This document shows positions 1-52,970 of a stretch of 52,970 bases of DNA, in pieces. The translations under genes and the position numbers were made by a program. This DNA comes from Actinomycetota bacterium. Lineage in GTDB: Bacteria > Actinomycetota > Acidimicrobiia > Spongiisociales > UBA4744. The stretch spans positions 124,001 through 176,970 of the forward strand of contig JAADGS010000026.1 in assembly GCA_013152275.1 (NCBI GenBank), read 5' to 3'. Under the pieces are notes generated by a model. The model saw only the letters and a list, made by a program, of their open reading frames with translations. It ran no database searches and had not been told where the DNA came from. How positions within the stretch are numbered: the first letter of the stretch is position 1; each line of letters begins with the position of its first letter.

Positions 1-2
1 TG

Positions 3-728
3 TTCGGGCGCGGGAGCAACATCCTCGTCTCGGACGAAGGTTTCGACGGCCTCGTCGTGCGCCTCGGAGCCGGGTTCTCCTGGGTGCGCATCGGAGACAC
101 GGTCTCGGCAGGCGCTGCGACCTCGCTGCCGCTCCTGGCGAGGACGGCGGTGAAGGCCGGTCGGAGCGGCCTCGAGTTCTTCGTGGGCATTCCGGGATCG
201 GTGGGGGGTGCGGTGAGGATGAATGCCGGCTGTCATGGTTCCGAGACGCGCGACCATCTCGTGTCGGCGATGGTGATCGACCTCGCACGTGGGACGTCGA
301 ATCGACTTGGCCCCTCGGATCTGAATCTGTCCTACCGTCATTCACGCCTCGGACCGCTCGACGTCGTGACGAGCGCCGAGTTTTCGACCGAGCCGGGGGA
401 GCGCGCAGCGAGCGAGAAGCTGATTCGTGACATCATCCGATGGAGAAAGGAGCACCAGCCGGGAGGAGTTCTCAACGCTGGGAGCGTGTTCAAGAATCCA
501 CCCGGAGATAGCGCAGGACGGTTGATCGACGAAGCCGGCCTGAAGGGTCTCACCGTCGGCGGAGCGCGGGTGTCGATGATGCATGGCAATTTCATCGAGG
601 CGGGACCGGAGGCGACTGCGGCGAATGTATATGCGCTCATACGCGGCGTTCAACATCGGCTACAGGAGATGGGTGTTGCTCTGGAGCCGGAAGTTCGGCT
701 GGTGGGCCGGTTCGGGGACGATGCATGA
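3..728 (+). CDS. murB: UDP-N-acetylenolpyruvoylglucosamine reductase (5'-truncated by window edge)
   Basis: Frame open from position 3 (FGRGSNILVSDEG); motifs GIPGSVGGAVRMNAG, GSVFKNP, HGNF, LEPEV; lies before ftsQ-ftsZ. Confidence 0.96.
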   Translation, partial: FGRGSNILVSDEGFDGLVVRLGAGFSWVRIGDTVSAGAATSLPLLARTAVKAGRSGLEFFVGIPGSVGGAVRMNAGCHGSETRDHLVSAMVIDLARGTSNRLGPSDLNLSYRHSRLGPLDVVTSAEFSTEPGERAASEKLIRDIIRWRKEHQPGGVLNAGSVFKNPPGDSAGRLIDEAGLKGLTVGGARVSMMHGNFIEAGPEATAANVYALIRGVQHRLQEMGVALEPEVRLVGRFGDDA

Positions 729-1474
729 GCATCGAGCCGCGTCTGGAGCGTCGGCGTCGCCAAGTGAGAGAGACGGCGGCTCGCAGGCGGCTGAGGACGG
801 TCCTGTGGATGATGGCGCTGGCGAGCCTGCTTGGTGTCGGGGCATGGTTCATTCAATCGCCGGGGCTGGCCGTGCAGGAGATTGGTTTGTACGGGGTGGA
901 GCATTCCGATGCTGCAACGATCATCGAGGATGCAGGTGTTCGCGTGGACGTACCGATGTTGAGTGTGCGGCCTCGCACCGTCGAAAGACTGCTCGAGCAA
1001 GACCCTTGGATCTCCGGGGCCAAGGTCAGCCGAACGTTCCCTCATACCGTGGAGATCCAAATACGTGAGCGAACGGTGGCAGCAGGTCTGCAACGGGCAA
1101 ACGGATGGTTGCTGATCGCTGCGGACGGCATGCTCCTGGGCCCGTCCGATCATGTTCCGGAGGATGCGGCGCTGCTTCTGTTTGGCGACATCGATCCCGG
1201 AGCACCCGGCGAACTTGCAGGTCGGGGACTGGTCGGCGGTGCGGTCGAATTCGTGGCGGCTCTCCCGGCGGCGATGCGTTCGGGGACCGTGATGGATGTC
1301 CGCGACGGCGAGCTGTGGTCACGTACCGCCGCGGTGTACGTCCGGTTGGGAGCACCCGCCGACATGGCGGCCAAAGCCGCCGCACTCGAAGCGGTGCTGG
1401 CCGATGGAGTGCCGGAGGGGTCTGTGATCAACTTGATTGCGCCATCCCGTCCGGCAGTAGAAGGCTCTAGTTGA
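725..1474 (+). CDS. ftsQ: Cell division protein FtsQ/DivIB (TM + POTRA)
   Basis: Basic N-terminus, single TM helix, POTRA-like PWISGAKVSRTFPHTVEIQIRER; ATGA overlap with murB; upstream of ftsZ. Confidence 0.88.
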   Translation: MSIEPRLERRRRQVRETAARRRLRTVLWMMALASLLGVGAWFIQSPGLAVQEIGLYGVEHSDAATIIEDAGVRVDVPMLSVRPRTVERLLEQDPWISGAKVSRTFPHTVEIQIRERTVAAGLQRANGWLLIAADGMLLGPSDHVPEDAALLLFGDIDPGAPGELAGRGLVGGAVEFVAALPAAMRSGTVMDVRDGELWSRTAAVYVRLGAPADMAAKAAALEAVLADGVPEGSVINLIAPSRPAVEGSS

Positions 1475-1549
1475 GGGTGAGGGGTTTTGGCTTTACATGA
1501 AGGTACAGTGACCTAAAGTTGTGGTGGAGATTCAAGTGAGGAAGTTGCT

Positions 1550-2590
1550 ATGAGTGGGCCCGCAAAGAAGAGTACATCTCCACAAAGCTACCTGGCCGTC
1601 ATCAAGGTCGTAGGAGTTGGAGGCGGCGGCGTCAACGCCGTCAACCGTATGGTGGATGCGGGCGTTCGGGGTGTGGAGTTCATCGCGGTGAATACGGACG
1701 CGCAGACTCTGCTCATGTCGGATGCAGACGTCAAACTCGACCTTGGGCGGGATATCACGCGCGGCCTCGGGGCCGGAGCAGATCCCGACGTTGGCAGATC
1801 TGCCGCGGAGAGCCATCGAGAGGAGATCGAGGAGATCCTCAAAGGGGCCGACATGGTCTTTGTCACGGCCGGTGAAGGTGGTGGAACCGGCACGGGAGCG
1901 GCTCCCATCGTGGCCGAGATCTCGAAGGAGATCGGAGCGCTGACCGTCGGTGTGGTCACGAGACCTTTCGGATTCGAAGGCCGGCGCAGATCGGTGCAGG
2001 CCGAGCAGGGGATTCAGAGTCTTCGCGAGGCGGTGGACACCCTCATCGTGATTCCGAACGATCGCCTTCTCGAACTGACGGACCCGAAGACACCGATGGT
2101 GGAAGCGTTCAAGATGGCGGATGAGGTGCTGACCGGTGGTGTGGCGGGGATCACAGGTCTGATCACCACACCGGGGCTCATCAACGTCGACTTCGCGGAC
2201 GTCCGCACGATTCTGACCGACGCGGGCACGGCGGTGATGGGAATCGGCCGGTCGTCCGGAGAGGGGCGAGCCGCACAGGCGGCGCAGCGAGCGATCTCCA
2301 GTGGCCTGCTGGAAACATCGATGGAAGGTGCCAGAGGCGTTCTGCTCATGGTCGCGGGTCCAGAAGACATGACACTGCACGAAGTGAACGAGGCAGCAAC
2401 GCTCGTCGCCGACAAGAGCGACGATCAGGCCGATATCATCTTCGGCGCGGTCGTGGACGGCGCGCTGGGCGACGAAGTTCGCGTTACCGTCATCGCCTCC
2501 GGTTTCGATCGTTCCCGGAGCCCGTCGGGATTCGCATCTGGGAGACTTCATGGGGACGATGATCTGATTCCCAGCTTCGTCCAGGGATGA
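1550..2590 (+). CDS. ftsZ: Cell division GTPase FtsZ
   Basis: [17 protein letters not shown] tubulin signature, NVDFADV, C-terminal DDLIPSF peptide; GAGGA RBS. Confidence 0.99.
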
Positions 2591-3198
2591 ATCAGGGCCG
2601 TACTGCGTTCAGCACCGCCGAGGCCGGCGACCTGCGATCCGACGCCGGGGCACGCGCCACGTTCGCCGCAGCACTCGGGATCAGTTCCGAATGGGCGACG
2701 GTCCGTCAGGTACACGGCGGAACCGTCGTCCGAGTGCACCGGCCCGGGGATGCCGGCATGGCCGATGCCCTGTTCACGACCGCATCCGGGCTCCCTGTGG
2801 TCATCTTCACCGCGGACTGCTTTGCGGTCGCTCTCTATTGCGATCACGGTGTGGGTATGGCGCACGCGGGGTGGCGCGGTCTGTCCGCTCGGGTGATTCG
2901 CAATCTGAGAGAGGCCATGACCGATGCCGGGGCAGAGCCGACGCACGCGACGATCGGACCGGGAATCGGCCCCTGCTGCTTCGAGGTGGGCGAGGAAGTG
3001 GCTTCCGCGTTTGGCGGGCATGAGGCCGTTACGACGTGGGGAACGCCCAGCGTCGATCTCGCCGGGGTGGTGCGAGACGAACTCGACGGTCTCGAATGGT
3101 GGGAAGATGGGCGATGCACGCACTGTGGAAGTGGATTCTTTTCACACAGGCGTGATCGAACGACGAAGAGGATGGCAGGCGTGGCATGGTTGCCGTGA
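2587..3198 (+). CDS. pgeF: PgeF/YfiH (YlmD) laccase-domain protein
   Basis: [32 protein letters not shown] motifs; follows ftsZ. Confidence 0.93.
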
Positions 3199-3863
3199 GA
3201 TTGGCCGAGATCGAGACTCGAATTCGACGCGCAACGGAGCGTTCAGGACGCGATCGTGGGGACGTTACGCTCGTTGCGATAGGAAAAGGACAGCCGGTTG
3301 ACGTGCTGCAGGCGGCGTACGACGCAGGACAGAGGGTGTTCGGTGAGAACCGGGCACAGGAACTGGTCGCGAAGGTAGAGCAACTTCCGGGTGACATCGA
3401 GTGGCACTTCGTGGGGCACCTTCAACGCAACAAGGCACGGTTGGTGCGCCCCATCGTTTCGTTGCTGCATTCGATGGACAGTGTGGCGCTGGGAGCGGCG
3501 TGGCTGAAGGGCCCGGGTTTGGCGCCTCCGGCGCTGATCGAGGTCAACATCGGTGACGAGCCCCAGAAGCCGGGCGTTCGGATCGAGATGGTCGAGGAGA
3601 TCACGGATCGTCTGATCGCTCTGGGTGTCGACGTTCGCGGTCTGATGGCTGTCCCTCCGATGGCTCAGGATCCCGAGGAGGTCAGGCCGTTCTTTCGCAA
3701 GTTGGCGGTACTGCGAACCAAACTTGCGCAACGCCGACCGGCGATCACCGAACTCTCGATGGGTATGACGGATGATTTCGAAGTGGCAATCGAGGAAGGA
3801 TCAACGATGATACGTCTCGGACGGGCTATCTTTGGTCCTCGCATGACAAGAGGGATCGTATGA
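3186..3863 (+). CDS. yggS: PLP homeostasis protein YggS/YlmE
   Basis: FGENRAQE, WHFVGHLQRNK, LSMGMTDDFEVAIEEGSTMIRLGRAIFG. Confidence 0.96.
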   Translation: MVAVRLAEIETRIRRATERSGRDRGDVTLVAIGKGQPVDVLQAAYDAGQRVFGENRAQELVAKVEQLPGDIEWHFVGHLQRNKARLVRPIVSLLHSMDSVALGAAWLKGPGLAPPALIEVNIGDEPQKPGVRIEMVEEITDRLIALGVDVRGLMAVPPMAQDPEEVRPFFRKLAVLRTKLAQRRPAITELSMGMTDDFEVAIEEGSTMIRLGRAIFGPRMTRGIV

Positions 3864-4360
3864 GTTCGTTGTTCCAGAAGGCGCTGCTCTATCTGGGGCT
3901 CGTTGACGAAGAAGGCCTCGATGAAGAGCGGTCGGAGGGCGCGGCCGTTGCGCCGCTTCAGTCGAACATTCGCACGGTGTCCGGCAACGAAGCGCAAGTT
4001 CGTGGGCGCAGAGTGGAGCCACCTGAAGAGATCGGTCGACAGGGTGTCTCTGCCATGCGGGCCACTCCTCGATCCGAGACACGCGCGGATATCGTGACGG
4101 CGGTCACGTTCGATGATGCGAAGACGGTCGCCGACCGAATTCGAGGCCGTCAGCCGGTGGTGCTGAACATGCGAGACACGGATCCGGACATGGTGCGGCG
4201 TCTGATCGACTTCGCCAGCGGTCTCACGTACGGCCTCGACGGTACGATGGGAAAGATCGCCGAAGGTGTGATCCTCATCCTCCCGCACGGCCTCAGTCTC
4301 GGCCGCGCCGAACGTCGACGTCTCGCAGACCTCGACCTCTATGCCGTGGATGACGAGTAG
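3860..4360 (+). CDS. sepF: Cell division protein SepF
   Basis: N-terminal amphipathic KALLYLGL; RRLIDFASGLTYGLDG motif; synteny. Confidence 0.95.
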   Translation: MSSLFQKALLYLGLVDEEGLDEERSEGAAVAPLQSNIRTVSGNEAQVRGRRVEPPEEIGRQGVSAMRATPRSETRADIVTAVTFDDAKTVADRIRGRQPVVLNMRDTDPDMVRRLIDFASGLTYGLDGTMGKIAEGVILILPHGLSLGRAERRRLADLDLYAVDDE

Positions 4361-4612
4361 ATGGCGCTCCTCTGCAATCTGATCTTCTTTTACGAACTGG
4401 TGGTGTTCGCTCGCATTCTCATCGACTGGTTCCAAGTGCCGTTCGATCATCCGGTGGCGAAGTTTCGTGATGTGCTTGCCGTTGTCGTGGATCCGGTGCT
4501 GCGACCCTTGCGGCGCGTGATCCCGCCGCTTCGCATGGGAGGGATGGCGCTGGACCTGTCGCCGCTGGTGCTATTGATTGGTTTGTCCCTTCTTCAAGGA
4601 ATCGTATGTTGA
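4361..4612 (+). CDS. yggT: YggT/YlmG (SepG) membrane protein
   Basis: DPVLRPLRRVIPP and LDLSP motifs, 83 aa; between sepF and divIVA. Confidence 0.92.
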   Translation: MALLCNLIFFYELVVFARILIDWFQVPFDHPVAKFRDVLAVVVDPVLRPLRRVIPPLRMGGMALDLSPLVLLIGLSLLQGIVC

Positions 4613-4654
4613 ACCGGGCTATGCTGCCGATGGCGGACGCTCAAAGGTGGTTGC

Positions 4655-5329
4655 ATGTCGTTGAATCCGATTGATATCGAACAGAAGACGTTCCGTGTTG
4701 CTCTCCGGGGCTATGCCGAAGAAGAAGTCGACGCGTTTCTCGATGAGATCGTTGCATCGATGAGATCGTACGAGAAGGGGCTCCAGGAGGCCCAGGAACG
4801 CATCAGAGAGCTCGAACGTCGGCTTTCGGAAACCCAGGAGTCCGAAGATCGGATCAGGAAGACTCTCGTCATCGCGCAAAAGACCGCAGACGAAGTGGTT
4901 CGCGAGGCGCGCTTCGAGGCGCAACAGATCCTGTCCGAGGCGCGGCTCGACGCTTCGGAGATCGAGACCGAACAGGCCAGGCGCCGCGAACGTCTGGGAT
5001 CAGAGGTCGGCATGCTCCAGAGAGTCGTCGGAGAGTTGCGGACCCACGTGCGCGACCTGACGGAGCGTCTCTTGACAGAGGTGGAGGATGTGGAGGCCAC
5101 CATGTCGAGTGTCATTCCAGACGAATACAGGGAACCGGAACCGGAACCGGGCTCCGAGCCGATCGAAGAGGGATTCGAGGGCGTCGGTGCCGCGGACGAA
5201 TCCTCCGAGGCCGTGGAGCGGACGGACGAGATCGACGATTCTGAGGACGAAGAGAGCTTCGACGAAGTTGAGACCGGAGAAGTCTATCTGGACTCGGGTC
5301 GACGTCCGTGGGAACGCTACGGCGACTGA
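4655..5329 (+). CDS. divIVA: DivIVA/Wag31 polar growth protein
   Basis: LNPIDIEQKTFRVALRGYAEEEVDAFLD N-terminus, coiled coil, acidic tail. Confidence 0.93.
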   Translation: MSLNPIDIEQKTFRVALRGYAEEEVDAFLDEIVASMRSYEKGLQEAQERIRELERRLSETQESEDRIRKTLVIAQKTADEVVREARFEAQQILSEARLDASEIETEQARRRERLGSEVGMLQRVVGELRTHVRDLTERLLTEVEDVEATMSSVIPDEYREPEPEPGSEPIEEGFEGVGAADESSEAVERTDEIDDSEDEESFDEVETGEVYLDSGRRPWERYGD

Positions 5330-5337
5330 GCCGGCCG

Positions 5338-5365
5338 GGAACCAGGTACTCGAAATCCGGTACTC
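5338..5365. repeat. Degenerate 7-bp periodic array
   Basis: ggaacca-ggtactc-gaaatcc-ggtactc between the convergent divIVA and ileS stops. Confidence 0.45.
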
Positions 5366-5383
5366 GAGCGAAGCTCGCCTCGC

Positions 5384-8300
5384 CTAACTCGCTCGTTCGA
5401 TGTGCACGTGGACCGTCGCGCCGTCGATGTTCAACGTCTGACCATCTTCCACAGTGCCGACGTGCTCGAAACTGCGCGCGAGCACCTCGGTCATGATCAG
5501 CTCACGATGCCGCTCGAGTGCTTCTGTCAGGCTCGCGTCATCAGTCGACCATAGTGCCGTGATGCGGTCGCTGACGGCGAGTCCACCGTCACGGCGCAGC
5601 TGCTGAATCCGGTTGATGAGTTCTCGGGCCAACCCTTCGGCACGGAGCTCGTCGGAGAGGTTCACGTCGAGGACGACCGACAGGGGCCCCTCGGCCGCGA
5701 CGACCATCCCGGGTTTCGGGCTGCGTTGCACGACGATGTCGGCGGAGGTGATTCGGCGACCCAGGATCTCCACGGGCGTTCCGGCGAGGATCGACTCGAT
5801 CGAGTCTCTGGACAGGTCGGCGATCGCTGAGGCAACGTCGCGAATCGCCGCTCCGAGACGCGGTCCGAGAGCCCTGAAGTTGGCCTTCGCGCGGATGTCG
5901 ACCGCAACGCTCTCATCGACACCGGTGAGGACCTGTTTGACGTTCAGTTCGTCCGCGATGATGGATGCATGGGCGTTGATCGCCTCGAGGATCAGCTCGT
6001 CGCCGGCGAAGACGGTGATTGATCGCAACGGCTGTCTGACTCTGAGGCTGTTCGCAACCCTGAGCGAGCGACCGAGCGTGACGACCGAGCGTACGGTCGC
6101 CATCTGCCGTTCGAGCGTGCCGTCGATGAGATCTCTTCTCGCAAGGGGGTAGTCGGAGAGGTGCACGCCGGCAGGTCCCTGCTCGCCAGGTTCCCGCTGG
6201 GTGACGACCAGGCCCTGGTAGATCTCTTCGGTGACGAACGGAAGGACGGGTGCAATGACCTTCGAGAAGGTCACCAGGACGTCATAGAGGGTCGCAAACG
6301 CACTGAGCTTGTCACTGTCGCTTGCTTCACGGGCACGCCAGAAGCGCCGCCGCGAGCGTCGGATGTACCAGTTGGTGAGATGATCGATGAACTCGATCAT
6401 CGGCGGTACGACCGCGTACAGGTAGTAGCCCTCCATCATCTCGTTCACTCTCGAGATCAGGCTTTGCAGCATCGACAGAATCCACCGGTCGAGCTCAGGT
6501 CGGTCACCGGGCGGTGGCGCCGCAGCGAGGTCCTGGCGCGTGATGCCGTCGGCCTCCGCGTACGTCGTGAAGAATGAATACGCATTCCAGAGGGGGAGGA
6601 TGACGGTCCGGGTCACCTCTTTGACGCCTGCCTCCGTGAAACGCAGCGGTTCGGCTCTCAGCAGTGGTGAGTTGATGAGGTAGGCGCGCAACGGATCTGC
6701 GCCATAGGAGGAGAGCACCTCCATCGGGTCCGGATAGTTCTTCAGGCTCTTGGACATCTTGTGTCCGTCCTCTGCGAGGATCATGCCGTTCACAACGCAG
6801 TTGCGGAAGGGCATCTCATCGAAGATCGCACTGGCAAGGACGAGCAGCGTGTAGAACCATCCTCTTGTCTGATCGAGTCCCTCGGCGATGAAGTCTGCAG
6901 GGAACTTGAGATCGAACGTGTCGGCGTTCTCGAACGGGTAGTGGTGCTGCGCGTACGGCATCGAGCCCGACTCGAACCAGACGTCGAGAACCTCGGGGAC
7001 GCGGTGCATGACGGCTCCGCACTCAGGGCACGGGATAGTGACCTCGTCGACGATGTGCTTGTGCAGATCGGTGAGACGAACGCCCGATTCTGCTTCCAGT
7101 TCGTCAACGGAGCCGATGCACGTCTGGTGGCTGCACGACTCACATTCCCAGACCGGGATACAGCTTCCCCAGTACCGATTCCTGCTGATCGCCCAGTCCC
7201 TGGCGTTTTCGAGCCAGTTGCCGAAGCGCTTCCTGCCGACGTAGTCGGGAACCCAGTGGATTTGCTCGTTGAGGTCGACCATCCGGTCCTTGATGGCCTC
7301 CACCTTGACGAACCAAGTTGGGATCGCCTTGTAGATGAGCGGGGTGTGGGTGCGGTAGCAGAAAGGGTAGGAGTGGCGAATCTGCTCGCGTTTCACCAGC
7401 AGACCGCGTCGCTCGAGCAGCTCGATGAGCACTGCGTCCGCATCTTTGACGTACATGCCGGCAACATCGGGCACATCTTCGGTGAAGCGCGCCTCGGCGT
7501 TCACCGGGTCCACGAGCACGTCGAGTCCGGCGTTCCGTAGAGCGTAGAAGTCGGCTTCTCCATACGCCGGTGCCATGTGGACGAGGCCGGTCCCGTCTTC
7601 GGTGGTCACCTCGGCGCTGGAGATCACCCGGAAGGCGCCGTTCTCCCGTTCGGTCTCGAAGTAGTCGAACGGAGGCTTGTATGCGGCACCGACGAGCTCT
7701 CGTCCCGATGCCGTTGCCACCACCTCGCCATCCGGCCAGAGGTCGTCCTTGCGGGCTTCGGCCACCCAGTGTCGCTCATGGTCGCGCAGGACCGCCACAT
7801 AGGAGATGTCTTCCCCGACTGCGACAGCGAGGTTTCCGGGCAGCGTCCACGGGGTCGTCGTCCAGACGACGAAATAGTCGCCTTCGCGTACAGGCCCGTG
7901 CGACCGCAAGACGGGGAGGCGTACGGTGATTGCCGGATCGTCGACGTCACGGTATTCGAGGTTGGCCTCGAAGTTCGAAAGGGGTGTTGAAGCTCCCCAT
8001 GAATACGGGAGTACCTTGAAGGCGCGGTAGATGAGGCCCTTCTTCCAAAGCTGCTGGAAGACCCACCAGACACTCTCCATGAAGTCGAGGTCCATGGTCT
8101 TGTAGTCGTCCTGGAAATCCACCCAGCGTCCGATGCGGCGGGTGATCCGCTCCCACGCCTCGGTGTTGGTCTGGACCCGGGCCCGGCATGCCTCGTTGAA
8201 ACGTCGAACGCCGTAGGCCTCGACATCTCTGGGACCGTTGAGACCGAGAGCCTCCTGTACCTCCATCTCGATGGGAAGACCGTGGGTATCCCATCCGAAC

Positions 8301-8557
8301 CGCCGTACGACCTTGTGCCCACGCATCGTCCAATAGCGAGGCACGATGTCCTTGATCACTCCGGCGAGGAGGTTCCCGTAGTGGGGACTGCCCGTTGCGA
8401 ACGGAGGACCGTCGTAGAAGGTGTACTCGGACTCCTGGGGGCGCATCTCGACCGATGTGTGGAAGGCGTCGATCTCGTCCCACAGATCGAGGATGCGTTC
8501 CTCGAGTTCCGGGAAGGATACGCTTGGTTGAACTCGGGTGAAGTGCTTGTCGTTCAT
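5384..8557 (-). CDS. ileS: Isoleucine--tRNA ligase (type 2)
   Basis: DGPPFATGSPHYGN, WTTTPWTLP, DWAISRNRYWG, EGLDQTRGWF, KMSKS; start placed at ATG 8557 (MNDKHF), with TACGAT -10-like hexamer 12 nt upstream. Confidence 0.97.
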   Translation of the reverse strand: MNDKHFTRVQPSVSFPELEERILDLWDEIDAFHTSVEMRPQESEYTFYDGPPFATGSPHYGNLLAGVIKDIVPRYWTMRGHKVVRRFGWDTHGLPIEMEVQEALGLNGPRDVEAYGVRRFNEACRARVQTNTEAWERITRRIGRWVDFQDDYKTMDLDFMESVWWVFQQLWKKGLIYRAFKVLPYSWGASTPLSNFEANLEYRDVDDPAITVRLPVLRSHGPVREGDYFVVWTTTPWTLPGNLAVAVGEDISYVAVLRDHERHWVAEARKDDLWPDGEVVATASGRELVGAAYKPPFDYFETERENGAFRVISSAEVTTEDGTGLVHMAPAYGEADFYALRNAGLDVLVDPVNAEARFTEDVPDVAGMYVKDADAVLIELLERRGLLVKREQIRHSYPFCYRTHTPLIYKAIPTWFVKVEAIKDRMVDLNEQIHWVPDYVGRKRFGNWLENARDWAISRNRYWGSCIPVWECESCSHQTCIGSVDELEAESGVRLTDLHKHIVDEVTIPCPECGAVMHRVPEVLDVWFESGSMPYAQHHYPFENADTFDLKFPADFIAEGLDQTRGWFYTLLVLASAIFDEMPFRNCVVNGMILAEDGHKMSKSLKNYPDPMEVLSSYGADPLRAYLINSPLLRAEPLRFTEAGVKEVTRTVILPLWNAYSFFTTYAEADGITRQDLAAAPPPGDRPELDRWILSMLQSLISRVNEMMEGYYLYAVVPPMIEFIDHLTNWYIRRSRRRFWRAREASDSDKLSAFATLYDVLVTFSKVIAPVLPFVTEEIYQGLVVTQREPGEQGPAGVHLSDYPLARRDLIDGTLERQMATVRSVVTLGRSLRVANSLRVRQPLRSITVFAGDELILEAINAHASIIADELNVKQVLTGVDESVAVDIRAKANFRALGPRLGAAIRDVASAIADLSRDSIESILAGTPVEILGRRITSADIVVQRSPKPGMVVAAEGPLSVVLDVNLSDELRAEGLARELINRIQQLRRDGGLAVSDRITALWSTDDASLTEALERHRELIMTEVLARSFEHVGTVEDGQTLNIDGATVHVHIERAS

Positions 8558-8668
8558 GTCGGTTCGAGCATCGTAGCGGCCGGCGTCCAGGATCCGGTTT
8601 CCGAACCTCCGAGTTGCTTCTCCACGATGCCTGAACATCGGTGGTGGCCCACTCGTTACCCTTGTGTC

Positions 8669-8959
8669 GTGTCGCCGTTTCATGCCCATCCGGAAGGAAC
8701 CGAGGTCGTCGTCTGGGTCGTTCCCGGCGCATCGCGGACCGAAGTGGCCGGTCTGCACGACGGAGCGCTGAGAGTGCGAGTCGCTGCTCCTCCCGAAGGC
8801 GGGAAGGCGAACAAGGCCGTGGTACGTCTGATTTCGGCGAAGACCGGTGGGAGAGTTCGTCTGCTGTCCGGCACTGCCTCGCGTCGGAAACGCCTGCTGA
8901 TCGAAGGCAAGACTCCGCGAGAAGCGGCGGGGAGTCTGTTGAGTGGCGCCGGTTCGTAG
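8669..8959 (+). CDS. DUF167/YggU family protein
   Basis: VVPGASR and LRVRVAAPPEGGKAN motifs; GTG 6 nt after TACCCT. Confidence 0.88.
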   Translation: MSPFHAHPEGTEVVVWVVPGASRTEVAGLHDGALRVRVAAPPEGGKANKAVVRLISAKTGGRVRLLSGTASRRKRLLIEGKTPREAAGSLLSGAGS

Positions 8960-9000
8960 TTCGTGCTTCGTATTCCGAACCTGGTATTTCGTATTTCGTA
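8952..9000 (+). repeat. Heptamer tandem array (TTTCGTA family), 7 in-phase units
   Basis: gttcgta gttcgtg cttcgta ttccgaa cctggta tttcgta tttcgta. Confidence 0.8.
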
Positions 9001-9210
9001 TCGCGATGCAGCAGTGATGCAGGACCGCGGGGCGGTGTGACGCCTCGAGTGCAACGGCCCCGTGTTGATCGGTGGGCAAACCAGTCGCCGGTTTCGCTCT
9101 GTCGGTTCTCGGCAAGAGTGTGCGGTTCCGGTTACCGGAGACTGAGCTTTGGGCACTCCTCATCTCATGATCTGTGCACAGGCCGGCAAGGTGCTATCTT
9201 CTCGTGGACT

Positions 9211-9582
9211 ATGACCCGTCAACTCTCGCCCTCCACCCTGGAGAAGTACCGGCGCCGCCTCGAGAAGGACCGGCAGGAGTTTCGACAGACGATCGACGCT
9301 CATCTGAAAGATCTCGAGGAAGCTCGGCTGGCCCAGGCGGCCGGAGAGCGCAGTGCCGATCCGACCAGTACGGAGACCGGTTCCGCTGCAACGGTGTTCC
9401 AAGCCGAGCTTTCCCTGGTCCGCAACACCAGAGAGTTGCTCGCGCAAGTCGATGACGCTCTCCGCAGGCTCGATGCCGGTAGCTATGGGATTTGTGTGGA
9501 CTGTGGGAAAGACATTCCGGCTGCACGGCTGTCGGCGCTCCCTTACACGACGTTGTGCGTCGAGTGCGCGGCAAGACGTTGA
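9211..9582 (+). CDS. TraR/DksA-family C4 zinc-finger protein
   Basis: ALRRLDAGSYGICVDCGKDIPAARLSALPYTTLCVEC; coiled-coil N-terminus; upstream of lspA. Confidence 0.92.
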   Translation: MTRQLSPSTLEKYRRRLEKDRQEFRQTIDAHLKDLEEARLAQAAGERSADPTSTETGSAATVFQAELSLVRNTRELLAQVDDALRRLDAGSYGICVDCGKDIPAARLSALPYTTLCVECAARR

Positions 9583-10037
9583 GGCGAAAGGCGACTGCGG
9601 TCGTCCTTGGAGCGTTCGTGGTGGCGCTCGATCAGGCCACCAAGGCGTGGGCCCTCAAGGGGATTCCGCCGAACGAGAGCATCATTCTGATCCCTGGGTG
9701 GCTTCGACTCCATGTGACGGAGAACTCCGGTGTGGCCTTCAGCATGCTCCAGGGCGCCGGATCGTTCCTCGTTCTGGCAATCATCGTCGCCGTCATCGTG
9801 ATTCTTCTGGCGATTCGATCTTCGGAGGGATGGTGGGAGACGCTCAGCCTGGGTCTGGTTCTCGGGGGGGCCATGGGCAACCTGGTCGACCGGCTGACCA
9901 GAGGCCCCGGCTTCTCCGACGGCAGGGTTGTCGACTGGATCGACCCGTCGTTCTTTCCGACATTCAACCTTGCCGACATATCCATCACCGTCGGGGTCGC
10001 GCTGCTGCTGCTTTTCAGTGTTCTGTCACGTGAATAG
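9579..10037 (+). CDS. lspA: Lipoprotein signal peptidase II
   Basis: LDQATK, NSGVAFS, GGAMGNLVDR, VVDWI, FNLAD; TTG start overlapping the upstream stop. Confidence 0.96.
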   Translation: MRRKATAVVLGAFVVALDQATKAWALKGIPPNESIILIPGWLRLHVTENSGVAFSMLQGAGSFLVLAIIVAVIVILLAIRSSEGWWETLSLGLVLGGAMGNLVDRLTRGPGFSDGRVVDWIDPSFFPTFNLADISITVGVALLLLFSVLSRE

Positions 10038-10082
10038 CGTGTGGGGCGGCCTTGGGGTCAATAAGAGTCTTCGAGAGCGGAC

Positions 10083-11012
10083 ATGATCATTCGAGTCGAT
10101 GCCGGGCTGGCCGGCGAACGGGCAGACAAGATCGTTGCGATGCTCGCGCAGGTAAGTCGTGGTGTGGCTCGCCGACTGATCGACTCGGGAGCAGTGCAGA
10201 TCGAGGGATCTCCGGTGGCACCGAAGGATCGCCTGGATGTCGGCGCGGTGATCTCGGTCGAGTTCCCGGCGGTCGAGATGCTGGAGCCCGAGGAGGTTGC
10301 CTTCGAGGTGCGCCACGAAGATGCCGATGTCGCAGTGATCGACAAGCCTGCGGGCATCGTCGTTCATCCGGGCACAGGGGTGATCGGAGGGACGCTTGCC
10401 GGTGGTCTGCTGTTCCGGTGGCCGCAGATCCGCGGCGTCGGCCAGGAGAATCGGTGGGGGATCGTCCATCGATTGGACCGGGATACGTCAGGGCTTCTTG
10501 CCGTAGCACTCACCGAAGCTGCTTACGAAGGCTTGACAGCGGCCATCAGGGCTCGCGAGGTCTCCCGGACCTACCTCGCTCTTGTTCAGGGCGGTTTCGT
10601 GCTTCCCGGCGGCACGATCGATGCACCGATCGGACGGGACCCACGGCGTCCGACACGTCGTGTCGTACGACGGGAGGGTCGACCGGCCAGGACGCACTAT
10701 CGGCGCCTCGCCGGCTGGAGCGATCCAGGTGTCAGCCTTCTCGAAGTGCAACTCGAGACGGGGCGAACCCATCAGATCAGAGTTCATCTCGAATCAATCG
10801 GGCATCCCGTCATCGGTGATCGTGCCTACGGGTCGACCGGTCCCAGGATGCCTTGTGTCGAACGGATGTGGCTTCACGCGGTGTCGCTGTCGTTCGAGCA
10901 TCCGATAACCGGAGTGAGCGTCGACGTCACATCTCCGTTGCCGAGCGACCTGCAGAGCACGCTCGACGAGTTGGGAAATGCCGACGTCGGGGGTTACCCG
11001 AAGAACACCTGA
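10083..11012 (+). CDS. RluA/RluD-family pseudouridine synthase
   Basis: S4-like N-terminus, DKPAGIVVHP, HRLDRDTSG, LETGRTHQIRVH. Confidence 0.96.
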   Translation: MIIRVDAGLAGERADKIVAMLAQVSRGVARRLIDSGAVQIEGSPVAPKDRLDVGAVISVEFPAVEMLEPEEVAFEVRHEDADVAVIDKPAGIVVHPGTGVIGGTLAGGLLFRWPQIRGVGQENRWGIVHRLDRDTSGLLAVALTEAAYEGLTAAIRAREVSRTYLALVQGGFVLPGGTIDAPIGRDPRRPTRRVVRREGRPARTHYRRLAGWSDPGVSLLEVQLETGRTHQIRVHLESIGHPVIGDRAYGSTGPRMPCVERMWLHAVSLSFEHPITGVSVDVTSPLPSDLQSTLDELGNADVGGYPKNT

Positions 11013-12019
11013 GCCGTGTCGTAGAGGGCTTCGTCGACACCGCGTGTGCTCTCGCAGGCCACTTCGAGGGAGACGGCACCGATATGCCTTCCCCTCAGCG
11101 CAACCATCGTTCCCCACCGTTCTTCTGCAGCGAGGTCCGCTGCGCCGACGCCAAGCCTGGTTCCCAGGACGCGATCGTAGGCGGACGGAGTGCCACCTCG
11201 TTGGATGTGCCCGAGGACGGTGACGCGCGACTCGAAACCGGTCATATCTTCGAGGACAGGGGCGATCTGATAGCTGACACCGCCGAGACGCTCGAATCCG
11301 AAGGCGTCCACCTGCTGGGGCATCGCGCACGGGGCCGGTGGCTGTACCCCCTCGGCGACGACGACCACCGAGTACTTGTGACCTCGGCGGTGGCGCGCTC
11401 GGATGATATCGGCACACTGTTCGAGATCGCAGGGGATCTCGGGGATGAGGATCGCGTCTGCACCGGCTGCGATACCCGCGTAGGTGGCGATCCAGCCTCG
11501 TGTGCGGCCCATGACCTCGACCAGCATGATGCGATGGTGGGCCTCGGCGGTGGTCGTGATCCGATCGATGGCCTCGGTGGCGATCTCGACGGCGGTGTTG
11601 AAGCCGAAGGTCGTGTCGGTGGCGTTGATGTCGTTGTCGATCGTCTTGGGGACTCCCACGACGTTCAACCCATCCTCGGAGAGCCGCAGCGCGGTTGCGA
11701 GCGTTCCATCGCCGCCGACCACGATCACGCCGTCCAGCCCGTTGTTACGCACGGTCGTGGCGATACTCGCGTAGCCGTTGCCGTGCACGTATGGATCCTT
11801 CCTCGACGAACCGAGGATCGTGCCACCTCGTTGCAGGATGCCCCGTACGGCATCGCGATCGAGTGGCACGACGTCGCCGTCCATCAGCCCTTCCCATCCA
11901 TTGAGGATGCCAACGACCTCTACTCCGTGCGTGATCGTCGCTCGCGACACGACCGCCCTGATTACGGCGTTCAACCCGGGACAGTCACCTCCTGCGGTCA
12001 GTATCCCAAGGACCTTCAT
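10994..12019 (-). CDS. pfkA: 6-phosphofructokinase, GGDG (ATP-type) signature
   Basis: TAGGDCPGLN, GGDGT, PKTIDND, EVMGR, LGHIQRGG. Confidence 0.94.
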   Translation of the reverse strand: MKVLGILTAGGDCPGLNAVIRAVVSRATITHGVEVVGILNGWEGLMDGDVVPLDRDAVRGILQRGGTILGSSRKDPYVHGNGYASIATTVRNNGLDGVIVVGGDGTLATALRLSEDGLNVVGVPKTIDNDINATDTTFGFNTAVEIATEAIDRITTTAEAHHRIMLVEVMGRTRGWIATYAGIAAGADAILIPEIPCDLEQCADIIRARHRRGHKYSVVVVAEGVQPPAPCAMPQQVDAFGFERLGGVSYQIAPVLEDMTGFESRVTVLGHIQRGGTPSAYDRVLGTRLGVGAADLAAEERWGTMVALRGRHIGAVSLEVACESTRGVDEALYDTAQVFFG

Positions 12020-13167
12020 CAGTACAGGAACATCGGTTTGCCGGACACGTGGCGGACCTTGGGTCGATAGGTGTCCGAGTTGTACAACTCTTCGACATCG
12101 ACCCGCTTGACACCCTCTCGTGTGACGCTGATCGGGACGCTGGTGTAGGTTCCGCCTCGGAGGGCGACCATACGTCCCGATGCGCCCTCGATGGCCAGGT
12201 CGGCGGCCATGACCGCGTAGTTCGTGGCGACCATCAGATCGAGCGAGTCCGGGCTTCCCGAGCGCATCAGATAGCCGATCTGCTGGTAGACGATGCCCTG
12301 ACCGGTCTTTTCCTTCAGAAGCTGTCCGGTGAGTGCACCGATGCCGCCGAGCTTGCGATGGCCGTACGCGTCGGCATCCCCGCTGAGCATCATCTCGCCA
12401 CCTTTGATGGTTGCACCTTCCGAGATGGTCATCATCGCGTAGTTACTCGGATTCCGGTTCCGGTCTTCCATGAGGAGGGCGGCCAGTTTGTCGATATCGA
12501 ACGGGACCTCGGAGATGATCGCCCGGTCGACTCCGGCGAGATAGGCCGTGATCAGCGATGTCTCTCCGCTGTAACGGCCGAAGAGCTCGACCACCGCGAG
12601 GCGCTCGTGTGAGCCTGTCGAGGTGCGCAGGTTGTGGATGAACTGAACCCCTCGGGTCACTGCGGTCGAGAAACCGATGCAATAGTCGGTGCCGTGCACG
12701 TCGTTGTCCATCGTCTTGGGGATGGCGATGACCGGTACGCCTTCATGGTGCATGCGCAGACCGTATGACAGCGTGTCGTCACCACCGATCGGGATCAAGA
12801 CATCGATCTTCTGGGCTTCGACGATGTCGAGGACGTGTCGGGTGAAGTCATATGGCGCATCGCCCGATGTCTGATCCTGAAGGAACTCGGGCACGTCTGC
12901 GGCCGGTACCTTGCCCGGATTCGTGCGAGACGTGTGCAGAAAGGTTCCACCGGTGCGATCCACCGTACGGACCCTGGCTCTGTCGAGCGGGATGAAGTTG
13001 CGGTCGAGACTTTCCGGATCGCTCGGGTTGGCTTCGAGGAGGCCGCCCCAGCCTCGGCGAATCCCCAGAACGTCGTGGCCTTCGTCGCTGACCCTGTCGA
13101 CGACCGCCTTGATGCAGGGGTTCAGCCCTGGTACATCACCGCCGCCGGTGAGGATGCCGATTCTCAT
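12019..13167 (-). CDS. PfkA-family phosphofructokinase, GGDD (PPi-type) signature
   Basis: [37 protein letters not shown] 13167 overlaps the stop of the upstream gene. Confidence 0.9.
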
Positions 13168-14066
13168 GACGATGCTCCCTCGTAGATGTCGATAAAGTGA
13201 CGGAAGTTGGCGGCGATGTCGGTAACGGCTTCGGAACGGCTCATCGTGCCGTCCTTGAGTCCTTCCACACCTGCCCACCAGATGGTCCGGCCGATGGCGA
13301 ATCCCACGTAACCTGGGGTGCCTGCGCCGACGGCGAGCCAGCGGGCGACTCTGGCACTGTCGGCCCAGCGTCCGAGGACGACGGCGGAGACGTGATCCCT
13401 TCCACCCCGACGAATCAGTTTGGAGATGAGATCACAGTCGATGGCGCGATCGAGTCCTTCGATCTTCCAGATATCCGGTTCGACGCCGGCAGCCTGAATC
13501 TCATCGATCGTCTGCAACATCAGGTGCGGACGAATCTCGGTGTCGTACGCGTCCACGTTCCCCCCGACCAACGCGAGTTGCGCCTCCGCGGCCGGCACGA
13601 GAAGCTCGAAGAGAAAGGTCCTGTCATGATCGTGGAGCCAGTTGCCAAGGCGAGCGAGCCTTGCTCCCTGCTGTTCCTTGATCTCGTCTGCGTCGTCCGG
13701 ATTCCACCACACGAGCACCTTCGAGAGATCGGGATCGAATTCCTCGATGTGGCTTCCGAACGCCTCCCCGTACTCGAAGTCGAACGTAGTTTGATCAGAT
13801 TTCTCGACGGGCATCGCCAGTCTGATACCACTCGCCTTGGCGTCGCGAGCCACATCGGCTCCCATCTCTTCGTCGACGAGAATGCCGATGGAATCGAGGG
13901 GGGCACCATCGGAGATAGCTTGCTGGACACCTTCGAAGATGAGCCGCTTCGCGTCGATGACACGTGCCTTTTCGTCGGCGCCGGGTTCCCTGCCTGTGAT
14001 TCCGAACATCTTCTTCATGAAGCTTCCACGATGATCGAAAGCCAGGATGTAGTGGTTCCGGTTCAC
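13164..14066 (-). CDS. Stand-alone DUF2090 (IolC C-terminal-like) class I aldolase-fold protein
   Basis: [55 protein letters not shown]. Confidence 0.82.
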
Positions 14067-14177
14067 AGGGTCTCCTTGCCGATCAATGAGCCTTCATGCT
14101 ACCCGTCGGGTTCGTCGAGGCCACTTCGGGTGGGGCCGACAAACGCTGGTAGGGTGGAAATTTCAGCGGTGTAATTC

Positions 14178-17100
14178 ATGGACGGCTTCGCACATCTGCA
14201 TCTCCACACTGAGTTCTCCATGCTCGATGGAGCAGCCCGCGTCCACGACGTGGTTCGTGCCGCGCGTGAGGACGGCCAGCCTGCAGTGGCGATCACGGAT
14301 CACGGCGTCATGTACGGAGTCATCGATTTCTATCAGGCAGCGCGCGACGAGGGTGTCAAGCCGATCATCGGCGTCGAGGCCTATGTCACTCCCGGCTCAC
14401 GGTTCGACAGGCCCCCGAGAAACCGAAATGTTCGCTTCCATCTGACACTCCTTGCCGAGAACAACACCGGCTACCAGAACCTCATGAAACTGGTGAGTAA
14501 GGCGTATCTCGAGGGGTATTACTACAAGCCCCGGATGGACCTCGACCTGCTCGCCGAGCACAGCGAGGGAATCATCGCGGCGTCAGGCTGTCTCGGCGGA
14601 GAAGTCCCGCAGCTCCTCGCACCGGATGCCTCGCGGGAAGAGGGGAACCAGGGCCAGGTCCGTGATTTCGACGCCGCGCTCACTGCGGCCGCTCGCTATC
14701 AGGACCTCTTCGGCAAGGAGAACTTCTACATCGAGTTGCAGGACCACGGGATCGATGCGCAGCAAAGGGTGCTTCCCGACCTGGTCGAGATCGCACGGCG
14801 GATCGGTGCACCGTTGCTCGCAACCAACGACTCGCACTACACACGACAGGAAGAGGCAGACACCCATGATGTCCTCCTGTGCATCCAGACCGGTGCAACG
14901 ATCAGTGACCCGAACCGTTTCAAGTTTCAGGGTCAGGAGTTCTATCTCAAACCCGCTCGAGAGATGCGTTCTCTGTTCCCGGACGACCTCTATCCGGGCG
15001 CGGCGGACAACACGCTCGCGATCGCAGAGCGCGCCGACGTCGAGTTGAGATTCGGTGAGATCCTTCTTCCCCAGTTTCCGGTCCCGGAAGGCGAAACGGA
15101 GATCTCCTATCTGAGAGATCTCGTCTTCGAGGGAGCACGAACCCGGTATGGTGAACCACTTTCCGCAGAAGTGATCGAAAGGGCCGAACACGAGTTGAGG
15201 ATCATCGAGGAGATGGGTTTCCCCGCCTACTTCCTGATCGTGTGGGACTTGATTCGATATGCCCGCGAGAACGGGATTCGCGTCGGACCGGGCCGCGGAA
15301 GCGCTGCAGGATCGATTGTCTCCTACTGCTTGCGGATCACCGACCTGGACCCGCTTCGCTACGCGCTGATCTTCGAGCGGTTCCTGAATCCCGGACGGCG
15401 CCAAATGCCGGATATCGACATGGACTTCGACGAGCGTTATCGGTCCGACGTCATCCGGTATGCCGCCGAGCGTTACGGCAGCGATCATGTAGCGCAGATC
15501 GTGACGTTCTCCACGATCAAAGGTCGTCAAGCGCTGCGGGACTCGGCGCGCGTGCTTGGCTTTTCCTACGGATTCGGTGATCGCATCGCCAAGATGATGC
15601 CGCCGGCGATCCTCGGTGCCGAGGCCTCCCTGACCCAGTGCCTCACCGATCCGGGCAAGGGTGTCGATCCGGCCCTGCGCGATTTCTTTGCCAACGCCGC
15701 GCAGCTACGAGCGGTCTACGAGACGGAGGAAGATGCCCGGAAGGTGATCGATACGGCCCGCGGCCTCGAGGGGCTTCGCAGACAGGACAGCATTCACGCC
15801 GCAGCGGTCGTGATCTCTCCCGAGCCGCTCACCAACCTGGTTCCACTGCAGCAGAAGGGTGAGGGAGCCGAGATCGTCACCCAGTATGAGATGCACGGTG
15901 TCGAGGATCTCGGACTTCTCAAGATGGACTTCCTTGGCCTACGGAACCTCGCGACGATCGACCGTGCGCTCGAGCTGATCGAACAGTCGACGGGTGAGAA
16001 GATCGACATCGACGCCATCCCGCTCGACGATCCCGAGACGTTCGAGATGATTCGTGCCGGCGATACGATCGGCGTCTTTCAGCTCGAGGGCTCGGCGATG
16101 CGTTCCCTGATCCGGGCTCTTCAGCCGGAGACGTTCGACCACATCATCGCCGTGAACGCCCTGTTCCGACCTGGCCCCATGGGCATGAACATGCACTACG
16201 AGTATGCGGACCGAAAGAACGGTCGTAAACCCGTCGAGTATCCACATCCTGCGATCGAGCCGTTCTTGCGGTCCACCTACGGGATCATCGTCTATCAAGA
16301 ACAGGTCATGCAGGTTGCCCAGGCTGTTGCCGGCTACTCGATGACAGAGGCCGACATGTTGCGCAAAGCCATGGGCAAGAAGGTCAAGTCGATGATGGCA
16401 CAGGAGCGCGACAAGTTCGTGGCGGGGTGCGTCGCGGCCGGGAATCCCGAGAAGCTGGGCAAGGAACTCTGGGATGCAATCGAACCGTTTGCAGGATACG
16501 GCTTCAACAAGTCGCACAGCGCGGCGTACGGATATGTCGCCTACCAGACGGCGTGGCTGAAAGCCCACTATCCGGCCGAGTACCTCGCTGCGCTGCTCAC
16601 GTCCACGAAGAAGGACAAGGATCGCACGGCTTTGTACCTGAGTGAGTGCCGCAGTCAGGGCATCGAGGTGCTGGTCCCCGATGTCAACCGTTCAGAGTTG
16701 GATTTCGTGGTGCGCGACGGCCGGATCGTGTTCGGCATGTCTGCCATCCGCAATGTCGGCGAGGGTGTTGTCGAACGCATCCTCGCGGCGAGGCGAGAGG
16801 CCGGTCCGTTCAAGGATTTTCAGGATTTTGTCGATCGCGTGGACCTGTCTGCGCTCAACAAGCGTACGGTCGAATCGCTGATCAAGGCGGGTGCATTCGA
16901 CAGCTTCAACGTTACGCGGCGGGGTCTCATGCTGAGCTTCGGGCAGATTCTGGATGCCACCCTGACTCGCCGGCGTAACGAGGAGATGGGACAGTTCAGC
17001 CTGTTCGGAGGCGATTCCGGTCCCGGAGACGTGCAGTCGATCTCGATCCCCTCGGTCGAGTGGGACAAGCGGGTCCGTTTGGGCTTTGAGAAGGAGATGC

Positions 17101-17681
17101 TCGGCTTGTTCATCTCCGACCATCCGCTCCTCGGCGTGGAGCATCTCCTCGGCCGTTTCGTGACGTGCACGATTCCTGAGCTGTGGGAGATGGAGGACAC
17201 GACTTCGGTCACCGTTGGGGGGTTGGTCGGGTCGGTCAATCGTCGCTTTACCCGCAAGGGGGAGCCAATGGTGTTCTTCGAGCTCGAAGACCTCGAAGGG
17301 TCTGTCGAGATCATCGCGTTTCCGAAGGCGGTGATGGCCGCAGGCCCCATGATCAGAGAGGACGCCGTCCTCGTCGTCAGCGGCCACCTGGATCATCGCG
17401 GCGATGACATCAAAGTGATCGCCCGCGAGGTCATCGAGCCTGAGCTTCGTTCTGAGCAGTCCGTGCGTTTGAAGGTGCCGGCCGTCCAGCTTTCACCCGA
17501 TCTCGTGTCGAGACTTCAGGAGATCCTCGCGAATCATCCAGGTCCGGCTCCCGTCTATATCGAGATGATGTCGAATGGTGACTCGAAGGTGTGGCAGCTG
17601 TCCGATGAGTACCGGGTGGAGCCGAGGAGCGCACTGTACGCCGAACTCAGAGAGCTGTTGGGCTCCAAGGCGGTCACGTAG
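14178..17681 (+). CDS. dnaE: DNA polymerase III alpha subunit
   Basis: HLHLHTEFSMLDG PHP domain, GPGRGSAAGS, MPDIDMDF, KMDFLGL, YGFNKSH, OB fold. Confidence 0.98.
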   Translation: MDGFAHLHLHTEFSMLDGAARVHDVVRAAREDGQPAVAITDHGVMYGVIDFYQAARDEGVKPIIGVEAYVTPGSRFDRPPRNRNVRFHLTLLAENNTGYQNLMKLVSKAYLEGYYYKPRMDLDLLAEHSEGIIAASGCLGGEVPQLLAPDASREEGNQGQVRDFDAALTAAARYQDLFGKENFYIELQDHGIDAQQRVLPDLVEIARRIGAPLLATNDSHYTRQEEADTHDVLLCIQTGATISDPNRFKFQGQEFYLKPAREMRSLFPDDLYPGAADNTLAIAERADVELRFGEILLPQFPVPEGETEISYLRDLVFEGARTRYGEPLSAEVIERAEHELRIIEEMGFPAYFLIVWDLIRYARENGIRVGPGRGSAAGSIVSYCLRITDLDPLRYALIFERFLNPGRRQMPDIDMDFDERYRSDVIRYAAERYGSDHVAQIVTFSTIKGRQALRDSARVLGFSYGFGDRIAKMMPPAILGAEASLTQCLTDPGKGVDPALRDFFANAAQLRAVYETEEDARKVIDTARGLEGLRRQDSIHAAAVVISPEPLTNLVPLQQKGEGAEIVTQYEMHGVEDLGLLKMDFLGLRNLATIDRALELIEQSTGEKIDIDAIPLDDPETFEMIRAGDTIGVFQLEGSAMRSLIRALQPETFDHIIAVNALFRPGPMGMNMHYEYADRKNGRKPVEYPHPAIEPFLRSTYGIIVYQEQVMQVAQAVAGYSMTEADMLRKAMGKKVKSMMAQERDKFVAGCVAAGNPEKLGKELWDAIEPFAGYGFNKSHSAAYGYVAYQTAWLKAHYPAEYLAALLTSTKKDKDRTALYLSECRSQGIEVLVPDVNRSELDFVVRDGRIVFGMSAIRNVGEGVVERILAARREAGPFKDFQDFVDRVDLSALNKRTVESLIKAGAFDSFNVTRRGLMLSFGQILDATLTRRRNEEMGQFSLFGGDSGPGDVQSISIPSVEWDKRVRLGFEKEMLGLFISDHPLLGVEHLLGRFVTCTIPELWEMEDTTSVTVGGLVGSVNRRFTRKGEPMVFFELEDLEGSVEIIAFPKAVMAAGPMIREDAVLVVSGHLDHRGDDIKVIAREVIEPELRSEQSVRLKVPAVQLSPDLVSRLQEILANHPGPAPVYIEMMSNGDSKVWQLSDEYRVEPRSALYAELRELLGSKAVT

Positions 17682-17710
17682 GAAGGTTCCGGCAGTCGGG
17701 TGGAGGCCGG

Positions 17711-18739
17711 CTACCGGGCCGCTCCAAGCAGGCGGTCCAGATCCAGGCCTTCCGCCGAGTCGATCATCGCAGCGAGTCGCTCCAGGTCCGTCGGCGCGCT
17801 GGATTGCCAGGGGATCGTCGCGGGATGGATATGCCAGCGAGCAGAGAACCGATGGCGGACCGCGGCTTGGCGGTGCGCCTCTGTTCCCCACCGGCGAAGA
17901 TTCTCGGCGATGGGCCCGGACACGGGAGACTCGGCTCCGTACCAGGCTTCGGGCAGCGTGCGGTTGAAGACGACGAACTCCGGTGGTCCCGGTTCGAGTT
18001 CAAAGAAGCGGGCGGCTTCGGCGATGGGCGAAGGATCTGCGGTGGTGACCACCACCGTGTGAGCGCTGCGGAGGAGGCGTTCGATTTCCTTGCTTCTCTT
18101 GGCAATACCGTCGTACGCAGCACGAAGATCGAGCAGGAAGTCTGCAACTGCTTCGAGGAGCTCGGAGCCGAGCGCGACATCCGCGATCCGGAGTGCGGGA
18201 CGAGCGGTGAACTGGTAGAAGAGTTTGCGTCCCGGCAGCGAGCCGCCGGTCAGCCACTTGAGCAGGCGGCCACCGATGAGATCGCGCATCCTGGCCGGAG
18301 AGGTGAAGAATTCGATACCGCCGGCGGCAGGCGGGGTATCCACGACGATCACATCCCATCGCTCGCTCTGGGCATGCACGGTCATCTCTTCGGCGGCGGC
18401 GAATGCCTGGGATGCCGGGAAGTGCTGTGTTGCGGCCTCGAAGAACGGGTTCGAGGTCAGCCTCGGCGCAACTTCCGGTGGCGCGTAGTGCTGGGCGATC
18501 TCATTCCAGGACCGGGCGGCGTCGACCATCGCCCCCCAGAGCAGCGGCTCCTCTACCAAGGGAGTGGGATCTGCACCCAGATCGTCGAGTCCGAGGGCCG
18601 TTGCGAGCCGTTTGGCCGGATCGATGGTGACAACAAGCGTGCGATGACCGCGTCGGGCCGCGGCCAGGGCCAGCCCTGCGGAGAGGGTCGTCTTGCCGAC
18701 ACCGCCGCCGCCGGTGATGAGCACGATGCGAGTGCTCAC
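17711..18739 (-). CDS. ArsA/Get3-like ATPase (Rv3680-like)
   Basis: GGGGVGKTT, TIDPAKRLA, VVDTPP; GTG start overlaps the TGA of the partner gene. Confidence 0.88.
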   Translation of the reverse strand: MSTRIVLITGGGGVGKTTLSAGLALAAARRGHRTLVVTIDPAKRLATALGLDDLGADPTPLVEEPLLWGAMVDAARSWNEIAQHYAPPEVAPRLTSNPFFEAATQHFPASQAFAAAEEMTVHAQSERWDVIVVDTPPAAGGIEFFTSPARMRDLIGGRLLKWLTGGSLPGRKLFYQFTARPALRIADVALGSELLEAVADFLLDLRAAYDGIAKRSKEIERLLRSAHTVVVTTADPSPIAEAARFFELEPGPPEFVVFNRTLPEAWYGAESPVSGPIAENLRRWGTEAHRQAAVRHRFSARWHIHPATIPWQSSAPTDLERLAAMIDSAEGLDLDRLLGAAR

Positions 18740-19593
18740 AGGGCCCGCCACAGGTCCGCGATCCGTGCTGCAACCTCGGGTGGCGTGTGCAATCCGAACA
18801 GGTATGGGATCTGTGGCCCATCCGGCAGATCTCGGAGCCACCGTTGCTGTTCTTCGTACAGGGCCGTGTGGAGCAGCGCCGCCTCTTTGGCGGGTCCGTC
18901 TTCGAGATGATCGATGTCGTCCGCCGCCGTACCGAGAGCCGGCAGAGTTCGATTCACGACGACGGCGGCCGTGGTGATGAGTCCCTCGTCGCGCACATCC
19001 TCGAGGCTTTGGAGAGTTTCGGTGACGGGGAGCTCCTCGGGGATCGTCACGACGACGAGACCTGTCGCGGTATCGTCGGTGAGCAGGTGGGTCATCCACG
19101 CCGTTTGATCACGAACACGACCGGTCCCAACGAGTCTGGCGACGGTCGTGGGGGCTCGCAGGTGCGAGCCGATCTGGCCGGTCGGAGGGCCGTCCGCCAC
19201 GACGAGGTCCCACGGGCCGCTTCTGGCCTCGTAAAGGACCTTCCCGATGGTGATGACCTCTCGGATACCGGGTGCCGTCGACGCAACGGCATCGAATGCC
19301 CTCGCCACCGGGCCAAGCTGGGCGACCCTCGGCACGCCGAGTTGAACCCGAAGATATTCGTTGAGCGCAGCAGGTCGCTGGATCGCCATGGCTTCCAGGC
19401 CGGGTCGGATACGGGTGGGCGTGTAGCTGAGCCTGTCGACGCCCAAGTGGGCCGCCAGGCCTGCGCCGTCGGTCATCGCGACTGCGAGCACCCTCTTCCC
19501 GTCGTAGGCGGAACGAAGCGCGAGAGCGGCACTGACGGCAGATCTGCCGACACCACCCTTGCCGGTGATGATGAGCAATCGCTTGTCGAACAC
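18736..19593 (-). CDS. ArsA/Get3-like ATPase (Rv3679-like)
   Basis: TGKGGVGRS, APGIREVITIGKV, DGPPTG, PEELPVTET; GTG 6 nt after TACGCT. Confidence 0.88.
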   Translation of the reverse strand: MFDKRLLIITGKGGVGRSAVSAALALRSAYDGKRVLAVAMTDGAGLAAHLGVDRLSYTPTRIRPGLEAMAIQRPAALNEYLRVQLGVPRVAQLGPVARAFDAVASTAPGIREVITIGKVLYEARSGPWDLVVADGPPTGQIGSHLRAPTTVARLVGTGRVRDQTAWMTHLLTDDTATGLVVVTIPEELPVTETLQSLEDVRDEGLITTAAVVVNRTLPALGTAADDIDHLEDGPAKEAALLHTALYEEQQRWLRDLPDGPQIPYLFGLHTPPEVAARIADLWRAL

Positions 19594-19728
19594 GTGATCA
19601 GCGTAGTGCGCCCGGGCGACACGACCGGTTCGAGACCTTCGCAAGACGGTAGCCTTCCGGGGGTCTGCCGGGCAGCGGCGGTGCACGCGCCAAGCAGTGT
19701 TCGGCGGGCCCCGAGTGAAGGAGGAATC

Positions 19729-19944
19729 ATGGCCGAGTTCGACGTAGACGAGTTCTTGCGGCGTTTCGAGGAACGAGCGAAGGCGGTGAAGGAGCGAGGT
19801 CTACCGCCCGTGGCCGGGCCGGAGCGCAAAACCCTCATCGAGCAGGCCGAACGCGACTATATGGACTTTTCTCTGGTGGCTGCTGCCGACTGGTCGCTCG
19901 AGGAGGGCTCGTTGGTGCTGAGAATCCCGCTGCGTCGCCCGTAG
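19729..19944 (+). CDS. Small hypothetical protein (71 aa)
   Basis: Strong AAGGAGG RBS; MAEFDVDEFLRRFEERAKAVKERGLPPV; GC-rich third positions. Confidence 0.75.
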   Translation: MAEFDVDEFLRRFEERAKAVKERGLPPVAGPERKTLIEQAERDYMDFSLVAAADWSLEEGSLVLRIPLRRP

Positions 19945-20254
19945 GACCCTGCTCGGCGTTGGCGGGCGTAGGGGCGACCGGGCGCATCACGTACATCGTG
20001 CCGGGTCGCGGGTACTCCCGCACTTCGTATCACGGCCTCAGGTCGATGCAACGGTGTGGGGCGGGTGAGACGGCTGCTGCCATCAACTTCGAAGAGTCGC
20101 AAGACGTGACGGATCGATGCAGATCACTCCGGCCCGGTTGAGAACCGATCGGGTAGATCTGTGCCGATGACTGGTACACGGCCGTCGAAAAGCGTGCCGT
20201 TCATCGTGCAACGGCTTCGTCGTCGGGTATCGTCGCCGGAGATCGGCAGGCGGC

Positions 20255-21868
20255 TCAAGGAGCGGTGTTCCGCCTTTGTTCGGCACGACGTTCACTCTCG
20301 AGGCGCTCCAGATCAGGTTCCGAGTAGTCGACATACCGCATCGCGTCGGCGATCAAATGATGTCCTGCGATGTCGCGGATCTGACGGTGCATCTCCTGGA
20401 CCACTTTGCGGTATCCCGGGTGACCGGCAGGCTGACTCCGCAGCTCGAGCAGGTGAAATGCCTCGCGAGCATTCATCTCCATGACGAAGCGGATGTTGAA
20501 GCCGAAAGGAACGACGTACTGGGCGACCGTCGAACCCACAGAATGTTCCAGGGTGTCGTGGAGTGTTGCGGCCTCGGTCATCGCTCGGTTCCATGAGTCC
20601 TCGAGGTGGGCATCGGCCAGATCGTGAGGTGTCTCTTGGCCGTGGCCGGTCGTCAACTCCTGCCAGTCGATGGTCAACATGCGGTGCCGCTGGAGGTCAC
20701 GAAACGCCCCGTAGTCACACAACACGTCGAAACGGTACATGGGACGTTCCATTGCTCGCCCCGGCCGATGTCGTCTGTTCCTCCGATCACCTACCAGGGT
20801 CGTAATCACTTTGGCGCGCTCGTCCGCGGGCATGGCGTCGGCGATCCGGAGCAGCTGGGCGTCAGGCAGATTCGATGCCGGGTACAGGGCGGCGGCAACC
20901 AGTTTCACTTCGGCGTCGGGATCCCAGTCGGTGAGCGTTACGAACGGCTGTGGGTCGGGTATGGCACCGAGGTCATCCGCGATGGAGCGAACTGCAGCCT
21001 CGGTCTCGGCCAGGTACCTGCTCCACGCCACGCCGCGGTCCTTGATGTCGACCCGTCGCAGGAACGAAGGGATGACGGTGCGTAACTCGACGAGCATCAT
21101 CTCCCCGTAGTCACGGACCTCGGCGAGGGGATGTGCCTGCATGCGCATGAGCGCCATCTCATATGCCTGACCCGACGCGTAGATTCCGACGTTGGACAGC
21201 GTGGAAGCCGGAAGCAGTCCTCTCGCCGTGTCGCATGCCTTCGCTCTGATCGTGGCCTGCCAGACCCCTTTCGAATCATCCTGTCGGGGAAAGCGTCGCG
21301 CGTAGATGTCGGTCATCGTGCGCACAACCTGGGAGTAGGTGTCGAAGAGCAGGTCCATGGTTCGGTGATAGGCGCCGGCATGCTCCGAAGCGGTGACCTC
21401 GGGAGGGGTCATGTAGCGGTAGCGGTCGCCGAGTTTCGTGTCGTAGTAGATGTAGCGGGTGCTCTGTTCGAGATATGCGGCGAGTCGGCCGCGTTCGAGT
21501 ACCTTCGTGAGCAGGTTCGATGCCTGTTCACAGGCGATATGTGCTCCCCCGAGCTGCGCGACGGAATCATCGCCGAACTCGAAAAAGACCCGGTCGTAAA
21601 GTCGTTCCGCCCTGCGAAGGCTGTAGAGACGGTCGTTGGTGTCGATGTGCCGCGCGATCGTCGCGATGCCGGTCTCGGGGTCCGCCAGGAACTCGTCGAG
21701 GAAGAGACGCCGTAACGACTTGGAGCTACGGCTGTACCGGGCGAACAGGGCACCTTTGACCACTTCGGGGAGGTTGATCAGGGCAAAGACGGGACGGTCC
21801 ACGTTGCTGAAGAACGGAGAGAGGACGCTGATTTCTTCAGCCGTAAACGGTTCCCGATAGAACTCCAC
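20255..21868 (-). CDS. thyX: FAD-dependent thymidylate synthase, double-length (tandem ThyX domains)
   Basis: FARYSRS, EQSTRY, ARGLLP in the first half; RDLQRHR and ELRSQPAGHPGYR in the second half; 537 aa. Confidence 0.88.
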   Translation of the reverse strand: MEFYREPFTAEEISVLSPFFSNVDRPVFALINLPEVVKGALFARYSRSSKSLRRLFLDEFLADPETGIATIARHIDTNDRLYSLRRAERLYDRVFFEFGDDSVAQLGGAHIACEQASNLLTKVLERGRLAAYLEQSTRYIYYDTKLGDRYRYMTPPEVTASEHAGAYHRTMDLLFDTYSQVVRTMTDIYARRFPRQDDSKGVWQATIRAKACDTARGLLPASTLSNVGIYASGQAYEMALMRMQAHPLAEVRDYGEMMLVELRTVIPSFLRRVDIKDRGVAWSRYLAETEAAVRSIADDLGAIPDPQPFVTLTDWDPDAEVKLVAAALYPASNLPDAQLLRIADAMPADERAKVITTLVGDRRNRRHRPGRAMERPMYRFDVLCDYGAFRDLQRHRMLTIDWQELTTGHGQETPHDLADAHLEDSWNRAMTEAATLHDTLEHSVGSTVAQYVVPFGFNIRFVMEMNAREAFHLLELRSQPAGHPGYRKVVQEMHRQIRDIAGHHLIADAMRYVDYSEPDLERLESERRAEQRRNTAP

Positions 21869-21918
21869 CGATCGGATTGTACCGGGAGGGCGCCGGGAGG
21901 CGGGTACCCTTGTTTCCC

Positions 21919-22215
21919 GTGACGTGGCTTCGCATCCTTCTCGGCGTGCTTCTGGTTGCCGCCCTGACCGTGGCGGTCGTACCGTTGCTCGTGCTGCTCA
22001 ATCTCGCCGGGGGCGGGACCGGCTACGGGCTTTGTCCACACGGTCTCGAGTCGTGTGGCGTCGGATTCACAGACGGCCTCGAACTGCTGCTCCTACTCAC
22101 GCTTGCGCTGTTCGGCCTCCTGGGGGCAATCCGCGTCGTGGCGCGCGGTATTCGACACGTTCAACGGCGGGCCGAAGTGGAAGAGGCGATGCGCCGCCTC
22201 AATGAGCAGGTGTGA
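21919..22215 (+). CDS. Small two-TM hypothetical protein with a CxxxxxxC loop
   Basis: Two hydrophobic helices flanking GLCPHGLESCG; GTG 8 nt after TACCCT. Confidence 0.65.
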   Translation: MTWLRILLGVLLVAALTVAVVPLLVLLNLAGGGTGYGLCPHGLESCGVGFTDGLELLLLLTLALFGLLGAIRVVARGIRHVQRRAEVEEAMRRLNEQV

Positions 22216-23080
22216 TCGCCTCCGCAGCAGGGAGAGCGTCCGTGTCCTTGGTGCGTGCCAGCACGAGGTAGATACCGACGAGAATCAATCCGGCGCCTGT
22301 CCATCCTCGTGCGTTGAGACGCTCCTGGAGGATCCATGCAGCGGAGAACGCGGCAACGGCGGGTTCAAGGGAGAGCATCACGGCCGTTCGAGTCGGGCCG
22401 ACGACGGTCTGAGACCAGATTTGGAGGAGGAACGCCCCCGCACTGACGGCCAGACCTGTCATGATGAGCGCCGGTAGGACATCCACGTTCGGCAATGGGA
22501 GCCCCTCACGAACGAATGAGACGGCGAGCGCCAATGCGGCCGTGACCAACAGCTGGACGGCCGTGAAGGGAACCACGGGGTGGCGGGCAACGACTCGTGA
22601 CAGCACGACGATGTGGGCTGCGAAGGCGACGGCGCACCCGAGAGTCAGCAGATCGCCGGTCGAGAGCGATACTCCCTGTCGCAGGGTCAGCAGTGCAAGG
22701 CCGACAAAGGCGACACCGGTGCCACTCAGTGCCCAGCCCGAGGGTTTTGCGCGTCGGACGATGGCGGCGATGAGCGGGGTGAAGACCACGTACAAGCCGG
22801 TGATCAGCCCGGAGTTCGAAGCACTCGTTCTGGCGAGCCCTTCGGTCTGAAGAGCGAAGCCTGCGAACAGGAGAGTTCCTGCCAGCAAGCCGTCGCGCCA
22901 GATGCCGAGGCGTCGCGGGAACGCCAAGACGAGCAACGCCAGGGCGCCGATCAGGAAACGCCATCCGACGAACGCCATCGGTGGAAGGATGATCACCGCC
23001 CGTTTGACAACGACGAAGGTCACCCCGAAGAGAACCGCGGCGAAGGTCAGTGCGACGTAGGCGATGAGGGGGCGGCGCAT
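22199..23080 (-). CDS. DMT/EamA family transporter
   Basis: About 10 TM helices, LQTEGLARTSASNSGLITG, SLEPAVA. Confidence 0.92.
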   Translation of the reverse strand: MRRPLIAYVALTFAAVLFGVTFVVVKRAVIILPPMAFVGWRFLIGALALLVLAFPRRLGIWRDGLLAGTLLFAGFALQTEGLARTSASNSGLITGLYVVFTPLIAAIVRRAKPSGWALSGTGVAFVGLALLTLRQGVSLSTGDLLTLGCAVAFAAHIVVLSRVVARHPVVPFTAVQLLVTAALALAVSFVREGLPLPNVDVLPALIMTGLAVSAGAFLLQIWSQTVVGPTRTAVMLSLEPAVAAFSAAWILQERLNARGWTGAGLILVGIYLVLARTKDTDALPAAEAITPAH

Positions 23081-23469
23081 CGAGAAGTCAGCCGGCGAAC
23101 GTGATCACACCGCTCCAGAGAGATGTGGCTCGAGCGTGAGAGACAATTGGCTGGGGATGGCGGGCGAACAGGGCCTGCCGGTCGGGGCCGGGCCGGCGCT
23201 TGCGGACACACTTCTTGACGGGGATGAGCGCCAGCCTCTTGTGCCGGGTTGCCGTCGTCTCGTGTGGGATTCGTCCGGCTTCAGAAGGGGAGATCACCTC
23301 GGGGTTGTGGCGGATCGGTTGTTCGGCAAGCGGTTCGCCGATACCGGGCATCCTCTCGGCGACGACTTGATCACCGGGAAACGGGTCCATCATCGGCGAC
23401 TCGGCGCCTACGCGTTTGTGGTCCGGCATGGCATGTCGTAGCAGCATGGCGGCGATGGTAGCGACGCAT

Positions 23470-23634
23470 AGGAGCCCGCCGAGCACTACATGGCACGCAT
23501 CTCGACGACCGTGCATCGCCGCTCGCAGCGTTCTCCGTCTCGACGCACCCCGGGCGGTGCGCCTTCGTTGTGCGGCCTTGCGAGCGACACGCACAGCCGC
23601 CGATCTCCACACCGGCATTACTCGGCAGACTCCT
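23470..23634. mobile_element. Putative MITE with 14-bp imperfect terminal inverted repeats
   Basis: AGGAGCCCGCCGAG ... CTCGGCAGACTCCT (12/14 inverted match); non-coding, hairpin-prone interior. Confidence 0.55.
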
Positions 23635-23671
23635 GGAGCCCGCCGAGCACTACATGGCACGCATCTCGACG
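23471..23671 (+). repeat. 37-bp exact direct repeat, two copies (23471-23507, 23635-23671)
   Basis: ggagcccgccgagcactacatggcacgcatctcgacg read twice. Confidence 0.9.
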
Positions 23672-23777
23672 GTGCCGAGGAACTCGGTCGGGAAGCCGGC
23701 CGCCGGCTTGCTCTTCTTCGGTTCTCGGCAGAAGCCGCCATCCTTGCCCTGCAGTCTTGAGGCGGGGTAGGTCGCGA

Positions 23778-23805
23778 GACGAAGTACGAAGTACGAGATA
23801 CGAAC
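23778..23805 (-). repeat. Heptamer tandem array (TTTCGTA family, reverse orientation)
   Basis: gacgaag tacgaag tacgaga tacgaac on the + strand. Confidence 0.75.
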
Positions 23806-23901
23806 TACCTCATCACGCACGTGACACGCAAAGGCCGCCGATCCGCATACCGACATCACCGGTCGAGCCCGGCTGTGTCGCGCCCCGCTACGATGCCGGA
23901 C

Positions 23902-24540
23902 GTGATCGACAGTGAACGCGCCTTGGAGATTCTCAGTCGCCTCGAACGAAGATACCCGAAGGCACGAATCGCCCTCACATATCGGGATCCCTGGCAGCTC
24001 CTCGTGGCGACGGTCCTTTCGGCACAAACCACCGATAACAACGTGAACAAGGTGGTTCCGGAGCTCTTTCGTGCTTTTCCGACTCCCGAGGACCTTGCGG
24101 CAGCAGACCCGGAGGAAGTTGAACGGATCGTGTTCACGACGGGTTTCTACCGGCAGAAGACCAAAGCGATCATCGGGCTGTCCCAGGTGCTCGTCGACCG
24201 CTTCGGCGGCGAGGTACCCGACGATCTCGACAAACTGGTCGAACTCCCCGGTGTCGGTCGCAAGACCGCCAGCGTCGTTCTGGCCGAGGCGTTCGGCCGT
24301 CCGGCGATCGCCGTGGATACGCACGTCAAGCGTCTCTCCAACCGTCTTGGCTTCACGACGCACAAGGATCCGAACAAGATCGAGCAGGACCTCAAGAGAC
24401 TGTTTCCAGAGTCGGCTTGGCGGGGGCTCTCGTTGCGATTGATCCAGTTCGGGCGTGATGTGTGTACGGCGAGAAAGCCGCACTGTGGCGAATGCGAGCT
24501 GGCCGATTTGTGTCCATTCCCGGACAAGAGCTTCGAGTAG
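23902..24540 (+). CDS. nth: Endonuclease III
   Basis: LVATVLSAQTTD, LPGVGRKTA HhH, VDTHV, CxxxxxxCxxCxxxxxC 4Fe-4S motif; alternative start ATG 23893. Confidence 0.97.
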   Translation: MIDSERALEILSRLERRYPKARIALTYRDPWQLLVATVLSAQTTDNNVNKVVPELFRAFPTPEDLAAADPEEVERIVFTTGFYRQKTKAIIGLSQVLVDRFGGEVPDDLDKLVELPGVGRKTASVVLAEAFGRPAIAVDTHVKRLSNRLGFTTHKDPNKIEQDLKRLFPESAWRGLSLRLIQFGRDVCTARKPHCGECELADLCPFPDKSFE

Positions 24541-24565
24541 CCGGTCTCAACTCGAGACCCGGAGG

Positions 24566-24674
24566 TTTCTCGTCAATGCAAGCGTCGCCATTCGACGCTG
24601 CTATTGACAGGAAACGAGGGGGTTGGTTTCTGGTCAATGCCGGCGTCTCTATGCGACGCTCGCATTGACGAGAA
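24566..24674. repeat. Tandem pair of REP-like palindromes
   Basis: Two related hairpin units (TTTCT..GTCAATG...GCGTC/GACGC...ATTGAC..GAA); outer arms 24567-24588 and 24653-24674 match 21/22 as an inverted repeat. Confidence 0.85.
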
Positions 24675-24702
24675 GGGGTTGGCGGGCAGGAGCCCAAACC
24701 TC

Positions 24703-25917
24703 CTATCCCGCTTCCAGGATCCGACCTCGTGTCTCGGGGATTGCCAGTACGAGGCCGGCGGCGATGACCATGCATGCTGCGAGCGCGGTGATCGTCGTCG
24801 AAAGCCCGAATCGGTCGATGATCTCCCTGCCGGCCGTCAGACCCGAGACCGCACCCAGCACTCCCGCCACGTTCAGCCACATCACGGCCGTTGCCCGTAT
24901 CCTGGTTGGGAACAGCTCATTACGCAACGCACCGAGCGATGGCACCGTGGCAAACGCTCCAAAGCCGGAGACGGCTGCTGCGGCGGCGAGGGCTGCCGGC
25001 GAGGTGAACCGGAACATGCCGACGCCGCCGGCACCCGCCATCAGGAGCGCTCCGAACAGCACCGGTTTGCGCCCCCACAGATCCGAGAATCTTCCTCCGA
25101 CGAGGAATCCGAGGCCGCCCAAGGTTCCGCCGGCGAGGAGCACCCCAACGGCGACCGGAGTGCGAAGGCCGACGTCGTTGACGAGTCGCTCCATGGCGAA
25201 CGTTGCAGCCGGTGCGGAGAAGGCGGCCGAGAGGAACGACAACGCGGCGACGATCCAGAAAGGGCGTCTCTCCATGTGCAGCAGCGGGGCCCAAAGGGCG
25301 GGTGGCTCTGTCGGCGCCACGAAGAGGGGACTTTCGTGGAGGCGGTGGGCGACGAAGGGATAGAACACAAAACCGAGCGCACTCGCGCCGTACAGGAACC
25401 TCCAGGATTCGGGACCGAGATCACTGATCGGGACGAGAACGAGTGCGACTCCCGCGCCGAAGCTGATCGCGCCCCCGAAGATCGAGATGCCGTATGCCCG
25501 AATGGCAGGGGCGAGCGATTCGGCCAGCATGACGAGGGCGACGGCGCCTACCGCCGAACCGGTCATACGAACCACGGTCTGCAGGATCGTGAATGTGGCG
25601 GCGTTCGGGGCGAGTGCCGTCGCTGCGTTGGCGACGAGCATGGCGGAAAAGGCGCCGAGCAGGACCCTGCGCCTCCCTCTTCGGTCTCCGAGGAGCGAAA
25701 GCAGGACCGCCACGATGGCGCCGAGCCGAACGATTCCGAGCAACTGGCTCATCTCGCCGGTCGTGATGGCGAGCGAGCGTCGAACGAATGGCAGGGTGTT
25801 CGCTGCCTGGGCAAGGGCATGACCTTCGAAGAACCCCAGGATCGAGGTCAGGACGACGATCCGTATGTCGGATCGGGTAGGTGGGACGGGAGGTTGTACG
25901 AAGCGGGGCAGCTTCAT
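24703..25917 (-). CDS. MFS transporter
   Basis: GDRRGRRRV and SDLWGRKPV MFS motifs, ELFPTRIRAT, IPETRG; about 12 TM. Confidence 0.93.
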   Translation of the reverse strand: MKLPRFVQPPVPPTRSDIRIVVLTSILGFFEGHALAQAANTLPFVRRSLAITTGEMSQLLGIVRLGAIVAVLLSLLGDRRGRRRVLLGAFSAMLVANAATALAPNAATFTILQTVVRMTGSAVGAVALVMLAESLAPAIRAYGISIFGGAISFGAGVALVLVPISDLGPESWRFLYGASALGFVFYPFVAHRLHESPLFVAPTEPPALWAPLLHMERRPFWIVAALSFLSAAFSAPAATFAMERLVNDVGLRTPVAVGVLLAGGTLGGLGFLVGGRFSDLWGRKPVLFGALLMAGAGGVGMFRFTSPAALAAAAAVSGFGAFATVPSLGALRNELFPTRIRATAVMWLNVAGVLGAVSGLTAGREIIDRFGLSTTITALAACMVIAAGLVLAIPETRGRILEAG

Positions 25918-26240
25918 GCCACGCCGGTGCCTTCGGCGACGTGCTGATCGGGTTTCAGGAGAACGACTCCTTCAGGGCTCATGGCTCCGAGGACGAGCAC
26001 GTCGGAGCGAAAACCGCCGACCCGCATCGGTTCGAATCCGGTGACGGCGACGATCTGGCGGCCAACCAGGTCATCGGGCGTGTAGCGATCCGTCAGCCTT
26101 GCGGAGGACTGCAGGATGCCGAGTTCACCGAAGTCGATCCACATACGGTACGAAGGGTTACGTGCCGTTGTGTTGATCTCTGCCCGCACGACGGTCCCGA
26201 TGCGGACCTGGAGCGCTTCCCAGTCTTGGTACGTGGCCAT
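25914..26240 (-). CDS. csaA: CsaA-like tRNA-binding/export chaperone (OB fold)
   Basis: IDFGELGILQSSARLT, LVGRQIVAV, SDVLVLG; 108 aa. Confidence 0.85.
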   Translation of the reverse strand: MATYQDWEALQVRIGTVVRAEINTTARNPSYRMWIDFGELGILQSSARLTDRYTPDDLVGRQIVAVTGFEPMRVGGFRSDVLVLGAMSPEGVVLLKPDQHVAEGTGVA

Positions 26241-26257
26241 GGGCGGTCAGCGTAGCG

Positions 26258-26277
26258 AGGAGTCTGCCGAGTGATGC
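26258..26277. repeat. Further copy of the putative MITE terminus
   Basis: AGGAGTCTGCCGAGTGATGC is 19/20 identical to the reverse complement of 23615-23634. Confidence 0.75.
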
Positions 26278-26307
26278 GGTGTTGTGGATCGCTCAGAGTC
26301 GTTTCGA

Positions 26308-26342
26308 GCGTGTATTTCGTACTCCGTATTTCGTATTTCGAG
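26308..26342 (+). repeat. Heptamer tandem array (TTTCGTA family)
   Basis: gcgtgta tttcgta ctccgta tttcgta tttcgag. Confidence 0.75.
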
Positions 26343-26700
26343 GACGCGCAGATAGGCGGAGTTGGTTCTCGAGTCGCATGGGAATGGCGTGTGCCGAGGG
26401 TTCGTCGACCAGCGAGAACCTTCTGGCTGCCGAGCATGGCGAAGCGCTGTGTCCTCAGGTCGTTGCCCTGTCGGCCGATCCGTTTCGTATCGCGATCCAA
26501 GTTCGACCCAAGGGGGCGTGGTGGGTGTGACTCCTTCGTGTGCCACCTCGGGGGCGAGAACATGCGAGTAGGGATGTTCGCCGAGCTGTGTGTCATGCAT
26601 GGGCCGGCAGCCCTCGCCATGCCGACCTCCGGGGTTGGCCGACGAATCCGGCCGGTGCATGATGCTTCGTGCCAGAGGATCTCAACTATCCTGCCCGCCC

Positions 26701-27453
26701 ATGGCCGACGTTGGCATCATTACCGCATTCGTTTTCGGCATCGTCTCGTTCCTTTCCCCATGTGTGCTGCCGCTGCTGCCGGGGTATCTCAGTCTGATGT
26801 CCGGATACTCGGTGGGAGACCTCCAGAGTGGGGACGCTTCGTCCACGAGGATGTTTCGGGTCACACTCACATTCGTGATCGGCTTTACGATCATTTTCGT
26901 CATCCTTGGCGCGGCAGCGACCTCGGTGGGACACTTCTTCCTGCAGCACCAGCGCATCGCGCTGCAGGTCGCGGGATGGATCGTGATCGCGTTCGGCCTG
27001 CTGATCGTCGTCTCGGCGTATTCGAGTTCGCGATACCTTGGTTTCCTGACGAGAGAACGGCGTATCGATGTCAAGCCATCGAAACTCGGGGGATGGGCGC
27101 CGCTCGTCATGGGTCTCGCTTTCGGATTCGCGTGGACACCGTGTATCGGTCCCGTGCTTGCAGCGATCCTGGCGGCTGCTGCCGTTCAGGAGACAGTCGG
27201 TCAGGGGATGATCCTGCTGCTCGCATACGGCCTCGGTCTCGGAGTCCCATTCATCTTGTCAGGAGTGGGCCTGTCGAAGGCGTTCAGGGCGGTGGGGTTC
27301 CTGAAGCGGTATCTACGCCCGATCAACGTGGTGTCCGGGCTGCTCCTCGCCGGCTTCGGCGTCCTGATGATCACCGGGAAGATGGCCATCCTCTCGGGAT
27401 GGGTGCAGGAGATCTTCTCCAAACTCGGCCTCGAATGGCTCGCCACGATCTGA
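26701..27453 (+). CDS. ccdA: Cytochrome c biogenesis CcdA/DsbD-family membrane protein
   Basis: SFLSPCVLPLLPGYLS and WTPCIGPVL motifs. Confidence 0.93.
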   Translation: MADVGIITAFVFGIVSFLSPCVLPLLPGYLSLMSGYSVGDLQSGDASSTRMFRVTLTFVIGFTIIFVILGAAATSVGHFFLQHQRIALQVAGWIVIAFGLLIVVSAYSSSRYLGFLTRERRIDVKPSKLGGWAPLVMGLAFGFAWTPCIGPVLAAILAAAAVQETVGQGMILLLAYGLGLGVPFILSGVGLSKAFRAVGFLKRYLRPINVVSGLLLAGFGVLMITGKMAILSGWVQEIFSKLGLEWLATI

Positions 27454-27777
27454 GTTCGGGAGGTCCTGCCGTCGAGCGCCTCACGTCGTGAACGCGCACA
27501 GCGGTTGCCATCAATGTGCACGGGGCTGCGCTCGTGCACAGTCGAAGCGCCTGGTCGTTTCTGCAGGCCTCATCACCCAAGATCTCGGCTGGGCACGTGT
27601 CGGAGTTGGGCCAGGGAGGGGCATCGATGTGCGACGGGTGGGTCGCTCTGCGGGCGCCGTCGTGCATGACTTGCCGATCCGGCCTTTTACACAATGCTGA
27701 CATTTCCTCAACGGTTTGCTCGCATCTGCCGATGATCCTTTTCGATGACGCGCCCACCGACAATCATGGAGGGTCTC

Positions 27778-28452
27778 ATGGACCGCGGCCGCATCCTGCT
27801 GATCGAAGATGAAGAACCGATTGCCGATATGTTGCGCGTATTCTTCGAGCGTGAGGGGTATCGCCTCGTCCATGCGGTCTCTGGCGAGATCGGGTTGCAG
27901 CGTTTGGAGGAGCGACCGGCGCGAGCCGTGCTTCTGGATCTCAACCTTCCCGGAATCGACGGTGTCGAAGTGTGCCGACGCATCCGTGCCATCTCGGACA
28001 TCCCGGTGATCATGCTCACCGCCAGGGACTCGGAGATCGATAAGGTCGTCGGCCTCGAGATCGGAGCGGACGACTACGTGACCAAGCCGTTCTCGCCTCG
28101 CGAGCTGCTGGCACGAGTCAAGGCGGTCCTTCGGCGGTCCGAAGAAGCTCCGGTAACCACGAAGGCACTGTCGGTCGCCGGCTTCGAGATCGACGCGGGA
28201 CGCAGAGAAGTCCGAGATGCGGAAGGTAACGTGATCCGACCGACGGCCAGGGAGTTCGATCTCCTCTGGTATCTGGCCGAGCACGCCGGCTTGGTGCTTT
28301 CCCGGGGTCAGATCCTCGAAGCGGTTTGGGGTTACGAGTACTTCGGTGAGACGCGTACGGTCGACGTGCACATCCGCCAGCTGCGCAAGAAGCTCGATGG
28401 GATTCCCATTGAGACGGTATGGGGTGTCGGGTACCGGTTGGAGGCGTCGTGA
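27778..28452 (+). CDS. OmpR/PhoB-family response regulator
   Basis: LIEDE, LLDLNLP, MLTA, GADDYVTKPF, RTVDVHIRQLRKK, TVWGVGY; GGAGG RBS. Confidence 0.96.
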   Translation: MDRGRILLIEDEEPIADMLRVFFEREGYRLVHAVSGEIGLQRLEERPARAVLLDLNLPGIDGVEVCRRIRAISDIPVIMLTARDSEIDKVVGLEIGADDYVTKPFSPRELLARVKAVLRRSEEAPVTTKALSVAGFEIDAGRREVRDAEGNVIRPTAREFDLLWYLAEHAGLVLSRGQILEAVWGYEYFGETRTVDVHIRQLRKKLDGIPIETVWGVGYRLEAS

Positions 28453-28495
28453 CCGCCATGTCTCTTCGGCCGTCGACACGGTCGGCGGCGTTCAG

Positions 28496-29924
28496 ATGAG
28501 AAGAAGACTGTTCTGGAGCATGCTCGGGATCGCCACGCTGGCGTTGGTGCTGGTTGGAGTCTTCGGGGCGATCCTCGGTCAGGTGGCCGTGTCCCGAGAG
28601 ACCATCCGTCAGATGTCCCAGGAAGCTGCCGCGATCGAGCGTCTGGTCGGGAACCAGTTCCTTGAAGAGACCGGTGACCGGGTTACGCTGCAACGCCTTT
28701 CTTCAATCCTGCGCAACGGTGAACTCCCGAAGGATTCGACACTCGGCAGACGCCTACGGACACTCCTGGCAACGGCAGAACAGATTACCGGTGGTCGTCT
28801 CGTCGACCTCGGATGGATCGATGCACAGGGTCGGCTGCACCTCTTCCTGAATCCGACGATCGGTGAAGCGCTGCGTTTCAACGTCACGACCTTACGGGAG
28901 GGGAACGACAGTGTCGTCCGCAGGCGGATTCCCGGTGAAGAGCAAGCCGTACTCGCCGTGGCACACCCGATGAAGGCGAGCCGTCTCGTCGTCGTCGTGT
29001 TCCAACGCACAACGCTGATCAATGGGCGGAGCTTCTTTCGTGTGATGCTGATCGCGTTCGGTCTTGCCGCGCTCCTGTCTGCAATCGCCGCCCGCCTGCT
29101 TGCCAGGCGGCTGAGCAAACGTGGCGCGAAGCTGGCGGAGGCCGCGCGAAACCTCGCCGATGGGGATTCTTCGGCCAGGGTCGACCTGCCGGGTGACGAC
29201 GAAGTGGCCGACATCGCTCGAGCGTTCAATGAAATGGCCGACCGGCTCGAAGCAACCCAATCCGGAGAGCGAGAGTTTCTGATGAGTGTCGGTCACGATC
29301 TGCGTACTCCTCTCACCACGATCGGTGGGTACGCGGAAGCTCTCGAGGAAGGGGGCCTGGACGAGGAATCTGTTGCTCGCATCGGCGGGGTCTTGTCCAG
29401 CGAGACCGGCCGACTGCGTCGTCTCATCGAAGACCTGATGATGCTTGCACGGCTCGACGCCCGAGAGTTCACCCTGCGCCCCGAGTTGGTGGACGTGGCT
29501 GCCCACCTGCGAGGGATTGCCGACACATTTCGTCAACGTGCAGCAGATGCCGGGTTGCGGTTCGTTGTCGATGTCGAGGAGACAGGTTCGTTCGAGACGG
29601 ATCCCGATCGGCTTGCACAGATCTCGGGGAACCTCATCGAGAACGCACTGCGGTACACCCCAGAGGCGGGAACCGTGACGTTTCGCGTCGCCAATGGGGA
29701 GCGCAGTGTTGTGCTGGAGGTCGTCGATTCCGGTCCGGGTATCGAGGCCGAGGACCTTCCCCGGGTGTTCNNNNNNNNNNNNNNNNNNNNNNNNNNNNNN
29801 NNNNNNNNNNNNNNNNNNNNNNNNNNNNNNNNNNNNNNNNNNNNNNNNCGAGGCGATGCGGGGAACGGTCACCGTCTCTTCGGGCGACACCGGGACGACG
29901 TTCCGGGTGGAACTGCCGAAGTGA
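28496..29924 (+). CDS. HAMP-domain sensor histidine kinase (spans an N gap)
   Basis: 2 TM, HAMP, GHDLRTPLT H-box, NLIENALRY, DSGPGI; C-terminus EAMRGTVTV...FRVELPK resumes after the gap. Confidence 0.92.
29771..29848. other. Assembly gap (78 N)
   Basis: Run of n characters. Confidence 1.
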
Positions 29925-29994
29925 GACTTCCGTCATCGGTGGTCGGTGCTTCCTCGTTGCGTTGTGGGTCGGGGGCGGATTGTGAGATCTCGCC

Positions 29995-31137
29995 GTGAAT
30001 GTATCGTCCTGTAGGTGGACCGTACCGGTGGCATGGGCGATCACGGTGCTGTCACTCGTAGGTTTCGTCGTTTTTTCGACAACCCAACTTCCCGAGGCCG
30101 TCCACGGCGCGCCCGACTTTCCCAATTACTACTTCGGGGGAGAGCGCCTCCTGTCGGGTGAACCGGTGTACGGACCGATCGGCGAAGATGTGCGGGAGCT
30201 CTTCGGCGTGGACGGTTACAGGAACTATCCGGCCGATCCACCTGCGACGGTCGTACTCCTTGCACCGCTGTCCCTGTTGCCCTACACGGCGGCATGGTGG
30301 CTGTTCTTCGCGTTGTCCGCGGTGCTGCTCATGGGAGTCGGCTACTCGACTGCGAAGGAGGTTGGCTGGTCACGGCCCGGCGCAGTTGCCCTCGGGGCCA
30401 CCATGCTGATCACTTCGGCCGGGAGGTTTCTTCTCTTCCGGAATCATATGGAGGCGATCCTCCTGCTGTTTCTCTTTCTCGGGTGGCGGGCGTTGCGGCG
30501 TGGTCGGGATCTCGAAGGTGGAGCCTGGTGGGGGTTCGCTGCGGCCCTGAAACTCTTCCCCGTTTTTCTGATCGTCGGGTTGCTCGCGGTGCGCCGAACC
30601 AAAGCGGCGGTTTCTGCGGTGATCGCAGCCGTGGTCGCAACAGGCCTGGGTGTGACGATCCTGGGCTGGGACAACACCATGACGTTCATCCGGGACGTGC
30701 TTCCGGCTTCGAAAGAGTGGTACGGGGCGTTCGGGAACTACTCGCTTCTGTCGTTCGGAACGGCTCTGGTCTCCGAACCGTTCGGATGGGTCCTGGGTGC
30801 TGTGGGCGCTCTTGCCCTCACCTGGTGGTACTGGCGCAGAGCGGAGACCGTCGATCAGGCATGGGTGGGTGGTGTCGCCGCGATGCTGCTGATCAGTCCG
30901 CTGTCCTGGCTCAACTATCTGGTCCTCGTGGTGCCGGGCGTGATGCTGATCGCGCGTCGTCTCGACGTGAGGACGGCTCGTGGACGATGGACACTTCTGG
31001 GTCTGGCCGGTTCACTCGGATTCTGGGGACCGATCCTTTTCGCAGAACGGGTGCCATCCGTCCTGCTGTCATTCGTTCCCACGTACGGGCTGTTGGCTCT
31101 GTTCGTATTGGGCATGCACCGAGCGGTCGAAACCTGA
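29995..31137 (+). CDS. GT87 (DUF2029)-like membrane glycosyltransferase
   Basis: DFPNYY after TM1, YPADPP, LAPLSLLPY, AAALKLFP, GNYSL, SPLSWLNY; multi-TM. Confidence 0.78.
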   Translation: MNVSSCRWTVPVAWAITVLSLVGFVVFSTTQLPEAVHGAPDFPNYYFGGERLLSGEPVYGPIGEDVRELFGVDGYRNYPADPPATVVLLAPLSLLPYTAAWWLFFALSAVLLMGVGYSTAKEVGWSRPGAVALGATMLITSAGRFLLFRNHMEAILLLFLFLGWRALRRGRDLEGGAWWGFAAALKLFPVFLIVGLLAVRRTKAAVSAVIAAVVATGLGVTILGWDNTMTFIRDVLPASKEWYGAFGNYSLLSFGTALVSEPFGWVLGAVGALALTWWYWRRAETVDQAWVGGVAAMLLISPLSWLNYLVLVVPGVMLIARRLDVRTARGRWTLLGLAGSLGFWGPILFAERVPSVLLSFVPTYGLLALFVLGMHRAVET

Positions 31138-31228
31138 CGGCGGGTGCCCGTCGGGGAGAGAACCGTCCCGGCCGGGGAGTGGGGGGATTCGGCAAGGGGA
31201 TCGGTTCAGAGCGCGGACACCCGCCGTC
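31136..31228 (-). ncRNA. Candidate rod-shaped sRNA with C-rich apical loop
   Basis: 15-bp closing stem plus three inner stems; loop AAUCCCCCCACUCCC; TACCTT -10 hexamer 6 nt upstream of the first paired G. Confidence 0.5.
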
Positions 31229-31305
31229 GAGAGCAAGGTAACGCGTCCGGGGTCTTATCGGAGTGCCATGCTTGCCGGCCCGCCTGGTGAACGACAGGAG
31301 GTTCG

Positions 31306-31388
31306 TACCGGGAGTGGGATTCGAACCCACACGTCCTTTCGGACAACGGATTTTGAGTCCGCCGCGTCTACCATTCCGCCATCCCGGC
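31306..31388 (-). tRNA. tRNA-Leu (anticodon CAA)
   Basis: GCCGGGATGGCGGAATGGTAGACGCGGCGGACT-CAA-AATCCGTTGTCCGAAAGGACGTGTGGGTTCGAATCCCACTCCCGGTA; long variable arm; CCA not encoded. Confidence 0.97.
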
Positions 31389-31417
31389 TCGCATCACACA
31401 GTATGGTACGTGCGGGC

Positions 31418-31699
31418 ATGACACGACGCATCGAGCGCAAGCTCTTCCGCATCAACGACGAGATCGAGCGCCTCCTCCGAGAAGAGAGACTCGTCTTCGA
31501 CGAACTCCAGTATCACCGGCACATCGCAGATGATGCCCGGCGGGATGCTGTGGTCGGCGATGCCGACGATCGCGCTTTCGCCCGAGAGACCGAGAGGGAT
31601 GTGCCTCGATTCGAACGTGCCCTCAACGACTTGAAGCGCAGACGCGGCAATCTGGAAGAGGAGCGGGCGAGGCTTCTGAACAAGCTCGGGGACCTGTGA
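31418..31699 (+). CDS. Hypothetical coiled-coil protein (93 aa)
   Basis: Charged heptad pattern; stop overlaps the polA start (GTGATG). Confidence 0.75.
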   Translation: MTRRIERKLFRINDEIERLLREERLVFDELQYHRHIADDARRDAVVGDADDRAFARETERDVPRFERALNDLKRRRGNLEEERARLLNKLGDL

Positions 31700-34305
31700 T
31701 GGAGACGCTTGCACTCCTCGACGGACACAGCCTCGCGTACCGGGCGTTCTACGCGCTTCCGGAAGACCTGACCACATCGTCCGGCCAGCCGACCAATTCG
31801 GTGTACGGGTTCACCTCGATGCTCCTCAAGCTCTTGGCCGACCACCACCCGGACGCGGTCGCCGTCGCCTGGGACACACCGGTGCCGACCTTCCGCAAGG
31901 AGGCCTACGAGCCGTACAAGGCGCAACGCGCCAAGGCCCCCGACACCTTTCGTCGCCAGCTACCTCTCATCAGAGAAGTCGTCGACAGTCTCGGGTTTCC
32001 TCAGGTCGAAGCCGACGGGTTCGAGGCAGACGACGTCATCGCGACGATCGCGGCTCGGGCTGAGGAGGCAGGTTGGCGTGTGATCGTGGTTACGGGGGAT
32101 CGTGACGCGTTTCAACTGATAGACGATCACGTGACGGTTCTCTACACACGGCGCGGCATCAGCGACATCGTGGTGGCAGACGCTGCATGGGTGGAGGCAC
32201 GCTACGGGATCCCTCCTTCTCACTACGTGGACTATGCAGCGCTCCGCGGAGATCCTTCGGACAACCTGCCGGGCGTACCCGGAGTGGGGGAGAAGACGGC
32301 CGCGCGACTGATAGGAGCCCACGGCACTCTCGAGGGAGTCTATGAGCACCTCGCAGACCTGACACCGAAGCTTCGAGAGAATCTCGCAGCGAACCGGGAA
32401 CAGGTGTTCCTCAATCGGCGCCTGATGTGTCTACGGCGCGAAGTGCCACTCAGTCTCGATATTGCCGACCTCGCCAATCGCACGTGGGACCGGGAGAGGG
32501 TGCAGCGGCTGTTCGAGAGTCTCGAGTTCAAGGTGCTCTGGGAACGCCTCGTCGGACTGGACGAGAACAAGCTTCCCGCAGAGGTCTTGGATGTGGCCAC
32601 CCGGACCGTCATCGACCCCGAAGAGATAGCCGGAGTCGTTGCCGCGTCCCCGCTGGTGCTGGAACCGGTGTGGGAGGTGGAGACTCTCGCCGGGGTGACG
32701 GTGGCGGAAGGCATCGACGGGGCCGTGTTCATTCCTGTCGAGTACCTGGAAGCGATGTACGGCGTGTTGAGTGACCCGGACCACCCGAAAGTCCTGCATG
32801 ACGCCAAGCCGTTCATCAGAGCCCTGCTCGAACGCGGAGTGGGTTTCGAAGGTCTTTCTTTCGACTGTGCGCTTGCTGCCTATCTGATCAGCCCCGCGTC
32901 GCGAAGCTACTCCCTTGCCCACATCGCCGATACCGTTCTCGGCGTCGAACTCGAATCGGTGGATGCAACGAAGCAGGGCACTCTGGATTTCGGAGGTGGT
33001 CCCGACATCGAAGCCTCAGGCCGGCGGGTCGTCGCCGTCGCCAGAGTCGCCGAAGTACTTGGTCCGCAGCTCGAGGCCCGCGGAGAGCGAGAACTTCTCG
33101 AGAACTTCGAACTCCCTCTCGTTGGGGTGCTCGCTCGGATGGAAGCAGCCGGTATCGGGGTCGACCGGGAGTACCTGGAGCAGCTCGGAGCCGATCTGAG
33201 GGTGGATCTGGCGGGCCTCGAGAGCGACATCTATGACGCCGCAGGCACCGTGTTCAACATCAACTCGGCCGGGCAACTTCGTGAAGTGCTCTTCGACAAC
33301 TTGGGGCTCCCGGTATTGAAGAAGACACCGAAGGGTGCGCCGTCGACCGATCAGTCGGTACTCAAGAAACTGGCAACGGCGCATCCGGTCGTGGCGTTGC
33401 TGCTCCGTTACCGCGAACTGGAGAAGTTGCGGTCCACCTATGTGGATGGGTACCTACCGTTGATCGAAGAGGATGGACGTATTCACACGCGGTTCAATCA
33501 GATGGGCGCAGCGACCGGCCGCCTGTCTTCGGATCGACCCAACCTCCAGAATATCCCGGTACGTTCGGAGACCGGCCGCATGATCCGGCGTGCGTTCGTT
33601 CCCGAGCAGGGTTGGAAGTTCATCGTCGCCGACTATTCACAGATTGAACTTCGTGTTCTGGCCCATCTCAGCGGCGACCCCGGTCTCGTCGAGGCGTTCG
33701 AAGGCGAGAGCGCCGACATTCACACTGCGACGGCCGCCCGTGTGTTCGGTGTTGATCCTTCCAGTGTCACGAGTGAGATGCGCCGGCGTGCCAAGGCCAT
33801 CAACTTCGGTCTGCTCTACGGCATGGAGGCATACGGGCTCGCCGATCGTCTCGAGATCTCGCGTGAAGAGGCCGCAGAGCACATCGAGACCTACTTCGCG
33901 CAGTTTCCGCTCGTGAAGGCCTATCTTGCTTCGGTCGTAGCGGAAGCGAGGACCCGGGGCTACACGGAGACCATGTTCGGGCGCCGCCGGTATCTCCCCG
34001 AGCTTTCGAGCGACAACTATCGCATCCGACAGATGGGGGAGAGGATGGCGCTGAACGCACCGGTGCAGGGCTCGGCGGCCGACATCATCAAGAAAGCGAT
34101 GATCGATCTCGACATCGTGCTGCGGCCGATGAGAACTCGCCTCCTGCTACAGATCCACGACGAACTGGTCGTTGAAGCCCCGCCGGACGAGTGGGAGCAT
34201 GCTTCAAGCATCCTTCGGCGGACCATGGAGGATGTCGCACAGTTGCGGATTCCGCTCAAAGTCGAACTCGCATCCGGGTTCAACCTGGCGGAATGCAAGG
34301 TGTGA
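31699..34305 (+). CDS. polA: DNA polymerase I
   Basis: DGHSLAYRAFYA, GDPSDNLPGVPGVGEKTA, DYSQIELR, AKAINFGLLYG, QIHDEL. Confidence 0.98.
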   Translation: METLALLDGHSLAYRAFYALPEDLTTSSGQPTNSVYGFTSMLLKLLADHHPDAVAVAWDTPVPTFRKEAYEPYKAQRAKAPDTFRRQLPLIREVVDSLGFPQVEADGFEADDVIATIAARAEEAGWRVIVVTGDRDAFQLIDDHVTVLYTRRGISDIVVADAAWVEARYGIPPSHYVDYAALRGDPSDNLPGVPGVGEKTAARLIGAHGTLEGVYEHLADLTPKLRENLAANREQVFLNRRLMCLRREVPLSLDIADLANRTWDRERVQRLFESLEFKVLWERLVGLDENKLPAEVLDVATRTVIDPEEIAGVVAASPLVLEPVWEVETLAGVTVAEGIDGAVFIPVEYLEAMYGVLSDPDHPKVLHDAKPFIRALLERGVGFEGLSFDCALAAYLISPASRSYSLAHIADTVLGVELESVDATKQGTLDFGGGPDIEASGRRVVAVARVAEVLGPQLEARGERELLENFELPLVGVLARMEAAGIGVDREYLEQLGADLRVDLAGLESDIYDAAGTVFNINSAGQLREVLFDNLGLPVLKKTPKGAPSTDQSVLKKLATAHPVVALLLRYRELEKLRSTYVDGYLPLIEEDGRIHTRFNQMGAATGRLSSDRPNLQNIPVRSETGRMIRRAFVPEQGWKFIVADYSQIELRVLAHLSGDPGLVEAFEGESADIHTATAARVFGVDPSSVTSEMRRRAKAINFGLLYGMEAYGLADRLEISREEAAEHIETYFAQFPLVKAYLASVVAEARTRGYTETMFGRRRYLPELSSDNYRIRQMGERMALNAPVQGSAADIIKKAMIDLDIVLRPMRTRLLLQIHDELVVEAPPDEWEHASSILRRTMEDVAQLRIPLKVELASGFNLAECKV

Positions 34306-34401
34306 CCTGTGCGGACCTGATACAGCATTGGATTCCGTGCTAACCTACTTCCGCCTCCGGGAGTCCCCGGGGAACCTTTCCATGAGGAGTACACAGCACA
34401 C

Positions 34402-36015
34402 ATGACCACCGAGCACGAGTCCGCGTCTGCGCAGGACCCGACCATCACCGAGGCCTTCACCACGCCCGTGGCGGAGGAGACCGTATCCGAGCCGATCGAA
34501 TCCCCCACAGAGATCGTCGAGAAGACCTCCGATCCTGAAGGGGCAGCCGTCGAAGAGCCGAAAGCAGAACCGGAAGCTGAGGCGGCAACTGTCGAGATTC
34601 CCGAAACGCCGGCAGCAGAGCCGGAAGCCGAGGCGCCCGAGCCTGTCGAGACCCCGGCGGATGCAGAGGGCGATGCGCCCGAGTCCGTCGAGACTCCGGT
34701 GGAGGTGGCGGCCGAGCCAGAGCCGGAAAGAATCGTGATCCCCGCGGAGCGGCCCGCCATCGTTGCCAGGGATGTGAGCGATCTCCCCGACGATTTGGAT
34801 TTTGGGGCGGCCATCGAAGCTACGGTGCTCGAGTTCGACGAGGGTGACATCGTGGAAGGCACGGTTGCGAGTATCGATCAAGATGGTGTGCTGGTGGATG
34901 TCGGATACAAGTCCGAAGGGCTGATCCCACTGCGCGAACTCTCGATCCGTCGAGGTATCGATCCGAACGAGATCGTGTCGATCGGCGATCGGATCGAATC
35001 GCTTGTCCTCGACAAAGAGGATGACGAAGGACGTCTGATCCTGTCGAAGAAGCGTGCCCAGTACGAGCGTGCCTGGGGCAAGATTCAGCGGGTTTTCGCC
35101 GAAGGTGGGATCGTTTCGGGTCCGGTCATCGAAGTCGTCAAGGGTGGACTCATCGTCGACATCGGACTTCGGGGCTTCCTGCCTGCGTCGCTGGTCGAGC
35201 TGCGTCGTGTGCGTGATCTTCAGCCGTACATCGGCCAGGAGATCGAAGCCAAGGTGATCGAACTGGACCGTAACCGCAACAACGTGGTTCTGTCCCGCCG
35301 TGCTTTCCTCGAGGAGCAGCAGGCCGAGGAGCGCCAGGCGTTTCTCGACCGCCTCGCCGTTGGCGAGACATGCACCGGCGTCGTTTCGTCGGTTGTCAAC
35401 TTTGGAGCGTTCGTCGATCTCGGCGGCATGGACGGGCTCGTCCACGTTTCGGAGCTGTCCTATCAGCATGTCAACCATCCGTCCGAAGTGGTCAAGGTCG
35501 GTGATGAGGTGACGGTCAAGGTGCTGGAAGTGGATCTGGGCAGGGAGCGCATCTCACTCTCGATGAAACAGACGCAAGATGACCCGTGGGAGAAGTTCGC
35601 CGGAGAACACGAGGTGGGCGATGTCGTGGACGGCGTCGTCACCAAGACCGTGCCCTTCGGTGCCTTCGTTTCCGTCGGTGAGGGTGTCGAGGGCCTCGTC
35701 CATGTCTCTGAGATCGCCATGCATCGTGTCGAGTCGCCTGAACTCGAACTGTCGATCGGCAAGGCGGTCTCGGTGAAGGTCACGGAGATGGACACCGAGC
35801 GACGCCGGGTCAGCCTCTCGATCAAGCAGGCCCTGCCGGACTGGAAGGAACGCAAGGAAGAGCCGCGACCCGAACGCAGCAGGCCTGCACCGAGGGTCCG
35901 CGAATTCGAGCGCGAGCGTCCCGAACCGTCCGAACGTGAGCGCACGTTCGATGTCGACGCGTCGCTCGAAGCGATCCTCCAGGAACTCAAGGAGCGGGGG
36001 ATCGGTAGACGCTGA
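34402..36015 (+). CDS. rpsA: 30S ribosomal protein S1 with long acidic N-terminal extension
   Basis: DVGYKSEG, LRGFLPASLV, DGLVHVSELS, EGLVHVSEIA: four S1 repeats; follows polA. Confidence 0.96.
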   Translation: MTTEHESASAQDPTITEAFTTPVAEETVSEPIESPTEIVEKTSDPEGAAVEEPKAEPEAEAATVEIPETPAAEPEAEAPEPVETPADAEGDAPESVETPVEVAAEPEPERIVIPAERPAIVARDVSDLPDDLDFGAAIEATVLEFDEGDIVEGTVASIDQDGVLVDVGYKSEGLIPLRELSIRRGIDPNEIVSIGDRIESLVLDKEDDEGRLILSKKRAQYERAWGKIQRVFAEGGIVSGPVIEVVKGGLIVDIGLRGFLPASLVELRRVRDLQPYIGQEIEAKVIELDRNRNNVVLSRRAFLEEQQAEERQAFLDRLAVGETCTGVVSSVVNFGAFVDLGGMDGLVHVSELSYQHVNHPSEVVKVGDEVTVKVLEVDLGRERISLSMKQTQDDPWEKFAGEHEVGDVVDGVVTKTVPFGAFVSVGEGVEGLVHVSEIAMHRVESPELELSIGKAVSVKVTEMDTERRRVSLSIKQALPDWKERKEEPRPERSRPAPRVREFERERPEPSERERTFDVDASLEAILQELKERGIGRR

Positions 36016-36043
36016 TCGCCTGGATGAATTGGACAACTTGCTC

Positions 36044-36071
36044 TTGACACCAAGCCAGACTGTGCCAATCT
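36044..36071 (+). promoter_or_regulatory. Putative sigma-70-type promoter of the tad operon
   Basis: TTGACA-16 nt-CAATCT with TG extension. Confidence 0.5.
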
Positions 36072-36215
36072 TGTGTCGCTGGTTGGGAGGGCATGGCAAA
36101 GCCGTGCAAACCATGAACGAGGCGGTAGCCTCCAGGTCGGTGCGCGCCGGAACGAGAATTGCATCGCGATTCGCGGCATATGCGCCGAGCCGGGGGAAGG
36201 ACCGAAGGAGAGTCG

Positions 36216-37085
36216 ATGGGTAGACGAACCTTGGTGTTGATCGTGGCCTTGCTGCTCGCTGCCGTTGCGGCGTTTGCACTGTGGCAGTTCATGAGCAATG
36301 TCCAGAACGAAGCTGAGGCGAAGCTCGAGTACCGGACGGTCTATCGTTCGACAGATCTGATCGCCGAAGGAACCGAGGGATCCCTGGTGCTGTCGCAGAA
36401 GCGTGCCGTCGAGGATCGAGAAGAGACACAATTCATGCCTGAGAACGCCATCGGCTCCGATGAAGAACTGAGGCAGGTGTTGACGGGGCGGGTGGCAGCC
36501 GGCCCCATCTCAGCTCGCCAGATCCTCACGACCGACCAGTGGGTCGCCTTGACGGCGGAGATCAAGCCGCTTGCCGAGCGGATTCCGGAAGGTAGGCAAG
36601 CCATCACCGTGTCCGTGGACTCGGTCCGTGGTGTCAACGGCTTCATCGAACCTGGGGACCGCATCAACGTGATCGTGACACTTCAGGCGGGTATCTCGGA
36701 CTTCGTGCAGCAGAGCGTCGACTCTGGTGTTCCACTCTCCCCGGATGAGCTGGCAGCCATCGAGCAACAGGTGAACGCGGGCTTGATCACACGCTTCGTC
36801 ATGCAGGGATTACCGGTGCTTGCCGTCGGCAGTAAGATCCGAGCCGAGGAAAATGTCGACCGGAACGTGACGGTCACGACCGTCGCCGCCGAGGGTGAAC
36901 AGCCGGCCGACCAGAGCCGGGGTGTGCTGACGCTGGAAGTCACGCCCGAAGAGGCCGAGAGACTTGTGTTCACGTTTGAGAATGGCAGTGTCTGGCTGAC
37001 ATTGGTCCCAGCGGACTTCGTGCCGGTCCCGACCGAAGGTGTGACCAGGGATACGTTGTTCGAGGAGCCAGGTGTCGGACGCTAA
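36216..37085 (+). CDS. cpaB: Flp pilus assembly protein CpaB/RcpC
   Basis: N-terminal TM, SAF-like region, IPEGRQAITV, GVNGFIEPGDRINV, LTLEVTPEEAERL; AAGGAG RBS. Confidence 0.9.
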   Translation: MGRRTLVLIVALLLAAVAAFALWQFMSNVQNEAEAKLEYRTVYRSTDLIAEGTEGSLVLSQKRAVEDREETQFMPENAIGSDEELRQVLTGRVAAGPISARQILTTDQWVALTAEIKPLAERIPEGRQAITVSVDSVRGVNGFIEPGDRINVIVTLQAGISDFVQQSVDSGVPLSPDELAAIEQQVNAGLITRFVMQGLPVLAVGSKIRAEENVDRNVTVTTVAAEGEQPADQSRGVLTLEVTPEEAERLVFTFENGSVWLTLVPADFVPVPTEGVTRDTLFEEPGVGR

Positions 37086-38277
37086 GCGGACGTTTGACGG
37101 TAGTGGGATTCTCATCGTCGACGGCGATGAAGGTTTCCTCAGTGATGCCAACCGCATGTTCGAGAGCGGTGTGGGGACCTCCAGCTCGATAGCGGCTGCT
37201 CAGAGGGCCGTCACAGACGGCAATATCGATCTCATCGTCCTCGGACCGAGCTTCGCAACCGAGACCGGCATTCGGGATGCGAGTTTCCTCGTCGAGGATG
37301 ACCCGGGGCTGGCTGTCGTTGTGGTAGCCGGTACGGTGACCGCGACCTTGTTGAGGGCCGCGATGCGCGCCGGGTTTGTCGACGTGATCGAAGCTCCTCT
37401 CGACACGGGCAAGATGGCCGAGGCGATGGGACAGGCCGAGCGCCTCGGGCGACGTCGACAATCCGGGATGCTCCCGGCCGAGCCGTTCAGCGGTCCGTAC
37501 AGAGAAGCACGGGTCATTACGGTGATGTCGGCGAAAGGTGGGAGCGGGAAGACCGTGACCGCGACCAACCTCACAATGCTGCTCGCGAAGGCCTACGACC
37601 CTTCACGAGTCTGTATTGTCGACGCAGACCTTCAGTTCGGTGATGTCTGCCTTGTGCTGCAGCTCGAACCGAAACTGACCATCGTGGATGCGTCGCACGA
37701 ATTGGAGCATTTGGACGAGTCGCTCCTCGATTCGATCCTCACCGTACATCCATCCGGCCTGAGGGTGTTGGCTGCCCCGCTCGAACCGGTGTTCGCGGAC
37801 CAGGTGTCAACTGCAGCGATGACCGAAATCATCAACCGTCTCCGTCCGATGTTCGACTACATCGTCGTCGATACGGCATCGTTGCTCGACGAGTTGCTCC
37901 TCTCGCTGCTCGAGCGTTCCGACCAGGTACTGTTCGTCGTTGACATGGACCTGCCGAGTGTCAAGAACGCCAAACTCGCTCTTGAGACGCTGCGTCTCCT
38001 CAAATTCCCGTCCGCGAAGATTCAACTCGTGCTCAACAGAAGCAACGCGCGTGCCCGACTCGACGAGAAAGAGATCGAGAAATCACTGAAGCTGAAGATA
38101 TCTGCGGCGATCCCATCGGATGGGATGGTTCCTGCCTCGGTCAATGAGGGCAGGCCGGTGGTGGAGTCCGCTCCCCGCTCGAAGGTGGCCAAGGGTTTCG
38201 AATCGGTATTCAGGCTGGTTTCCGGACCCGAAAAGACTGGTTCAGGTCGCTCGGGAAAGCGCCGATGGTTGTCGTAG
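37072..38277 (+). CDS. cpaE: CpaE/TadZ (pseudo-receiver + MinD-like ATPase)
   Basis: Receiver-like N-terminus lacking the phospho-Asp (VLGPS), SAKGGSGKT, DADLQFGD, VVDT. Confidence 0.88.
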   Translation: MSDAKRTFDGSGILIVDGDEGFLSDANRMFESGVGTSSSIAAAQRAVTDGNIDLIVLGPSFATETGIRDASFLVEDDPGLAVVVVAGTVTATLLRAAMRAGFVDVIEAPLDTGKMAEAMGQAERLGRRRQSGMLPAEPFSGPYREARVITVMSAKGGSGKTVTATNLTMLLAKAYDPSRVCIVDADLQFGDVCLVLQLEPKLTIVDASHELEHLDESLLDSILTVHPSGLRVLAAPLEPVFADQVSTAAMTEIINRLRPMFDYIVVDTASLLDELLLSLLERSDQVLFVVDMDLPSVKNAKLALETLRLLKFPSAKIQLVLNRSNARARLDEKEIEKSLKLKISAAIPSDGMVPASVNEGRPVVESAPRSKVAKGFESVFRLVSGPEKTGSGRSGKRRWLS

Positions 38278-38337
38278 AGAGCTGATAGATTTGGCGGCGG
38301 ACCCCCAGAGGCGCCGGTAAAGGGGAAAGCGAGCATC

Positions 38338-39708
38338 ATGGCATCACTGTCCGAACGAGTCGCAGCGGCGAAGACCTCAGAGGTGGGTTACGACGCCAAG
38401 CGCGAGTCGATGTTCCGCGAGCTGCGGGGCCGGCTGCATTTCAAGGTCGTCGAAGAACTCGGACCGACTCTTTACGACCGGCAGATGAGCGATGCCGAAC
38501 TGCGGCTACGTGTCACCGAAATGCTCGAGTGGGCATTCAGCCAGGAAGACAGCGTCGGACTCTCGCGTGCCGAGAAAACGCAGCTGCTCAACGAGATCAC
38601 CAACGATGTCCTCGGCTACGGTCCGATCGATCCGTTGTTGAACGACCCGGAAGTCACCGAAATCATGGTGAACGGGCCGTTCCAGGTGTTCACCGAACGT
38701 CACGGCAAGCTCGAGAAGACCGACGTTCGCTTTGTCGACGAGGTACATCTGCGTCGCATCATCGACAAGATCGTCGGTGATGTCGGGCGCCGGATCGACG
38801 AGGCAACCCCGCTGGTCGACGCAAGGCTGCCCGACGGTTCCCGAGTCAACGCGGTCATTCATCCACTGGCGATCGGTGGGCCGTTTCTGACGATCCGAAA
38901 GTTTGCCGTCGACCCGTACACGGAAGCGGACCTGATCAGCTTCGGAACGCTGACCGAGAGGGTTGCACGTTTTGTCGAAGCGTGTGTGAAAGGGCGTCTG
39001 AACATCATCATCAGCGGTGGCACCGGTTCGGGAAAGACGACCACGCTCAACGTGTTGTCCGGGTACCTGCCGATGGACGAACGCATCGTCACGATCGAAG
39101 ATGCGGCAGAGCTTCAGCTCCGTCAGGAGCATGTACTCAGCCTGGAATCCCGTCCGGCGAATCTCGAGGGCAAAGGCCAGATCGTGATTCGGGACCTGGT
39201 GCGGAACTCCTTGCGTATGCGCCCGGACCGTATCGTCGTCGGTGAGGCCCGTGGGGGAGAGGCTCTCGACATGCTCCAGGCCATGAACACGGGCCATGAT
39301 GGATCGCTGACGACCATCCACTCCAACTCTCCGAGAGACACTCTGGCTCGTATCGAAACCATGGTGCTGATGGCCGGGTTCGACCTTCCTGTGAGAGCCA
39401 TTCGGGAGCAAGTTGCTTCGGCAGTCAACCTGATCGTGCACCAGGCACGTCTGAGAGACGGGACCCGCCGCATCACCCACATCACCGAAGTGGAAGGCAT
39501 GGAAGGCGACATCATCACCCTCCAGGATCTGTTCCTGTTCGACTTCGGGATGGGCGTCGATGAGAACGGTCGTTATCTGGGTCGTCTCAAAGCGACGGGC
39601 ATCCGTCCGACCTTCTCCGGGCACCTGCAGGACATGGGTATCAGTTTGCCGAGCGACTTGTTCGACCCCGAACCGTTCTCGCGGCGCGAAGGTCAGTACG
39701 GCAGGTGA
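38338..39708 (+). CDS. cpaF: Tad pilus assembly ATPase CpaF/TadA
   Basis: DARLPDGSRVN, GGTGSGKTT, IEDAAEL, LRMRPDRIVVGE, AMNTGHDGS. Confidence 0.97.
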   Translation: MASLSERVAAAKTSEVGYDAKRESMFRELRGRLHFKVVEELGPTLYDRQMSDAELRLRVTEMLEWAFSQEDSVGLSRAEKTQLLNEITNDVLGYGPIDPLLNDPEVTEIMVNGPFQVFTERHGKLEKTDVRFVDEVHLRRIIDKIVGDVGRRIDEATPLVDARLPDGSRVNAVIHPLAIGGPFLTIRKFAVDPYTEADLISFGTLTERVARFVEACVKGRLNIIISGGTGSGKTTTLNVLSGYLPMDERIVTIEDAAELQLRQEHVLSLESRPANLEGKGQIVIRDLVRNSLRMRPDRIVVGEARGGEALDMLQAMNTGHDGSLTTIHSNSPRDTLARIETMVLMAGFDLPVRAIREQVASAVNLIVHQARLRDGTRRITHITEVEGMEGDIITLQDLFLFDFGMGVDENGRYLGRLKATGIRPTFSGHLQDMGISLPSDLFDPEPFSRREGQYGR

Positions 39709-41645
39709 GACTACGAGGCGCGCTCACAGGTCTCCTCGCCTTTGTTCTGCTATTCGGGGGAGGGGTGGTTGCCGCCGCTCAGGCGGGTGGCTCGACGATC
39801 GAGATTTCGGACGTCACCATCACGAGGTACCCGCGAGTCCAGGCCGTCGTCGAACTCCGGAACCTCCGGACGGAACTGGATCCGGCCCAACTGTCCGTCA
39901 CCGAGAACGGGAGACCGGTTCAAGATCTCGAGGTTGAAACAATCGCCGAGTCCGTAGTCCCTGTGGGGATTGTTCTTGCGATCGACGGATCAGGGTCGAT
40001 GCAGGGCGAACCGATTGACGCCGCCAAGCAGGCGGCATTGTCGTTCATCGAGCAGAAACGGGATCAGGACTTCATAGCGCTTCTCGTGTTCGCAAGTGAT
40101 GTCCGGGTGCTCTCGGGGTTCACGAGTTCAAAGACGGCGTTGACCGGCAGAGTCGAGTCGATTCAGGCCGGCGGAGAGACCGCTTTCTACGATGCGGTGG
40201 TGCGGGGAGCGTCGCTGTTCACCGGAGATGCCGCTCGCCTCGAGCCGAATATGATCGTGCTGACCGACGGCGCCGACACCGTCAGCGAGGCCACTCTCGA
40301 CGACGCAATTGCAGCGACCCGATCGGTCCGCGTCTTTGGCGTTGCCCTCGAGTCACCCGAGTTCAATCCGACGGACATCGAAGCTATCGCCGATTCTTCG
40401 GGCGGCTTGTTCCTTTCGACGCCGGATCCGGCCGCGCTGACGAGCCTGTACGATCAGATCAAGCGCGAACTCGACAACAAGGTCGTGGTTCGCTTTACCG
40501 CGACGCAGGATCAGGCGGGCCCACTGGCCATCGGTGTTGGCTATCAGGGGATCGAAGCCTCGACGAGTGTGGACGTACCGGGGTTCATCAAGCAAACGTC
40601 GACAACCACTACGACGGTCCCGACCACTTTTGCCCAACCGGCGCCATTCGCACCATCCGTCCAATCCCCCCTTCCTCTTTCGACACTTGCATGGATCGGT
40701 CCGGGTGCCGTCGGGCTTGGGCTTGCGCTGTTCATCTTCATTCTTGCCGGGCCTCGAGAAGAGGACAGCGCTTCGGCGTTACGCAAGCGGCTGCGCTCCT
40801 ATGGCGCGTCCGACGGAACCGAGGAAGTCAAGAAGGGAGTGCTTGGACGGATCTTCGGTGTGTTCTCGCGAGGCGCCGAAGAAGCGGTGCGCCGCAGAGG
40901 TCTTCTCAACGGCGTCAACGCCGCACTCGAACAAGCGAATATCCCTTTGCGTGGCGGTGAGGCGATCGCGGCAGCGCTGGGTCTGAGTTTGCTGGCCGGC
41001 GCAATCGTCGGTGTCTTCAGCCGGAGCGCGCTCACGGGTGGCGGTGCGTTCTTCCTCTCGATCGTGACCGTTCTGCTGCTGATCCAGTTTGCGGGCGGGC
41101 GTGAAAAACGCACGTTCGAGAATCAGCTGCCCGACACACTGATTCTGTTGGCGACATCCCTTCGGGCGGGCTACTCGCTGCTGCAGGCCGTCGAGGCCGT
41201 GGCGAGTGAAGCTCAGCAACCGACGGCGCGCGAATTCGGCAGGGCAATGGCCGAATCGAGGCTGGGTCGTGGAGTCGTGGAGTCTATGCGGGGTATCGGA
41301 GAACGGATGCAATCGGAGGATTTCAGCTGGGCTGTCATGGCGATCGAAATCCAGCGTGAAGTGGGTGGCAACCTTGCCGAGGTGCTCCAGACGGTGGCCG
41401 ACACGATGCGCCAACGCAACCGGCTCCGCGGGGAGATCAAGGCACTGACCGCTGAAGGAAGAATCTCCGCGATTGTGCTGGGAGCTCTGCCGTTCGTCCT
41501 CTTTGCATTTCTGTTCGCCACGAACAGAAACTACCTGGATCCACTCCTGACAAGAGTCTCCGGCATCATCGCGATCGCCGTGGGCGTCGTGCTCATGGGC
41601 GTAGGCGTGTACTGGTTGAAGAAGATCGTGGACATCGAGGTGTAG
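39705..41645 (+). CDS. tadB: TadB (T2SS-F domain) fused to an N-terminal VWA domain
   Basis: Signal peptide, MIDAS DGSGS...T...LTDG, Thr/Pro linker, TMs, QLPDTL, REVGGNLAEVL, ALTAEGR. Confidence 0.92.
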   Translation: MRLRGALTGLLAFVLLFGGGVVAAAQAGGSTIEISDVTITRYPRVQAVVELRNLRTELDPAQLSVTENGRPVQDLEVETIAESVVPVGIVLAIDGSGSMQGEPIDAAKQAALSFIEQKRDQDFIALLVFASDVRVLSGFTSSKTALTGRVESIQAGGETAFYDAVVRGASLFTGDAARLEPNMIVLTDGADTVSEATLDDAIAATRSVRVFGVALESPEFNPTDIEAIADSSGGLFLSTPDPAALTSLYDQIKRELDNKVVVRFTATQDQAGPLAIGVGYQGIEASTSVDVPGFIKQTSTTTTTVPTTFAQPAPFAPSVQSPLPLSTLAWIGPGAVGLGLALFIFILAGPREEDSASALRKRLRSYGASDGTEEVKKGVLGRIFGVFSRGAEEAVRRRGLLNGVNAALEQANIPLRGGEAIAAALGLSLLAGAIVGVFSRSALTGGGAFFLSIVTVLLLIQFAGGREKRTFENQLPDTLILLATSLRAGYSLLQAVEAVASEAQQPTAREFGRAMAESRLGRGVVESMRGIGERMQSEDFSWAVMAIEIQREVGGNLAEVLQTVADTMRQRNRLRGEIKALTAEGRISAIVLGALPFVLFAFLFATNRNYLDPLLTRVSGIIAIAVGVVLMGVGVYWLKKIVDIEV

Positions 41646-42563
41646 ATGGACTGGAAACTCTTCTCCGCTCTCTCGATGTTCGCGGCCACCACGGGCGTTA
41701 TCACCTGGATCGGCTTTGGGATCATCAAGGCTCGCAAAGCGGCGACCGAACGTCTTGCTGCGTACGGGTCGGCCGAATTCATGCGCGAAGAGACACTGAA
41801 GAAGACATTCGCCGAGCGTGCGGTAGCTCCCGTGTTCATGAAACTTGGCAAGTGGTTTGCTCGATTTACACCTGTGGGATGGATGGAGAAGACACAGCAT
41901 CGTATCGTGCTCGCAGGCAGTCCAGGCAACTTGGACGCGAATGGGTGGGCGGTCATCAAAGTCATCTCCGTCACGATCGCTGCCGTGCTGTTCTTTCTGG
42001 TGAGACCCGGAATGAACGCCCGAACGACACTGATTGCCTTTGCCCTGCTTGGCATCCTGGGCTTCTTTGGACCGGATGTCCGCCTCACACGCATGATCGA
42101 CGATCGACGCAAGGCCATGCAGAAGGCCCTCCCCGATGTCCTCGATCTGCTGGTGATCAGTGTCGAGGCGGGTCTTGGCTTCGACTCGGCTCTTGCACGA
42201 GTTGTCGGAACGGTCCCCGGTCCGCTCTCCGAGGAGTTCTTCCGCATGCTGCAAGAGACTCGCGTCGGAGTGAGTCGCAGAGAGGCGATGCGGCACCTGG
42301 CGGGGCGGACGGACGTCGATGAACTGCGGTCCTTCCTTCTCGCCATGATGCAGGCGGAAGCGTTCGGTGTCTCTATCGCACAAGTGCTTCGCGTGCAGGC
42401 CGAGGAGATGCGCGTCAAACGCCGGCAGCGTGTGCAGGAGAAGGCGTTCGCCGCTCCCGTGAAAATGGTCTTTCCGCTGGTGTTCTGTATCTTCCCGGCG
42501 CTGTTCATCGTGTTGCTCGGACCCGCGGCGATCTCGATCTACGAGACATTCACGGGACTGTAA
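41646..42563 (+). CDS. tadC: TadC (T2SS-F domain)
   Basis: LPDVLDLLVISVEAGLGFDSAL, PVKMVFPLVFCIFP. Confidence 0.95.
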   Translation: MDWKLFSALSMFAATTGVITWIGFGIIKARKAATERLAAYGSAEFMREETLKKTFAERAVAPVFMKLGKWFARFTPVGWMEKTQHRIVLAGSPGNLDANGWAVIKVISVTIAAVLFFLVRPGMNARTTLIAFALLGILGFFGPDVRLTRMIDDRRKAMQKALPDVLDLLVISVEAGLGFDSALARVVGTVPGPLSEEFFRMLQETRVGVSRREAMRHLAGRTDVDELRSFLLAMMQAEAFGVSIAQVLRVQAEEMRVKRRQRVQEKAFAAPVKMVFPLVFCIFPALFIVLLGPAAISIYETFTGL

Positions 42564-43933
42564 TGACCGTGATGGCGGTCCCGTGGTGGAGGCGGCTGAC
42601 CCCCATACACCTTATCCTGCTCGTTCCTTGGGTGGGACTGGTGATCGGCGCGGCCTCGCCAATCCGAGACAATTCCTTCCTGTGGCATGTTCGCGCCGGG
42701 ACTCTGCAACTCGATGTGGGACATGTGCTGCGGACCGACCCATTCTCGTTCACGCTGCACGGTGCCCCATGGAGAACCCAGTCATGGCTGGTCGAACTCG
42801 GCTACGGACTGCTGGAACGTTGGACGCACGGGCTGGGATGGGTTCCGGTGATGCTGGTTGTCGTGGGAGCGTTGACATTCCTCCTTGTCGGACTGTCGGT
42901 GTACCGCCGATCAAGGAGTCTTCTTGTCACAGGCATCGTCATGGTGTTGTTCACGTGGCTGGGGCTGGCGTATCAGGTCCCGAGACCTGTGCTGATGTCG
43001 TTTCTGTTTTTGGCCTTACTGGTCGTAATGATGGATCACGGCATCATGTGGGCGGTGCCACTGGTGCTCTGGGCATGGGCTTCGGTACATGGTTCCTGGG
43101 TGCTTGGCCTCGGGTATGTCACACTCGATGCGCTCGCGTATCGGCGATCGTGGAGACCGGTCATGAGGACTTTGGCTGCCTCATTGATCACGGTGAGCAT
43201 TACGGCCCATGGACTTGGAGTGTGGGAGATCCTTGGCGCCTTCTTGCGGAATCGGGATGCGCTCCGGCTCATTACGGAATGGGCGGTGCCGGACATCCTT
43301 TCCGTACCCAACCTTCCCTATGCCCTCGTAATCGTCGCTCTGTTGGTGGCTGCGGCGAAAGGAGCAATCGACACCAGGAGACTCTGGCTCATCGTGCCGT
43401 TCCTTCTCTTCGGCCTGACGTCCGAGAGAAGCCTGTTTCCTGCTGCGATCGTGCTTGTGCCGTGGACGGTGTTGGCTCTGTCGGCACACAAGGACCTGGT
43501 TCGTCTATCGCCGCGCCGGCCAGAGGCCATCGTCAACGCTCTGATCGCCATCTTGATCGTGGTGACGCCGTTGGCGGCCTATATCGGTGTGCGGCCAGGG
43601 ATCGACCCGACTGGGTTCCCGGTCCAGGCGGCGCGCCACCTCACCGAGGGCCGAGTGTGGAGCGACGACCGAACGGGCGGATTCCTGATCTATGCCTATG
43701 GGCCGGAACGGGAGGTGTTCATCGATGATCGAGCCGAACTGTACGGAGTCGACTTCATGAGAGAGCTCGTGCAGACCCGTGACGGAGATCCCATTTGGAG
43801 GAACGTGTTTCAGCAGCAGAACATCCAGCAAGCACTCGTGCACCGCGACTCGGGGATCGGGCGTGCGCTCGACGCTGCGGGTTGGTACAGGGCCTTCGAA
43901 GATGACACGTGGGCACTCTGGACGAAGCCATGA
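42563..43933 (+). CDS. Polytopic membrane protein, putative GT-C-fold glycosyltransferase
   Basis: DNSFLWHVRAG/TDPFSFT loop after TM1, many TM helices, soluble C-terminal domain with GGFLIY and FIDDRAELYG; TAATG coupling to tadC. Confidence 0.6.
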   Translation: MTVMAVPWWRRLTPIHLILLVPWVGLVIGAASPIRDNSFLWHVRAGTLQLDVGHVLRTDPFSFTLHGAPWRTQSWLVELGYGLLERWTHGLGWVPVMLVVVGALTFLLVGLSVYRRSRSLLVTGIVMVLFTWLGLAYQVPRPVLMSFLFLALLVVMMDHGIMWAVPLVLWAWASVHGSWVLGLGYVTLDALAYRRSWRPVMRTLAASLITVSITAHGLGVWEILGAFLRNRDALRLITEWAVPDILSVPNLPYALVIVALLVAAAKGAIDTRRLWLIVPFLLFGLTSERSLFPAAIVLVPWTVLALSAHKDLVRLSPRRPEAIVNALIAILIVVTPLAAYIGVRPGIDPTGFPVQAARHLTEGRVWSDDRTGGFLIYAYGPEREVFIDDRAELYGVDFMRELVQTRDGDPIWRNVFQQQNIQQALVHRDSGIGRALDAAGWYRAFEDDTWALWTKP

Positions 43934-43988
43934 AGGAAGCCCACACGGCGCCGACAGTCGAAAGGAGATCCTCGACGCGTCGCGGCCT

Positions 43989-44144
43989 CTAGGAGAGCGA
44001 GCTGGCGATGTTGCTCCACATCTGTGAGTTCTGCGCTCCTGTGAATCTCACGGCGATCAGTGCTACGACCGCAATGAGGATGACGAGGAGTCCCCACTCG
44101 ATGAGGCCGGCTCCTCTGTCACTTTGTGGGTTCCAGCGCATCAT
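43989..44144 (-). CDS. flp: Second Flp-family pilin (51 aa, not in ORF track)
   Basis: MMRWNPQSDRG-AGLIEWGLLVILIAVVALIAVRFTGAQNSQMWSNIASSLS; GGAG RBS. Confidence 0.85.
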   Translation of the reverse strand: MMRWNPQSDRGAGLIEWGLLVILIAVVALIAVRFTGAQNSQMWSNIASSLS

Positions 44145-44254
44145 CTACTCCGGTATGTGTATCGGGATAAAAACGCTATCACGCAGAGTGGCTATGGGCC
44201 ATAGGCCTGGGGTCTCAATTCGGGAAGAATGCACGCAGGAGTTCACGTGTAGGG

Positions 44255-44308
44255 AGACAAGGCGAAGCCGGGGCCCCAGGTGCGACCCCGACTCGTATTC
44301 ACCTGTCT
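44255..44308 (-). terminator. Stem-loop directly after the first flp gene
   Basis: Minus strand agacaggtgaa..gagtcgggg / ccccggctt..cgccttgtct; no poly-U tail. Confidence 0.5.
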
Positions 44309-44312
44309 TTGG

Positions 44313-44495
44313 CTAGCTGAGTGCGCTGCCGATGTCGCTGAATGTCTTGGAGACCTGCCCCCCGGCGAACTTGACGGCAACCAAGGCGACGATGGCGATC
44401 AGCACTACCAGGAGTGCATACTCGACCATGCTCGCGCCCCGGTCATCCCTGAGTGTTGCCCATTGCTTCTGGGCCGCGATCCACAGTGTCAACAT
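44313..44495 (-). CDS. flp: Flp-family type IVb pilin
   Basis: DDRG-ASMVEYALLVVLIAIV Flp motif; AGGAGG RBS. Confidence 0.94.
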   Translation of the reverse strand: MLTLWIAAQKQWATLRDDRGASMVEYALLVVLIAIVALVAVKFAGGQVSKTFSDIGSALS

Positions 44496-44558
44496 TGGTA
44501 TTCCCTCCTAAGGGGTGCTGCCAGGGGCTACGATAGCACAGAGGGTGGTGGAAGCTCT

Positions 44559-44576
44559 ATGGGTCGGCCGACCTAT
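44559..44576. promoter_or_regulatory. Palindromic operator candidate upstream of flp
   Basis: ATGGGTCGGCCGACCTAT, near-perfect dyad about 25 nt upstream of a TG-TATCGT -10 on the minus strand. Confidence 0.5.
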
Positions 44577-44581
44577 TCGAG

Positions 44582-45214
44582 CTACCATCGAGGGGCGATA
44601 CCGAGGCGGATGGCTTCGACCGCCGCTTGGGCACGATCGCTGACATCGAGTTTTGCGAAGATCGAAGCGAGGTGATTCTTCACTGTTTTCTTAGAGATAA
44701 ACAGGCGATTTGCCAACTCCTCCGTTGCTGTGACACCACGCCCCAGTAGGGCAAGGATCTCACGTTCGCGGCTGGTCAGTAACCTGGCTCCCGGATCGAG
44801 CACGGGCTCCTGGAACGGCTCCAGAAGGTCACGGAGAGTGGTCGTCATGGCGAACCGTTCTCCTGACGCAGCGGCCCTGATAGCTGCGGCGAGTTGTGGC
44901 AACGGCGTCGATTTCGACAGGAAACCTGCCGCGCCGGCCTCGGCAGCGCGTGCCCGCTGCTCGGCATCGGCGTGCATGGTCACAACAATCGAGGGGACAC
45001 GGGAGGCAATGGTCTCCAAGACCTGGATTCCATCGACGATCGGCATTTCCAGGTCGACGATCGCAATGTCGGTCCGCTGTCGGTTGAGCATGGCGATCAG
45101 CTGGGCGCCATCGTAGGCGACTCCCACCACATTGATGTCAGGAAGACCTCCGAGAGCTTCGGCGAGTCCGTCTGCGAAGAGCCGATGATCATCTGCGATG
45201 GCAACGTTGATCAT
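44582..45214 (-). CDS. NarL/LuxR-family response regulator
   Basis: IADDH, IVDLEMP, GFLSKS, LTSREREIL, TVKNHLASIFAKL. Confidence 0.96.
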   Translation of the reverse strand: MINVAIADDHRLFADGLAEALGGLPDINVVGVAYDGAQLIAMLNRQRTDIAIVDLEMPIVDGIQVLETIASRVPSIVVTMHADAEQRARAAEAGAAGFLSKSTPLPQLAAAIRAAASGERFAMTTTLRDLLEPFQEPVLDPGARLLTSREREILALLGRGVTATEELANRLFISKKTVKNHLASIFAKLDVSDRAQAAVEAIRLGIAPRW

Positions 45215-46713
45215 TCAGGGCCCCAGGCAATTGTGACCGTCGTCCCGCGGTGGGTGCTCGAAATGTTCAACGAGGCACCCATCCGCTCCGCTCGCTCTTC
45301 CATTCCGACGAGGCCGAACCTTCCGTCGGACACCTTGCTGCGATCGAATCCGGTTCCATCGTCGAACACGGTAATGCGGCCCTCATCGAAATCTGAGGTG
45401 CCGTGGACGATGATCGCAGTGGCGTGTGAATGCGCTATCGCGTTCCGAAGAGCCTCGACGACGATGGCGGCGATGTCCGGTGCGAGTGACGGTCGTGGTG
45501 GTCTGAGTTCTTCGAGGCGGATATCGACCTTGGGAGAGTTTTCCGGTAGATCTCCTGCGATGCGACGGAGAACCTCACTGATGCTCGGCTGTGGGGACAT
45601 GCGGAGGTCTGCCACAGTCGACCGGACATCCTCGACGAGGCCGGTCACCGACGAGCGCAATACCTGCAAATGCTGAGCAAGGTCGGGATCCGCCGGGTGT
45701 CGAAGGAGGGCGAGATCCACGGCGAGTCCGAGCGAAGCGAGGGACGGTCCGATCTCGTCGTGCAGGTCTCTGGCAAGGCGTTGGCGTTCTTCACGGACCG
45801 CCCGCTGAGCGATGTCCTGCAGGAGCAGGATGTTCCCGAAGGCGAGCGCGACCGGCTGTAGGAGGTCATGGGCAACGGTCCAGTCGTTTCTCGTCAGCTC
45901 GTCCTGGGATGTGATCGCTGCGAATCCGACGCTGTGTTCACCAACCGAGAGAGGGATGACTGTCCGTATCGACCCAGGTGATTCCGCGCCGGCACGCGCC
46001 ACGACGACGGGTCCGTCGTTCCCTGCGAGGGCGATGACCCCTCCGTCCATGGAGATGGAATCCGCAAGTTCTTCGAGAGCAGAGATGCCGACTGTGACGG
46101 GATTGAGCTCTCTGCTGTCGGCTTCTTCTACGAAGCGTGCGAGGAGCGAGTTGGCACGGCTCAGTCGTTCGATGCGAGCTGTCGCCTCTGCCGAAGCTCG
46201 CGTGAGCTGCATCTCACGGGTTCTCGATTCCAGGAGGACGCGTCTCGCCTGAGCGGAAGTGATCGCGACAAGGAGGATGAGGGCGACCCATTGGAGGACA
46301 GCCGAGACGTCGAAGGTGTCGGTCGCGAATGTGACGATCGTGAGCGCAGCGATGCCGAGTGTCGAGGCCGCAAGTCCGGGTCTCAAGCCACCAAGGGTTG
46401 CAGCGACGAGGACAGGACTCAGTGAGAGAAGGAGGTAGGGGCTGGCGGCGCCGCCGGTGAGAGCCGAGGCACTCATGGTCAACAGGATGCCGGCAGTCGT
46501 CAGGAGGTCTTGCAGCCACTGTCGCGACAGATAGGAGATCGGGATCGTCTGCAGACCGACGACATACGTGCCTCCGAGCACTGCGGCCACGACCACCGGT
46601 GTGGTCGCACCCTGGTCGAAAAACGAAAGGAAGACACCGAGCACAAGGGTCAGCCATGAGAGAAGGATGAATACCCGTCGGAGCCTGAGTTCGCGTCGAT
46701 CCTGATTGAGCAC
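45211..46713 (-). CDS. HisKA_3 (NarX-type) membrane sensor kinase
   Basis: About 6 N-terminal TM, GAF-like linker, ERQRLARDLHDEIG, EALRNAIAHS, DDGTGF, GLVGMEERA. Confidence 0.94.
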   Translation of the reverse strand: MLNQDRRELRLRRVFILLSWLTLVLGVFLSFFDQGATTPVVVAAVLGGTYVVGLQTIPISYLSRQWLQDLLTTAGILLTMSASALTGGAASPYLLLSLSPVLVAATLGGLRPGLAASTLGIAALTIVTFATDTFDVSAVLQWVALILLVAITSAQARRVLLESRTREMQLTRASAEATARIERLSRANSLLARFVEEADSRELNPVTVGISALEELADSISMDGGVIALAGNDGPVVVARAGAESPGSIRTVIPLSVGEHSVGFAAITSQDELTRNDWTVAHDLLQPVALAFGNILLLQDIAQRAVREERQRLARDLHDEIGPSLASLGLAVDLALLRHPADPDLAQHLQVLRSSVTGLVEDVRSTVADLRMSPQPSISEVLRRIAGDLPENSPKVDIRLEELRPPRPSLAPDIAAIVVEALRNAIAHSHATAIIVHGTSDFDEGRITVFDDGTGFDRSKVSDGRFGLVGMEERAERMGASLNISSTHRGTTVTIAWGPE

Positions 46714-46737
46714 ACCTTCAGGCTACAGTCGACTTCG

Positions 46738-47313
46738 ATGGATCGGAAGCAGGTGCTGTTGGCTGGAGGAATCGGATCCGGCAAGACGGAGGTCGGCAGG
46801 ATGCTGCAACGGCGAGGCTGCTGCATCATCGACGCCGACCAGGTCGGACACAAGGTGCTTGAACCAGGAGGTGAGGCGTTCGATCAGGTCGTTGCCGCGT
46901 TTCCCGACGTGCTCGTCGACGGTGCGATCGATCGGGGCCTGCTCGCCGCGGAAGTGTTCGCGGATCCGCGGAGACTTCGACTACTGGAGTCGTTGACCCA
47001 TCCCGCCATTCGTGACCGGATTCACCGGAGTGTCGAGGAGTCCGGTAGCCGCATCGTCGTTGTTGAGGTGCCATTGATTTCCGACTTTCTCGGTGATGGC
47101 TGGATGAGAGTCGTGGTCGATGCACCGCCAGAGCGCAGGCTGTACCGTCTTCACGTGCGGGGCATGGATCCAGAGGATGCGCGTCGAAGGATGGACGCGC
47201 AGCCATCGCGTGGCGAGTGGAGGGATGCTGCCGATTTCGTCGTCGACAACAGCGGCGATCTGAAAGATCTCGAACGCGAAGTCGAACGTCTGTGGTCCTG
47301 GCTCAGCGATTAG
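46738..47313 (+). CDS. coaE: Dephospho-CoA kinase
   Basis: GGIGSGKT, IDAD, LESLTHPAI, ARRRMDAQ, VVDNSG. Confidence 0.95.
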   Translation: MDRKQVLLAGGIGSGKTEVGRMLQRRGCCIIDADQVGHKVLEPGGEAFDQVVAAFPDVLVDGAIDRGLLAAEVFADPRRLRLLESLTHPAIRDRIHRSVEESGSRIVVVEVPLISDFLGDGWMRVVVDAPPERRLYRLHVRGMDPEDARRRMDAQPSRGEWRDAADFVVDNSGDLKDLEREVERLWSWLSD

Positions 47314-47493
47314 TGCCCTGACCGGCATGGGCGTATCCATGTCGAGTCGAAGGCCTCGATCGCCAGGGAAGCAGGAGGAAAGCATGCTCGGGTGCTCCGT
47401 TGAGGATGAGGGCACCGCAAGCGAGGTTCCTGGCCGGCACAACGCCGCATAAGTAGGTCGTGGAGACACGAAGGCCACGTACACTGGCGGGCG

Positions 47494-49503
47494 ATGCCAT
47501 CCTTGCGAGTGCACTCCGACTTCCAGCCGTCCGGTGATCAACCCAAGGCGATTGCCGCGTTGGCCGAGGGGATCAACGCCGGCGAGCGGTTCCAGACGCT
47601 GCTGGGCATCACCGGATCGGGCAAGTCCGCGACGATCGCCTGGACGATCGAGCAAGTGCAGAAGCCGACCCTGATCCTGGCGCCGAACAAGGCGCTCGCG
47701 GCGCAACTCGCCAACGAATTCCGCCAGTTCTTCCCCGAGAATCGAGTCGAGTACTTCGTCAGCTACTACGACTACTACCAGCCCGAGGCGTACATCCCTC
47801 AGACGGACACCTACATCGAAAAGGACTCCTCGGTCAACGACGAGATCGACCGTCTACGACACGCCGCGACGAGTGCGCTGCTGTTCCGCGACGACGTCAT
47901 CGTTGTGGCTTCCGTATCCGCCATCTACGGACTGGGCACACCGGAGGAGTACTCGGGCCGGGTGCTGCGCCTCATCAAGGGAGTCGAGTACCCGATGCGT
48001 GAGGCAATGCGGAGGCTGGTCGACATTCAGTACGAACGAAACGAGGTGAGCCTTGTGCGCGGCCGGTTTCGCGTCAAGGGCGACACCCTCGAGGTGTTTC
48101 CCGCCTACGAGGAGACGGTGGCCAGGGTCGAGTTCTGGGGAGATGAGGTGGAACGGATTCTCCGCATGAACCCGGTTACAGGAGAGGTGCTCGGCGAACT
48201 CGATGAGCTGTGGGTATATCCGGCGTCGCACTATGTCGCATCGGAAGAACGGATGCAGCGTGCCATCGCCGCCATCGAGATCGAACTGGGCGAACGCCTC
48301 GCCGAGTTGGAGGCCTCTGGCAAGTTGCTGGAGGCCCAGCGGCTGCGCATGCGAACGTCCTACGACTTGGAGATGATGCGCGAGGTCGGGTTTTGTTCGG
48401 GGATCGAGAACTACAGCCGCCACATCGATGGTCGAGAAGAGGGCGAAGCCCCATTCACGCTGCTCGACTACTTCCCGGACGGATTCCTCACCGTCCTCGA
48501 CGAGAGCCATGTGACCGTGCCACAGATTCGCGGCCAGTACGCAGGGGACAGGAGCCGTAAGGACGTTCTGGTCGAACACGGATTCCGACTGCCTTCCGCG
48601 AGAGACAACCGTCCGCTGCGTTTCGATGAGTGGTTGGAGAGGGCAGGTCAGGTGGTCTTCATGTCGGCGACACCGGGGCCGTTCGAGTTGGAGCATTCAG
48701 GGCGGGTTGTCGAGCAGATCGTGCGTCCCACCGGCCTGGTTGATCCTGAGGTGATCGTGCGTCCGACAAAAGGCCAGATCGACGATCTGATGCATGAGAT
48801 TCGGCAGCGGGCTGCGAACGATCAGCGGGTGCTTGTGACGACGCTCACAAAGAAGATGTCGGAGGATCTTACGGACTATCTGTTGGAGATGGGGGTTCGT
48901 GCCCGGTACCTGCACTCGGAGATCGACACCCTCGAACGGGTGCAGATCCTTCGAGAGCTGCGCCTTGGCGAGTTCGACGTGCTGGTGGGCATCAACCTAC
49001 TGAGGGAAGGTCTCGACCTGCCCGAGGTCTCGCTCGTTGCCATTCTGGACGCCGACAAGGAGGGGTTCTTGCGGTCGGAGACAAGTCTGATCCAGACGAC
49101 CGGGAGGGCGGCTCGCAATGTGGACGGTCAGGTGATCATGTACGCAGACCAGGTGACGAAATCGATGGAGAGGGCGATCGGAGAGACGAACCGGCGGCGC
49201 AAGCTGCAGGTCAAGTACAACGAAGAGCATGGCATCGATCCGCAGACGATTCGCAAGAAGGTCAGCGATATCCTCGAGTTGGTGCAGTCGCACGATGTCG
49301 CAGTGCAGCGGCGAAAGACGGAGGTGCAGTCACGCCGGCCGCTGGATCTCGACACCGACGACCTTCAACGGTTGATTCAGAGCCTGGAGGAGGAGATGCA
49401 TGAGGCAGCGAAGGATCTCCGCTTCGAATACGCGGCTCGCCTTCGCGATGAGATCGAGGAGCTGAAACGAGAGCTACGCGACATCGCGGAGGCTTGTTCT
49501 TGA
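47494..49503 (+). CDS. uvrB: Excinuclease ABC subunit B
   Basis: [40 protein letters not shown]-terminal UVR domain. Confidence 0.99.
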
Positions 49504-50954
49504 CCAATGACACGTGTGGCGTTGGAACGTTCTCGGATCCGTCATCCGGCGGAAAGAGGGATCGAAGTGGCGGCTCGAGCCCCAAAGTAGCGGTTGTCCT
49601 CATCGGCGCATGGCTGACGGCTGTGTTGATGCTGGTGGGCCTGCGCGCGTGGGAGTTCTACGCGGCGGGCTTCGATCTGGGAGTCTTCGTACAGGCGTTC
49701 CGGACCATGATGTTGCATGGGCCGTTCGCCACGATTCCGATGCTTGGTCAAACATTCTTGGAAGATCACTTCTCCCCTCTTGCTCTGCCGCTGGTGCTCC
49801 TGGCCCGATCATCTGCATTGCCTTATCTGCTGCTGGCCGTGCAGACAGGAATGGTTGCTCTTGCGGGGCTCTTCATCTGGAGAATCGCAGTTCGAGGTGG
49901 TAGCCGCCGGCCGCTGCTCCACCTTCTGGGGTTCTTGCTCGCTCCCGTGGTGGTCGGAGCGGTATGGAGCGATTTCCACGTGTCTGTCCTCGCGGCGCCG
50001 TTTCTGGTCCTGATGCTTGACGGTCTCCACACAGGCGCAGACCGGAGGGTTCTGTGGGCGGGTTCGGCTGCGGCCCTCATGAGGGAAGACATCGCGCTTG
50101 TCGTACTGATCGCCATCCTGGTGTGGCGACCGAGTCCTCGCATGTGGCCCCTGATCATCTTGGCCGGTTTGTCCGTGGCCGGTGGCGTGCTGTTAGGTGG
50201 TCCGAACTGGTTCGTGGAGAGTGGTACGAGGTATCTCGGGGCAACGGACACTCCAATCCGGAGTGCTCTCGCCGTGGCGTGGGACTCCGGCAGGCTGTTG
50301 CCGTTGGTGCTGTTCCTCGTGATGCCTTGGGTGTTCCTGGGTCACATCGGATGGCGATCCTGGGCGGTTGCCACGGTGTTGTTCATCCCCCTCGCTTTTC
50401 TCGACCTTCCTGTGCTCGATCACGTCGGCTCTCACTATTACCTCCCGCTTGGAATTGTCTTGGCCGTCGGCGCTGCACGAGGTGGTGAGCGGTTCGTACC
50501 CTCCCTGCGTTGGGTGTCGTACGCCGCCGTTGCCCTGGCTCTCGTCGTCGGTCCACTCGTATTCGGAATCTCGGGCTATCAAGACGTTCCGGCGTGGCGT
50601 GTGGCCAAGGTGGCCATGCAAGATGCATCTTCCGTCGCCTCTGTGCACGCGTGGGTCAACTCGTTGGCTCTTGGAGAATCCGTCTCGGCCGTGAACTCCC
50701 TGGTGCCCTGGATCGAGGCGACCGATGGCGTCTGGGTGTGGCCTTCGCCGTTACGGGATGTGGTGTTCGCGAAGCAGGCGCAGACACCGATCGTACGTGC
50801 TGATCCGAGTGCTTGGGTGACGGATGTGATCGCACCTGTGAGCGAGGATTCCCGGCTGGGTCCGACCGGAGAAGCGATTGGACTCGGCAAGCTTGGTTTT
50901 GTTCGCAGGTCGGTTTCGCCGCTTGGTAGCTTCGTGTGGTGGCAGAGGCCATGA
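49500..50954 (+). CDS. DUF2079-like membrane protein (putative GT-C fold)
   Basis: [24 protein letters not shown]; multi-TM; start approximate. Confidence 0.72.
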
Positions 50955-52519
50955 GTCGTCGCACTTCGAAGATTTCGGGTCGGTTTCGCGGAGTTGCCGG
51001 ATCGTTGGACAAAGTCGGAGATGACTGCCCTACCGGGCCGAGGTCGCGTAAACCGTGGCTCGTTCGTCCTTTGGGGCCGGAGCACTTCATTCTTCTCTCC
51101 ACCTTGGCCGCGACCGTCGGGTTCACGGTGGTGAGTGCCGTCAAGTTTGCCTCGTTTCGCTACGGGTTCGACACCGCGGTTGTCTTGAACGTGTTATGGC
51201 GCCTCGCGCACGGCTATGACAGCGTGACAGCTCTCACTGGATTCGCCCACCTGTCTGATCACCCCTCGTTGCTTCTGCTTACGCTCGTGCCGTTGACTCG
51301 ATTGGCCGGCCCTTGGATACCACAGTTGCTCTTCGCTCTGCAGGCGCTGTCCACGGCGATGGTCGCCTGGTCTGTATGGCGGCTGGCTCGTGCTCGTGGC
51401 CTCGACATGGGCGTTTCGGTGAGCTTGTACCTCGTCACGCTGCTCGGCGCAGGTAGCTGGTTCGCAGCCACGGGGGAGTTCCATATCGTGGACCTTGCTC
51501 TCGGCCCACTGGCGGCAGTCGCGGCGAACCACGCACTCGACCGTCCCGGAAGAGCTGTCTTTTGGGCGGCTGTCGCGGCTTCGGCTCGTATCGAAATCGC
51601 GGTCGTGATCATCATCATGGGTCTCGTCATACTGAGAGAGAAGCGTCGCTCGGGCTTCTCGCTGATGGGCGTCGGTGCCGTGGTCGGCACGGTGCTGATG
51701 GTCATAGGAAGTCTCTCGAACGGCGGAGGAGTGAGCTTTGCCGCTCATCTGGGTCATCTTGGCTCGTCACCGATCGAGGCACTGGGGACCATTGCTCGGC
51801 ATCCTTTCGAGCTGTTCAGACCGCTTGGGAATCCGATCATGTTGATCGCCCTGTTCTTCTGGTTGGCGTCGTTCGCCGCACTTCCGGTCGTTCTGGGCGG
51901 ACGTTGGCTGCTGCCCGCGCTGCCGATGCTCGCGATCCCGATGCTCGGCACGTGGACGCCTGCCGACTGGTACTTCGAGCACTACTGGCATGTGCTGCTC
52001 GTCTTCGGTGCAGTGGCGGCGGTCGAGGGCCTGCTCAGGCTCCGGGCTTCACCAAAGACGTTGTCTTTGCTTCTCGTGGGATCGAGCCTTGTCGTTTGGG
52101 TGGCCTTTGGACCGCTGAGTCCCCACATGCCAGTGGGCTGGCGGCTGGATCTGGCAAGACCTGATCCGGCCGCGACCGAGGTGGCACTGCACGTGCCGCC
52201 TTCAGAGTCTCTTTCCGTACCGCTCAACCTGGCGCCCTCATTCGCGCTGCGACGCAGTATCACATTCTTCCCGAGACCCTTCTCGTGCGAGGGGACCGAG
52301 TCCCTGCTTCCTGGGCTTCTTGCTCCGGGTGCAGAGCCACCTGAGACGGTTGTAGCAACGGACGGGTGGCCGCCGCAAGATGATGGCGTGTGGGCAGCTT
52401 TGAGGAACCACTACCGGCTCGGCTTTACAGTGGGAGAGTACGGCGTGTGGCAACTCCAGGACAGAGTTGGCGCCTCCACACTTGCCGTCGACTGCTACTC
52501 GGGCGAACCTGAACCGTGA
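50951..52519 (+). CDS. DUF2079-like membrane protein, diverged paralog
   Basis: FDTAV, HLSDHPS, EFH, ARIE, HYW; ATGA overlap with the previous gene. Confidence 0.68.
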   Translation: MSRRTSKISGRFRGVAGSLDKVGDDCPTGPRSRKPWLVRPLGPEHFILLSTLAATVGFTVVSAVKFASFRYGFDTAVVLNVLWRLAHGYDSVTALTGFAHLSDHPSLLLLTLVPLTRLAGPWIPQLLFALQALSTAMVAWSVWRLARARGLDMGVSVSLYLVTLLGAGSWFAATGEFHIVDLALGPLAAVAANHALDRPGRAVFWAAVAASARIEIAVVIIIMGLVILREKRRSGFSLMGVGAVVGTVLMVIGSLSNGGGVSFAAHLGHLGSSPIEALGTIARHPFELFRPLGNPIMLIALFFWLASFAALPVVLGGRWLLPALPMLAIPMLGTWTPADWYFEHYWHVLLVFGAVAAVEGLLRLRASPKTLSLLLVGSSLVVWVAFGPLSPHMPVGWRLDLARPDPAATEVALHVPPSESLSVPLNLAPSFALRRSITFFPRPFSCEGTESLLPGLLAPGAEPPETVVATDGWPPQDDGVWAALRNHYRLGFTVGEYGVWQLQDRVGASTLAVDCYSGEPEP

Positions 52520-52736
52520 GCGGTCTATGGGATTGAGCCTGGCCTCCACAGGCGTGAAGCCAAAGAAGCGTTTTCATGCCCAACGGAGTTTCTCGTTTTG
52601 CAGTTGAGGCATCGTAGCGCAGCATGCATTTCAGGAGCGGCGACGAGTTGAAGTTCTGCGGCGAGTTTGCGCATCAGAGCGGGTTGCTTTTCGAGGAACT
52701 TGGTTGTGGTGGTCGTACCCGACGGGTTACGGAATA

Positions 52737-52764
52737 GCGCCAGGACGACGCGTCGTCCTGGCGC
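52737..52764. repeat. Perfect 28-bp palindrome
   Basis: GCGCCAGGACGACGCGTCGTCCTGGCGC equals its own reverse complement. Confidence 0.9.
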
Positions 52765-52771
52765 CGGTATC

Positions 52772-52785
52772 CGAACGTATGTTCT
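52772..52785. promoter_or_regulatory. LexA SOS box upstream of uvrA
   Basis: CGAAC-GTAT-GTTCT matches the Gram-positive GAAC-N4-GTTC box; TACACT -10 at 52799-52804. Confidence 0.8.
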
Positions 52786-52831
52786 GTCTGAGTGCTAGTA
52801 CACTCCGGGCTCCAGTCCGAGAACACAGGTC

Positions 52832-52970
52832 ATGTCCACCGATCGCATCCTCATTCGCGGCGCGCGCGAGCACAACCTCAAGAACCTCACGCTGGAGCTG
52901 CCGCGAAACAAACTGATCGTCTTCACCGGCATCTCCGGGTCGGGGAAATCGTCACTGGCGTTCGACACGA
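52832..52970 (+). CDS. uvrA: Excinuclease ABC subunit A (3'-truncated by window edge)
   Basis: [46 protein letters not shown]. Confidence 0.97.

Follow-up and report, generated by a model that had tools for sequence, protein, structure and literature searches.

Organization of the tad locus

The window, a stretch of 52,970 nucleotides from contig JAADGS010000026.1 of an uncultured Actinomycetota bacterium, contains a locus for an adhesive Tad/Flp (type IVc) pilus. The forward strand starts with the Tad assembly gene cpaB/rcpC (36216..37085), which has an ATG at 36216 with GGAG upstream and a product matching PF16976 (E 1e-21) and, above the cut-off, TIGR03177. On the same strand follow cpaE/tadZ (37072..38277), assigned by domain matches to a receiver and a MinD-like ATPase, and the assembly ATPase gene cpaF/tadA (38338..39708; PF00437, E 1e-61; TIGR03819). 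The next gene encodes a fusion of a VWA domain with TadB (39705..41645; VWA and T2SSF matches), in whose translation a Thr-rich linker (TTTTT) can be read, and it is followed by tadC (41646..42563; T2SSF, E 2e-20). The last forward ORF (42563..43933) overlaps the tadC stop with its start (TAATG). It encodes a 456-aa membrane protein with about 11 predicted helices and a predicted AglB-like C-terminal domain, the candidate Flp glycosyltransferase of this study. Its sequence holds DNSFLWH, TDPFSF, GGFLIY and FIDDRAELYG.

The remaining genes lie on the reverse strand. Both flp genes converge on the 456-aa ORF. The nearer one, flpA (43989..44144), is 55 bp away and not co-transcribed with it. This gene encodes a variant Flp pilin (G/AGLIEW, ending in SSLS) that is conserved in the family and matches PF04964 only weakly (E 8e-4, below the cut-off). 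The canonical pilin (G/ASMVEY, ending in SALS; PF04964 above the cut-off) is encoded by flpB (44313..44495). Upstream of flp and on the same strand are the genes of a NarL/LuxR-type response regulator (44582..45214) and a HisKA_3 membrane sensor kinase (45211..46713), both assigned by domain matches and conserved with the locus. Six components of the Tad/Flp set (Flp, CpaB, CpaE, CpaF, TadB and TadC) are thus encoded in the locus, while one A24 prepilin peptidase and the TadE-like genes of the host are found on other contigs. Scans of the locus for promoters and terminators returned signals at chance level.

The whole block, including regulator and kinase, sits between rpsA and coaE. In 3/5 tested genomes without the block these two genes are at most 75 bp apart; in a fourth the gap measures 1.9 kb, and in the fifth coaE gave no match. 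Re-reading of the sequence and domain matches agreed with the original prediction on the gene order, positions, overlap, motifs and flanking genes. A homologue of the 456-aa ORF lies directly 3' of tadC in 78/80 close loci (the remaining two lack upstream DNA), so the arrangement is not due to chance.

Fold of the 456-aa protein

The GT-C fold that had been proposed from the sequence alone was supported by a structure model with a pLDDT of 94.2. In Foldseek, all 20 matches at E<=0.001 were STT3, DPY19, AglB or PglB, with STT3A as the best one (E 1.6e-5, TMq 0.58). In the VIA comparison, STT3B reached a Z of 16.0 (rmsd 4.7, 410 aligned), and with both programs the polytopic core could be superposed on solved GT-C enzymes. 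The C-terminal domain matched AfAglB-S2 (VIA Z 6.5); a model of this domain made without an alignment (pLDDT 42) was left out of the analysis. Overall, these models predict that the protein has a GT-C fold and that its C-terminal domain resembles that of AglB. The fold leaves the acceptor unfixed, since two enzymes with glycan and lipid acceptors, ALG12 (Z 14.9) and ArnT (Z 14.0), come near to STT3B in the VIA comparison. The same VIA list also holds a GPI transamidase subunit (Z 11.9-12.4). When the PDB was searched by sequence, with the protein itself and with three alignments as queries, no GT-C enzyme came up; the matches (among them a repeat lectin) were spurious.

Sequence family and catalytic motifs

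The family to which the 456-aa protein belongs is unnamed and comprises about 23,000 clusters at 50% identity; no Pfam or NCBIfam model was found for it. Its profile aligns colinearly with an AglB/STT3 set over 374 columns (E 6.5e-5), a part that does not reach the DK/MI motif. The score is 43.6; reversal gives 16.9, 30 block shuffles do not exceed 26.6, and 21.6 is reached by a GT87 profile of similar depth. The Pfam models STT3 (PF02516) and STT3-PglB_core (PF21436) were matched by 0/77 family members, and PF21436 was found neither in the host genome nor in 151 genomes of the phylum. The PMT/ArnT-like PF02366 and PF13231 matched neither the ORF nor the 77 members, and PF13231 was not found in the host genome. 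An EpsG identity was set aside (Pfam E 1.3e-5, under the cut-off, 1/77 members).

The key residues are D36, H42, R141, H176, E239, R289, D388 and R390. In the profile alignment the family-conserved D36, E239, R289 and D388 coincide with catalytic motifs of AglB/STT3, taken here as they are given for the STT3/AglB/PglB (GT66) N-oligosaccharyltransferases in the accessible part of PMC8342417. The first DXD position reads D36-N-S38, and the acidic D36, located in external loop 1, is kept in 118/118 close and 75/81 distant members (D-x-D in 38/81, D-x-S in 42/81). The Glu of TIXE/SVSE in EL5 is matched, with I-T-E239-W aligned to SVxE (E in 80/81 distant members), and R289, present in all 81, corresponds to the conserved Arg of 'MVRL'. 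At the DGGK/DNxT position the Asp alone is kept, in a D388-D/G-R390 motif whose D and R occur in 81/81 distant members; H176 is equally invariant.

In contrast to the N-oligosaccharyltransferases, the protein is about 250 residues shorter and lacks two of their motifs. The second DXD, with its metal ligands, is replaced by R141-P142 (R in 80/81 distant members), and this Arg may take over the role of the metal. WWDYG is absent; the aligned segment reads SDDRTGG and columns 367-371 are variable. Because both motifs are missing, the 456-aa protein is not an N-OST.

Distribution and genomic context

Within the order of the host, 76/76 carriers of the gene are tadC-positive and 0/51 tadC-negative genomes carry it, although kin genomes are not independent and these and the other counts therefore overstate the association. 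The gene is accessory, since it is absent from seven orthologous tad loci. In one genome (L230) its slot is occupied by an unrelated 639-aa polytopic protein that has no Pfam match and resembles the family profile only weakly (score 25.6). In a sample of 301 genomes of the phylum, a wider alignment gave 43 carriers (35 in the narrower first search). Flp was found in 41/43 carriers and in 83/258 non-carriers, and CpaB in 201/301 genomes, so Tad pili are common in the phylum.

Elsewhere in the Actinomycetota, tad or flp genes lie within about 8 kb in 23/38 carriers and not in 4, the 11 other contigs being too short. The 23 cases among the 27 decidable ones come in several gene orders. Together with the counts within the order, they support the expected linkage to pilus loci and carry it far past a single inherited locus. 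Among the cultured carriers of the phylum is Actinomadura macrotermitis. The tad-linked members are spread over 8 separate starred subclades of a tree built in quick mode, in which short contigs were counted as unlinked and the two tad-linked rows L023 and L036 were mislabelled; its change counts were not used.

Many family members are not pilin-linked. Among 37 plasmid and metagenome loci of distant homologues, many of them on short contigs, flp or tad genes are nearby in only 3, and most of these homologues sit in GT2-(methyltransferase)-GtrA cassettes. Most proteobacterial homologues occupy Gtr-like cassettes without pilins, one rhizobial cassette, in Phyllobacterium zundukense A18/3m, comes after two flp genes, and several actinobacterial homologues are located among GT87/PMT_2 genes. 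A comparison of a rhizobial homologue with phage records gave no match. The host genome itself has a GT2 and GtrA gene pair on another contig.

The Flp pilins as candidate acceptors

Both local pilins end in Ser, as had been noted in the original prediction, but a terminal-Ser acceptor does not hold up in general: the last residue varies and only 24/114 distinct related pilins end in Ser. This rejected assignment also sets the protein apart from TfpO/PilO, likewise a pilin-linked membrane transferase, which is described in the available part of bioRxiv 10.1101/2020.04.19.049825 as an O-OTase that needs a C-terminal pilin Ser. N-glycosylation of FlpB was rejected as well, as its mature part contains no Asn; N-x-S/T is present in only 8/114 related pilins.

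Given the lack of conservation of a terminal Ser, the acceptors are more likely to be internal Ser/Thr residues, and the candidates in FlpB are Ser+29, Thr+31, Ser+33 and Ser+37. In 110/114 related pilins, position +29 of the mature protein is Ser. This conservation is largely a clade trait, because 7/10 pilins of the seven loci without the gene still have it; beside distant homologues, only 9/17 pilins have Ser/Thr at +29. Pilins encoded beside the gene are richer in Ser/Thr than comparison pilins, both in the order (0.296 vs 0.218) and outside of it (0.238 vs 0.156).

A complex of the 456-aa protein with FlpB was predicted with a score of 0.80, compared with 0.00 for the best of three controls, a set without other single membrane helices. 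The mark applied to this score was reached by 116/157 solved pairs and 2/215 mismatched pairs. At least 86% of contacts are shared between runs, and the partner pLDDT is at least 69. In the predicted complex TM1 and TM3 form the docking site of the pilin helix, whose outer segment runs past D36, R289 and D369; Ser+29 is outside the confident contacts. Conservation of the predicted interface helices (0.56) did not exceed that of the other helices (0.58). A dedicated pilin transferase role appears plausible from this model.

Comparison with known glycosylation systems

The closest parallel is TfpW of Pseudomonas aeruginosa/paraeruginosa group IV. As described in the available part of bioRxiv 10.1101/2020.04.19.049825, it is a GT-C enzyme of 646 aa with 11 predicted membrane helices, a TPR tail, a DDX motif in loop 1 and a YX6PFX7P motif, encoded beside the pilin gene. 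It O-glycosylates internal Ser/Thr of type IVa pilins in diderms, using a lipid-linked donor from separate genes that include one for a GtrA-like protein. The helix number and the position beside a pilin gene are shared with the 456-aa protein, and internal acceptors and unlinked donor genes are proposed here. In contrast to TfpW as described, the 456-aa protein has D-N-S, no YX6PFX7P and an alpha/beta AglB-like tail without a TPR match, and the pilins that it faces, in a monoderm, are of the short helical Flp type.

The Gtr-type three-component systems for extracytoplasmic glycosylation (GtrB/GT2, GtrA and a GT-C enzyme; PMC11127046, available part) resemble the cassettes of the distant homologues and the GT2 and GtrA pair of the host. 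They differ in that the 456-aa protein stands alone in the tad operon, with unlinked donor genes, and that the known Gtr acceptors are polysaccharides. A precedent for glycosylated Flp pilins comes from Aggregatibacter, where the modification was attributed to RcpC. It is reported second-hand in the available part of PMC12307814, which names no transferase and shows RcpC to be a structural conduit.

Proposed function and alternative explanations

The 456-aa protein is probably an Flp O-glycosyltransferase. It likely sugar-coats the pilus, because a GT-C-like fold and a grip on the pilin are both predicted. The enzyme would take a sugar from a lipid-phosphate carrier and attach it to internal Ser/Thr residues of Flp at the membrane's outer face, so that the Tad pilus would likely be assembled from sugar-coated subunits. 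The donor may be a polyprenyl-phosphate sugar whose synthesis and flipping depend on unlinked genes such as the GT2 and GtrA pair. The linkage would be O- rather than N-, since Asn does not occur in mature FlpB and the enzyme lacks WWDYG. The modification may be optional for assembly and could serve adhesion or phage shielding.

A protein glycosyltransferase acting mainly on other Tad parts (TadE/TadG-like minor pilins, the Thr-rich linker of VWA::TadB, CpaB) or on surface proteins generally is unlikely. At this locus the coupling is to the tadB-tadC operon rather than to flp, paralogues occur away from tad genes in the same order, and in two Thermoleophilia-type loci the family gene immediately precedes a TadG-like and/or GT87 gene of the same strand. 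Where the gene order changes, however, the gene is most often found right beside flp; the complex prediction favours FlpB, and the TadE-like genes of the host are unlinked. Transfer to a glycolipid or cell-wall polysaccharide, as by a Gtr GT-C enzyme, with the pilus adjacency reflecting co-regulation for adhesion, is somewhat less probable still. It agrees with the rhizobial and betaproteobacterial homologues in the Gtr layout (PMC11127046, as far as available), the actinobacterial ones among GT87/PMT_2 genes and the near-STT3 scores of ALG12 and ArnT. Against it speak the tadC-negative genomes that all lack the gene, the flp adjacency recurring across subclades, a profile nearer to AglB/STT3 than to GT87, and the rhizobial cassette behind two flp genes.

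Non-catalytic chains with a GT-C fold exist, for example in the GPI transamidase, and the 456-aa protein could serve as a chaperone or scaffold for pilins, binding them within the membrane. The transamidase subunit in the fold list and the EL1 motif, of the D-N-S and not the D-x-D type in roughly half of the distant members, would fit such a role. It is nonetheless highly improbable given the almost invariant polar residues of the predicted active site, the orthologous tad loci cleanly without the gene and the homologues that travel with donor-synthesis genes.

Beyond the Flp O-glycosyltransferase proposed for this locus, a wider generalization is offered tentatively, with the balance slightly against it. 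The minimal, probably metal-independent AglB/STT3 relatives of this very large family may be single-subunit Tad/Flp O-glycosyltransferases that choose the pilin by membrane-helix docking instead of a sequon. If true, the missing enzyme of Tad pilus glycosylation would be at hand across several phyla, and the family would be a bacterial sister group to the N-oligosaccharyltransferases.

Significance

In the literature searched, with most subscription journals outside the search, no paper describing a GT-C enzyme that acts on Flp pilins was found. RcpC, to which Flp glycosylation had been ascribed, now looks structural (PMC12307814, available part), and the family provides a concrete candidate with named predicted catalytic residues and a 41-residue substrate. 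In Pseudomonas, pilin glycosylation blocks phage (bioRxiv 10.1101/150227, available part). As the family counts about 23,000 clusters without a Pfam or NCBIfam model, its assignment would annotate many genomes, and glycoengineering as well as the study of OST evolution would gain a small AglB-like enzyme.

Locus architecture and gene start

According to the ORF list, the family scans and the sequences at the gene junctions, the gene order is rpsA, cpaB-cpaE-cpaF-VWA::tadB-tadC and the 456-aa GT-C ORF (42563-43933, +), the start of which overlaps the tadC stop in a TAATG junction. The opposite strand carries a sensor kinase, a NarL-type regulator and two flp genes, with coaE beyond. This confirms the original observation that the tad/flp block, the GT-C ORF and a two-component system lie between rpsA and coaE. 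The GC content is flat at ~0.61, and rpsA and coaE are at most 75 bp apart in 3/5 tested genomes without the block. The named homologs are largely derived from Acidimicrobiia metagenome bins. In the protein-database gene call the start corresponds to residue 24. The ATG at 42563 was nevertheless retained, because a homolog with 79% identity spans the full length and the first helix of the model requires residues 14-30.

Other GT-C-type genes are found in the flanking regions, namely a GT87 gene (29995-31137, +) before tRNA-Leu/polA and two DUF2079 genes (49494-50954 and 50936-52519, both +) after uvrB; these are present in few related loci. The window also contains two tandem phosphofructokinase genes (10994-13278, -) and encodes a 537-aa protein with two Thy1 domains (20255-21868, -). 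Elsewhere in the source genome, contig C3 carries TadE-like genes, and contig C90 a second cpaF, more distant, along with pilin-like genes.

Fold and catalytic motifs

The GT-C ORF has no match in NCBIfam, and its sole Pfam match (EpsG) is sub-threshold. Likewise, the STT3, PMT and PMT_2 models match 0/77 diverse family members. At 50% identity the family comprises 23,092 clusters (E<=0.001) or 13,472 (1e-10), and the closest named clusters in the Atlas are PMT_2, STT3 and Dpy19. The AlphaFold2 model (pLDDT 94.2, pTM 0.92) displays ~11 membrane helices followed by a C-terminal alpha/beta domain. Foldseek yields 20 matches at E<=0.001, every one of them to STT3, DPY19, AglB or PglB. A second, independent structure aligner ranks STT3B on top (Z 16.0), followed by ALG12 (14.9), DPY19 (14.8), ArnT (14.0) and AglB (13.5), and matches residues 346-456 to the isolated AglB C-terminal domain (Z 6.5). 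The proposed GT-C fold can be considered established at the level of the predicted structure, supported by the model and both searches. The fold alone does not settle the acceptor class.

A profile of 90 family members was compared with an AglB/STT3 profile of 46 sequences, anchored to human STT3A. The two align colinearly across 374 columns, with E 6.5e-5 and a probability of 64%. With trimmed alignments the score is 43.6, whereas the reversed profile gives 16.9 and none of 30 block shuffles exceeds 26.6. For the C-terminal domain by itself the score is 25.1, versus at most 16.1. A GT87 profile (11 sequences) scores 21.6 against the family and an AglB subset (10 sequences) 43.8.

The motifs were mapped through this moderate profile alignment rather than by residue-level superposition, with GT66 motif roles as given in an excerpt of PMC8342417. 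The first DXD corresponds to D36-N-S38, TIXE/SVSE to I-T-E239, the Arg of the STT3A 'MVRL' to R289 and DGGK/DNxT to D388. R141-P142 occupies the position of the second DXD, and the WWDYG of GT66 is lost. Residues E239, R141, R289, H176, D388 and R390 are each conserved in 80-81/81 distant members. As conserved residues fall on catalytic motifs while the second DXD is replaced and WWDYG lost, the enzyme seems to be a compact, active relative of AglB that would not be an N-oligosaccharyltransferase (N-OST). Long STT3/AglB-like proteins with WWDYG were seen on two contigs of a viral collection (L182, 1127-2932; L183, 629-3361).

Genomic context of the family

In GTDB contigs, the best 80 of 232 relatives were read. 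The GT-C gene lies directly 3' of tadC in 78 of these loci, the other 2 having no upstream DNA; the 80 represent one inherited locus. Among 151 genomes of the order Spongiisociales, all 76 carriers belong to the 100 tadC-positive genomes, and 0/51 tadC-negative genomes carry the family. Of the 24 tadC-positive non-carriers, 21 were examined: 7 have the orthologous locus minus the GT-C gene, in 2 the locus is cut or rearranged, and the remainder have a different tad locus. The GT-C gene is thus accessory to the tad locus, since 7 orthologous loci do without it. In one of these (L230, 9319-12795, genome G360), the slot between tadC and flp is filled by an FAD oxidoreductase and a 639-aa polytopic protein that is unrelated to the GT-C family, has no Pfam match and carries the loop motif RHDARLY. 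It is possibly a replacement transferase. A second, distant family copy was observed within ~13 kb of the tad-linked copy in seven loci (L023, L024, L036, L066, L069, L253 and L256), either before rpsA/polA or after coaE.

A link of homologs to pilus loci is also supported in other Actinomycetota. A sample of 301 genomes from the phylum contains 43 carriers; Flp is present in 41/43 of these versus 83/258 non-carriers. This background takes in genomes labelled as unpublished, namely G048 and, in the case of CpaB, G088 and G120 as well. By hand tally, 23 of the 38 carriers outside the order have the GT-C gene within ~8 kb of tad/flp, 4 do not and 11 are undecidable. Arrangements vary (divergent from flp, convergent on tadC, in tandem copies, or with GT87 and TadG-like genes), and on a quickly built tree the linked members are spread over 8 starred subclades. 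In contrast, for more distant homologs (9 plasmid and 28 metagenome loci), flp/tad is nearby in only 3. The majority of these 37 loci are GT2-(methyltransferase)-GtrA cassettes, two of which adjoin F-type tra genes. On the betaproteobacterial plasmids L145 (11156-16494) and L146 (11149-16482), GT2-methyltransferase-GtrA and two tandem family members lie beside F-type tra and may serve to modify the conjugative pilus or the surface. The source genome has one GT2 and GtrA pair, on a different contig from the tad locus.

Pilins and the predicted complex

The C-terminal Ser of the two pilins in the window is not widely shared: it occurs in 24/114 distinct pilins from 74/85 carrier loci. In the same set, Ser at +29 of the mature pilin is found in 110 and an N-x-S/T sequon in 8, and mature FlpB (44313-44495, -) lacks Asn. 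The Ser/Thr share past residue 24 is 0.296 with the GT-C gene versus 0.218 without (10 pilins) in the order, and 0.238 (17) versus 0.156 (39) in other Actinomycetota. These pilin data provide mild support, as the compared sets are related by descent and 7/10 pilins of orthologous loci without the gene retain Ser+29. The variant pilin FlpA (43989-44144, -) carries Trp at +6 (AGLIEW), where Tyr is usual, and its tail is more divergent. In many relatives, one variant pilin of this type is retained next to 1-5 near-identical copies.

The predicted complex of the enzyme with FlpB residues 20-60 (the preceding Gly and the mature pilin) scored 0.80, and the best of 3 controls, none of them a matched membrane-helix decoy, 0.00. 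The score mark is reached by 116/157 solved complexes and 2/215 mismatches. At least 86% of contacts agree between runs, with a partner pLDDT of at least 69. The pilin helix is predicted to pack against TM1 and residues 124-139 of the enzyme. The interface includes pilin residues 43-48 and 51-54 and, on the enzyme side, residues 35-36, 288-289 and 369-370, in what is predicted to be the active-site region. Interface residues P22, W132 and D369 reach 96-98% conservation within the close clade but not across the family at large, and the interface helices overall are no more conserved than other helices. The prediction supports binding of FlpB by the enzyme.

Proposed function

The GT-C ORF probably O-glycosylates Flp: it would transfer a sugar from a polyprenyl-phosphate carrier to the pilin while this is held in the membrane. 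This proposed mode of action resembles that of TfpW (preprint, bioRxiv 10.1101/2020.04.19.049825), but the GT-C ORF lacks the features listed for TfpW. In its predicted architecture it resembles AglB/STT3, yet two GT66 motifs are missing. RcpC, earlier implicated in Flp glycosylation, is now described as structural in an excerpt of PMC12307814, and the literature searched yielded no description of a GT-C enzyme for Flp pilins. The tad-linked GT-C gene is a real observation and probably represents a form of pilin-linked glycosylation.
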